Shown here piece after piece: positions 1-64,000 of a DNA stretch of 64,000 nucleotides; within the stretch, counting starts at the first letter, position 1, and every line of letters begins with the position of its first letter. Origin of the DNA: Chlorokybus atmophyticus. Lineage: Eukaryota; Plantae; Mesostigma and Chlorokybus algae. The stretch is taken from the NCBI GenBank assembly GCA_009103225.1, contig RHPI01002823.1:505104-569103 (forward strand). The letters run 5' to 3'. A model generated the notes under the pieces. That model worked only from the letters and a program-made list of their open reading frames with translations, was not told the origin of the DNA and searched no databases. The translations under genes and the position numbers were made by a program.

Positions 1-632
1 ACAAGCACATTTGCTTAGCTTGGAAGCACATGCCACATCACATGCAAAGCACACATTCACACAGCTGTGGTTAACACCCCATGCATGCGACAATTGCAGC
101 ATGGTATCTCGTGTATGCCATTATCGACACAACACTAGCTTTGTTAAGGTGGGTTAAACACATTTTGTAGGTAGATGCACATGATGCGGAGGTGAGAATC
201 TGACGGCAGCAGCAGTACTAGTGCCTCGTGGTGCTACAATCCATGGCAGGATCTGCAGATGCGAAAGCAATTACAGTAAGGGGTGGGTTGATTGCTTTTC
301 CTATGCCATGTTGCAAGTGGCCCAGGTGCCTTGCCAAGTTGATGCGGTCTGACTTGCATTTGATAAATCATTTTCTATCCTCCTTACAACTGCAAGCATA
401 AGGGCAAAGTCGAGGCACGTAGTACAAGCACACAGCATACCACAACGTGTAGTGCATTGGATTCAAGCCCTGTAGGCTAGTGGTGGTGGTGTTGTTTAAA
501 TAAAGTGTCATTATGTGGGTGTTTTGTTTTGTTTGTGCGCTTGGCATAGAGTGTTGCAATATGGATTCATATGCCCCAAGCAGGCAGGACATGACAACCG
601 ACATATACACATAAACCACTGCACGAGCTCCA

Positions 633-662
633 CTAGGCTAGGCTAGGCTAGGCTAGGCTAGG
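633..662. repeat. (CTAGG)6 pentamer microsatellite
   Basis: Six consecutive CTAGG units read directly from the sequence. Confidence 0.9.
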
Positions 663-887
663 GGGGCTGGTTTTCATTCAATGCACATTAATATGTGTAA
701 GGCAGGACATGTGAGCAGGGTAGGAATGACGCAAACTACCGGCAGGCAGTACTCAGTTTACCTGCATTGTGCCACGAGGATGTTCAACATTATTAATGTC
801 AACAACATTGATCAATCATATTCTTTGATCAGTTTAATAGGTATTGGTAGCAACAATGGTAGGCCTGTATAGTGTAAACTTCTGTAT

Positions 888-1147
888 TCATATTTGCCCG
901 AATACCCCCCCCNNNNNNNNNNNNNNNNNNNNNNNNNNNNNNNNNNNNNNNNNNNNNNNNNNNNNNNNNNNNNNNNNNNNNNNNNNNNNNNNNNNNNNNN
1001 NNNNNNNNNNNNNNNNNNNNNNNNNNNNNGGGGGGCTTTGTTTGACAGGCCCCTTTTAAGGACGCAATAGTGCCCTAATACACCCCCCTTCGTTGATTTT
1101 GCCGGGGGGGCTTTGTTTGTAGGGGGGGGGCATTCGGGCACATACGG
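888..1147. mobile_element. Tc1/mariner (Tc2/pogo-like) MITE, spans the 117-N gap
   Basis: Imperfect terminal inverted repeats: left TCATATTTGCCCGAATACCCCCC, right GGGGGGCATTCGGGCACATACGG followed by TA. The right end matches the copy at 18766-18861. CCGTATTT termini with TA TSD are typical of Tc2-like elements. Confidence 0.55.
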
Positions 1148-1207
1148 TAGTGGTCGTGCTGAAGTATGCATAAAGTCAACCCCCTTCTTTGCACCTACTT
1201 GCCTAGC

Positions 1208-1731
1208 TGTGACGGGAGCAATAATAATAGGGGTATTATTGCGACCTAAATAACACATTTTGTATGAATAAGTATTTAAATATGCTTATTTATACCTCTT
1301 TTCTGCGGTTCCTCGCTTATTAAAGGCTATGATGCTTTATCATAGCTTAAATAAGTCCCAATGGGTGTAGAACCGCTTATTCAAGCCTATTTAGTGTCAC
1401 ATTTGATATAATGTGATCACTATCTCGTTAGGTACCTTACGATAGGTATCTTTGGATAGGTACCTTATCGATAGGTACCTTATTTAAGCTGTGATTGGCT
1501 CACGCTAGATTTCCTAACTACCCTATCTGTAGGGTCGATGTCTAGTTGTGAGTTAATTATCGAGAGGTATATAGTTGATACTCTTGATATAAAAGGTCAC
1601 ATTAATCTGATGTGGGGACTTTCAGTTCTCTGCTCAGTGGCGGCCACGCCGTTGAAAGGCTTGTCATAGGCGGTGTGGGTGTTGGGGTAGAGGATTGAAG
1701 GGGCATCACCGGCGACGGTGGTGCTGTTACA
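1208..1731 (+). mobile_element. Solo LTR of the chromovirus family at 7360-14311
   Basis: TGTGAC...GTTACA, about 98% identical to the reverse complement of both LTRs at 7360-7880 and 13786-14311. Flanked by a perfect 5-bp TSD CTAGC (1203-1207, 1732-1736). Confidence 0.95.
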
Positions 1732-3977
1732 CTAGCACTATCAGAGCAACGCTTTTGGATGAGCGTGTACATCCATTGTTTAAACACGAATTGAAGCCAT
1801 TTGCTTGGCCACAACTTTTAAAAAGTTTGGCTCGCAATGCGGGTATAATGTAGCCATAAAATTGTATTGCAACCGTTAGCATGTTAGTCACCAAGTGTTT
1901 ATGCCGTATGCAAACGAATGTGCCAAGCGCACTCACCATAACACGACTACCTTAATCTTAGCAAACGCTGAGATGTGACTATTCAGATATGATTCGAAGC
2001 TCGAGCTCTGTTTCACGTGTACTATGTTGTTGAAATGTTGAGCTTGTTATGAATGAAGGAACACTTTTGGTTAATTATACGGTGGCTTACGGCATGTTGT
2101 TGATTGATTCAACAATTTTATATAAGCCTTACCAACCGAAAATTCATCTACAACGTTTTCAATTTACGTTGCGAAATTCGACATTGAGGCCTCAAGGCCG
2201 AATTCCCGATGTATAACGCTGTGATACAATGCTGCAGAGCTGGGTTGTAAAACTCGCATAGCGAGATACGTCATTAAAAAAACTTTAAAAAGCGTTGTTG
2301 TAATGAATAAAATTGATCACATGGGGCAACAATTAAAACATGAGAGTCTGATACACTCGTATGGTCCATTAATATACAAATATTTGTCAAAACTGCTAAG
2401 CGAAGCTTTAATTGTTGTGTTGATGGAATTCTGGTACATGGCTGGGCGAGAACAGGAGTGTTATACATTTATGCCTTAATAATGATAATGAATAAAGTGA
2501 GAAAATGCACGTACATCGGGGTTAGGCGGCGGCGGCTCTCTTGGCAAGGTTGGCGGCGGGCATTTCCTATCCCACCCCCTGACACACTTGGTCCTATCCT
2601 TACTTCCCCTTGATCCCCGCCCCTCACACCCCACCCACGCCGCTGATTGCAGCCTGGCGGCCCAAGAGAGGCGCAGACCGTTGATTTCACGAATCCACGA
2701 AAATCAACGGTCAGATCTTTATCTGCCGCAGTGAAGCAGTTTCTGGCGGGGGTTTGGCGGCAAGCGAGGCGGTGGCAGCAAGGTAGTGCTGGGGCGGTGG
2801 TTCGGAAATAGCTAGGGGTGACCCTAGTCCTCCTGGGCGTCCACCCCTTTCCTTAATCTAGCCAGCAGCACCGACATGCCAGGTTTGCGATGAGCTGGTG
2901 CTTTTTGGACTGCATTCAAGTTTGAGGAGAGCGGCAGTGCAGGGCAGGCAGGCCTTGGCTGTGTGTTGCTTCCCACCCCCTCCCCCCAAGGCTGCCCCAC
3001 AGCACACGGGTCAACCCGGGCAAACTTGAGGGAACCAGGAGCGGGGTTTAGTGCACTTAAAGTGTAGGGTAACTGATGAGGGATTGGGCTAGTTCAATCG
3101 CCCTCCTCCTTTTGCACTTGCCGCAGGTTGGGATCTACCTCACATTCGATCCTGCTGCCACCCTCTTCCCGTTCACCCTCCTCGAACTTTCTTTCAATAA
3201 TCGATTGTTATGGACGTCGACCATCCTTCTCCCCCGTCTTCTCCTCTTCCTCGCCGTGTTTTTTCCGGCATCGCTGAAGCTGTAGCTTACTGAAGATGTT
3301 TGAAATGCCAAAAAACAGCTTTTCAGTGTACGACAATTTGCGTATAGCAAAGGCCGTATATGAAAGTTAGGAGCTCAATATTGTGCAACCTTAACAAATC
3401 ATGTGCAACTTTCACGTTCTTTTTACTTTGCATGAGCGTTGCTATGTCATAATGAACCAAAAATTTCATTCCATTTGAGTGTCATTTGCAACCTCAACAA
3501 AAAATTTTAGGCAATACATGCGCAGAAGTGTACAACCACAAAGCTGTCACAACAGCTTCACAACTGTGCAATTGGAGTAGTGGCCGCCACGTCCTGCTGA
3601 GGGCTTGCGACAATAGGCACGCAGGTGCACTGGCTCCCCGCCATTGTAGCAAGTGCGAGAGTCAGTTGACCCCTAATGAAAGCGGCCTGCATAGGAGCGG
3701 CCTTGTAGCTGCTATGCCAGCACCTGATGCATAAGACCCAGAGTAGCGGGGGGGGGGGGGGGGGGGGGGGGNCTAGCAAGAATGTAGGCAGGCTTCGCCT
3801 TGAGTTTGGGCTGCACTGCAGACGCCTCTTTAATCGGCTTCTTTAGGCGCTCTGTTTCTGCATTATTCGCCGCTAGACGGTTTTTGGTGAGCTCCTTCAC
3901 CACCTTTCAACTATGCTTGGTGGCGATGTTCATGTGATAGATATGCGTGCACACCTCGTCCGACGCTGGTGCACAGA

Positions 3978-4511
3978 TGTAACGGGAAGGTACATTGAGT
4001 TACCATAAATCAATCATAAAAGCACCAAGTCTTTTATGGTCGAGTGGGCTGTGACATTGGTCGTCGGAGCTTGAGACCCGGGTTCGATTCCTGCCTTGCA
4101 CACGAATTCCGCGGTAGTTGTTTCTTGATCCAATAACATCGTAAATGGTCACTTTATGAATGCCATCATTGATGGGTCGCGACTTGCATAATGGCAGTCG
4201 CACCGAACTGACCAGTTCAGTCGGCGCGGCAGGGCGCGACCTGCCTGTCGCGGCGACGCGTCCTGTGGGGCCGGCAGCGGCGCGCTATGCGCGCGTTGAC
4301 CGGTATGGGCCTAAATTGGCCGGTCCTTGGGTGGTGGGGCCGGTAACCGACCCTAAATCAGATCCCTGGGAAGATTCCCCAGCTGATGAGCGCCAGCTGC
4401 CGAGGACGTCAGCGTTCTTGAGTGGGGGGGAATGTAACGGGAAGGTACATCAAGTTACCACAAATTGACCATAAAAGCACCAAGTCTTTTATGGTCGAGC
4501 GGGCTGTGACA
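3978..4511 (+). mobile_element. TRIM-like non-autonomous LTR retroelement A (79-bp LTRs)
   Basis: LTRs 3978-4056 and 4433-4511 (TGTAAC...GTGACA, 72/79 identical). TSD ACAGA (3973-3977, 4512-4516). PBS-like TGGTCGTCGGAGC 1 nt after the 5' LTR. PPT GAGTGGGGGGGAA at 4420-4432. No credible internal ORF. Confidence 0.92.
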
Positions 4512-4723
4512 ACAGAGAACATATGAGCAAGACTCGTTGCGAGCATTTATATTTAGGTTAAAGCCACAAGGTTAGCGCCAGGCGCACCCGCATTACCATC
4601 ACCACCCCACCTTTATATTTATATTATAATGCATATGCAAACCTGTTGCGTGCCTTTGACCTTGCTATAAGTACTCATAATGTGATTACAAAGGTGGACA
4701 TGCAAGGGTGTTGATACGGGCCC

Positions 4724-4818
<95 letters not shown>

Positions 4819-6915
4819 NGTGTATCTATATGATGCCGCTATGTAGATGGGCCAGCCTTTGTAAGCCGTGCTACCAAGCAGATGTAGCTCCATGCTCGTT
4901 TTCGGTAGCGGTTGCTTTGACTACTTCATCTCACGGCATTCTCAACACAACGAGACTTTCCAGGCGCAATCTTGCGCGGGCATGATTTTCCTCCTCCATT
5001 ATGCGGGTGGGTTTGCACACCAAACGGCGGGGGATATAGCAAGGTCACCGTGAATGGCCATCTCTCCAATAGTTTCGCCTTAAGCGCAGACTGTGTCTTT
5101 GCTCTAAATGTTGAAGCCTTCATTTTTCAATGGCCTCCAACACGGCATACGGCGTGTCGCACGATCCGGGGGGACCATCTGGACGAAGCAGTTGTTTACA
5201 GATGGCGTTTGATTTTTGTGTTTGCAGACAACAGCTGCCACCTTGTTAGAAAACGTTTGCCATCTCGAGGGGCAAGCTGTTGTCAATACTTTGCCAATTA
5301 CGCCAAGTTATTTGCATGATTCATTACATTACAACGTGGATGGTGCATTTACAATGTTGTCAAATGTTTGCCAACACGAAGCCTTTGCTGCTTGTAATTT
5401 GCATGTTTTTAGTGCTTACGTAAAACATGTGGTTGTCGTCATTGTTGGTAAACGTTGGCCAACACGCACAACTTAATGTTATCAATTGCGGATGCGCGCG
5501 TTGATAGTATGTTACGGCTTATGGAAGTGTTGTGCTACTTACAAGCGCATATATCCGTAACCTCGCACCTCAAGTATATATACCCCATGTATATATCTCA
5601 AGTACACGGTGGTTCCAGGGTTTTTCTTTCTATTATTGAAGCGTTGCACCACTCGACGACGTGTAGGAAAATTTTGCACCCTGCTAGCTCGGCGTTCAAT
5701 GAGCCACCACTTAAGGAAAAGGCTACCACTGTAGTACTGCGGGTTTTGTATGCACGACCTGTGGGTTACAGAGCGGCGTGCTATCAACTAGGCCACAGAG
5801 CTGACTTAATAACATTCAGCTCCTGTACAAAATATATTCTCAACCATCGCGCACAAGCTGCCGCCTGCCTGTCGGGCAATCGACACTTATGAGGCCGTCC
5901 TCTGCCAGCCCCTATTTTTCACCACATGGGTGCGCGGCTCAATGGGCAGGGTTCTTGGCTCCTTCCCCCTCACGCCTGCGACTGCTGCCGTGGGCTTCTT
6001 TAGGCTTCCTTCGCGTGGTGGACCTTTGCGACTGCGACTCTGTCTGCCCCTACACGGCTTCCCGAATGAGCCACTAACTGGACGAGCCAGCGGCGACTTC
6101 TGTCCTATGAGATTGCTGACCCTACATGACGTAACGGATTGGTCCATAAAGGGACTTTTTAAGACGGCCGTTACTATCAAGCAACATAAACCAAAGGCAA
6201 GCGGTCGACCAATAAGTACAATCGACGGCGGCCTGCCTGTGACGGCAACACCGCAATTTAAGGTAACGGCCCATTGTCGGTTATCCCATTTGCGCGATGG
6301 CGACCTTTCTGTATAGCAAATTAGTCACGATTTGGTCACATACAATGACGGCCGACCGTCGGTCGTACCCTGACCGTTGAAAAGTATGCGCGACGGCCTG
6401 CCTATTTTGGCAAGCCAGTCACCGTTAGTCCCTATCAGGTGACCTTATCGCGTTTATTAAGTGACGGCCGATCGCCGGTCGTGCACTTAACGCGGCGGCG
6501 ACCTACTTATTGTGAGTCAAGTATGATAAGCAAGTGACCGCCGGTCCCAAAAGGTCGGCAAGTCGGGACGGTGGTACCGGCCGGCAAGTCGAGACGCTGG
6601 TACAATGCAACCGCCGTACCATACCAATGGTACGATAGTGCCATTGCGACAATGGTACTTTTGTACCATTATAATAATACGATAATGCCGTTGCGAGTCA
6701 CGTTTCGACAACGCGTTTGAATAACTTGGGCTGCTCAAGTATTTCAAACGCTCAACGGCTTCAAGTTGAACAGAGCGTTGTGGGCGGCGGCGGCGGGGGC
6801 GGTGATGGCGGCGGCGGCGGCAACGGCTAACAGTAGGTGAGCTTGGTTGCTGTCTGGCGTTGTACAACGCGCAACACCGCATGCCATCTAACCACCCTCC
6901 TTGCCTTAGGGCGGC

Positions 6916-6968
6916 AAGGCCAGGCCAGGCTAGGCCAGACCAGGCCAGGCTAGGCCAGACCAGGCCAG
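6916..6968. repeat. Degenerate CCAGG/CTAGG/CCAGA pentamer array (20-bp unit duplicated)
   Basis: CCAGGCCAGGCTAGGCCAGA occurs twice in tandem, followed by CCAGGCCAGG. Confidence 0.8.
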
Positions 6969-8027
6969 GCGGCGGCAGCGGCGGCGGAGAAGGAACGGCG
7001 GCGGCGGAGCTGGAGCGGGCGGTGCAGGAGCCGCGGCTCAGTACAAGGGTAGTACTAGCAGCAGTACCTAAGGTAGTAGTAGCAGTAGTGGTAGTGGTAG
7101 CAGTAGTGGTAGTCTAGTTGTACTAGCAATAGTAGTAGCTCAGTTTATTACATTGTAACTTATTTATTTCTTTGTTTTTAATCATTTGTCACGCATTCTT
7201 GCACAGCTGATGACGACAATCACGTGTGACACCTAATCATGATTGAGCGATACCAGCAGGTACCTTTGAAGGTACACATCATTAACTTTAGGTACTTTAA
7301 GATACCTGACAATTTTGCTCAGTTAGCGTACGGTCGCCGGTACCTAACTGATAGGTACCTGTAACAGCACCACCGTCGCCGGTGATGCCCCTTCAATCCT
7401 CTACCCCAACACCCACACCGCCTATGACAAGCCTTTCAACGGCGTGGCCGCCACTGAGCAGAGAACTGAAAGTCCCCACATCAGATTGATGTGACCTTTT
7501 ATATCAAGAGTATATCAACTATATACCTCTCGATAATTAACTCACAATTAGACATCGACCCTACAGATAGGGTAGTTAGGAAATCTAGCGTGAGCCAATC
7601 ACAGCTCAGATAAGGTACCTATCGATAAGGTACCTATCCAAAGATACCTATCGTAAGGTACCTAACAAGATAGTGATCACATTATATCAAATGTGACATT
7701 AAATTGGCTTGAATAAGCGGTTCTACACCCATTGGGACTTATTTAAGCTATGATAAAGCATCATAGCCTTTAATAAGCGAGGAACCGTAGAGGTATAAAT
7801 AAGCATATTTATATACTTATTCATACAAAATGTGTTATTTAGGTAGCAATAATACCCCTATTATTATTGCTCCCGTTACATTGCCCCCCACTTAGGTTTT
7901 CAACGTCCTCGTTGAACTCAAGTTGATCAGGCTTGATTTTGAGTAATTGTAACTAGTGAGATAGCAGGAAATGACAGGGTGGTAATGAAACTGCACTGCC
8001 AGTCTGTCATAAAACCAAGCCCACAGT

Positions 8028-11000
8028 TTATGGGACAGGACATGAATCCCAATAAGCTCGAAGCAACTCGCGGCAGTGCGTAAGATGCCTGTCGGGCTCC
8101 CAACTGTTATGTTCCGGGCCATACCCTTTCCATTTCACCAAATAGCGAGTTGCGCGTCCTCGACTATTTAGCTTATGGTTCAATATAGCTTCCACCTCGT
8201 ATTCGAGCTCGCTGTCCACCTCAACTGGCGGTGGTGGAGGCTGTGTTCTACCGTCTGAGCGGTAAGGTTTCAACAAGTTCACATGGAACACGTTGTGTAT
8301 ACGCACACTTGGGGGCAATTGCAGTCGATAAGCGTGCGTACCAACTCTATCAGTGATAGAGAAAGGACCTAACCATCGGGGCAGCAACTTGCGAGCACCC
8401 GTACCTTTGATGGTTATGTTTTTTGCATTAAGCAAAACTTTATCGCCGACATCGAAAGTGGCCATTTTTCGATGTGTATCAGCATAAGCTTTCTGCCTGT
8501 CCTGTGCTTCTGACAGACACAGCTTGGCTCGAGCCAAATTTTCTTGCATATTAATGGCAAATTCCTTTGCCGCTGGTACAGTCAGGGCATTGCGAGGTAC
8601 ACGCAATGACGCTGGTGTGTTCGGGCGAATCCCATAATTCAAGAAAAATGGGGTTTCCTTTACACTTTCCTGCCACGCGTTGTTCACAGCGAACTCTGCC
8701 ATTGGCAAGTACCTGTCCCAATTAGCATGATTAGGAGCCACATAGTGGCGAAGCATTTCTTCCAGTATTTGATTAGCTCGCTCAGTTTGACCGTCCGTTT
8801 GCGGGTGGAAAGCAGTCGACATGCTTTGTTTTACCCCCAACAAATCACAGACTTCTCGCCAAAACTTGGAGACAAACCGAGGATCACGATCTGTGACAAG
8901 TTCACGCGGTACACCGTGAACGCGAAAGACCGTGGACACAAATAAGTGTGCCAAGTCCCGTGCACTTACAGTTGTGCAACACGGGGCAAAATGCACCATT
9001 TTAGTCGAACGGTCGACAAAAACCACAATAGCAATGTATTTAGCTGCTGTTTCAGGTAGGTCAGTAATCAAATCCATACTGACACTATCCCACTTTTGTT
9101 CTGGAATTGCCAATGGTTTAAGCAATCCCGCTTGATTTTGTCGTAGTGGCTTATTACGTTGACACACGTCACATGTGCGAACATATTGATCCACGTCAGC
9201 TGACATTGACGGCCACTGGTATAACTGTTGCGCAGATTTGAGTGTTTTGTGTTTCCCCAAATGCCCAGCATACGGCGGGTCATGCACTGAATGTAAGCAT
9301 TGCTTACGCAAGTCGCCCGAGTTGGGAATTGCCAACTGCTCCCCTTTATACCACAGATTGCTAACAGCAGTAAGCTGTTGCAAGTTGGTTTGACTGCTAA
9401 ACCAATCATCTGAGTTATAACCTGTGGACACTTCTTTCAAGAAAGGATCTTCAGGCTGTTGTACATTACGCGTACTTCGAGAGCGCGTAAGTGCCAAAAG
9501 AGCAGGGCTGCGACATAGTGGATCCGCCACATTGGTGCGACCAGGACGGTATTGCCAAGTGAAAGTGAAACGAGAAATGAATTCATTCCACCTAGCTTGC
9601 CGCCTCGACAGATTTTGTTGCGTATGAAAGAATGTGAGCGGGTTGTGATCAGTAATCACTGAAAACTCCACCCCTTCCAAGTAGCAACGCCATGTGCGCA
9701 GCGCGTGCACCACCCCGAGCAATTCCTGCTCAGTCTTTGTGTAATTACGTTCAGCAGGAATGAACTTTCAGCTTTCATATGCACATGGTCTGTCATCTTG
9801 TAGAAGGACTGCCCCACACCCAATGGTGGAAGCATCGCTGATCACCACAAAAGGCTTGGTGTGGTCGGGGAAGGCTAACACAGGGGCTTGTGTTAATGCA
9901 TCTTTAATGCGAGTAAAAGCAACCTCGTGTGCCTCCGTCCACACAAATTTAACATCTTTTCTTAGTAAAGATGTTAAAGAATTTGCCATGCCAGAATATG
10001 CTCGCATGAACTTGCGGAAATAATTGGCTAGCCCCAAGAAAGCACGTAACTGATGTACATCCTTTGGTGGCGGCCAATCCTTTACCGCACACACCTTTTG
10101 AGGATCTGGTTTCAATCCTTCTTTGCCAATCACATGCCCTAAAAAGGGTAGTTCATCCTTTGCAAAGTTGCATTTGGACAGGTAGGCATAGAATTTGTGT
10201 TCGCGTAACTTAGCTAGAACCAATTCCACATGTTTGTGGTGGTCCTCCCAAGTTTTGCTAAACACAACAATGTCATCTAGATATACCAGTACAAACTTGT
10301 ACAATTCATCAGCAAATACCGCGTTCATTGCTGTTTAAAATGTAGCTGGTGCATTTGTTAACCCGAATGGTAACACTTTATACTCAAAGTGTCCTAGTGG
10401 GGTGCGAAATGCAGTTTTTTGTATATCCGACGGGTGGATTTTGATTTGATGATAACCACTGGTCAAATCCAGCGTGCTGAACACTGTTGCACCTGACAGC
10501 TTATCAAACAAATCATCAATCCGAGGCAAAGGGTATCTGTTTTTCACAGTGACCTTGTTCAACGCACGGTAATCAATACACATGCGTAGCTTGCCATTCT
10601 TTTTGGGCACAAACAAAATTGGTGCACCAAAAGGAGATATGCTCTTTGTTATTAAACCTTTGTCCAATAACTCTTTGAGCTATTTTTCCATCTCCGCGTG
10701 TTCTAAGGGACTTAGCTTGTATATAGGCCGCCAAGGTGGCTTTGCCCCCTCCTCTAGCGGAATGGTATGATGTATGTTTCGATCGGGAGGCAACTCTGGG
10801 AGTTCATCCTGAAATACATCTGCGTATTGTTCTGTAAGTGACTGCACCACAGGGTCACTGATAGCCTGTTCAGCAGGTGTTTCCACATGTCGTAATTGCA
10901 GTAAGTATACTTCCTCACGTTTACGCATGCAACGTTTCAATTGCATAGCAGAGAGGAGCGGAACATTATCGCGAGGTATACATGCGAGTACAGATGCTGT

Positions 11001-12740
11001 CAAAGTCATCCTACGTTTCCCTTTACGAAGGGTGCACATATTGGCTCGAGAGTCTAATTGTAAACCTGCTTCAGTGTGCCATTGCTCCCCTAAAACAACA
11101 TCCACCCCGGGGATACTAATATCCACCACGATGAAGGCTGGTCGGGTTTTATGGCCATTAATAACAAAACGCCCTTTTACCTCTCCCATTGCATTGAGAG
11201 TGGAACCAGCAGCACGTACATATGACGTGACTGGTGTGAAAGGAATGTTATTACGTTTCACCCAAGCATTTTCAACAAAGTTATGGTTTGCACCAGTATC
11301 AATTAATGCTGTACATGGTGTACCCATAAGTTGACTCTCAAATCTCCATTCGAGTGGCACTGAGTGACCATCAAATGTAGCTAATGTCGGAGTGCCGTGA
11401 TTGGTAGCAGACTTGATAAAGATCACTTGCAACGGTGAAGCTCCTGTATCTTTGCGTGTGAGTTGCATGATTACTTCTCCCCCTTTCAACAATCGCGACC
11501 ACGGGCCATGATATCGAGGGATAACTACACATGCAGTGACAGCATGTTGTAATTGCAACTCGTGTAAGTGCTTAACAGCAGTTACTAATTCAGAGAATGG
11601 AACATTGATTAAAACACAACCGTTTGCATTTCTCAACACAGGTGGTGTGCTCATATCAGTCCATACATCTGATACATCACAAAGAGAGGAAACTTTATCA
11701 AGAAGTACAGAGTTTTTAAAGTCGTTCTGCTCGACTAAGCTACCAACCACGGACAATTCCTATTTCTTGTCTCTCTGCTGCTTGGCCTTCTGTGCATTCT
11801 GTTTTACATAGCACTTAGCCTCCCCATGACCTGTCTTCTTGCAGAAACTGCAAGTGATGATGGATTTGGCCGCATTGTAGGGGCCAGCAGGATGAAATGG
11901 TTTCGCCTTTTTCACAAAAGGTTTGTTGTCAGTGGCCGGGCGCTTTGCAGCTGAAACCGGGGCTGCCTCCTTTGCCGTGGTTTGCATGTTGGCGTGAGAG
12001 CGCTTTACACTGTCCACAGCAGCAACCATTTGCATCAGCATTGGTAAATCCGTCGAGGCCCACTCTTGCAAACTCGCGGGGTTGACGGCCACATGCTGCA
12101 CGAGATCAGTGTCCAAGCCACGTCTGAACATATCCAGCTGATCAGCATCACTGATAGGTAGTTTGCCAGCATTAATCTTGCTGACAAACGACTGAAAATC
12201 CTGGATATACTGCTGAACCGGACGTGCGTTCTGACGCACGTTGTGCAGCTGGTTGCGAGCAACCTGGGCGAGATCTGCGCCACCATAGCGCTGCTCCATG
12301 AAAAAGCACAATTGATTTACTTCCCGCCCGAGGTTTGTATCACGTTGCTTACGACGGTACCACTCTGCCAGAGCATCGTTTGGGATCAGCAACTCAGCCA
12401 CACGCAATTTCCCCTCCTCAAAAATGTGAAGGGAGTTGACATAGTGTCGCAACTTCACAAGCCAGTCGAAGATGGCCGCTTGCTTGTTGGGAACAAACTC
12501 GGCAGGACGAGCAAGTGCTTGAACAGGTGGACCATTGTCAGCACGTTGAAGACGCTCGATCATATTCAGAACACGTTTGCCTTCACCCATCTGCCCCTCC
12601 CAATCTCGCCCCATAAAGGTGGTGAGCTTTGAAACTTTTTCTGCCAATAGGAAGAGAAAGTTCACGAATGAGACAATTGCCTCACGAGGGTCCTGATCAT
12701 AGGTGCTAAGGAAATGCTCCATCAAGTCCTGATGTGTCAT
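8028..12740 (-). pseudogene. gag-pol polyprotein in one frame, broken by 4 in-frame stops
   Basis: Zinc knuckle CSFCKKTGHGEAKC, protease LIDTGA, RT YLDD, RNase H SDAS, integrase HHCC and DDE, GPF motif, chromodomain YEVEAILNHK...YLVKWKGY...NSWEP. ORFs 11760-12740, 10680-11756, 10335-10667, 9768-10328 and 8028-9722 are all in the same frame, separated by TAG (11760), TAG (10680), TAA (10335) and TGA (9768). Confidence 0.95.
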
Positions 12741-13099
12741 GCGAATAGAAAATCAGGGAATATAGAAGGTGATCTATCATCCACTGAAGCTTCCGCAGCT
12801 TTAGCAGCTTGAGACTCATCAGCTGCATCATCCGGATTCGGAATATCTTCCATGGATGGAAATTCCTCCTCACGGGAAGGTTGCTCTTTTTCCGAGCTCT
12901 CCCCTTTTTAAGTGGGCACCGAGTTTTCTTCCATTTGTCTGTAAAACAGGCAGAATGGGATGGTGAGAACCTCACCAATGGACCAGGTTCAACGAGAAGA
13001 TAAAAATGACCCCAAGTTGTAAAAGTCCCAAACAGAGTCCAAACCAGTCCCAAATTAGGAAAGGTTGGATCTGGAGTGTCACCAAACAGAACAAGTCTG

Positions 13100-13600
13100 A
13101 GTGGGACCAGAATGTCCTAACCCTGTGTTGTCCTCAACTAAGTCCCAATCTCCAGGCCGAAGCCAGAGGGGGAGGGTTTCAGACTAACAGGGTATTGGAA
13201 CAGATTGTCCTAGAACCTCCCCACAACTGTCCTAACCAAGTCCCGATCTCCAGGCCGAAGCCAGAGGGGGAGGGTTTGGGAACAGTTTGATTTGAAACTT
13301 ACGGACCCGGGTCAAATGACCCGGCAAAGCCGCTGGCAGGTCACAGGTACGTCACAGGCATGCAACAGGCAAGCCACAGGCATGCAACAGGCAAGCCGTA
13401 CGGTGACTAACTGTGACATGCACTGGCAAGCACAATGACAAGCTATCACCGCATGCAATGACAGGCAATCACTGCAAGCAATGATAGTGCACTGGCAAGC
13501 CACTGTGTGATGTGCATGAAAGTACACACGTGCACCTGGCAAGCACCAGGCAAGCAGCTGACAAGCAGGCAAGCAGGCAAGTCACCGACGTGTGATGGTA
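13100..13600. repeat. Tandem repeats in the chromovirus 5' leader
   Basis: 39-bp unit AGTCCC(A/G)ATCTCCAGGCCGAAGCCAGAGGGGGAGGGTTT at 13141 and 13239. 22-bp unit ACAGGCATGCAACAGGCAAGCC twice at 13354-13397. Many (C/T)GGCAAGC motifs. Confidence 0.85.
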
Positions 13601-14516
13601 CCTCACACGTGGAGAGGCCGCCTTTTTGATAGGTGGCTTCGACGTGGAGGTAGCGCAGGGAAGCGAACTTGAAGCTTGGGCTGCGTGGACGAATAGGAGG
13701 CCGCCGACGACGCCTTCTGATTGGCCGAAAGCAGGTCGCCGCCCCCTATAAGTACCCACGTCACCCCCCAGCTCCTGGATACCAATGTAACAGCACCACC
13801 GTCGCCGGTGATGCCCCTTCAATCCTCTACCCCAACACCCACACCGCCTATGACAAGCCTTTCAACGGCGTGGCCGCCACTGAGCAGAGAACTGAAAGTC
13901 CCCACATCAGATTGATGTGACCTTTTATATCAAGAGTATATCAACTATATACCTCTCGATAATTAACTCACAACTAGACATCGACCCCACAGATAGGGTA
14001 GTTAGGAAATCTAGCGTGAGCCAATCACAGCTCAGATAAGGTACCTATCGATAAGGTACCTATCCAAAGATACCTATCGTAAGGTACCTAACGAGATAGT
14101 GATCACATTATATCAAATGTGACACTAAATTGGCTTGAATAAGCGGTTCTACACCCATTGGGACTTATTTAAGCTATGATAAAGCATCATAGCCTTTAAT
14201 AAGCGAGGAACCGTAGAAAAGAGGTATAATTAAGCATATTTAAATACTTATTCATACAAAATGTGTTAATTAGGTAGCAATAATACCCCTATTATTATTG
14301 CTCCCGTTACAGTACCGGTCAGTTATTTGTTTGTTAGGTCAAGTCCCCTTTGCTTAATTGTTGAGTACCCGATAGGCACCTATTAATTAGGGTCAGTCCC
14401 TTTATGCAGACGGCCGCCAACTAATGGTGACGGCCGTTATGCTCAGGTCCCTGTATTGAGATCGCCGGTAGACTGAAGGTCGACAGTCCAAATGAGTATC
14501 CTCAGGTGCACGACCG

Positions 14517-15192
14517 TTGCCAAAATTCAATCGGCCGGCAGGGGAAGCATTTTGCGACGTGTGCCCGGACTTCGATTGGCCTTTCTTTTGGCGCTTTCTG
14601 CAAAAGATTCGTGCTCTGAGCAAGCACCGCTCTCTTCAATGGCTACTTGCGCACGGCGCGATTTACACATGCAACCGGCTCCGCTGCATGCACCCTGAGC
14701 CGGCATGTCTCACGTGCGGGGAGGAAGACTTAGAGTCTCCCTTCCATCTCTTCTTCGGCTGCCATGCCGCTTCGACTCTTTGGTCCTCTCTTCGGCACCT
14801 CATCTAGCGCATGGGGGGCTCACTCCAATAGTTTTTGAGTCTGTGCGTGTTTGGGCAGTGTCCTGGGTTGTCTCCTTCTCACTTCTCACATGTTTGGTCC
14901 CCTCTACGCATGCCTCGCCCTTTGGTGTCTTTCGTGCTTTCGCTACTCTATCCGCTACGTTAAGGACCCTCCCCGTGCACGCTTTGCTTTCCTCCTTCGC
15001 CGCGCAGGCTCTGTCGGGCTAAGAAGGACTGGCTACATGTGGTGTCCTCTCCTCTTGTGGAGGGTGCCCGCTCTTCAGCTCTCTCCACATTCCTCTCCAC
15101 ATGAGGAGCAGGAGCAGCCCCTTGCTCCCTTGCTGCTCATCTCCCCCACCCTGAAGTGGTCTGGCATTCTTCTTCATCTAGCCAGAAGATAA
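14517..15192 (+). mobile_element. 5'-truncated L1/Tx1-like LINE fragment (ORF2 C-terminal zf-RVT region), degenerate
   Basis: W-rich zf-RVT pattern QWLLAHGAIYTCNRL...CLTCGEEDLESPFHLFFGC...LW, followed by LWCLSCFRYSIRY in another frame. Contains stops and frameshifts. Confidence 0.75.
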
Positions 15193-15286
15193 AAAGACTA
15201 CATCTTAGAAGACTGAAGACAACATCTTCAAACGCTGAAGACTCGAGGCTTCGCAAATGAAGACTAAAGATGGACTGAAGACTGGC

Positions 15287-15794
15287 TGTTACGGACGACT
15301 AAATGATAACGCCACAATGGCCACGAAACACACTTCGTGCTTTTGTGGCCTAATGGTTTGTTACATTGGAATCGGAGCTTGAGACCCAAAAGGTTCTGAG
15401 GTCAAAACCGCCTGACGGCGGTAGACCAAGAAGGACTTTTGAGGTTGTTGTTATCGATTCATAATGGGTCGCGCGTCAATGCGCGACTTGCCGGACGGCA
15501 GTCAGACACTCTGACGCGTCGCGCGTACCTGGAGCCGCCGCTGGGTAGTACCGCGCGACTTGCCTGACGACGACTGACAGTCGGTCACTCAGCGGCGCAA
15601 TGCGCGCCGCGACTGCTTAGTGATATTTGCAAAAATTGCTTCCACTGCTTAGTGACGAGAAACCCTGTAAAAACTCACATCTGATGAGGACATTAGATAC
15701 CCAAGTGGGGGGGAATGTTACGGACGATTAAATAATAACGCCACAATGGCCACAAAACACACTTCGTGCTTTTGTGGCCTAGTGGTTTGTTACA
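15287..15794 (+). mobile_element. TRIM-like non-autonomous LTR retroelement B (79-bp LTRs)
   Basis: LTRs 15287-15365 and 15716-15794 (TGTTAC...GTTACA, 75/79 identical). TSD CTGGC (15282-15286, 15795-15799). PBS-like TGGAATCGGAGC. PPT AAGTGGGGGGGAA at 15703-15715. Confidence 0.92.
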
Positions 15795-17256
15795 CTGGCG
15801 CCCTCTGCCTTCCCCTTTGTTTGTTTAGAGTTGACTTAGGCCTACTTTGCTTGCTATAGCTCTGCTTATCCTCCTATACTCTCCCACCCCTATCTTGTCT
15901 ACTGTAGCTTGCTCATAGCTCTGACTCTTCTGTCCTTCACCTTGAAAACATCTATCTGTTGGTTTATAATAAGAAAAGGGAATAAAGTGAGAGTGGAGTG
16001 TGTAAATGCGCACGAGTGTTAGTTGTACATGGTGTATATGCATAAATATCGACACATCGTTTCAAGCATATCCACTTGTATCTATGAAATTTAAATTGTC
16101 ACTCATCCGTTGTCTTTTTGGCGTAATTAAATTTATGCGATAATGCCGATTGATCTTGTATAATTGGGCTCGCGCCTTCATTCTTCAAAAATCCTTTTGT
16201 TTTACACCAAAAAATTTCAGCTTATTGCAGGTTTTGAAAGGGTTGTAGTGCCACAAAATGTTCGTATAATAAATAATTTGGCAAGGGCAGTTGACGAAAT
16301 CCGCAAACTTCTCGGCGATCAGACTCATGCCAATGCGTTAACTGAAATGCATGGTTGGCGGGGAAAAATAAACAACACCTTACGACGGCATCTTTCGGTT
16401 GTTGACCATATTTGATGACGCAGTAACTATAGCATATAATCAATTAGCGTGAAATGGTTGAGTGGATCAGTTAAAACGAGGGTGAGTAGTGGCGGCATGT
16501 GTTTGGGGCATGGGGCCTGCCCCGACTCCGTACCGCAAAAAACGCGGCCATTTTAACCACTAACTGTGCTGCAATTGCACCGAATCCCTAGCAATTTTGG
16601 GTCGCCGTTGGTAAGCGTTTGCCGCTGAGATAGTTGTCAGCATCTTTTACGCATTCTTGCAATGCTTGGTGATTTCGCTGCCTTTTTCGGCAACGGCTGT
16701 TGTCACCGTTGCGATCCCATTTGATCAATCTCATGCGTAACCAAATGGTGGCCTAACGATGCAAGTTTTCGTTTAGTTGAATCTTGATGTTAAGGTAATT
16801 CAGGTTAGCATTATTTTGATGGTTGTAACCTCGGCATTACTTACTGAATATTGCAGCACGTACCTTGGCGTAAAATGTTACATTGGACTGAGTTTTGTAA
16901 CACTTAACTGCAGGTTGCTAGCCATATTGCACCATATTGCACCATATTGCAGCATATTGATCAATACAATATCAATTTAACACATAAAAATGATCAACAT
17001 GCAGCCATAAGCGGCCACGTATGCAGAACTGTGCTTAATTTTACATTGATTTGCGCTTGAAGAATTGGATGTGCTTTGGACGGCCACGATCGTATTTCGG
17101 CAGATCTAACGGTGTAATGCCTGTTCTCGCCGCCTAGCCAATGAGAAGCAGGCGGGCCGCACATACTGCCGCGCAGCCCGGCAGTCGCGGGTGCCGTGTG
17201 ATGGCCCTAGCGCGGGATGTGTGATGTTGGTTGAATTCCGGCCGGCCCGACCAATA

Positions 17257-18305
17257 GGCGTGATGGGCGTAATGAATCTGCGCTTATAGCATGTATATGC
17301 TCTTAACGTTCAAGAGCATATTATGCTCTTAGTCGCCAAGAGCTTAACTCTGCCAAGAGCATACGATTTTTGAGGATAACAGTATGCTCTTACACAAGAG
17401 TAGACTATATAGTCTACCCCCGTTGAAAGACTTCGGTTTATGAGGATAACCCCGTTGAGGTCATAGATTTGCAAAAGACCAATGGTTTTACAGGCAAGTA
17501 TCATCGGTTAGTGGAATAGTTTTGTACGCAATAAGACTACAACGGAGGGTTAAAATTTTAAGTGAGCTCAGTCTTGATACGGGGGAATACCTTGTTGATG
17601 GCATGCTTATCTCAATTATAAGCATAAACATATTACAAGACTCATATATAGTTACATACATAATCAATTTACTGTTGACTATTATCAATTTATGCCGCGT
17701 AAAAATGTAATAACATGGCTTACGGTTATTTCGCAATACCCCTCTTAGGAAGAATATGTATTATGTACAGAATAAAAGAGTAAATATTATTGTAAACGCC
17801 AAGGGAATAACCCCGTTGATGGAATGAAAGCTGAAAGATACACGTGATATTTATAGCGGAGGTAGACTGTACAGGTAAGGTACATAGTTACTTAATTATA
17901 CTAAAACATTTATTGTACAGTCTACTCTTTTTGAGAGCATATGATTGATTTTTGAAGATACTTTGCTTCTGGCGGGGTTATGCTCTTGGCGATAAAGTGC
18001 ATAATATGCTTTTAAACATTAAGAGCATTTGTATGCTATGAAGCAGTTTAATACGCCCATCACGCCCATTACATCACGCGCATTATGTCACGTCTATTAT
18101 GCCATCACGCTCGTTACGTTGATTACGCGTTGCACTGTACCCTTCACGCCTTGTGCATCACACTCATTACGCCTGATGAAAAACCCGTAACGCGCCACTC
18201 CCTCAATGTTAAGAATATGCGCCTTTACATTTGCAAAAATGTCATAAAAAATAATAATATGCTCTTCGCGGTTAGACATATTCTCTTAAGCACTGACATT
18301 TGCCT
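17257..18305. mobile_element. Foldback/long-TIR DNA element with nested palindromes
   Basis: Inverted arms of about 155 bp: 17257-17417 vs 17914-18066, starting with the perfect 15-bp pair GGCGTGATGGGCGTA/TACGCCCATCACGCC. Repeated ATGCTCTT/AAGAGCAT motifs. Perfect 18-bp palindrome GTAGACTATATAGTCTAC at 17400-17417. A related copy lies at 49905-50318. Confidence 0.65.
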
Positions 18306-18765
18306 GTAGCATCGTTGGTGATCTCAACACGTATGCTACAAGCGGGGTTTCTCTTGGAGCAAAGTCTTTTACTCCAAGAGAGCAAGCGGGGGTGGACTGT
18401 ACAACGCACACATGACGCATGTGTGCACCATGCATGTTGTGCTCAAAATGAATGGATTCTTTTATTCATTCGCATATACTTTGTGCAATTGTATGATATG
18501 GGGATGTGCTTTGGAAGGTTGAGATTTGTTTGACACAAATCGAATGGCCGATAGCTGATATCGTCGCATAGCCAATGAGAGGCAGGCGGGCTGCTCAGTA
18601 TGCGCGGCAGGCATGTGGTTTCGGGTGCCGTGTGTGATGGCCCTCAGTGCGCGTGATGTGTCTTTGTGCCCTAATGCCGGCCTCCCGGCCGGCCGGCCGG
18701 CCGGCCCTATCCCGCCCAATCAGCCGCACCGCTAGTTTACAAAGATTTCATGACACTACAATATA

Positions 18766-18861
18766 CCGTGTAATAAAAACCCCACTTACCCCCCCGCCCC
18801 CTTTTTATCAGTCGGGGGTGTTGTAATAGGGGGGGATGGGGGTGTATTCGCACAAATACGG
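18766..18861. mobile_element. Small Tc1/mariner-type MITE
   Basis: TA|CCGTGT...AAATACGG|TA with C-rich left and G-rich right halves. The right end matches the 888-1147 element. Confidence 0.55.
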
Positions 18862-19405
18862 TACCGGTGATCAATGCGAGTCACATTATGCGACGCAAAT
18901 TGCAGTGTGATCTGCAGTACATTATGAACCACCCTTCAGCCATACCCGAGTGACAATTGAAAGGTCTTTGCATGATGCAATCAAGCATCATGCGTACATC
19001 ACGGGGGAGCAGAGCTTGTGTCGTAAAGACTAGGAAGATTCCTGCATGCAGAGCAAAAGGGGTAAAGATTCCTTTGGTGACGGCAGTGTCGTGGACGCTG
19101 TTGTCGTGGTCGTTGTCATCATCGCCAGCGTGCTAGCCTACCCTTACTCGTGCAAATAGTCAACAAGGTAGTCACCAACCAGGGCAAGCCTTTTCGCGAG
19201 AAAAGAATAATATCTCACAGCTACATCATGAGGGCAGCGAGGAGCAGGCTGTGCTGTATGAGAGGGAGGTGCGGTGGAGAAAGGAGAGCAGCAGGGTAGT
19301 GTAGAGGAGGGGATTGCTCTTGCCTTGGTTATCTGAGATTGCACGTGTGTGTGTGTGTGTGTAAAAGAAGTAACAAGGGGCAAGCATTGCGTTCGTCCTC
19401 TCATC

Positions 19406-22400
19406 ATGGCTGCGGCGCTGGGCGAGTACACTTGGATCTTCGGCGTGGCGACGGTGCTGTCGTTCGTGTCCGCATTCGGCATTGGCGCCAATGACATAGT
19501 GAGTGTGATATCGACGATGATGATCTTCTTGACAAAAGAGAGTACTGAGAATGATGATCATCATCTCTGCCAGTCATCAGCTGCACGCATGGACTTTACA
19601 CACATTGTTCATGAACAATGATGAGCGGGGATGGTCAATACTCCAAGCAGTCAAGCACGCGAGAATTGGTGATGGACTTCTCCTGTTTATTCTGTCTTGT
19701 GAAATTGACCTCACGTAGTCTGCAACAAGACAGGCAGTCATGGTTTTGCAACATTAGCGTCAGCTAGTGTGTACCTAGATTGAACTTTGGAAACAGCCTT
19801 TATCCCTCATTTGACCTCAGTCTGTGCAATCAACACGCATACCTGCAAGTTGCCTGACTTGTTCTTGCCGCCGTGCAATAAGGTATTCCTAACACGACAC
19901 TCACATTACCACACCTGCACCCAACCACCATGCACATGCGCGTGTGCATGCGCACACACGCACACATGTATCAGCGCCCATGCACACACTCGGGCATGTG
20001 CAAGCATGAACGCGTGCACTCACAGGCCTACGAACGCGCATGCACACGCGCTTGCACACATACAGACACATATGCACAGGCACAGGCACGCACAGATGCA
20101 CACTGTGCATACGCTCATATAGGCAGGCACACACCCATGCACACAGACATGCACCATTACACGTTTGTGTGTGCTTGCGTGTGAGTGCGTGTGTGCAGCT
20201 GCATGCACACACAAACGAGCATGCCCACACGCACAGACACACGCAGACACAGGTACAGGTGCGCAGACACTTTCACACTCGTGCGTGCACACACATGTAC
20301 ATGAGCGTACACACACGCGTGCGCAAACAAACGTAAATACACACACGCATGCCCGCACCCATTCCCGCACTTGCAGCCGCACATGTGCAGGCACGCACAA
20401 GCACGCACGCACGCACGCATGCACGCATACACACGCACATGCACACGCACACGCACACTCGCCCGCACCCCACCCCACCCAACAACTCTGTCTCCCCCCT
20501 TCAGGCCAACGCCTTCGCTTCCTCCGTTGGTTCCAAAGCCCTCACCATGCCTCAAGTCATCCTCATCGCCTCCATTTGCGAGTTCAGCGGCGCCGTGTTG
20601 CTGGGTGCGGGCGTGACCGACACGATCAAGTCCTCCATCGCGCGCGCGGACGCCTTCTCCACAGACCCACCTCTCCTCATGTACGGCATGTTGTGTGTCC
20701 TCTTCGCGGCAGCCTTTTGGGACAACCTCGCGTGTCACTTGGGTCTACCCGTGAGCACGACGCACACAACTATAGGTGGTGTTGTTGGTATGGTGGTGGT
20801 CATGAAGGGGTTTGGTGCGGTTGTGTGGGCACGCGGGACACACGTGTTCCCTTATTTCGAGGGAGTGGCGGCTATAGTGGCATCGTGGGTTGTGTCTCCA
20901 CTCTTAGCGGGTGGTGTTGTGGCTATTGTGTTCTTGTTGTTGCGCACGTACGTGCTTCGAGCAGAAGACTCGTTCGATAAAGCGCTTCGCGTGCTCCCTT
21001 TTTTCATCGGAGTCACCTTTTTTGTGGTGACTCTCTTCATCATACAGACTGGGAATAAGAATAAGACCTGGCACGCGTCCGATATCGTCGCCGCAGGGAT
21101 ATCGGCGGGGGTGGCTGCGGGGTTGGGAGGGATATCGGCGCTGTACATGCCGAAACTAGCGCAGTATGTGGATTCAGAAGAGCAGAGGGAGGCGGCGATA
21201 TCCACGATTGGCAGCGATGTCGAAGAGATGAAACTACTGCACGGGTCCGAAGAACAGGCGCCTGCTGGCAATATCAATGCTGCTGATGTGAAGATGTCGA
21301 TGGGGTTGGATGAGAGTGGGTTGAGGAAGTTTTGGAAAAGGTTTATGGAGGGACCGCTTGGCAACAATGCCATTATGCGCATCATCCTTCACGTAAGCCA
21401 TAGATACAGGCATGCATAGTGGTTTGTACACTGCATGCACAAGTATTTGCATACCACTGGCGCGGTGCACTGCGTGTGCGTTGGAGTGGGCACGTGCACG
21501 CGCCCACGTGTGTCAGCAAGTGCATGCGTGTGTGCCTATCGTTGCGCGGCGCACACACCCACACTTGCTCGAGCACATGCACATGCACGCTGGCTCGTGC
21601 ATGCATGGGTGTGCGTGTGCACGCATGCGTACATTACCTTGACGTCTTCAGTACCCAGATACCAATCCCAACATGTTTTGACACGCAGGGTGCTCGTTAC
21701 AAGATACACGACGACCTCATCGACGATTCCTCCTGGGCCGCGTCGTACTCGAGCGCCGAGGAGTTTGATGCGAGGACCGAGAGACTGTTCCGTTCCCTGC
21801 AGGTGTTCTCCGCGGTCGCCATGTCGTTCGCGCACGGGTCCAACGACACCGCCAACGCCGTGGGACCCTACTCGGCGATATACCAGATATGGAGGACGGG
21901 AGAAGCGGACCCAAAAGCGCACGTGAGTGGGGAGTTGTGGGTGTTGTTGTTTGCTACCACCATCAAGAGCATCACAAAGCAGTATTCGTTACACATGCAC
22001 ATGCAGCGTACAGCTCACTGCATGCAAAGTAGACACACGGTGCATACCATCTTTGTGCAGCATCGCACACGGTAGCTGACACAAGCACGTGCACGCGCGC
22101 AAGGTGTATGTGTGCCTGTGCTTTGTTTACAGACACACACAGTCGCAGACCCACAGACACACACACGCAAGTTCTGGGAGACACCCGCACTCATACATGC
22201 ACTGTCACATGCACGCACGCATGCATGCACGCAGCGTATGTGTATACGCGAGGGTGCGTGCATGCTCAACGCACAGAGCTTGCCACTGCAACAAGGACAA
22301 AAGCAAGTATGCTGTAAAATGCACTTACAGCAGCTTACCATCCACTTCAGGTGCCTGTCTGGATCTTGGCCATGGGGGGAGCGGGCATCGTGGTCGGCCT

Positions 22401-22895
22401 CGCCACGTAAGTAGTAGCAATCATCCCACATGCACTTTGGTGTCAGGTCAATTGCTGTGACAATCAGACACGCGCACACACACGCACACGGACAGGCACT
22501 GTTGTGCATGTCTGTGCCCGCCTGTGCGTGCACATGCATGCATGCGATCATGCGTGCGCGCGTATGCCAACACCTCCCCTCTCTCCCTCATCAGTTTCGG
22601 CCACAAGATCATGTCGGTGCTGGGCGTCCAGTCCGTCCGCCTCTCCCACTCCCGCGGTTTCTGCCTCGAGCTCTCCTCCGCCTTCTCCGTCGCGTTCGCC
22701 TCGCGCTGCGGCCTTCCCGTCTCGACCACGCAGACCGTCGCGGGCGCCATCGTCGCGATCGGGATGTTCGAGGGGGCGCGGGAGGGAGTCAACTGGAGGG
22801 TGATGGGGAAGGTGGTGGCGGGGTGGGGAGCCACGATCGTCGTCGCGGGAGCCGTGGCGGGGACGTTGGCGGGGATTGGGATGCACTTCTTTTGA
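19406..22895 (+). CDS. PTB: PiT/PHO4-family sodium/phosphate symporter, 5 exons, about 523 aa
   Basis: Exons 19406-19498, 20505-21392, 21689-21922, 22351-22406 and 22595-22895 join in frame with GT-AG sites. Both PiT signature motifs are present: GANDI|ANAFASSVGS and HGSNDTANAVGP, plus LGLPVSTTH and GLPVSTTQ. Confidence 0.93.
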
Positions 22896-23949
22896 GGAAG
22901 CCGCGGTGAGGGTGGTAGGGGGGGGGGGAGGGGGTAGTCGAAGGTTGGTGGATGTGTTGTCGCAGGTGGCCATATCAGCTTAGGCGTACTACTATTGGTG
23001 GTATTGACTGTCTCTCTAGATGGTGCTGCAGAGCCGGGTCAATCCATACGCTAGTCTGCTACAAGGTTGGCTGTTATTATGGATGCGTTCGGGGCTTGCC
23101 GGACTGTGAGCGACAACGCGGACATGCTACTGTGCAGAAAAACCGCAGCCTCTGCAGCCAAGTGGGGATAAGCTACCATCCCGAAGCTACACTGCTGTGA
23201 GAAGGTGATCTGGACTTCAGGCACTACATGGCCTCTTCTATTTTATTGCTGCTTGCGACCAACCCTATCAATCGAGGGGAATGGCGCAGTTTGTGAATCA
23301 ATATATCGCATTGAGAAAGCAAACTACGCGATTACCCCGAAGTGGCAGGCTCGACTAACATCGGCAATAACACATCGCCAAGTAAGTTGACATGGCAACG
23401 TAGTTGCACGCCAATGCCTCGTTTGATGTAGCAATCAACCACAGTAACATAAGGCAACAACGGCAAATAGTCTTCTCTTTGAATTATACAAAGAGGGCAG
23501 GAATAAAGAGTTGCAACACATGTAGCAGCAGCGAATGACAACTCATGCCCATGGTATTGACGCCCTCCATTCTGAACCTAGGTAAGGGCGGGTATTGCCA
23601 TATCCTTCGTTGGGTAGACTTCTTGTCCACGAGCTTGGAGTCACTCCGCATCAGACGGGATGTAAGCAAGGGAACTTAACGCCTTACGCTTCATTGCACC
23701 ACAAGCGTTGTCAACATAGACGTCGAGTGATTTTGGCAGCACTTTGCATACAACTGGCAACTCCATCGCTGTTGCCCACTTTAGAGCCTGCACATGCGGA
23801 TGCAGGTTACGCGCGCTCAGTTGCAGCATGTCAACAGCAACCCTGCTCGTGTGGTGCAGACACCACACCCATACCAATTGAACTCGTTGCTTCACTCGGT
23901 AGCCGTAGTTGCTCTGGCAGCAATGAATGGATGAAGCTATATAAGGTTG

Positions 23950-26900
23950 CGGAGACCTTTGTGGTTGGGCTCCGACAGCTGCTCAAGCAGTTCCAGCTCC
24001 TTGTGGTTGGGCTTTGCCCTATTGCGCTTGTCCGGCGCTTGCGAGGACCTCTCGTCACCACCTCCTTCTTGCAAATCATGTTGCTATCATCACTACTTGA
24101 CTGCCATTCACTGTCATCATCGCTATCCTGACGTGGTGGTCATGTGTGATTGGATGAGACTGTCATCAGTGACAATTGCAAACACGCCACTGCTAGCCAG
24201 CAAGATAACCATGCCTGTGCGCTGAAGTGGGACGTTACAAAAGCACTCCCTACTCACCTGACCATCACTTGTGGCATCACCGTCACTAATGTCGGTGGAG
24301 CAATCGCTGTCAGGCTGTTGAACTAGGGCCTCACAGTCGCTGCATTGGTACTCCTCTTCTTCTGGTCTACTCGTAGGCCAACGCACCCATGAGCTTGGTC
24401 GATACGCTGCGCAAAAGGTGGCCGGGCACGTTTTGCAATGGCAAAGAAGCACTACATGGCCACTAGTCACATCGCACATCTCCTACGAACAGCTGCCACA
24501 TCCAGTCAGTAGAACGCTCACCTCGACTGTGTAACCCAATAACACGCAATAACATGACATGCCTTCATGCACACCACTTGAACTTGCTTGCTGATATTGA
24601 GTGCAAACCTAGGTGACCGGCTCTACCAACAACCCGGCGCATTTCAAAGTGCAGCTGCGTTAGCAGCATCTCTCGCCTCTCAACAAGAATCCTCCATCTT
24701 TGCATACGAAGCAAGCACCCTCGTGACCTTTTCTTTGCATCTCTTTCCTGTCAAACCCACACACTAGCGCGGAATCACAGCAACATAGGCTCACACAGCA
24801 GAATGCAGAGCAAGGTTGAGCATGCGTACGTGATGTTCTCCTTGTGCAGTGACGACTTAGAGCGATATCTTGGACACTGCTTTCGGTGTCGGACTGAAAA
24901 AGCACTGCAGCCGCGTGCGTCAATTCTGAACCACCTGATGTCATAGCTTCTTTCTCCATGTGACAGTGTCCACCATCATTCCTAATCAGTGTCATGAGTT
25001 ACTATGCCATGAAACGCAGCTGCAGAAATGCAATGTCCAATAACCAGATGCTCACCTGCGATCTGCAGAGTATTTAGTGCAGCAATGTGGTGTTGACTCA
25101 GGTGCAATGGAGATACAACTGACTCTCTCTTCAAAGATGCTGCCTTGCCGGCCTTACTCCCCACCGCTGCACGCCGTTGTGTAGTGTTCACCGGCAGCGA
25201 AGTCATTGGCTGTTGTGGAAGTGGGTGTGCATACAAGGATCTTGTTGCACTTGTAGGTGATGCACGAGAAGGTGACTTTGCATCCAATGAGATTGGTGCG
25301 ACATTCTCTTGGCTTAACAGAGCAGAGAATGACAAACTGCTCTACAATGTGTTGCTGTTGTGAACTCTTGCATGACATGATGTGAGCTACAAAGGCATGG
25401 GCAATCGAGCAGACAATACATGTGGTCGCTGTTGTGCTCGATCTGCTGGTGTGCTTCCGCAATGGACATATATAAACGTGTCCAGGTAGCACGTACAAGC
25501 TTTGTATGCACCTCTAGTGCATGCAATGCTTGTACAATGAACAAGGGACACGACAAGCATGCATGCATTCACCTCGTTGAATTCTTGCCGTGCTTGATCT
25601 GCCCCTAGCATTTCGGTGATGTTGTCGCTCTCCGGACCCGACACAAGCCCCTGACAAGTTGTCGTCGACAATGCTTGGTTACCGATAATGCAATCATAAC
25701 GTGTGTGATCGTCTCTGCCCATGCACTGTTGGCAGTGACTTCGCACTTGTTGCTACTTGACAGGCTTGGCACCTTATGGAACTTGGTTGGGGATGCTGCT
25801 TGCTTGCTCGACTCCGCTATGCCAAGCTCTACTGAATGTGCAGCTGCTTGCACCTTGGTTCGCAACGGCAGCTGGTGTCATGTGCAATTAGCTATGTGAA
25901 TGCTGGAACTCATCACTCAGCCGGAGTCAAGACAATTATGCTACACTTAGCCTTCATAACACAAAATCGCAGCTGTGCATGAGACGATTGATGCCTATGG
26001 ACATGCCGCTAACCTGAACACACATCAACGCAATAATGCCATGCCAGTCACTGCGAACTTGTACAACTGGGTCTTGTACTGGGCTGCACTGACCTCTGCT
26101 GCAAGGCCATCAATCTTGTGGAGACGCTCAGCATCGTTACAGTCCAGAAGTGTGATTTTTCTCCAGGCACAGCCGAGCGCAACAGCGTGCTCTGCAGCTT
26201 GTTGTGCGGTGCTTTTGCTGTGAAACATGCGCAACCAATCAGCACATGTCACTGGGCTCCATTGTACGCTAACAGAAGTGTGGCATGCTGACATTTACCT
26301 TTGTTGGAGCTGCTTGGTGGGCCATTCCACATCACCTATCCGACGTAGAGCCATCGACATGCGATCCTACAAGGCACTTGGTGAGCTGTGGGCACAGGTG
26401 ATCTAGCTGCAGCCTTCACGCTGTCACAAGGTCAGTGCACCAAAGTTGGAACTATACCACACCTGCTGGTCTGTCTTCAGAGCATGCATGCTTCGTTTGC
26501 AGAGACGTGTGAGCTTCTTGATTCTCTTCAAGCTGCATGCGGTGTTCAGCAGTTGCCAAAGTATAAGGTGGAGAAACCAACACCGAGCTTACCTGACGGC
26601 CACACTTTGGAATGGCAGTAATCAGTTGCAACAGTATGTCCTGCTGACGCCATGGTAGGCACCCTGCTTGCTCTCGCAGCTCAGCAAAAAGGAGGTTCAG
26701 CGCATGCACGTCACTCCGCAGGTCGGCCTACAACGAGCGGATGCCATTACTGAAGCCATCACGCTTGCAATTATTATCATGACCAACTGACCAGATTTGC
26801 TGTATACTGCTTTGTCCGCGACTCAAGCTCCAATTGGTCAAAACTGCCTCATGGCTACAGTTCTCTTCTCGGACTCCGATGTTAAAGTTGTAAGCTGCAC

Positions 26901-27050
26901 AACACGCCCCTCAAGTATGTGACAACCAAGCAAGCAACATGTAGTTAACGCACACCGCATTGCTGACCTCTGCGTCAAGCGCGTTCAACCTCGTATTGGC
27001 ATTGACAAGAGCCGACTCCTTGACGCTACACTCTGTCTGATGAATGCTCT
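23950..27050 (-). pseudogene. Decayed multi-exon gene with coiled-coil segments and a degenerate PHD-like finger
   Basis: Exon-like segments with splice sites: TECSVKESALVNANTRLNALDAE; LTTLTSESEKRTVAMRQF/DQLELESRTKQYTANL (frameshift); IRSL*ADLRSDVHALNLLFAELREQ. Cys pattern MCDV...LLCHCKTCPATF...YQCSDC at 24310-24480. Confidence 0.4.
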
Positions 27051-27439
27051 GCAATGGCTGCACATGCAATGCAGCTTCCGCAGCACTTGCTTTGAGCTCG
27101 TGTACCTATACAAATATGCATACATGGCAATGATTAGTTCTGAACCAGTGTGTCCGGGAGTGTGTTCGTCACAGCTTGCAAGTTGTGACGAACACACCTT
27201 GACACACTACTATTGCAACAGGTGACAGGAGCTCACAGCCAGTACTGTTAGATTCCTCACGGCCAGCAATATTACAAAGCACAATGCAAGGCGTCTCTCA
27301 CATCCATCGTTCTGGCATTTTGAACTACTGCAAGAGTGACCTGTTCTCCACAAGGATGTAGAGCATGGTGCTGTCCCCAGCGCAAAAGAGAGTCATTGAG
27401 TGCTGACCTTGCATCAGGCCTGCGCATAATCATGGGTCA

Positions 27440-28160
27440 TGTCGGCATACTTGCCTTGTGTATCTTGCAGTGTTCTTCACACTGGGTAAAGCCACTAGCA
27501 TGTCTCTCTTTCTATCATGGTGTGTGTTACTCACCGACATGCGAGAGGCTGATCGCCAGTTACCAGCATCTGCGTATCTATTCGTCTTGGACTATCAGTG
27601 ACAAGCGTTATGTAGTCGACTAATTGCTCAGCAGCGATTGATACGATCAACTCGCGCACCCATGCTCATGCCAATTGTGCTGGTCCGTGCATACGAAAGC
27701 CACATGTGCCCATCCGCGGTCTTTGTGGACACTGGACAGGCTACAGGAGTCTCGTTGTTGTTATCACTCGGCGTGCCCACACCGGCAGTCCATGCACAGT
27801 GCGGCACGTGCAATAAGAAGCAGTCTTCCACCCGACACCAAAACCACCAATTGGTAACCCATGTTGTCCACAGTGCTTGCCAGCTGCACTTGGAGATCCA
27901 CACTAGCACATCCATCCATCATGCAGTGCATGAACAGCATCACAATACCTGAACCGTTGTGGGAATACGTGTACAGAGTGTGCGGTAGTATCTCCCAGCT
28001 TGCTGCTATACATCACGCTCAGTTCCAATCGAAAAGAAGAGGATTGCACGCTTGTAGGCTACTGATAAGGGAACGGAAGCCTATCTCACGTACAAAGAAA
28101 CCTGTTACTTTGTTGTACTGATCGCAACTGAAACGTCTCGTCCCCTCCTTGCAATGGTAG
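27440..28160 (+). repeat. Diverged direct duplicate of about 32050-32700 (3' part of the Ig-repeat gene region)
   Basis: Collinear shared blocks, e.g. ATCAACTCGCGCACCCATGCTC (27646 and 32199), GCACGCTTGTAGG and AACGGAAGCCTATC. Minus-strand translation EGTRRFSCDQYN vs EGTVRFSCDQYN. Confidence 0.8.
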
Positions 28161-31035
28161 GCACTGAATGGCTCAACATGTATGTGTGCGTATGCACATG
28201 CGAGGCTGGCGCATGCGCACGCGCACGTGACGCACCGTGTATTGCACTCTTGCTTCATTGTTTTATGTAGTGGACTTGCATTGCACTGCGCATGGGCGTG
28301 TGTCACACATGACCGCGCTCTAGCATTGTTGGAAATTGATGTATGTGGACTCATACACTGCACTTCACATGGCAGGCCTTACGTGTCATGCAAAAGAGAG
28401 GACAGCAAGGAAGAGTGGCAGCGTCTGCTCACATGCGAAAGTACAAGCACTTCATGCATCCTTTCAATACGCCATGTGCAGAAGCCACCATAGCCGAGTG
28501 TTGTTGCTGAACCATTTGAGACTACAACTCTGTCATTTGTTGCATGACATTGTGCCACTTACAGCTGCTCTGGAGCAAACAGATTCCCCCATGGGATTGT
28601 TCCATTAACTTAAAGGGAACGTCTCAAAAGGTGAAACCACCGGCATATTGACAACTATCAAGCTGCATCATGAACACTTGGTTTCTAAGTAAGTATTGCA
28701 TGTGCTTGTGCTAAACATATGTAATGGATAAGTTGTGGTGCTGACATTATTATGCTTGCAGAGTTGTCAAAACCAGCAGCTTCGCCCGCGTCCACAGGCA
28801 CAACTGATTGATGGTGTATGGGCGAAGTCTGCTTGCAATACAGCAGTAAGTTACCATCAGCACAGCCGCTGAGTAGCCATAGTGCAGTGGCAGTGCATGT
28901 ATAGTGGTGCTGGTGCTTGTGTATCTTTGCAATGCGCAAGCGCGCGTGTATGCATATATGCACGCAAATGCGCATGTATGCATGTGTGTATCATGTATTA
29001 TAGTGTACCATGGATGCAGCTCTTTGATGCTAATGATAGCATATGTGTATGATGCACGCCTGTATGTCACCTAACGGGTGCACATCGCATAGCTGAAGCT
29101 CATAGTGCATTTGGGCATGGTCTACATGTGCACAGACATAGCACATTCAAGAATGGGTCAATACTAGTGATATTTGTGAGGATGACTGCATGCAAGCTGA
29201 GTGGGATCCCGCGATGCCAGCATTTGCAGTAGACCCTTTATCCCCACCAGAGGAGCACATTTATGTTATGCCACAAGTGCAACACATTGATGCGAGCGTA
29301 CCTGCTGCACAGCAACAAGACGATATGCATTCCATACATGCGGAGTTGTCACAAGCATCAGATGTGTAATAGTCAAGGCAAAATTTCGTGATTTTCATGG
29401 CCATTTTAGGCCTTGTTTGTGAGGTATCATGTTTTTCATGACTTGTGGTGGATATCGGCTAGTTGCGAGTCTGCCGCAGATATCGACCGGCCCAGGGCCA
29501 GTCTAGAGGACGCCAGAAAACGGAGGGCCAGTCGAGCAGGGCTCGACCAGATTCTGGAAGGGCCTGGCGCCAAGTAGTATAACTTGACCATATGAGCAGC
29601 ACATGAGGAGATCTTTGGTGCGTCGGAAAGGTCTAGAAGTGTACTACAAGATTATGCAAGAATATCTTCGCTTCTAGTTCCGTCTAGCGCTAGAATCGTC
29701 TAGACAGTAGCATGTGCAAACTGGTAGGTATAAAAGTGACATTCTACAATTTGCAATACAACCTTTAGCTCCCTAGTTTCTGGTGTGCAAGCTTAGTGGT
29801 GGTTAGCAAAGGTTGCTAGCGTGTGTCCACTGGTGTGTGCTTGCTTGTGTGACGATCCAAGGCGCTACACAAGTCGGTGTGTAGCTTCGAGCGCGTGCGC
29901 GTGCGTACATGAGTGGCGGGGCGCGCGTGTCTGCTTGGCAGAGGGGGCAAGGTTCCGGTGTGAATTCCGTGTCTTGGTGAGAGGGTTGTTGATTGGACCA
30001 ATCCACAGGCGACAAGGCACGAGCATCGTCTCAATTGCTAACCACGTCGCCGGTACATTCCAAATGTTCAATGCATTCACAATTATTCATCGGATAAACC
30101 ATACTTATAACGGTTAATGCATTGCATTGTAAAGCTTAGGTGTTCTTGCCAAAGTTGGACTATAGGTAGAATGACTGTTTGTAGCACAAAGAATGTGAAT
30201 CGTTCATCGTGTGCAAAGTAGTATAGTCAAGTGGGTCGTTGGTGTGGCGCGGTGCGAGGCGATTGCTTCTTGAAATATCAAGGCATGGATATGGGCGCGG
30301 CATGGCACTGCGCGTGGCAGCATGTTGCTGTCAGTTCATGCCTGACACGGTGCGTCGTTGACCACAACCGGCTGTAGGTCACGTACAACCGTGACACCGC
30401 CTAGACGAGGTACGACACAGCCTGCTGCTCGTGCCCATACCACAGGAGTTGGCCCGCACTCGGAAACGTGTCAGGTGATGTCATCATTGTCGTAGGATGT
30501 GCATGCTCTTGGATCAACGCTATATTCATCCCAGGCACCCACACACAGGGGGAACGGGACATGGCGCGGTGCGCTGGAGACCTGTTCGTCCAGATCTAAA
30601 ACGGGGTGAGGTGCTGCGCGCTGCCCGTTTGCAGCCTCTCAGCCTTACTATAAACAAGGATTGAAGCGCAGTTGGCGCACATCCAACCAGTGCACGCTAA
30701 GCTTAGTGTTGGCTCCTCAAATAGCGCACTCCCAATCGCGCAACGCAGCTCCTTACAATCTTGGGTGAGCGCTGGCCTTTGCATTCGCTGTGGTATGCAT
30801 GTGCGTGCGCAGCAGCCTGAGTCAGGCCTACTAGCTCTGCTGCACACTGCTGCTGCACACTGGTGCATGTGCTCCGCATTGCTTGCGCGTGCCCCCCCGC
30901 CCCCCTGTGGCTTGCGGCTGCTGCAGGCTGCACCACCCGATGCTGACTCTTTTGGTTCTGTTTGCTGTCCTGTGCCCAGAATTTGCAGATCCCTCAGCCC
31001 TCCTATATCTGCAACCACGGGTCAGACAGCCAACC

Positions 31036-31703
31036 ATGGCTCGCCCCAGCCGCAGCCGCAGCCCTGTCCATGTGCATGCTGGTGGTGCTGCTGCTGGCCT
31101 CCTCCGCCAGCCTGAGCGTGGCGCAGGATGAGACTCGGTCGGCAGATGACGCGAGCTACTTGATCCGCATCATGAAGTCTGCAAGAAAGTCAGCCCTATC
31201 ACCCTCATCAACGGCCCCCTCATCGACGTCAACCAGGGCCCGTACCCGCAGGTCCTCTCAGACTTGGCCTCTTCTACGTATGGCTTCGGCCATATCGCTG
31301 CGGTGAGTGAGTGCATTACATTGCATGCGTGCGTGCGTGCATGCGTGCAGCAACAACTAAAACTCTCACTCCACAGGATCTGGCCGTCGTAAGACCTTTC
31401 GAGCGTGATTTGCACGTCGAACGATACGATGCTCAAGCCAACGTGTTCGAAGCTTTTCAGGCGTACGATCGAATTGTTGGTGGGCTGTTTGATCTTCTCA
31501 CCAGGAGAGCTGGCCTCTTTGAACTCGCCCCTCTCATCGACAAGCCCGACACCAATGCCCTCAACACCGCGAAGCTTAAGATTGACACTCTCCACGCGGC
31601 TCTCCGCCCAAACATCCCCGACTTTGCCAACGCGCTCGACGCCCAACTGGCACTGCTTCAGAACCAGTACAACAAAGCCAACAGCGGTCTCTTAGGCGTC
31701 TAA
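31036..31703 (+). pseudogene. Small secreted protein resembling the fungal UVI-1-like family; exon 1 frameshifted
   Basis: Signal peptide MCMLVVLLLASSASLSVAQ (ATG 31070) in one frame, then PITLINGPLIDVNQGPYPQVL in another. Intron 31303-31376 (GT-AG). Exon 2 31377-31703 reads DLAVV...VFEAFQAYDRIVGGLFDLLTRRAGLFELAPLIDKP...GV*. The family resemblance is from memory only. Confidence 0.65.
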
Positions 31704-32649
31704 GTGACCTTTTGGCTTGGCTGATGCTGCTGGTTCACTTCACTGCCACGTTACACGCTAGTGAGATTTGATAATGGTACACCAACGTGGAGTTTATATA
31801 GATGAGTGTACTCTCGCTTGCAGTATGCGAATGGTATTGACTGACTACTTTTGTAGCACGTGTGTGTGCTAAGATGAGTGTGCGTGAACATGGATGTTGA
31901 TGTGCCCATGGTGGTATATGTAATATGCAGCATGCAAGGACAAACTTACCACTGTACACTCCCTGTACTTCAAGCCATGTCGGTGCTGCAAGCGTGTTAA
32001 TCTCCCGGCATGATTGCTGCAACATCAGTTGAGTTGCCGATAGCATAATACTCATTCCAAACAAGCATGTCCGGGTGTGGTGTTCTTGGCACTGGGTAAG
32101 GCCATCACCACAGCACCAGCATTTGCATACCCAGTCGCCTTGCATTGTCAGTGAGCTGGTGCTGTCATTTGACTACTTGCCCAGCAGCCATTGAGTCAAT
32201 CAACTCGCGCACCCATGCTCGTGCCTCTTGTGCTGGTCCATGCATTCGCAAGCCACAAAATGCCCGTGCTGCCACTTCAAAGGCTAAGTGTCTCGTTGTT
32301 GTCATTGAATAGCATGCCCACACCAGCTCGAGCAGTGTGACAGGTGTTGACATGAAGCCGTACTTCACGTTAATCTGACCACCATCCAGTATCCCTGTTG
32401 TCCACAGTGATCTGCAGCTAGCTAGAGACAAACTGTCCACAACATTCTCAAGCAATCAGTTGAATCGCCATCATGGATATACATGAACATAGTGCAGTGC
32501 AATAGTACCTCCCATTCTGCTGCTATACATGACGCTCGAATCCAATCAAGAAGAGGAGAATAGCACGCTTGTAGGTTTGCTGCTAAGGGAAGAAAACGGA
32601 AGCCTATCACCTAAGCTTACGTAGTACAACAGCTTGCTATCTGTATCAC

Positions 32650-35600
32650 TCAGTTGTACTGGTCGCACGAGAACCGCACGGTCCCCTCCCTTGCATTTGT
32701 GGCGAGCAGGACGTCATTCTGCAGCGCGTTGTTCACAGTCCAGCTCCCCTTGAGCATGCCGTACCGACCGACGGACGTCTGCATGTAGGTTGGCAGCGCC
32801 GCGTCGGAGTCGATCTCAAGGACGCAGTGGGGACAGACACCGTTTTCAAGCGTGGTGGACTCCTGTTTAGAGTGGAAGGTATGGATAGGTTTGGAACGAT
32901 CGGAGATGGTGAATGGTGAATGAATCGGTGAATGATGAATGAATCAGTGAATGTTTCCCTGAACAATAGCAGTGTAAGTGAATGAGTGAGTGCAATATTC
33001 TGGGACTTGCTGTGTGAACAAGGCATGCATCATTAGCAAGCGTTATCTGATCGACTAGTGAATGCATGCCTGATAAGTAGAGTGAATCAGTTAAGTGAGT
33101 AAATCTGTTATGTTGGCACTCACTGTGAACAGGGCGGAGGGACCCTGTTGATCCACATAAAAGGTGATCATTTCGGTTGTGGATTGACCCGCCCTGTCCG
33201 TCGCCTTGATCTGAAACATGTCACGGTTGCATTGTTATGTCTGTATGAACAAGCAGCATGGAGACCGTTGTCAAGAAGTTCTTGCGCACTCACCTCGAAA
33301 ACGTGCGTCCTGTTGGAGGCCACTTTGACCACTACTGGGCTCTTGCATGTGGTCCTGTTGTGGGAGAGATGTGTTGTTGGAGGGATCGGGTTGTGTGACT
33401 CTACGTGGTACTCATGATGGTGTTATCAGTGCAACTCACCAGCCCTTCTCGTGGTGCTCATCATGCAGCTTCGCGCCGTCAAGCTTGCACTTGGTGCTGC
33501 AGCCGTTGGCATCCGCACACTCCCACTCAAAGGTCGCCTGCACACGATAAGTACCTCAAAAACACTAAACAGTGCACACCATAGCCACGGAATTCAAACA
33601 CGCATGCAGGTACACGCCGCCGTGTGCACGCACACACACACGCACGCATGCGCGCAGACATAGGCACACGTGCACGCGTGCGCACACGCACGTGTACTCA
33701 TGTACGTGCGCACAACGCACGCACGCGTACCTTTGTGGTGGCAGAGCGCGCTGCTGGCTGCGAGTCCACATTAATAACCGGGGCCGTCACATCTGTACAT
33801 ATAATGCAAGCAACCTAGTTGTCAACCACACATCAACGACTCGCAAGGGTGACACGTATCTGGTTGTTGTGCCCTCCCTCCCTCACCCTTGATGGCGACG
33901 ACGGCGACCTCGTTGGTTGTGTACGTGGGGAGGGTGTTGAGCGGCGCGTACGTCGCGCGCATCTTGAACTCGACCCAGCCCTCGGGGAGGGCGCCCGGGT
34001 GGAAGGTGTTGGTGTACGTGCAGTTCTGTGTACAAAAGAGCAGGTCAATACGTCATCAAATATCATCCGATATAAGATAATATCATATTGATTGAGAGTA
34101 TCTATCATATGACGTATGACACTTCTCACCTTGTAGTGTAGGTAGTATGTCATATACGCACACAGATAGGCATGCACTTACACACATACATGTGTATGAG
34201 TTGTTAAGTCAAGTGTTGCAGTGCTCACCGTTCCCACTCCCCCCGTGCATGTGCCGCATGGCCCCCATATGTCCGTGATGTTGGCCCAGCACATGAACGT
34301 CACCGTCGCCCAGCTGTCCTGAAGCCTGTCCACTGCTCGACGACAACGCACGCACGCAAAGGTGTCAAATCACCTCACCGTGCGTCCTTGCAAATGGGCG
34401 TGCTCTGGTACTGTAGTACTGCACTGCACTGCACTGCACTGCACAGTGTGGGTGTGTGTGTGGCACACACGCACACGTGCACGTGCATGCGTGCGCGTGC
34501 GTATGTTGCACTAGCAGGTCTGTGTGTACATGTGAGGTGTGCATTTGTGTACTGTGACGGTAGTACATCCTCCTCATCCACCACTCAACCCTTATCCTCC
34601 TCACCCGCCAGCGTGACGGGGAAGCTCGCCACGCCGATGTATCGCGGGAACCCGTCTCCTTCCAGCGACACCCGCACCGGCCGCGTGTCGACCTTGAAGG
34701 AGTACGCGAGGGTGTTGAGGACGGCGTCGCCCGCGTCGTACGAGGTGAACTCCACCGCGTACTCGCCGTCCTCGAGGTCGGCGAGGACAACGGTCTGATC
34801 AGTGGAATAAGTGCCCGTGTTGTGACGCCTGCGTGGTAAAGAGTGTTAGTTGGCTTAAACAAACAGAACATTGCTACTATAGCGGCCATCAGCCAGTTAT
34901 GACCTACTTGTATACACACTAGTAGCAACGGCACTAGCAGTATACGAGCTCAAGTGCCAACAGTAGTACTACTACTGGTCTCAGTGCCAGTACTAATACC
35001 AATACTCCCACCCTACTGCTTCCTTGCTGCTACTTGGCTTCATAATCACCAAGTTAAGTGGTGTAATGCTATGCCTATTTTTGTATAGGCATAGCATTAC
35101 CGTAACAGTATCACTGCTCCCCCACTACTACTGGTACCGATTCTAGTAGCACCAATCTTGGCAAAAAGTGCTAGTACTGGTAATGATACCGGCACCACCA
35201 CCAAATCCAGTCACGTGATGAGGTCTCCGTGACAACTACCAGTACTAGTGGCAACACTAGCAGCTGATAGTATTGGTTTGCTGTTGGTGGCACATTGCGC
35301 GCCACCAACAGCCCAGCAATGTGCCACCAACAGCCCACTGGTGCCTCAATTGGAGCTGCTAATGCTGCTGACTCTGGTTGCAATGACTCACTACTTATAG
35401 TGCTAGAATCAACAATACTGGATGCTACTGGCTTTCTTACACAGGGGTGGCGCCGTTGATGGTGTAGGTGAGGTAGTATGCGGCAGTCGGGGCGTTCCTC
35501 AATGTCAACGCGATGGTCTGCAAACGAGGTGTCACAACCGCGTATGTGCGCGCAAGTGCACGTGCGTGAGGTGTTCTGGTGAACCACAAGTGTGTGAGTG

Positions 35601-36131
35601 AAAACCATGTGATGAGTCTCAACTCACGTTTGTGAGGAAGAGGGCTTGATTGGGTGATGGCTGCAGGCCGGACGGCACGGAGTTGCCCACCTGTGTCAGC
35701 ACTGCGACAGATACACAACAAGACGCAGAATATTCAACTCAGTGTGTTGATCAGGGGGGTTATCCTGTGTTGTTCTCTACAGGCCTATTGGACACATAAC
35801 ACGCTCGGTCCCCAATCAGAGAGCTAAAGCTGGTCGCTTGCAAGCAAGAGCTCATTGTCTGAATGTGTGAAACAAAGAGTGACTAGCGAAACCTATAATT
35901 ATTATTTTCGCGTAGGTAGTCAACTGCGCTTCATACGACTAAGCCCTGCCATGCTATGTTGTGGCTATTGGTTTTCTATTATCAGACTCCCCATTCAGCT
36001 GAACAATCATGTGGCAAACACTTCAGACCAGGGACAGCGGCGGCGCCTGGGAGCAGGACGAGAACGAGAGCGACGGCGACAAGACAGATTGCGCGTCCAG
36101 CTCTCCACACCCTTCCCATGCCGCCGCCCAT
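32650..36131 (-). CDS. Secreted multi-exon protein with bacterial-style Ig-like repeats (3' end possibly truncated)
   Basis: Signal peptide MGGGMGRVWRAGRAICLVAVALVLVLLPGAAAVP. GT-AG exons read LEDGEYAVEFTSYDAGDAVLNTLAYSFKVDTRP; TFMCWANITDIWGPC; GALPEGWVEFKMRA; DVTAPVINVDSQPAARSATTK|ATFEWECADANGCSTKCKLDG; WTTCKSP...HVFE|IKATDRAGQSTTEMITFYVDQQGP. The frame ends at TGA 32650-32652. Confidence 0.75.
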
Positions 36132-37208
36132 GTCGCCGCCTCCGCCACGTGGCGGGCTCTCGCCTTTTCGCCCCCAAACCGTTGCCGTTGGGAGGCAGAG
36201 ATATCGAGGTGGGTTCGGTGCTCCGGCGGTTTGGTGAGTGTGATGTCGGGTCGGATGCACGTGACTGCTGACGACGGACAGCCAGGACTATATGATATAT
36301 GATAGGCCTCACTATAAGCGTAGCGGTGCGACTTTCCTTAAGAACCATTTCGTGTTTTGCAATTGAATTCATGTTTCGTTCACTGAAGAGCGGTGGATGT
36401 CCTGTCTCGCAATACAAATACGACAGATGATTAAGATTAACAGAATATCAAAAGATTGCAACAACATTGCACTGAAGAACTGTGTACAAACATTCGGAGT
36501 ACACTTAATGTAATGTTTCTATAAGAATAAGAATAGACTTAATAACACGGATTGATTACGAGCTAACGGTTCAATGAAAAATTGCAAAGTTAGGCCACGC
36601 AAGTTATGTTTATTTTTGCCATGTAACATTTGTTACAGTCTACACGGCATTCAAGCAAAGACAATGAATACAACTTGCAAGGGTGTATATCACATGTGTA
36701 CAGCATTGTATTTGTTGAAATGGAATATTATTGTCGTTTTGCAAGCATGTATCATACAATGATGGTTGAACTTAACGCAAAACTTTGTCTAGACATGCAG
36801 CGTTTGCTTTAATAATTAGGAAGATTTATATTGCATAGGCAAAGGCAGTTTAAAGACACGCTAACACTGGCACAGCAGCATGCAAGTACAAACCACAGGA
36901 ATTGATGCAATGTCAACACAGCGCTAGTTAGTGTTAATGCACTAGTTGCAAGCAGCAGCGGCGGCAAGACGCATAGTGGCAAGTTAGCGTTAGTAAACAT
37001 GCAGTTGTGCACAGCAGCATCGGCCAACAATGCAACGGCAGCAAGCATCAAGTAACTCAACAGTGATGCGCTTGGCCACGCAGCACCTCGTGATAGCAAA
37101 CATCAGTTGAGAAAGATCAGGAGCTCACCTACACGCAACAGCGCTAGAGTGAGACAATGCCAGTGGGGCAATGCTCACTGCAACCGTTCTAGATTCTGTA
37201 GTCCGGAG

Positions 37209-37227
37209 TTTAGGGTAGGGTTTAGGG
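37209..37227 (+). repeat. Interstitial plant-type telomere motif (TTTAGGG-TAGGG-TTTAGGG), telo-box-like
   Basis: Read directly from the sequence; followed by GGGCCC. Confidence 0.5.
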
Positions 37228-37830
37228 CCCGCCACTACTAACTTGCATGTTTACAGAATAGTCAACATTGAGTAATTTTGTCCGTATACACATACAACAT
37301 CACTGTCGACTATTTTCACAGCACAGCACAGCAAGCATCCCCGCCTCCCGCCCTGCCTCCTGTATTCACACGCACGCACACATATCCACATAAAACAGTC
37401 GTGGGTTGAGTAGAGTTGAGTCTTGAGGTTGTGAGCTGCACCCCTCAGCCAAACCGGTACAAGTCTACCTGCTTGCTTAGTCTAAAAAGCTGCTTGTAAT
37501 GTTTGCTTTGCATATGACCTAGTTGACTTTGCACAGCCTTTCCCACCATAAATAACCCTCACTAGCCTTCACCCAATTGTCCGGATGATGTAGACATCAT
37601 TATGGTGTCTCATCCACTATGCAATCAAGCATAGCCACCCATAATACTTTCCCCATATAAGCTATTGCCGATTACCCATCGTGCACACGACCTCCCAAAG
37701 ACATGCAAATCTCTCCTACACCACTTCTATGCATCCACAAAACAATGTGACGTGCACAACACGCTTGCAACACTACGGCGTTTTGCTACTCGTAAAAGTA
37801 AACCCAAACTATAAGAACTAAGGCGTACAT

Positions 37831-40222
37831 CTAGAGCTTACCAAAGTCCGTTTCCTGCAGTAACCAAAACCCTGTGCAAGAGTCTGCCTCTGGGTCAGTC
37901 TGCACAGCGAGGAAGTGCAGTCCTCCCGCGTCACGCTTTGCCTGCTCCCACTGCGCCGCCACCTTGGCAAGCTTGCTATCGCCCCTGAAAGAAGCGTACC
38001 TCCACCTCTCCGACACGCCTGTCTCCAACAGTACGCACCTCCTGTCTGGGTCCGCTGTCAGGTGGGACATCTCCAGCGAATTCATCCAAGCTGTTGGATA
38101 ACAGCGCAATCAGCAGGTGTGTGATGGCAGAAGTGTGCATGCAAATATTGGTATAGCGTGCTGAGATATACTGCACCAACCTGCGAGTGGTAAAGCCCTG
38201 CGTGAGAAAACTGCGACGCCAGGAACAGCCATGTCGTCTGTCACACTCCTGCCCGCTCTGTCCAGCGGGAATACCGCGCCAAACGCATTGCCGCTGTTTA
38301 CAGCTTCAACATCGGACGCCAGCGCTGAACGAATGCAGAGTCAGACATTGTCAACTGTAACATGTGACTGAACTACAAGCGTGAAATCTGGGTGCTTGAA
38401 GAGACGTCAATGTTCGTTTACCTGACAAAGGCAGGGTGACAAACTCCCAGCCCTCTCCTTTCAAAGCGTCCGGCAAGTCTTCAGGGTCAGACGGTGTGAA
38501 CACAAGCGGCGGAGGCGTGTTGGCTTGATACCCTTCTGTGTTGGGGTAGATCACCTCGTTGCGTTCCCGCAACCAGTCTACCAGTGTCGCGCACTGCACA
38601 GGACAGCAGAGCCTCAGCTCATGGAAAGTTCTGATGTATAGCGTGGGAGCGCACGTGCTCAGCACTGCGCAAGAATGGAGAACTCAAACGATTGTATACA
38701 CTTACGCGTCTGCTAGGCACGGCTTGAATGCCCAACTCTGCCAAAGCCTTTGATATGATCGTCTGCATCTGCGAGCTGTCTCAAAAACAAATACACAGAA
38801 ACCATGTTGGTATAACAGAGCCACAGCCTTGCCAAGATCTTCAAGAAACTAACACATAGCTGCAAACTTTACGCAGGTCTACACTACTCATAACGGCATG
38901 CATGCAGTGCATCGACCATCATACCGGAAGTAGCGAATTTTTGTCGGCCGGGCAACTCCAGGCCTGTCCAACACTGCTTGCAGAGCATCACGCAGATACA
39001 CGCTGTTGATTCTGTTGTTGGGGAAGTACTCAGCATATTCGAAGCTGCGTGTCGAGTTGCAAATCAATAGCTCCCAAACCTGCCCATTGACACCTTCAGC
39101 GTACAGCAGTACGAAACCGTGTAGAACAGTCGCGTCGATAACCACAATGCACAACAACAATAACATCGAACAATATCCAGAGCACAGGCACATGACAACT
39201 GGATGCGCACAACTGCAACAACAACGTGCACAGCGAACGTGTAAATGTGAGGCTGATGATGGTAGATATAGTGAGATACAGTATGTGTGGGCACCTTTTT
39301 GCCCCTGGCGTCGAGTATGGGTCTTGAGCAGAAGTCCAGTTCCCAATCTGAAGGGCCTGCACCTTGCGCCGGAGAGCCGCTTGTCACGGCCGAGTCTTCT
39401 TGTTGCAGAGCTGCTTGTGGGAGCGGAGGAGATGGAGGTGGTGACGACACCCCCTCAGCTGCCTGCGCGCAAACTGGTGGCACCAAGAACAGTCAGCGCT
39501 GCTGGCATGTACACACTACAAGAGTTGCAATGCACCAAGCTGCTGTCAAAGTTTGCCTGCTTGGCCCAGGCACCAGACAAGTTGATACGCATGGCATACG
39601 AACTGTACCAAAACAAGTGGACATTGTGCATGTAATGTACAGACTCAAACCCCAAAGAACAAACAAGTTGATGCGTCAGATTCCTGCAGGAAATCATGTT
39701 AGGGCATGAGACGGCTCAACGAACGACTAGCAGAACACCGCAAGATATTGCGTTAACACAACAAGGCACAAGGACAGCAGGAGAATTATCAAATGAATAA
39801 CTGCGGCGAACGCTGAAAGAACAATGCGACTACTGTAGCCAGCAGCCAACAGCGCCGGGCAAGGGCATGTGCTAAGCTCAACCAAACTGTGAAAGCGCCG
39901 CAGCTGTGCGCACAGCTGCGGCACTTGCTTGACTGTTCAAGCTGCCCGGCGCAAAGCTTCCAGGGAAACTTAAACTTGGACGTCAGCGCTAACCTGCAAT
40001 TGACAGGCTGGCCCGCTTCGCAAGCTGCCCGGGCGCAGTTCTGCCCGAAAGCAGCAGCTGCGCTTCACCGCCGCCGGAGCTGCTTCTCCTCCTGGCAGCC
40101 AAGCTGCTACTGCTGCGGCAGCTGCGCCTGCTGCCCGTCTGGGCTGCTGGAAGCAGCAACTCCGCCCTCCCGACAGACAACGACACCCTCGACAAACCCA
40201 TCGCCGCCGCCGCCGCCGCCAT
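37831..40222 (-). CDS. TAB2: Tab2/ATAB2 chloroplast RNA-binding protein (DUF1092)
   Basis: Transit-peptide exon MAAAAAAMGLSRV.... Exons WELDFCSRPILDARGKK|VWELLICNSTRSFEYAEYFPNNRINS; QMQTIISKALAELGIQAVPSRR; LPDALKGEGWEFVTLP; PGVAVFSRRALPLA|AWMNSLE...GLHFLAVQTDPEADSCTGFWLL. The exon 2 acceptor is uncertain. Confidence 0.92.
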
Positions 40223-40452
40223 GCTGGAAGCTATGCGCTTATCCACAAGGCTAGGACGGTGGCTATGGGTACACAAAAGGGAAACAAATGGGTACAGCTA
40301 TGAGGAATGAGGCGACGGCGACGGCGGTGGCGGTAGGGTTGCCGTGCTCATAGCGCTGTGTGGCGTAGCAGGTTTACTGGCTAGGCAGCAGCTTACTGTG
40401 CATGCTTGCCCTCTGTGTGTGACACATACGCGCGTGCGCGGACGGCACCGTG

Positions 40453-42105
40453 ATGGCCGAAGCAGCAGGTGAGCACGGCTGTGATGAGTTGAGGCGGAGA
40501 ACGGTTTTGTCAAGCGCAATGCTGCTGAGCTTCCTGTCGTCGTTAACAGGCATGCCGGCATCTTCGTCGACGGCTGCGGGGCCCAGCCAGTATGCGACGG
40601 CGCAGCTGAGCGAGCGGATGGCCAACTTAGGCATTCAGCCGGACGCCAACTACGAGTGTGCGTCTTGCCTTCACATACACACTTGCTACGCACACACATG
40701 GCATTGTCTGCATTTGGCTCTTTTCTGGGCGCTGGCTTGCTGAGTGCGGGCCTGTGTAATGCCAAGCAGCCGTTGCATGTCCAAGTAGGAAAGCGCATGC
40801 ACACAGCATGTAGAGTTTGAAAGCGGTTGTATGCTACGCGCAGTCGTGTATTGACAGGTGTTTGCGGCTGTGTATGCAGATCTGGACCACACGGCTGACA
40901 TCCAGCTACATGCATGTAAGTCCTAAGCAAGCTGTTCAACACGTTGGGTTTACGCATGGAAGCGGTGAAATAATACACACATACAACTATTTCCCAAAGC
41001 TGACGCTTACAGCAGCATGCAGGGGGCGCTTGCGCAGAAGAAGCATTCGCTAACGCCGGCCTCGCCATGTTCAATTACATGGTGCGTGCCTTGCTTGGTG
41101 ACTTATCGTGCATCCAGTTGTGTCAACAACCAACGGTTTTCATGGAAACCGTTGGTTCTTGTGCTGACACATCTGGGTTCATGCCATCATGACACGTGTG
41201 GTCTGCAGGTTCCAATAGACGATGTCGAGGAACGCGTGAGCCAGCAGTTTGAGGCTTCAGGTGAGTGCTGCGTAACATCAAAGGCAAGGCAGCGTGTTTC
41301 CATGCAGTTTGTAGACAGTAACAACCACGGCAGTGGAACACATGCATACGGGCTGGCCCCTACTACCAACCGATGCACCACACAAGGAGAGCTGGTTGTA
41401 TGCCTTCATAGCCCACCACTGCTGCGTTACTAGTTGTTCATTCTGTCTGTTGTTTCAGTTCCTCAGCAAGTAAATCTGCGCATTCGTCGCGCAGGGCATG
41501 ACATGGAATCGTTGTTGTTTGCGTTTCTTGACGAGCTGCTGTTTATCTTCAGCACAGAGTTCTTCGTCTGCAAGTAAGTTATGGTTATGGTCGCGCGGCG
41601 TTTCGCCGCCAACACCAAGTATGCCGTCATGTCACATGATGAATCTGCTGCATCCGCAGGAGGCTTGTCCTCAATAAGCTAGACAGAGACAATTGGAGTG
41701 TGGTGGCCACAGGGTGAGTTGTGTGCTTGAGCTCAAGCTCGTGGACACATTGCTGTACAGTCACCTGACCTGCATATGCTAAATCATTTTTAGCATTATG
41801 GAAGCGCATGTAAGTGCAGTACATACAGTGCGCATGCACGAGTTGCTAAGGATAGGGTTTGACTATGCAGGCATGGGGAAAGGTTTGACAGGAAGAGGCA
41901 CCAGTCCGGCACAGAGGTAACCTCCGTACCATTGCAGACGGATGCCACAGAGACAGTAAAGTATATGTTGATGCCTGACGCGTGACGTTGTCCCTATGTC
42001 TGGCAACTGAACTATGCAATACAGGTGAAGGCCATCACGTACAGCAATTTGCAAGTACACGAGCAGGAAGGACACGCAGAAGTTTATGTCATTGTAGACA
42101 TTTAG
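40453..42105 (+). CDS. ARCH: Archease (RtcB tRNA ligase cofactor)
   Basis: Exons read YE|YLDHTADIQLH; GACAEEAFANAGLAMFNYM; GHDMESLLFAFLDELLFIFSTEFFVCK; GERFDRKRHQSGTE|VKAITYSNLQV...VYVIVDI*. Confidence 0.92.
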
Positions 42106-43135
42106 TCTATAGATCAGCCTGTAGTTTGTTGCTCCGCTCACGGGTGGGCGCTGTACATAAGATTACAAGGCAGCATGTGTTTGGCTTGTTGGCTGAAGAC
42201 TTGGTCGGCGGAGGTTTGTGCCAGTCTGTGCTAGTCATGACAGGTGCATTCTGGAAAACAACCAGCATGTGGCCATGCTGTCGTGCGAGCATGCCTGCGC
42301 ACCCAAATGTGCCTGCGTACTCGCGAGTGCCTGCGTGTGCGCGCGTTTCATTTCAACTGTTGGGTAACCATACCTCAACACCACCAACCTGAGACACTGG
42401 CTTTGTTTAACAAGTCAGGGGGGGCTTGCTTGGTGGCAGGTTGTAACTAGGTCGGTTGTAGTGTACGTGCAAACCGGACAACCGTTTTTGCCAAGGCTCC
42501 ATATTGTGTGCAGCCCATGTCACTGGGGGTTCTGCACATATTTCTAGTTTGCTGTGGTGCAATGCTGCACAGCGTAGCCTTGTGCCCCAGGTATTCGCCC
42601 CACCATACTTAAGTTCTCAACAGGCGTTACAACAATCGTCCCACACAGAGATGGGCCGCTGACCAACAGCCTGGGTGCAGGTAACAAGGGCTGCACATGC
42701 ATGCTGGCATGACTAACAGGGTGGGGTAGGAGTAGAGTGGGTAGGGTAGGTAGCCCGGTGGTCGAACATGTGTAAAGTAGGTGAGTATGTATGTTGTTGA
42801 CGTGCATTGTTGATGTGCATCATGTTCAAACATGTGTGTTGCACTATTGCATGCACGCAGTAGCGTCTACGATTTGCTGTACACACTATCACCTTTACTC
42901 ATGTAGGTACACCTACAACAACCGCCGCCAATATAGCAGCGCTGTCCTGAACCAACAGGACAACGGCAGCATAACAGTTATGTACAGTTTGCAAATCCAC
43001 ACTAACAGCGTCCAGGCGACAAGAGCTTTGCATGTGCCTGTCTGCTGGTTTGCCCTTTCTGTGTCATACAACCACCAGTTGTATCCTATATGCAAGGCTG
43101 CTACACTTGTCGACTCAATCGACTCAATCGACGCA

Positions 43136-45804
43136 CTACTCACTTGTCTTCAGCCTCTTTGTTGTTGGTGTTCCATTGCCAGCCTCACTGCCAAAATCTC
43201 CATCAGTATGCGTGCGTTTGCCAGTATCTACGCTGCTCAGCGTGCTGGCAGGCCTGCAGGGTCGCTGGCATGTGGAGAGCAATTCCAGCACGTCGCCATC
43301 TATGCCTCGGTCAGTGTTGCACGGGTCAAAGTATGATGAGTGTATGCAATACTCCTGAACACACTCTCCTGGCTTGAGCTGTTTTACACCACATGAGAAC
43401 GCGGGAGCCCTCTCTGTGCTGCTGACCTCCTCTTGACCACTTTGTTCTAGCGCGCTTGTATCATCTGTGTGCACTGTATGCTTCACAACTGCATACTTGA
43501 AGCGGAAGCAACCAGCAAGGCTCAGCGTTATGTGCACCCGGCAACTCGAGCTGGCAGCAGTCTCCCTGTGCGAAGCACAAACCGCATTCATACCAGTCAA
43601 TCACGAATGCATAAGATTTGACACACACAAAAGCGTGCACCTAACCACGCACATGGACCATTTTGTCAGCTAGTACTCAACCCAACACTTACCTTCGTAT
43701 GTGGAATGGGGCGGTTTGCAGCTCAGCGCCTGGTAAATCAGGTTGCTCCGGGAATGTGAAGCGTACACTGTTGATGAAAGGGATGCGACAGTCCCTGCCG
43801 TGCACACTTTGGACAAACAGTGTCCATTGGCATGCACCCTCCCCGTTGCGACCTGTAATTGGACCATCATCACTTCTACCAGCCATGCATCTTTGATACA
43901 CATCACGCAGAAGGTAACGGACTCACCATGTCTATGCCGACAGCGACTTCCAACAAGTATCCTGTCGGTTCGTATGTGTGGAGCAATGGGTATGTTGAGG
44001 TAACTCATCACATTGCGCATGACATCGTCCACTGGCGCACGAACAATCAAACTTGCTCTCCTATCCTTGGGTGTAGTCTGCAGGCAGATGTGTCAGGACA
44101 AACGTTTCAGTATATAACGTTTATGTTGATGGTTACCTGAAGGTTGACTATCACCACTTTGCCCTTATTCTTAAGCGTCCTGATCGGTATGTTACACGCG
44201 GGTGTGATCTGAAGGCTGGTTCCCAAACAGATCATCAGGTCCGCTTGGCTGGCATAATAATCGGCTTGAGACAGCTCTTGCTCAGGCAACTCATCCTGCA
44301 AACTTTACTGCACTGAATGCTGATGCCGCGTGCTATGCATGCGTACATGCCTGAGCAACAAGGCTGATAGCTGCACTACTTACTTCCCAGTCTAAGATGG
44401 AGTCCCGCAGTTTGCCTTGGCAACCTGGCTGCAGGCACTGGCGACCAGTGTACTTTAGCCCCACAGTTTCCAACTCAAAGTCCCTCACATACCTACAGAC
44501 ACGCACATCGTGTATTTGACATCACAGTCACACACCGGTTGATATGTGTGCATGTGCGTGCACACACGCGCCCACCCACCCACCCACATGCTTATCAAAG
44601 TATACAAACGCAAAGCTTTGGCCTGACCACCAATGCTGTCAAGCAATACGTGTAAGCTATGCAAATTGAGTGCATGCATGCATGCATGCATGCAAGCGTG
44701 CGTGTGTGTGCAGATGAGTGTGCACAAGCGAATGATCGTCATTTACGCTGAGGGAGACACACACAACATGTACTCACTCACTCTGTGCTGCACGCATCGC
44801 ACACCTCCATGAAGCAGTTGCCGTGCAGCTCCGCGAGCAGCGTGCGCGGGAGGCCCGAGCGCAGGTGCAGCCCGTCCACATTTTGACTTATTGCAAAGGT
44901 CAGCTTGCCCGCTTGTGCAAGGCTGACCACCGCCTGGTTGTGCCAACTGAGTGTGAGTGTGAGTGTGTACGGCTGATCAATACGCGTGTATAATGGCGCA
45001 TACTGTTTGAGGGCCATGCAGTGCACATTGCAGAAACAAGCAAGTTTCAGCAAAGTTGATGAGCCAGACAACACTGGCGATGCAATGGGACCATCACACA
45101 TTGTAGGCATGGCGCATGGCAACGCGCATGCGCAAAAGTTTGTTTACAGGACCTGCGCTTTAAGAGCACTGACATGCAACGGCTTTAAAGTTGATTTGTG
45201 TGTTAAAGCGCTTGAGTACGCCATGGCATGAGATAACCACTAGCAGCAATGTTTACTATATCAGGATACATCCCATCACCTGGTGTGTTAGCGACGGAGC
45301 GGCTCGCTCAAACTCAATGCCAGGAGGGAGCTCACCGCCTTTTTTCTGTTGATTAATTCTTCAGCACAACGCACAACGCACAATGCAATGCTCTTTGATA
45401 TGTTCACATTGCTGCGGCAATCGATGCATGCAACCGTGCAACTGTGTGAGTGTTAAGTTTCAAGCCTGACCTGCAGTGTCCAAACGCCCTGAGGCCCTCT
45501 GAAGTCCGGTATGCCGCAGGCCGTGGACACGCCAGCGCCTGTGAAGAACACGATCTTCTCACTAGCTTTCATCAGCTCCGCCAGCTGTTTCACCTAATGA
45601 CAAACATAGCAGCAAAAGCAATGCCACACTCTTGAGTTAAACTTTTTGGCTAGAGCTTGTGTACAAGCATGCATGCAGGTCGCTCAGCTCAATGGCAAAG
45701 CTCACCTTGCTGGCGACGACATTAGGTGCGTCTGGCCGCTCCTTCATGCCCAGCCGACCCAAATTCTTCCGCTCGCTCAACCGCCCAGCATATCCCAGCG
45801 ACAT
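43136..45804 (-). CDS. SRT1: Class IV sirtuin (SIRT6/7-like NAD-dependent deacetylase)
   Basis: [16 protein letters not shown]; [26 protein letters not shown]; [26 protein letters not shown]; [16 protein letters not shown]...VIVNLQ. Confidence 0.93.
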
Positions 45805-46187
45805 GGCTCCCCGCCGCGCATGCCACCGCCGCCAACAACGCCGACGACAAGCCCCATGTCATCCTCATTCAGTTTGTCCAATCCGGTAGCCAACGAGCCA
45901 TTTCAACCTGTGTTGTAGGATCCCGGTTCAGACTGCCTAATTCAAACCTGTTCCGTCGACCCAGTGGAGCCTTTGAAAAAATTAGGGCTTTGGTAGCAGT
46001 GTTGTCTGTTGGCCTGGGCAGTGGTGTCGGTGCGGGCGTCGGTGCGGTTGTCGGCGTGAGGAGGTGTTTTGTGCGTGTTCGTTTTTTGGTATCTGCCCCT
46101 GCGGTGCTTGCTGTCAATTGCTGCCAGCCTGCGGTGGTGAGGAAGCGGACCGTACTGCTGCATTGTTCCCAGCTCAGAAGGCAAATC

Positions 46188-47655
46188 ATGGTGCGTGGTT
46201 TGCTGGGTTGGCACACTCAGTCTTGTGTAATCTGTGTGTGTTCGTGTTGCTTGTGTCTCTGCGTGTATGCCTTCTTTTGTGTTATTGCATTGGTGTTGCA
46301 GGCATGCTGCCAAAGCTGTGCGCTCATGAGGACTCGTTTGTTTTCCTCATGCAGTTGCCGCTATCTTTGCTCAAGACCGCACAGGGCCATCCTATGGTGA
46401 GCTCCCATCTTCTTATCCCAACTCTGTCTTATCACAGCATCCTGATAGGACACAATGTGTCTTCCATTGTTTCTCTTTGCTGGTTAGCTTGCATAGTTAC
46501 AATATATGCATGCTTTCCAGCTTGTCGAGCTGAAGAATGGCGAGACGTACAACGGGCATTTGGTAAAGTGCGACACATGGATGAATATACATCTACGTGA
46601 AGTTATCTGCACATCAAAGGTACGCCAAATATATGACATGTGACATCAAGAGCATTAGCTTCGGTAATCCAAACAGTGTTTTCCTGTTTACTCAATCAAC
46701 CACCTTCTCACAGGATGGTGATAGGTTTTGGCGAATGCCCGAATGCTACATACGAGGCAACACAATCAAGTATTTGCGCGTGCCAGACGAGGCAAGTGCT
46801 TGACCAGCACATATGCAAACCTCGCAAGCTCTCCTTATGGGCACAGTTTGGCAATGGTTCTTTGTGCAGGTGATTGACAAGGTTCAAGAACAAGATTTGA
46901 AACGCTCAGGTCAGCATTGCAATGCATGAGAAGTCTTGCGCATGTATGGTCTTTACATGCAACCATTCGGTAGAAGGTGCATCTGACTGACATGCATGCT
47001 TTCCGGCAGAGAAAAGGCCAACAGTGGGGCCAGGGGGGCGCGGGCGCGGGCGTGGCCGGGGCGGAGTTGGCCGCGGGGAGTCTCAAGGTATGTGTGCGTC
47101 CTGACTGTGTCAGATATGATGAGTGCCGGCAATGCCACTTGGGTTGCATTTGTAACTGCTGCAATGGCCAGGTCAGTCACAGCATGTGCAGCCGCATTTG
47201 GCCAAACCGCAATGCATGCATGCATATAGTTGCATGATGGTTTGCGCTTGAGGGCCTTTGTGTCCAGCCCACACATGGGAGCATGGATTGAAGTAACCGT
47301 TGCCTACATAAGTGCTTGCTTATGGCTATTGTCCACGCATGCTCGCACGTGGACACAACAGACATTGGCCATCGCATGCCAATAGGCACCCAAGCAACCA
47401 TATGTACGCATATCTGCTTGTACCTTGAGGATTGTACCTATGTCCGAACGTGCATGCCTGGGCACAGGCATCCTTTTTCAAATGCTCCTGCAGAGCTTTA
47501 GTTTCGTATCTTGTGTAGGGTCTGCCAGTGCAGTCATGCAGACTGCTGAGGGTGTTTTCTGATGCATCATTGACATGTGCAAAGGCTTTGGTGGCCCTCC
47601 TGGTGGCGGGCGCGGCGGGCGTGGTGGCTCAAGAGGCGGCCGAGGCGGCCACTAG
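46188..47655 (+). CDS. LSM4: U6 snRNA-associated Sm-like protein LSm4
   Basis: ATG-only first coding exon, then [14 protein letters not shown]|[33 protein letters not shown]|[26 protein letters not shown]|VIDKVQE and an RG-rich tail ending GGH*. Confidence 0.95.
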
Positions 47656-48749
47656 CATCTTGTCAACTCTCACAGTAGACACAATGTTCAGGCAGCAATG
47701 TGTGCGCGGCTTTTGATTTACTGGGCACCCCAGGTATGATCTGCAAGTTGGCATTTGTCAAAACACCTGTTCTGTTGTTGCATGGGAACTGTGCAATCCT
47801 TGCTAGTGCTTGGCACTGTGAGGGTCGATCACAAGCTGTACAGCTGTACACAATGCTGATGCAAAGCAATTTTTGTGTAGAAAATATGCAATGCTGTGCA
47901 TGTGACTCACCATTGCACGGCCCATGCAACATACACCAGCACAGTCACAGTCCACCATGGCAGCAACTTATTTTACTACCGGGCTACCTATACAACCTAG
48001 GTAGCTAGCTTCACTATTGCCGTTACCCCGTTAGTCAACATGCACGCACCATCAACTGCGACACCGCCAGTAGTATCATGCCGCTGGCATGCGTGTGAGT
48101 ATGCTTGTGCAGTGATAGGCAGGGATGACAGTACGTAGCTTGGTGTGACGATGTTGCTGTTAGTGGAGAGAGAGAAGTAGTATCAGCCTTGCACTAACGG
48201 ATGTCAACGATCACCACGACCACCAGAACAGACTCCCCCCGCTACCGCTCTCTCACACACCGCCACCACCGCCAGTATTGCTGCTGCGGCTGCCGGCTGC
48301 ATGCTTAGGGTTTCGTCAGTCGTACCACTCACAGGCACGGTGGCATGCACGGCTCAAACTCCTTGTGTGGATGCGTTCATGTGTTTCTGACTGGTAGTGG
48401 TCATGTGCGCTCCACTCCGATGACGCGGGCACTCCTGCTCCCCATGTACATGAACTGTTGTCCGTTGTGTCCATCAGTAGTATAAGCAGTGCAATTCGGA
48501 CAGAGTCTCAAATGCAGCCCTTCGGAACTGTGCTTGATTCAGTGTTGATGTTATTTTGGTGTTTTCATTGGCAACTGGTAATGAGTAAATCTTCCGCCGT
48601 CTGGCTGCCGAAACATTTGCGAACGGCCGCTGTGCTTGTTGGATGTCTGTTGTGCTTTGCGCGTACACAACATCTCTGTGCTGGGTGTTCACTGCGTGCT
48701 GCCCAAGGTAAGAATGCGGCACAGATTGCTCACTATGTCACAGCAACAC

Positions 48750-49108
48750 ACACACGACATAGGGCGCCGCTACCGGAGTCCAATGTGCCTCGGAGCGTCA
48801 AGTTGGGAGTGGTGGAATCGCAGTACGTGCGGTTCATCCGCGTGTGCACGTATCGCACTCATTTCATCAACGCTATGACGGACCTGCTCACAGCGCTGCA
48901 GTCGGAGGGCCACTTTGTGAAACGGATGTTGGCGACGCTGCGTCAACGCATGATGCGCAACAACACGTATGCGTACTGCACCCCCCCGGCATTGTTGTAC
49001 AAGATGGTGTACCTCGCTTTGCAGAAACACCGGCGCGCAAAGGCGACCATCGCAGACACTACGTCAGCGGGACCAGACAACGTGCGCGGGGAGCAGGCTG
49101 CTTGGTAA
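48750..49108 (+). mobile_element. 3' fragment of a Penelope-like retroelement (Naiad/Chlamys-type RT C-terminal domain)
   Basis: APLPESNVPRSVKLGVVESQYVRFIRVCTYRTHFINAMTDLLTALQSEGH fits the recalled PLE thumb pattern P-x2-SN-x-P-x5-G-V-x2-SQ-x2-R-x2-R-x-C-x5-F-x10-GY. Intronless, with the stop at 49106-49108. Confidence 0.65.
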
Positions 49109-49904
49109 CGCAGCCTGCCCGTGCTAAGAACACAGCCGTCCAACCCCACCACCCAACCCCACCAGCACCACCTAACTGCCAGCGCTACACAGTGCAGTGC
49201 CCTAGTGCCACAGTGCAACACTGCATGCCAGCCTGCAGAACGAGAGGCTGGGCAGAGGGGCAGGGCAGAGGGGCCTTGCCAGATCATCGGCGACAAGGGT
49301 TTGCAGTTGAGGCTACGGCACAATGACAGCAAGAAGAGGAGGGGGAGGCGGAGGAGAGAGAACAGGCGGAGCGGGGGATGAAGAAGTAGGGAAGTAGGGG
49401 AAGGACAGACGGAGAGGGAGAGAGGGAGGGAGACTGTGGGAGAGGGGGAGAGAGGGAGGGAGAGGGAGTGTGCTGCATGCTGCCTGCTGCTGTTACGCTG
49501 CACCTGGACTACCGTGGTTGACGCTGCTGCTCGTGTGTTGCACAGGTAATCAACCAACAATACGCATGTATGCATGCCTAACGGGGAGGTCTAGAGTAGG
49601 GTAGTGTGGTAGGTAAACATGCAGTCAATATAGCCCGATGGTGGTGTATGTGACTGTGTTTGCATGCTGGTTGGTATGCTATGCTGTTATCACGTCATGC
49701 ATGTCGCCAATTGTCTCGCGCATATCCTTTACATGCAGCACAAGCAACCATCAGTACACATAGCACACGCAACCGTCAGTATACATAGCACACGCAGCCA
49801 TGAGCAGTGCTGATTATAGTCTACCCTCGCTATGAGACTTCGCTCCAATAGAATAACACCGCTGATAGCATAGAAAATGAGATTACCAAACGAAATACAT
49901 GCAC

Positions 49905-50318
49905 ATGTTGGTGCCTAAGAGAATATGCTTGACCGCGATCATCATATTTTTATTTCATGTAATTCTTGCAGGTTTTAGTGAGGGATATTCCAAGGTCGGG
50001 GGAGTAGCGTGTGACAAGTGTGGCATAACGCGTAATGCGTGTGGTGAATATGGCGTGATGGGTAAGATGTGACGCGTAATCAGCGTGACGAATGCGATAG
50101 TGCAATGAGCATGACGTAACACGCATGATGCAATGGGCGTGATAAAGCCGCGCTTATATATTCATGCTATTTACATTCAAATGCATAATATGCTCTTGAC
50201 CGTCAAGAGAATTACCTCGCCAAGAGCATACGATAGCGGAGGATAAACAATATGCTCTTGAAGGGGGTAGATTGTAGCAGCATAGCACACACCGCTTACC
50301 AACATACTTGAGGTCATA
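49905..50318. repeat. Dispersed diverged copy of the foldback element arm at 17900-18305
   Basis: Matches the reverse complement of 17900-18305, e.g. GTGCCTAAGAGAATATG vs GTGCTTAAGAGAATATG, GCGTAATCAGCGTGACG vs GCGTAATCAACGTAACG, plus GCATAATATGCTCTT and GCCAAGAGCATACGAT. Confidence 0.75.
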
Positions 50319-50688
50319 CCAACCGCCGGGCTACTTGCTGCAGAGTATGTGCATCCAGTCCACTCCATCTATGCGTGCACATTTGCCGCATCGAGTCAAC
50401 AAACTTGGATGGCACACACCGCTGTCTCAACTCAACTTCCGGAATGCCTTTGCAAAGCGGCGCCGCCCCCTTGCCCAGCGGAAACTTCCTTCCGTCTTCC
50501 ATCCACCGAAGTGGCAAGAGCAGGCGAAGCCGTCGATTGAACTGCCAGCTGCTTCTCCCCGCCCTCCGATCGGGCTGTTGCCTCTCTAAACAAACCGAAA
50601 AATCACATCAAGTACCATCCAAAAACAGCGCATTTGGCAAGTAAGGTGCAATTTGCGGGCGACAACGCGGCGGCGGCGGCGGTGGACA

Positions 50689-53292
50689 ATGGCGATGTCG
50701 TTGCAGGGGGCAATGGCCTCGTCGTCGTCGTCGTTGTCGTTGGTGGGGTCTGCATTGGTTGTCGTGGGTACTCAGTGGCCAAGCACGCCTGGCCGGCAGA
50801 GCCAGGGGCAGGGCCAGGCCAGGAGGGGTGGCGTGAGGGCAGCAGCAGCTGGGTGGAGGCGGACAGGAGGCGCCGGCGGCGCTGGCAGGCTTGTTGGTGG
50901 AGGCGAGGTGGCTGCTCGGGCCAGGGAGGTCACCGCCCGCAGCGCCTCCGACGCCATCGACGCCTCCACGTGGCCCGGGGTGGCGGTGCCAGCCGGTGGG
51001 GGCTTCGGCGACGACGATGACGCCGGACGAGGCCGAGGCGGGGGAGGAGGCGACGGCGCTGGAGGTGATGGAGCCGCTGGCGCTGGGGGGTTTGGGGGAG
51101 ACGGTGAGCATTATTATCACAAACGCATCGTCAGCACAAGTGGTGACAATTGCAACAACTGTTACAATTTGTGTAAAGCTTATTACTCCACCTGTCGCTG
51201 TAGAGGGCAGCTGGACACAGCAAGTTTATCACCCAAGCATGGATACTTTACTGTTGCCTGACAAATGCAGTGTTGGAATTGGGAGCAATTGTCTCTCCAA
51301 CTTGTACTTCACTCGACTCGACTTATGCATTCAACATCATCAACTGTGATTGACCAACTTAGCAATCAACAACAAGGGATTCTTGATGCAGCGCAATTGA
51401 CAACGAGTCTATCACAATGACTATTGTGCACATTGTCATTGTCTGTATAGTGACTGACTAGAGTTGCAAATGTTTACAATGACGACATGACAGCATCTGT
51501 GACTATGCTTATAGCTGTGTTGGTGACATGCATGCTTGGTTCCCACCTCGCCAGCACTAACTGTTTGACACCTGGCAAGTGTTGAATACCCGCGCCTTTC
51601 TGTAAGTACTGCACGCAATTGTGATGCTGTGGCTATTACTTGCAGGGCGCATGCTGGGGTTTGCAGAAGCTGCCGCACTCGCGGCTCAAAGAGGTGTTGA
51701 TCTTCCCGCGGACGTGGCCGCCATTGCCAAGTCCAGCGGCATTAGTTTAGAGTGGCTTCAACGGTACTTAGACATGCAGGTACGTCAATTGTTGTCATCA
51801 ACTTGTTTGTTGGAGCCGTGATTATTGAAGCATAGTAACAACTCTCTGTTGTTGCAATTTGATGTTGGACGCACAATTTGCATGAGCGTGTAACCAACAA
51901 CAAACATCAGCATGTTCTTGCAGGGTTTGCCGATGATGGGAGCATTGGTAAGGGGTAGCAGGATAGTGAGGGACCGCATGGTAGCGGACCCCAAGTACCT
52001 GTTCAAGGTGTTCTCCGAGGTTGCCATCGATTCGGGATGTGCCACCTTTGCGGAAGTCAAGAAGCGTGGCAAAGACTTCTGGGCTGAGGTAATATATACA
52101 AACACACACTCACGCTCGAATGCAAGTGCATTTTGGCCACCCTTATACACATAGTTGTTCAATTATCATCATCTGTGGTTTATGCACTTTGTGCTGTGAA
52201 CCCTCGATACACGACATTGTTGAGCTTCACTTATGATGGCAGCGTGCATTGTTGATTTACGGTTGATGCTAGTTGTGTGATGTTGACAGTTTGAGCTGTA
52301 CGCCTCTGATCTGCTGGTCGGTATTGTGATGGACGTTGCGATCGTGACACTGTTGGCGCCGGTGGCTGCGGCGAGCGGCAGTATGGGCTCTGCGGTTGTG
52401 GCAGGCGGCCAGTTTGCGGCGCTCTTGCGCTACCTCAACAGGCTGCCGAGCAGGTAAGCAGCGCTTGTATTGTTGCTGAGTTTGTTTAGTTGTACGAGTG
52501 TACATGTTCGTGCCGCAAAGATGGCTACGAATTAATGTTGTGATGTGTGTTGCAGTTTCTTTGAGAAAGCGCCTGTGGGGCGAGTGTTTACTGCAACTCA
52601 GCGCACCTCCACCATATTTGTCAAGGTACGTGCAACCGGGTGTAGATAGTCATGTTTGTTGATATTTGTCATGTGTTGTGTTGGCGTGTGACTGCTGGGT
52701 GCGCATGTACGCTTAGTAATACCCAGAACGTGATGTACTTGCAGGGTGGTCAATATGCTGGTCTTGGGCTAGTGGCGGGCTTCATTGGACAAGGCATTGC
52801 CAACTCAGCCATGATGGCAAAGAGGTTGGTTTCTGGGCAGAGTTTGCTGATGAACACATCATGTCGGCACAACATTCCTTACATGTTGGCATATGTTGAT
52901 GGTGCTTGTGCCGCAGACAAATGGCCGCAGAGGGCGAGTCACATATACCCGTGCCTGATCTCGGCAAGACGGCTCTTTTGTGGGGTATGCGTACTTGTGT
53001 GCAAGTTCACATGCACACGCTGTGGCAGTCACTTGTTCATCAGTAGCATGTACATTCTGTCAACTCTAAGCAAGAAGTCCTGAGCTGATGTTGGGTCTTT
53101 GTATCGTGTACAGGTGCCTTTATGGGCTTATCTTCAAACCTGCGTTACCAGCTGGTGAACGGTGCAGAGCGTGTGTTGGAGTCACGCTTTCCACAGGTCT
53201 CATACGCAGGCACAATCGCCGTCCGCTTTGCTAACAATATTTATGGCGGGATGCAGTTTGTTGACTGGGCGCGCATGTCTGGCGTGCAATAG
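50689..53292 (+). CDS. RETICULATA/RER-family chloroplast envelope protein (DUF3411)
   Basis: Transit peptide and Gly-rich segment, then RDRMVADPKYLFKVFSEVAIDSGCATFAEVKKRGKDFWAE|FELYASDLLVG and SSNLRYQLVNGAER...VRFANNIYGGMQFVDWARMSGVQ*. Confidence 0.92.
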
Positions 53293-53985
53293 TCTCTGAA
53301 TTGATTCTGTGGGGTAGGAAGTACGTGGGACGCTTAGGCACAGCATGGAGTGGTTGTTGATTGTTTGTTGGGTAGGAAGTATGGGGGATGCCTAGGCACA
53401 GGAAGGAATTGCTGATGATTATATGTGGCACGTAGTGGCGCCGCTAGACTGGAGCAAGTGGTTAGCCTATCTCTAGCTCCATTGCTTGTTTGTCATACCT
53501 CCGCTGCAAGGCAGTTGTTGTCAGCATGTGCTGACATGAGTTGTCTATAGCAGCCCTGTCTGGCTTGATGTGTTTGTGGTTCTTTTGCACAAGCACCGTC
53601 ATGCATAGTGGATTGCATACAACAGCAACACATCCAACAGAGAGCACCGTGCCTACCAGAGTGCCGGTCTCATCTCCCACAGTGCAAGACTCGACAACCC
53701 ATATCACCAAAAGTACATGACTGCCGTCCTTTGCGACAATTTGGCTGATCATCCAACCAGACCATCAAAATGTCTGCGTCACCCATACTCACTGCTGCAG
53801 CACAACCGTTTTTGTAATGTTACTGCCTGATTCAATGCTGCTGACATTGTGTTCAAAGACGGCTCCAGTTGCTGCCAAAGCTGGTTACCAAACAGAATCG
53901 TTTGGTTGGACTCGGCGTGAGGTGGCTGCCTCATCCAGACCATTTAACTTGTATGTCGCGACGTGCTCAAGTGTTATGCAAGCTG

Positions 53986-56026
53986 TCAAGATGGCAGCCA
54001 TGGCAACCCTGGCTCGGCGGTGTTGCCAAGTAGATGATGATCATGATGAAACGGGTCTGCTATCCTTCCCACGTACAACCGCCAGAAGTCCAGCAGAATC
54101 GTCACCAGCATGCCGGCCGCGAGCGAGTCCAAAGCTGCCGCGCCCACCGTCCACTCCTCCCCGACCTTCTCCTCCATCCTGTTAGGCCAATACATGTGTC
54201 CAACGTGCATGTTGTGTTATGTGCATGTAGATACAGCTACGCCATGTACACAAGCGCATGTACAGCACGCAACTTGTACAGTAGTAACGTGCATGTTTGC
54301 TGCTCTTGTTCTAGTTCTTTAGTCATCACCTTCTTGAGCAGTAAGTGTATGTTGAACAAACTACCATCGTTGTCCATGCAGTGTGCAAGCATTATTTGCA
54401 CTCACAGCCGTGCCCTCACATAGCAGGTCACAGTGTGACATTTATATTGCGAGCATTGATATGACCTCACTGACCTGTAGAACATGGGAAAGGACACAAA
54501 AAAGTAGATGGCGTAGAAAAGGGACCCCCACTTGTACATCGCCGACTTGTCCGTGAATGTGTAGTACGGGAACTGAATCATACAAACAACCCAGAACCCA
54601 TCAGCACACTAGATCACACAGCACTTGAAGGCAAACACTCCTATGCTTACGTGAGCGATGGTAAGGGTTTCCATGAAAGCTGTGGCATAGGACAGAGCAA
54701 AGACAACAAGCGCAAACACAACACTGCGCTGCCAGCTTGAAGCAGCAGCGTTGGGCTTGGACTTGTTGTCACTCACAAACCACCGGTCCACACGCCGCAG
54801 GACTATGTTGGACAAACTGTGGTAGAAGCAGAAGTACGCGTGCGTCAAGAAATAGAGGGGAATCGGCACCTGTTGGGAGTGTGAGAGACTTTTTGTTGAT
54901 GCACGTGCGCGCGTGCATCCACACTTGCATGTGTGCGTTCCATCTACCCCACTACCACGGGGTAGTGGGGTAGATCGCCAGAGTCACCTTGGATAAAACG
55001 TGTATGTCACGTGTTTGATGTGATGTTGCGTGCTTATGATCACGCAACATCTCATGTGCTTGCCTCATTGAGCTTCCATGAAGGGAAGGTGTAGGCGGCC
55101 CCCAGCAGCGTGAAGAAGTAATGTGTCCAGAAGTAATTACCAATGAAGCTAAATATGGCTATCCACACATTGGCCTGCATTCATTGCATGGTCATCACCA
55201 ACAAGACTTGTGTGCGCACGAGCACGCACGCATGCATGCACGCACACAAGTCAGCAGTCTGCTACGCTACCTTGACCCACCATCTTCTATGAATAGGCAG
55301 GTTTCGGTCGGCCTTGCCTACGATAATCAAAGGGAGAGTGAAGCACGGCACTGCTGCGAACAGGCCCACAGCCATGTACTCCGCCTTCCCAAAACCCTGA
55401 TTATTTCAATGTGAGAGAAAACTCAGGCAAGCTTGCAGTATTAGCAGAACTGACTTGAATTGTTATATTCTTGCCACATGCAACCACCCAAGGCAAGTGA
55501 CTGTACAACTTTGAATTAGCTGAGACAGAGCGACAGTGCTAGCTGCATGCGCCAAGCACATTGTGACGATGTCTGCTATGAAGCACACAAGCAACAATCC
55601 AGCTTCTTCCAAAGCACCATCTCAATGCTTGCGTCAAACAACACAGCCTGCATGTTGTATGCTGCATGGCTGTGCAAGAAACCACTGTTGTTTTGCTTGA
55701 TTCCCATCGTTGTCCCTTGTTCAGGAAGCTAGTGCTGGCAATGCTGCTGCTCTTTGAGGTGTCTACATGCATGCTGCAATAATGTGGGGACCGACAAACA
55801 CACAGGCACTCCCATGCACGTTAACATTGCTCTACACCCCCTGATCCCCCCTCACCTCATAGAGTCGCAGGCCGACCACAATGCCAAGCGCCCACACAAT
55901 CCAGAACGGCGAGTACCATAGCAGGAACGCCTCCCCCCACCGCTTGCTCGGGTTGTCGGCCGCCCACAGCCTGCGCCCTGCCCCTACCCCTCCTCCTCCT
56001 CCGCCGGCCTTGCCGCCGCCGGCCAT
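53986..56026 (-). CDS. CPI1: Cycloeucalenol cycloisomerase (cyclopropyl sterol isomerase)
   Basis: LWAADNPSKRWGEAFLLWYSPFWIVWALGIVV; VPIPLYFLTHAYFCFYH; FALSYATAFMETLTI; FPYYTFTDKSAMYKWGSLFYAIYFFVSFPM; DSLAAGMLVTILLDFWRL...GLPW. Confidence 0.93.
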
Positions 56027-57421
56027 GGTGCGGAGGGGGGACGACGCCGACGACGCCCCCGACGTCGCTGGGCAATGACACTGCAGCTGTTTGAAGGTGA
56101 CATGCTGCGAACTGACTTGCAGTATTACTTACTTAAAGCTTAGAGCTCAAGGCTTAGGCTTAGGCCAAGTGGACTGTGGGCGGCACTGTGCAATGTGTAG
56201 GACAGTGGTTACAACCCAGGGCACGCTTGTGCGTGAGGGTAGCTTGCTGTATGCTGAATACGTTGATTGCTGCTGTACTGGGATTGTGTACGAAGATTGC
56301 AATGCCGTGATGTGCTTATCGCACTAGCAGTTGCGCAGCGCATGTTCAGTTCGCACAATACGCATTTCCACTCTGAGCATGTACGTCCCAGCACCCCGTA
56401 TACAGCACGTCATACCGTAGAGACACGTACATTACAACCCACACTCACTTTTGCAAATTACTTTTCATTTCAACCTTTCGCGACAATGACTACAAAACTT
56501 TATGCTATGCATGCATTGAGATGACAGTTGACAAGGCCTACACTACCATACTAAAATTATAACCTGAGGCATGTGATAATTATTTTCAGGTTGTATTGTA
56601 TGTGTCTCTGCGGTGTATCAGGTACACATCTGCAGCTCTAGCGCTGAAGGTTCAGTTCTGGTTGTATCGCATGTGACATGCATGATCACAACAATTATTG
56701 CAACAAGGTGCTTAACAGCCATGCACATTGCGATCCAAAATGACCAATAGCAACTCCATAAATCAGTCGAGGTAGGTCATCAAACTCTAGTAACACCGTT
56801 CAACAGTGCAATCCGCAAACTAGTGTGCTGCGCATGCAATGACCATGCAAGACTCAGCAAACGCCTCTGCTTTGGGGATTGAAGCGTAAGGTCAGATTTG
56901 TCCCATCAGATCTGATGCAGTCATGCAATCAAGTCAGAGTCTGCTTTATTGAAGCACGCAACCATGAGAGTTGCTCAACCTGAGTAAAGCAACGCATCAT
57001 TCGGGTAACTCACTATGCAGTAGATAACCTATCAGCTGCATCACGGCAAGCCAGCCCCACCTTGTCGTGATCGCCATGTGCGCCATCACCCAGATGTCTC
57101 AGACGGTGCAGCATCCCATGGAGAAGGACCACTGTTGCCTTTGAACGACTGCGAGTGGCTGGATGAAGATTTTCACAGCTGAAGCTGCATTCAGATGCTG
57201 ATAGTTCAGTGATTGGGATGCATGAAGTGCGCCACTGGCACATAGCCTGATGAAAGATAAGACAATGATACGAACATACTGCACACTGTATAACCATCAA
57301 GCTCAGGTTGCAACCCACACCTGCACTTGCAGTCTTGTGGTATGCTGTTGGAAGGATGTTCAACATAGTTCTTTATCTGCAAGTCTCAAAGGGATTACTT
57401 CAAATGTGGGCGTGTGGAGTA

Positions 57422-59580
57422 TCACAGCTCTTCGTCAGCGAGGTCTGGCATCGGGAAGCGCAGGATGGCTGCGACACCGGTCAAGTTGTCCAGCTGCTGA
57501 CCAGAAGGGTGCATTGTAGAGAAGATAAACACCTGACCAGACGGCAGGAAGTTAGCGACATAATATATAAAGCGCGAACATTTTGCATACAACGCTCACC
57601 TCTCCGCCATTCTGCTTAACTTCCTCAACCAGCTGTACATAGCGCTTTCTGGTCGGCACGTTGGCATTGCGGAAGAGACTGTCTGATATCAGCAGGGTCT
57701 GTATTGCCAAGCGCTCGTGTGCAGCCTGTAAATGCATGCACGTGTTGTCAGGCCACCACTACAATGGCGTTACCTGGGAGTAATAAAGAGCATGCTTACG
57801 AGCAAGTGCAACACGCACCTCAACATGGCCAGGGCCATAGAATGCACGGGTGGCGTCATTCCCCATCATGGTATAAAAGTCGTTGAGAGCAGCAACCTCC
57901 TTGGCAGCCTTTGTGTCTTTCATCTGCGCGTTGAACCTCAGCCACATTGCTCAAGAGTGGCAGCACAAACCTGGTCTTCGCTCGCTTGAGATGGCCACAC
58001 ACATAACAATGAATAAAAGAATCCACATCTAGAAAATGATGCAGGTGCTGACCTGTCCAGCAACATGTGGGTCTGCTAGGACCTCCTTCAGCGCATGCTT
58101 GTAACCAGAAGAGCTGTGCGCTAAGATAATTCTGCCCTTGTTTTCAAGGATGCTCCTAATGTCCTGACGCTGCGCTTCCATCATCATGTACTGATAGAAA
58201 GCGTCCTTTGTAAAACCCGGGGAAGCAATCACCAAGCACTTGACTGTCTCAAAGGTGACATGCCTAACGATTGCCTGTCCAGAATTGAACACAATATCAG
58301 AACTCCACACCAACGCTCACCACAACAATGCCCACACATGCAGCTGAAAGGGCGTTCAAGCCATCAGATACAATTTTCTTGTTCTCAGCTAACCTGCAAA
58401 ACTTGTTCAAAAAACTTGGTACGGGCTTTCTCATGCCCAGCAGCAGCAGCGCCACGCTTGCGTGGAAGTGATGTTTCTATTCGTGCGCGATCAACAGTGC
58501 AGGCTGGGCCAACAAGGCACACATGTGCCAAGCCTTCTGCCATCAGCTGCCAAATCAATCACGGTTGAGTGCATGAGGACGAGTGCAGCATGTCAACTAC
58601 AAACACAGCAAGTACATACCACGGCGGCGACATCAGCAGTGGCAGCAGGGTCGCATGCAGTCTTGACTGTTCGCAACGCAACCGAGTCCCAGTTGTCTTT
58701 AGAAAGTGTAAATGCACGTTGCAGGTCCAACTCGATGGTATGATAAGCTCCAAACTGCAAGCGCGAGTGTCAATGTGTTCTTAATGGCGCACCAATTGCA
58801 CTCAATTATTCACAAGTCAATGTGCTGCCAAAAACAAGCAACATGTCGAAGCATGACTGACCTTGACGTGCTCGCTTTCAGACACATTCTTTCCGTGCAG
58901 TCGCAGCACAGCACCCGCAGCATCATATTCAACGCTCTCAACGGTAATGCAGAGCTTTAACCGCACGCGCTCGCTGTCACCTGCTCCGCCACCAGCCGTC
59001 TCCTTCTGCACCTTCCTGCCAACCAAACGTGTCATTGAAATAAAGTGCAGAACGCATGCGCCTGCTTGCATGGTCAACTGGCAGGAGGAAGTTACTAAAC
59101 AAAACTGTTATAAACCAACGCGAGCACTAAACAATAGCAACAGACTACCTGAATGTCGTCGCCAGGACACGGTCGCCTTCGCTGATGAGGTTGTAAGCAT
59201 GCCACAGGTCCTCATCTTGTTCCGGTATCATCTATGCAGCATTCAAGCATGTCAAAGGCGGCCGACATGTAAGGGCACTGAACAGCATGCGAAGCTGCAT
59301 GATGAGTGCATTGACACAGGTTGGTATGTCAAGCGCGGTGTCAAGGCATGGTCGACACATGATGAATGACCACGCTTGCGACAAGGCACTGCAACAACTG
59401 CTTGCTGTAGCGACCGTCTCTTCAGCGGGGTTCATTTTCAGTCAAGAGACTGAATCCACCAACTGCTTTTGTGGCCGCAATCTCCCATTCAACAAACTTG
59501 CATGCATCCAGCCATGCACTACTACCCACCTTGATAGAGCCGGCACCATCCTTGCCTATGTTCCGGTGCACCAGCTTCAT
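57422..59580 (-). CDS. PELO: Pelota/Dom34 ribosome rescue factor
   Basis: [17 protein letters not shown]; [21 protein letters not shown]; [10 protein letters not shown]...[15 protein letters not shown]; [13 protein letters not shown]; [14 protein letters not shown]; [31 protein letters not shown]. Confidence 0.95.
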
Positions 59581-59703
59581 TGCGCCTGCTTCTTGTCAAA
59601 ATATACCACCAGCGCATGCCTCGCTTCTGCGCCCTAATCTGTCACACGGCAGCCGCACGCGACGCAGCGATGCCACCGCCGCCGCCTACAACTACGCCCC
59701 GGC

Positions 59704-59711
59704 TAGGGTTT
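59704..59711 (-). promoter_or_regulatory. Telo-box (AAACCCTA) upstream of pelota
   Basis: TAGGGTTT on the plus strand, about 125 bp upstream of the pelota ATG. Telo-boxes are typical of plant translation-machinery promoters. Confidence 0.4.
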
Positions 59712-60342
59712 TATTGCAGTGTTCACTGCATTCACTTCATAGTCCTACTGCACTCTTGTTTTCGTGCGTCTGGAGGTTGGTTTAGGAACGGCCTGGTTAG
59801 GGCTTCAAAATGTCTAGGGACACGATGGTGTGCTAAGCACTAGCGAGACGTCGCTTGATATTGGCTTGCTGCATTTTGGTCAACTTCGCAGCAAACAGAA
59901 CAGAGATCTGCTCTATGTGCTGCTCAGCAGACTGCCAAGCGAGTATCGCTTTGCGGGTTGCAGATGAGCAAGTAACACTACTAAAACACACTGTTAGACG
60001 CGAATACCATGGAAGCAGAACAACAAGCTTATGCATACCAGGTGGACTGGAGCCAACGCAACTGCAGTGCATTGGTTGGTTTGGCCAACCCTACACATGC
60101 GCACCATGTCAGATTCTCTCTTTCTACCTCTCCTCATGGAGACTGCACACCCGCAGACAACCACCACTGCTCATTGATTCTATACCGCAGTGCAATGCAC
60201 ACATGATCAACGCAATCGTGCGGCGTCAATTGTGCAAGCTAGACATGTACAGCTTGGCAGAATCACACTTCTTGATACTACCATTCCAATAAATATCGTG
60301 GTCATATGTCGCAGCAACAATCAGCATTGCTGGTATTCATGT

Positions 60343-61823
60343 CTACAAGACAGTGCTGCATCGCCCTCGACCATCTGGCTCCCGCAAGCAATTGTCGATA
60401 GCATCAACTGCGGCAAGGATGGACGCGTCCTCACCCTTCTCAAACACAACAACAATGTTAAGTAAAGCGTCATCTGGAGGTTGTATGAGCACGATTGATG
60501 CAAGGAAACAGCGATGCTTACATTCTCTTGCCAGAAAAACTTGGTGCCGTATTTACCCTGCAACCTGCTCCAGAAGCTGCGCGGCACTTCCAAGTCCACG
60601 CCGCCGCCAACGTTGAAGTTGAGGATGTTGCCTGCCACGCAAGGTTGTCAGGCCGGTAGAGCATGCCAGCAGCTAACGCTGCGTCTGATAAGGGAACAAT
60701 ACACTACCACTGTGGAACCTTCTGCTTGTTCAGTAGCGACGCAACTGACAGACTGTTTACAGGGCAGAAAGGCAGCTAGCAGAAACTTCTATGGGATGCT
60801 TTGTCAATGTTGGTCAACACTGAAGACTATAAGCAAATGCAAAGCACAACACTTGGAGCGAAACAACCTACGCGTTAACAAAGAGGCAAGACCAACCGAT
60901 TTGTGGAACAATACTGTCACAAGCTTGTCTAGGTGAGGGTGCTTACCTGTGTTGGGGTCTGCAACAAATACAATTGTCCTATCGTCTACTCCCCAGTAGT
61001 CTTTGATAGCCAGACCTGGGAATGCGACAAGTCAACCAACATGGTCGAGCAGCTTGCATGGAAATCATGCATGCGCAAGAAACACGTGAGCTCCAGCAGC
61101 CACGCAATGCTCCCACCAACTTGAAGAGCAGTACCTGGCGTTTCAGGGTAATTCTGTGCAAGAACACGCAGCTTGTAGCCGGTGTCACGCTCCAAATCAG
61201 CAACAATCCTCTTTATCCTAGCCTCCTGCGAGGCGTAATCATACTCTGTACCACCAACCAACCACTGGCTGAAAGCAGTTGCTATAAACTTAAAGCATAC
61301 TTGCGAGTTGGTGAGGAAGCCTGCGACGTCAATGAGCGTGGTGAACTCCTTCGGCAGCAGCTCCGGCCTGTTCACGCCCTCAAGCCTCTTTGCTTGCGCC
61401 GCATTGGGAGCTAAAAGCAGGCGCATGTTAACGACAAACCTCAAGTAGGTAGAATGCAAACACAGCAGCAAATTGGCTGTGCTTGGGTGCAAGCATTGAC
61501 AGATGAATTGCTTCACGCTTGCTGCAGTTGTGAGCTGGACACGTAACATGTACACACGCAACGTGCACGCCGCTGAACCGTAGCGAAATCAAAAACTCAC
61601 CTGACAAGGTCAGCGCAAGGCTCAAAGCAGCAGCAGCCGCCACCTGGCGCAGCTTGCTTGGGCCATGCGACGTTTCGTCCTTCTGCTGGAGGCAGACAGT
61701 GGTAGTGTTGGCAGCCCTTAGCCGAGTCACGTGTTGCTTGCTCCTAGGGCGACGCGTAGGCAACACTAACAATCTGCTCAGGGGCACCGCGCATGGCGCC
61801 GCTAACCCCGCCGCCGCCGCCAT
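60343..61823 (-). CDS. Thylakoid lumenal 15.0 kDa protein 2-like (TPM domain)
   Basis: Bipartite transit peptide, then VNRPELLPKEFTTLIDVAGFL; DLERDTGYKLRVLAQNYPETP|GLAIKDYWGVDDRTIVFVADP; GNILNFNVG...RSFWSRLQGKYGTKFFWQEN|GEDASILAAVDAIDNCLREP. Confidence 0.9.
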
Positions 61824-61919
61824 CTTCGTTAGACGCAGATGAGCCACGTGGTGAACGTACAGCAAGCGCCCGAGTTATACAATTGATGGATAATTGGTTG
61901 CTCCTCGCAGGCATGTGCT

Positions 61920-61991
61920 GGGTCACTGGTCTAGTGGTATGATTCTTGCTTAGGGTGCAAGAGGTCCCGGGTTCAATTCCCGGGTGACCCC
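61920..61991 (+). tRNA. tRNA-Pro(AGG): tRNA-Pro(AGG)
   Basis: Acceptor stem GGGTCAC/GTGACCC, D arm TGGTCTAGTGG, anticodon arm CTTGC-TTAGGGT-GCAAG, T arm CCGGGTTCAATTCCCGG. Confidence 0.95.
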
Positions 61992-63218
61992 TCGATGCAA
62001 CATTTTTCAGCGTATTATGCTTGTATTTTCCTTGCAATCATTCAAGGCGAAGAGTTCTTGCCGTTTGCATTTAAGAAAGTTTTTGAAGCTAGACCTACCC
62101 GTAAGTTACCTGGTTGTGGATCCGACAATCTCTGCAATGGAACGTCCTATAAGTTTCGAACAAGAAGGGAAGGCCTGCATTGCAAATAAGTAACCATCAA
62201 GCTCAAGCTTAAGCAATTTCCAACTTTCAATTGGCAAAGATAAACTCCTACCGTAAAGGAGATTTTACATAATGAAGGGAGGTCTTTATTCCAAGACTCT
62301 GTTGATATAACCTCAATTGTAAGCATTTTTGTCCACGCAAATACGATGCGCATAAGAGCGCAATATCGTGTGCTTTTATTGTGCCAGCTACTGTTAGGCC
62401 ACCCAACCCCCTCACAACTAATGTCAATGCCTGCCGCTGCTAGGGCACTAAGCATGCTGGGGTAAATAGGCGAGACGAGCGAGCATACGGCCTGGGAGTG
62501 TTGGTTGAGGTGGTATGGTGAGAGTGTGCGATGAATGCAACATGTGTGGAGCACGTGGCTTCACAATGGACTCGAGTAAGTGAGCGTGTGTGTACAAAAG
62601 ATGCAAGCTCCATCATGTGCATGCAAAGCACATTGCATGCAAAGCACACTCCAACTCAGCACACTGCATGCATTCATTTACATATAACACCACCGGGCTA
62701 CATGTTAGCCTATGTACTCACTAAGCACGACACTAACTACCCTAGCACAACATACCAAGGGCTTGAGCCAGCCCTCATGCTTGAGCACACGCATAGCACA
62801 TTGCACACACATCATGTGCATTCCCTTGTAAACCTATGTGTTGCATGAAGCAACAAAACACGCATGCAAACATGCCATGTGGCGTATATATGCACATGCA
62901 AAAAACATGCAAGTGTAGGCAACATAAAGCATGCAGGCAGTCGCTGTGTTGGCATGTATGACTGAGCATCCTATGCACACAACACTGTGACAGCAAAGTC
63001 AATACAGACTTGGGCAATATGCGAGGTGCCTCAATTGGCAATGCACCAGTTGCCAACCTTGCATCGCAGCTGGCAGCAGCATGCAGGTTTACCGCTGTGC
63101 AATCACAGCGACCGAGTGAAGGCACTACCAATAGCGCCAACACATAGTTCCGAAAGGGAATATTGGCCGCATATTGCAAGCCATCCAGCAACAACGCCTG
63201 TACGCTGCAAGGTTCTGG

Positions 63219-64000
63219 TTAATGCGGCCCCTCAACTTCAAGGAGCTGCTTCATCAACTCATACGTCATGAATGCAATGCCAACCCCAGGCACCACTTTG
63301 GAGTATTCTGGTAGTATGCCCCTGTCCAACAGCAACAGCCACAAGTCAGTTTGTGGTGATGCATGAATGGTGATCTGTGTTTCCCCAATTGATGCTGATC
63401 GCCCTTACCTGTACAACCCCTTCAACCCTTCTGTCTTCAGTATGTACGCCAGCGTATGCAGCGCACCCCCTTGGTATACACGAGACCGACCAGCCTGTCC
63501 CTCCAGCTGCATCCTTCTCCTCACCAAGTCAATGGGAAATGTAACTGCATGCATTGACGTGTGTTAGCCCAACACGGACACCAAAGGATAGAGCGCATAC
63601 GTTGAGGCAACCATGCTGTCCACATGCATGTATCATCGATTGCTAAAGGCTGGCCGAAGGTAAGGCCAACTCAACATACCTGATGAGGATGTGATCCCTG
63701 CCAAACTTCCACACGTCAGGCTGACGGCGACTGTAGGTGCTTCAGGTCTGCACACAACATTCACGTGAGCCCCTGTGGTTTGGGCCAATCGTTGACAACC
63801 AACAAACTATCTGTGTGACGACGTACTTATGAGTCAGCCAGTATGCCTTGGTGCTCTCATATACGCAGAAGTTTATTGCCAGATTTGGTCCAACACCCTG
63901 CATGCAGAACACGGTGATGTCTCACATTGCAAGCATGAAATTGCAATCAACAAGCACACTAGTGAAAACAGGACGGCTGGCTTACCATAAGCGTAGGCCC
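63219..64000 (-). CDS. Mitochondrial carrier family (SLC25) protein, 3' part only
   Basis: Exons GPTLM|GVGPNLAINFCVYESTKAYW; VSLTCGSLAGITSSS|VTFPIDLVRRRMQLEG...EGLKGLYR|GILPEYSKVVPGVGIAFMTYELMKQLL. The 5' end lies beyond the window. Confidence 0.92.

Follow-up and report, generated by a model that had tools for sequence, protein, structure and literature searches.

To our knowledge, LTR parasites driven by Pol III have been validated for Cassandra only. In the sections of the reports that deal with its structure (PMC10886601, PMC7215508), Cassandra carries a 5S-type promoter lying entirely in the LTR and its helper is given as unknown; it is a plant-lineage TRIM whose Pol III promoter is internal, with an R reported at 18 bp and a conserved LTR secondary structure, traits that resemble those predicted for the two elements described here. 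Helenus elements are defined in PMC10886601 by tRNA-derived sequence internal to the LTR, the LTRs compared having the two boxes within their own length, and Table 1 of that article names no alga. From green algae, the survey of Gao et al. 2016 (PMC4717578) gives six TRIM subfamilies for Chlamydomonas and five for Volvox. According to its main account, a related autonomous element was not found for 278 of the 289 TRIM subfamilies, and the remaining 11 TRIM/autonomous pairs are deletion derivatives with 79-98% LTR identity, whereas the elements reported here share only cis signals with a neighbouring chromovirus. Chlamyvir chromoviruses are described, in the trait summaries of PMC6317226 and PMC3350952, as chromodomain elements of algal hosts, 5.3-11.4 kb long, with a 5-bp TSD (95%), and the former adds a GAG/PROT stop in 80% and a tRNA-type PBS that in many cases matches no tRNA exactly (undetermined in 50%, of Met type in 41%).

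Here we describe two TRIMs, TRIM-A and TRIM-B, and a chromovirus in a 64,000-nucleotide stretch of Chlorokybus atmophyticus DNA (the window; Table 1). TRIM-A and TRIM-B resemble Helenus/TRIMp3, as characterized in the sections of PMC10886601 concerned, in having a length below 1 kb, a PBS, a PPT, a 5-bp TSD and tRNA-type A and B boxes as the proposed Pol III promoter. In addition, the internal part of Helenus-1_SMo from Selaginella, in the portion of its sequence given, opens with the 13-mer of the TRIM-A PBS without the bulge. The layouts differ. Box A of TRIM-A and TRIM-B lies in the LTR, as in Helenus, but their box B is internal, and their T run stands before box A, whereas the Helenus boxes, as that source presents them, are as a rule followed by one. 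Helenus is also recognized by tRNA similarity, and the T-arm segments of our elements match tRNA genes, yet no Rfam tRNA match was found at the junctions of either TRIM. Fungal Helenus elements with 5-bp TSDs are tied to Copia in the passages of PMC10886601 devoted to them, whereas the signals of TRIM-A and TRIM-B point to a chromovirus. Judged by these sequence features, TRIM-A and TRIM-B are a variant of Helenus/TRIMp3. The 5S rRNA-derived sequence that characterizes Cassandra and Ajax was looked for with Rfam, and no 5S match was found in TRIM-A or TRIM-B. Among the papers listed by the literature searches, one of which was a weak test, none describes a TRIM whose A/B promoter is split.

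Results

Table 1. Positions of the elements and their signals in the window
Feature	Position	Strand	Remarks
Solo LTR, same chromovirus family	1208..1731	+	TSD CTAGC
TRIM-A	3978..4511	+	534 bp, TSD ACAGA
TRIM-A LTRs	5' 3978..4056, 3' 4433-4511	+	79/79 bp, identity 72/79
LTR hairpin, TRIM-A copy	4010..4043	+	predicted; 3' arm includes T4 run 4032-4035 and start of A box
TRIM-A A-box match	4037..4047, also 4492-4502	+	LTR positions 60-70
TRIM-A PBS	4058..4070	+	one bulged base; likely tRNA-iMet
TRIM-A variable-loop/T-arm-like segment	4070..4091	+	perfect B box 4082-4090, behind PBS
TRIM-A GAGGAC motif and PPT	4402..4432 (PPT 4420-4432)	+	alignable with chromovirus 3' end
Chromovirus	7360..14311	-	6952 bp, TSD GTACC
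Chromovirus PBS	13771..13784	-	iMet-like, two extra bases
TRIM-B	15287..15794	+	508 bp, TSD CTGGC
TRIM-B LTRs	15287-15365 and 15716-15794	+	79/79 bp, identity 75/79
TRIM-B A-box match	15346..15356, also 15775-15785	+	LTR positions 60-70; T4 at 15341-15344 before it
TRIM-B PBS and 16-mer	15367..15387 (16-mer 15372-15387)	+	16-mer shared with TRIM-A
TRIM-B iMet-like variable loop/T arm	15384..15413	+	sense; degenerate B box 15400-15408
TRIM-B GAGGAC motif and PPT	15686..15715 (PPT 15703-15715)	+	from sequence comparison
Host tRNA-Pro(AGG) gene	61920..61991	+	internal control; T5 ~12 nt downstream

As expected of TRIMs, both elements are below 1 kb and have two short TG...CA LTRs, a PBS, a PPT and a TSD, and encode no protein. 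The sole ORF of at least 95 aa (4160-4465) had no Pfam match, and Rfam returned no tRNA, 5S or ribozyme family at the two elements; a hammerhead, which would mark a retrozyme, was sought in the TRIM LTRs, where no Rfam ribozyme family appeared at E<=10. The motif CTGATGAG occurs inside both TRIMs, with no GAAA behind it within the internal region. TRIM-A is a dispersed multi-copy family, with 82, 122, 2 and 0 contigs in the runs coded X1, X2, X3 and X4, respectively, and different flanks around several of the contigs from X1-X3. Relatives of TRIM-B with different flanks were found in X1, X2 and X4. Back-joints 428-455 nt back in contigs may reflect tandem TRIMs or collapsed LTRs. In one X1 contig, position 3977 is joined to 4572 without TRIM-A; the intervening letters were unread, and the contig was not scored as an empty site.

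The chromovirus has LTRs of 526 and 521 bp (514 matches, 7 mismatches and 5 gaps) and domain matches to Gag, protease, RNase H, RT, integrase and, at the integrase end, a chromodomain (PF00385, E 1.7e-17). A TAG separates gag and pol, and there are three more in-frame stops in pol, at 10682, 10337 and 9770. Its LTR divergence is 1.3%, as against 5-9% for the TRIMs, and this copy is younger than the TRIMs. By its features, namely the GAG:stop:PROT-RT-RH-INT layout, the 5-bp TSD, a length within 5.3-11.4 kb and an algal host, it likely belongs to the Chlamyvir clade, although its broken pol is unlike the clade as the published trait summaries present it; named near matches from Haematococcus and Closterium were 46-51% identical. 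Neither an A box nor a B box was found at its LTR/internal junction. An L1-type zf-RVT fragment sits between the chromovirus and TRIM-B. That both TRIMs and the chromovirus lie in the same 12 kb is best explained by a nest of TEs.

The first-pass annotation held that the LTR cores of TRIM-A and TRIM-B are unrelated, a statement contradicted by the alignment of the two LTRs, which scored 63 against a shuffle maximum of 43 (0/2000 shuffles). LTR positions 11-69 alone gave 0/2000 shuffles and positions 11-58 alone 6/2000, and homology between the internal regions is weak (1/500 local and 4/500 global shuffles). During contig mapping, a TRIM-B copy aligned unprompted to TRIM-A over 4031-4078. The two families also have in common an LTR hairpin of 13 predicted pairs, two of which are changed on both sides (compensatory), and its folding z was -2.9 to -4.1 in three of the four TRIM LTRs and -0.3 in the decayed 5' LTR of TRIM-A. 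On these comparisons, TRIM-A and TRIM-B are sister families with a common ancestor. The 79-bp LTRs and 5-bp TSDs reported for both elements were recovered in full, and all four LTRs in the window are 79 bp, but the length is not fixed among related copies: two TRIM-B relatives have a U3 shorter by 1-2 nt (loose ends at 15304 and 15741). TRIM-A contigs of depth <5 have U3 indels, possibly errors, and no LTR indel was found in high-depth TRIM-A contigs. The constrained part is the module of hairpin, T4, A box and LTR end, not total length.

An A box was found in all four TRIM LTRs at one fixed position, 20 nt from the LTR end. The window contains eight A-box matches (chance mean 1.78), four in the TRIM LTRs and one in the tRNA-Pro gene. 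The B box is located past the 79-bp LTR and the PBS, at element position 105 in TRIM-A and 114 in TRIM-B. Strict A+B pairs occur in the 64 kb only at TRIM-A (spacing 45) and at tRNA-Pro (spacing 44); the boxes of TRIM-B, 54 apart, are paired only under a relaxed B box, and an A+B pair of any kind arose in 1/200 shuffles. The T-arm segment of TRIM-A is 22/22 identical to a tRNA-Glu gene that was itself retrieved using 19 of those bases, and six of the nine viral loci with the TRIM-A 19-mer are ARAGORN tRNAs. The post-PBS segment of TRIM-B scored 32 against iMet (0/200 shuffles). Its B box is non-canonical, with G at the T/A position, and position 15404 is G, nearer to the tRNA, in both covering X1 contigs. 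Overall, the same slot holds, in the same orientation, different T arms, Glu-like in TRIM-A and iMet-like in TRIM-B, as compared with tRNA sets retrieved by patterns chosen from, or suspected for, the TRIM segments. Folding of the T-arm segments was no better than that of shuffles.

Among TRIM-A relatives, 1/87 sites was variable in 4015-4101 versus 28/331 in the remaining internal region (p=0.016), for a block that was delimited post hoc and includes two stretches conserved in any case, the att site and the PBS. The 29 nt at 4073-4101 were variant-free, an outcome with a chance of ~8% at the background rate. TRIM-A has no internal T4. TRIM-B has one at 15437-15440, lengthened to T5 in one X1 contig. 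The host tRNA control terminates at a T5, and the TRIM-B copy in that contig could stop early. In the 5' LTR, a T4 comes just after the predicted start and would have to be read through, which counts against transcription by Pol III.

Most of the cis signals said to unite the TRIMs with the chromovirus were found as first described: the PPTs, the 10-nt start common to TRIM-A and the chromovirus, the LTR ends and the PBS type. Relatives of TRIM-B begin TGTCACGGGA, 9/10 as in the chromovirus, and TSDs are 5 bp throughout. The 16-mer first described at the PBS occurs exactly twice, once in each TRIM, and is absent from the chromovirus PBS; at <=3 mismatches it gave four matches against a chance mean of 0.23. 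Position 4063 is A in most TRIM-A relatives, a form also found in TRIM-B relatives. The final ~30 internal bases, from GAGGAC to the PPT, resemble their chromovirus counterpart: TRIM-B agrees at 24/31 positions without gaps, and the match of each TRIM gave 0/2000 shuffles. The GAGGAC-before-PPT motif is present also in the unrelated animal TRIM Ajax and does not by itself point to this exact family as the helper. The TRIM LTR cores match the chromovirus LTR at chance level (51/500 and 59/500 shuffles). Descent of the TRIMs from the chromovirus by deletion was rejected, since the LTR cores are at chance and alignment is confined to the termini and the 3' end of the internal region. A diffuse weak local match between the TRIM-A interior and the chromovirus leader (1/100 shuffles) was also rejected.

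Self-priming of the Tf1/Tcn1 type was discarded, as no more than 5-6 bases of the PBS can pair with the left arm of the hairpin and TGG, the start of the PBS, lies one base past the LTR. Half-tRNA (Copia-type) priming does not suit the TRIM PBS. Metagenome scans for the TRIM junction yielded 0 loci, and the five loci with the 16-mer in viral contigs included none with TRIM-like context. The termini, the final internal bases with the PPT and the 5-bp TSD make a good case for a helper of the chromovirus (Gypsy) type, which is likely; to this extent the helper proposed in the first-pass annotation stands, with this exact family no more than a candidate. The chromovirus copy in the window is not itself the helper, because it has three pol stops and its LTRs are younger than those of the TRIMs.

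Discussion

We consider it somewhat probable that TRIM-A and TRIM-B are sister gene-less TRIMs, likely copied by chromovirus-like enzymes, with predicted Pol III transcription from a tRNA-type promoter that is split at the LTR edge. TFIIIC would bind the internal B box and the U5 A box and place the transcription start near LTR positions 41-52. The A-B spacer, which is free in sequence, would hold the end of the LTR together with the PBS; B-box dominance, free spacer sequence and spacers of 31-93 bp have been reported (bioRxiv 10.1101/2024.08.28.610035). As a B box follows the 5' LTR alone, no transcription would be expected from 3' LTRs or solo LTRs. The Pol III transcript would extend over ~450 nt and end at the T4 in 3' LTR positions 55-58 or further downstream, resulting in an R of ~9-18 nt. 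The bulged PBS would be primed by tRNA-iMet and the plus strand by the PPT, and a chromovirus integrase reading TGTNACGGGA...TGT(G/T)ACA would insert the TRIM DNA with a 5-bp TSD. A more tentative possibility is that the split promoter represents a recurrent, undescribed design, functional at the 5' junction only, with the att site and the PBS in the spacer, an exchangeable B box and a T4 gated by the hairpin. Under such a design, TRIM-B would have swapped a tRNA-Glu-like T arm for one resembling iMet, possibly when the RT jumped, at the shared ACCC, to the primer tRNA packaged with the element itself. Of the two LTR copies in the RNA, the 3' one alone would contain the whole hairpin, which would make the T4 a terminator in that copy while leaving it ineffective near the start.

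We think it unlikely that these are sister TRIMs of the ordinary kind, with Pol II or read-through transcription, in which the post-PBS stretch is an extended primer-annealing site and the A box a by-product of the hairpin or att site. Boxes of Ty1 and Ty3 pair with the T arm or the anticodon arm of iMet, and here the tRNA-like stretch directly adjoins the PBS, the near-palindromic T loop allows the TRIM-A segment to pair antisense with the T arm of a Met tRNA as well (score 24), and the 16-mer aligns in antisense with one Met tRNA along its anticodon arm (score 34, 3/200 shuffles). However, the antisense T-arm score of TRIM-A was matched by 25/200 shuffles versus 0/200 in sense, the TRIM-B segment fits iMet in sense only (0/200 versus 140/200), and annealing leaves the tRNA-like A-B spacing unexplained. 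It is somewhat less likely again that the tRNA-like pieces are decaying relics of SINE or tRNA capture, or of RT template switching onto packaged tRNA, which served as a promoter once or never. Decay would suit the missing Rfam tRNA match, the degenerate B box of TRIM-B and its internal T4/T5, but no A-box or B-box variant was found in the TRIM-A contigs (206 from three runs, of which only box-overlapping ones count) while other internal sites vary, and the A box is retained at one position in both families.

The proposal that a length constraint brought two TRIM families of separate origin to LTRs of 79 bp, both being mobilised by exactly this chromovirus family, appears highly improbable. 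Both families do have 79 bp although aligned indels offset each other, and the termini and PPT fit this chromovirus family, whose contigs are high-depth in X1 and X2; against this, the LTRs and junctions are homologous and the U3 of relatives is off by 1-2 nt. Convergence of unrelated families is wrong because TRIM-A and TRIM-B share an ancestor.

The helper assignment on its own is ordinary. Described tRNA-type elements have the promoter inside the LTR, where it is carried by both LTRs and by every solo LTR. A promoter split at the LTR edge, if true, would explain one-sided transcription from a 79-bp LTR, and elements built in this way would escape screens that compare LTRs with tRNAs. With two sister families that have different B boxes, a cis-matched candidate helper and an early-branching streptophyte as host, Chlorokybus would offer a small testable system for this arrangement.

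Two sister TRIM families in a nest of transposable elements

One PHO4 exon in the window matches, with 100% identity, a protein labelled jgi/Chlat1, the tag of Chlorokybus atmophyticus; Chlorokybus belongs to the streptophyte algae. The coordinates and motifs reported in the first-pass annotation for two gene-less LTR retrotransposons of about 500 bp, TRIM-A and TRIM-B, and for the full-size Gypsy-type chromovirus between them were all found as written, and both TRIMs are real elements. The differences within the two TRIM LTR pairs were transitions in every case (11/11), and the 16-mer common to both TRIMs in the primer-binding site (PBS) region occurred exactly once in each. A decayed L1-type fragment (the zf-RVT match) lies between the chromovirus and TRIM-B, and thus the region is a nest of transposable elements. 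The left flank of the chromovirus (7240-7359) carries repeats of an (A)GGTACCT motif; this motif, which contains the TSD GTACC, is found repeated within the chromovirus LTR as well. The chromovirus may be nested in an older, related element. Close to the solo LTR and TRIM-A there are gaps of N and long runs of G or C (913-1029, 3749-3772, 4725-4819), likely assembly artefacts, none of which touches the elements.

Features of the window, in window positions
Feature	Position	Strand	TSD	Description
Solo LTR	1208-1731		CTAGC	Chromovirus family
TRIM-A	3978-4511		ACAGA	LTRs 79 bp, 72/79 identical
Chromovirus	7360-14311	minus	GTACC	Gag, protease, RT, RNase H, integrase and chromodomain matches
zf-RVT match	14496-14804	plus		PF13966, E 8.5e-10
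TRIM-B	15287-15794		CTGGC	LTRs 79 bp, 75/79 identical
Non-coding repeat	17280-18360; 49815-50276			Two diverged copies (68-77%), ~85-bp inverted arms, MITE-like
PHO4 phosphate transporter	20337-22892			Host gene
Direct duplication	27618-28085; 32171-32608			~470 bp, 68% identical; no Pfam match in ORFs scanned
Tab2-like	38891-39454			Host gene
Sir2	44781-45143			Host gene
eRF1-domain protein	58032-58316			Host gene
tRNA-Pro(AGG)	61920-61991			Host gene

The LTR cores of the two TRIMs had been described as unrelated, which is wrong. The 3' LTRs aligned with a score of 63, compared to a shuffle maximum of 43 (0/2000), and the LTRs of both families have a hairpin, predicted to contain 13 pairs, at two of which both sides changed between the families, as well as a T4 run from position 55 and an A box from position 60. 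Sub-alignments of LTR positions 11-69 and 11-58 were equalled by 0/2000 and 6/2000 shuffles, BLASTN matched the elements across positions 54-102 (80%), and the internal middles were weakly related (1/500 shuffles local, 4/500 global). Folding z-scores were −2.9 to −4.1 in three of the four TRIM LTRs and −0.3 in the fourth. The chromovirus LTR has a U5 hairpin at 13793-13814 (minus strand), 7 nt from the LTR end (the final 79 nt fold at z −1.5), unrelated in sequence to that of the TRIMs. TRIM-A and TRIM-B are sister families, and the aligned LTRs, common hairpin and T4/A-box positions make their equal LTR length largely a product of descent.

Relatives were contigs from those four of seven sequencing runs (X1-X4) that contain parts of the window; none is recorded as RNA. 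TRIM-A was matched by 82, 122, 2 and 0 contigs, respectively, several with other flanks, and TRIM-B by 10, 7, 1 and 1, a set that includes chromovirus ends and copies of TRIM-A. Two relatives of TRIM-B begin with TGTCACGGGA, and their U3 is shorter by 1-2 nt; U3 indels, possibly errors, occurred in low-depth TRIM-A contigs and in none at high depth. Thus 79 bp is the usual LTR length, but not the fixed one that had been proposed. Position 4063 is A in nearly all TRIM-A relatives, giving the same bulged PBS as in TRIM-B relatives, while one TRIM-A copy (X2) has the unbulged form. Contig back-joints of 428-455 nt, in the order internal end, LTR, PBS, would be given by tandem TRIM arrays and by collapsed LTRs alike.

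A probable chromovirus-type helper

The TRIMs and the chromovirus have in common the terminal TGTNACGGGA (window TRIM-B reads TGTTACGGAC), the LTR end TGT(G/T)ACA, an imperfect iMet-like PBS and a 5-bp TSD. They also share the 3' end of the internal region, ~30 bases that run from GAGGAC through the PPT: TRIM-B matched the chromovirus at 24/31 ungapped positions, and for each TRIM the similarity of this stretch to the chromovirus was reached by 0/2000 shuffles; in contig placement, high-depth chromovirus contigs matched TRIM-B 15686-15723 unprompted. Since GAGGAC also lies upstream of the PPT in Ajax, the motif points to Gypsy in general. Directly ahead of it, both TRIMs carry CTGATGAG (4385-4412, 15680-15698), which resembles half a hammerhead core; no GAAA follows it within the internal region, and Rfam gave no hammerhead match.

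The TRIMs could be deletion derivatives of the chromovirus, but this was ruled out because their LTR cores had no match to the chromovirus LTR in alignments against shuffles. Besides the stop between gag and pol, the window copy has three further stops in pol, and its LTRs are younger (1.3% divergence, compared to 5-9% in the TRIMs), so that only its family, not this copy, could be the helper. The helper proposed in the first-pass annotation stands at the level of the clade: the common termini, PBS, TSD and GAGGAC-PPT end make a chromovirus-type helper highly probable, while the odds that it is exactly this family are only slightly better than even. By layout (gag/pol stop, size, TSD, chromodomain), the chromovirus fits Chlamyvir, an algal clade in which 80% have a stop between gag and pol (PMC6317226).

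A putative split Pol III promoter

A search with the A-box consensus gave 8 matches in 64 kb (chance mean 1.78): four in the TRIM LTRs (positions 60-70 in each), one in the tRNA-Pro gene of the host and three elsewhere. The exact B-box pattern occurred in the window only at 4081 (TRIM-A) and in the tRNA-Pro gene; with one mismatch allowed, its count was at chance level. A pair made of an A box and a strict B box downstream was present only at the TRIM-A 5' junction (spacing 45) and in tRNA-Pro (44), and a relaxed B box brought in the TRIM-B 5' junction (spacing 54). Any such pair appeared in 1/200 shuffles, and neither box was found at the chromovirus LTR/internal junction. Among TRIM-A relatives, 1/87 sites varied in 4015-4101 versus 28/331 in 4102-4432 (p=0.016), the former block having been chosen after the fact and taking in att and PBS.

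The segments behind the PBS resemble tRNA T arms. The 19 bases at 4073-4091 of TRIM-A occur in nine viral loci, six of which lie inside ARAGORN tRNA-Glu or tRNA-Ala genes, at the T arm, while the remaining three look like tmRNA 3' ends; the match to one tRNA-Glu spans 22 bases. TRIM-B 15384-15413 matched Met tRNAs in sense with a score of 32 (0/200 shuffles of the post-PBS segment, 2/200 of a wider one), including ACCCAAA, which is absent from the search pattern. The X1 copies read GGTCGAAACC, nearer to the tRNA, yet with G kept at the T/A position. An extended primer-annealing site would also account for a tRNA-like segment, and the 16-mer does align antisense to one Met anticodon arm (3/200 shuffles); however, this explanation scores lower, since antisense T-arm pairing was reached by 25/200 shuffles for TRIM-A and 140/200 for TRIM-B.

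With a split promoter, its A box in the LTR and B box in the internal region, transcription would start at LTR positions 41-52, as estimated from tRNA leader lengths, and terminate at the T4 of the 3' LTR (55-58). The predicted R of about 9-18 nt would be like that of Cassandra, reported as 18 bp. The 3' LTR would serve to rebuild U3; strong-stop DNA would include a copy of the A box, and the B box would be copied along with the interior. The full promoter would be present only at the 5' junction. Counting against this mechanism, the T4 near the start must be read through, the TRIM-B B box is non-canonical, and there is an internal T4 in TRIM-B, which reads T5 in one contig; a further weak point is that an Rfam search of the TRIM junctions gave no tRNA match. 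Rfam also rejected Cassandra, Ajax or retrozyme identity for the TRIMs.

In working, TRIM-A and TRIM-B would resemble Helenus/TRIMp3, which have a proposed tRNA-type promoter (PMC10886601); the defining feature there is a B box inside the LTR, which our TRIMs lack, although the Helenus set may hold an exception. No description of the split layout was found in the literature searched, largely open-access papers. At the clade level, the helper is ordinary; the more interesting feature is the likely split Pol III promoter, retained by both sister families, each with its own B-box segment.
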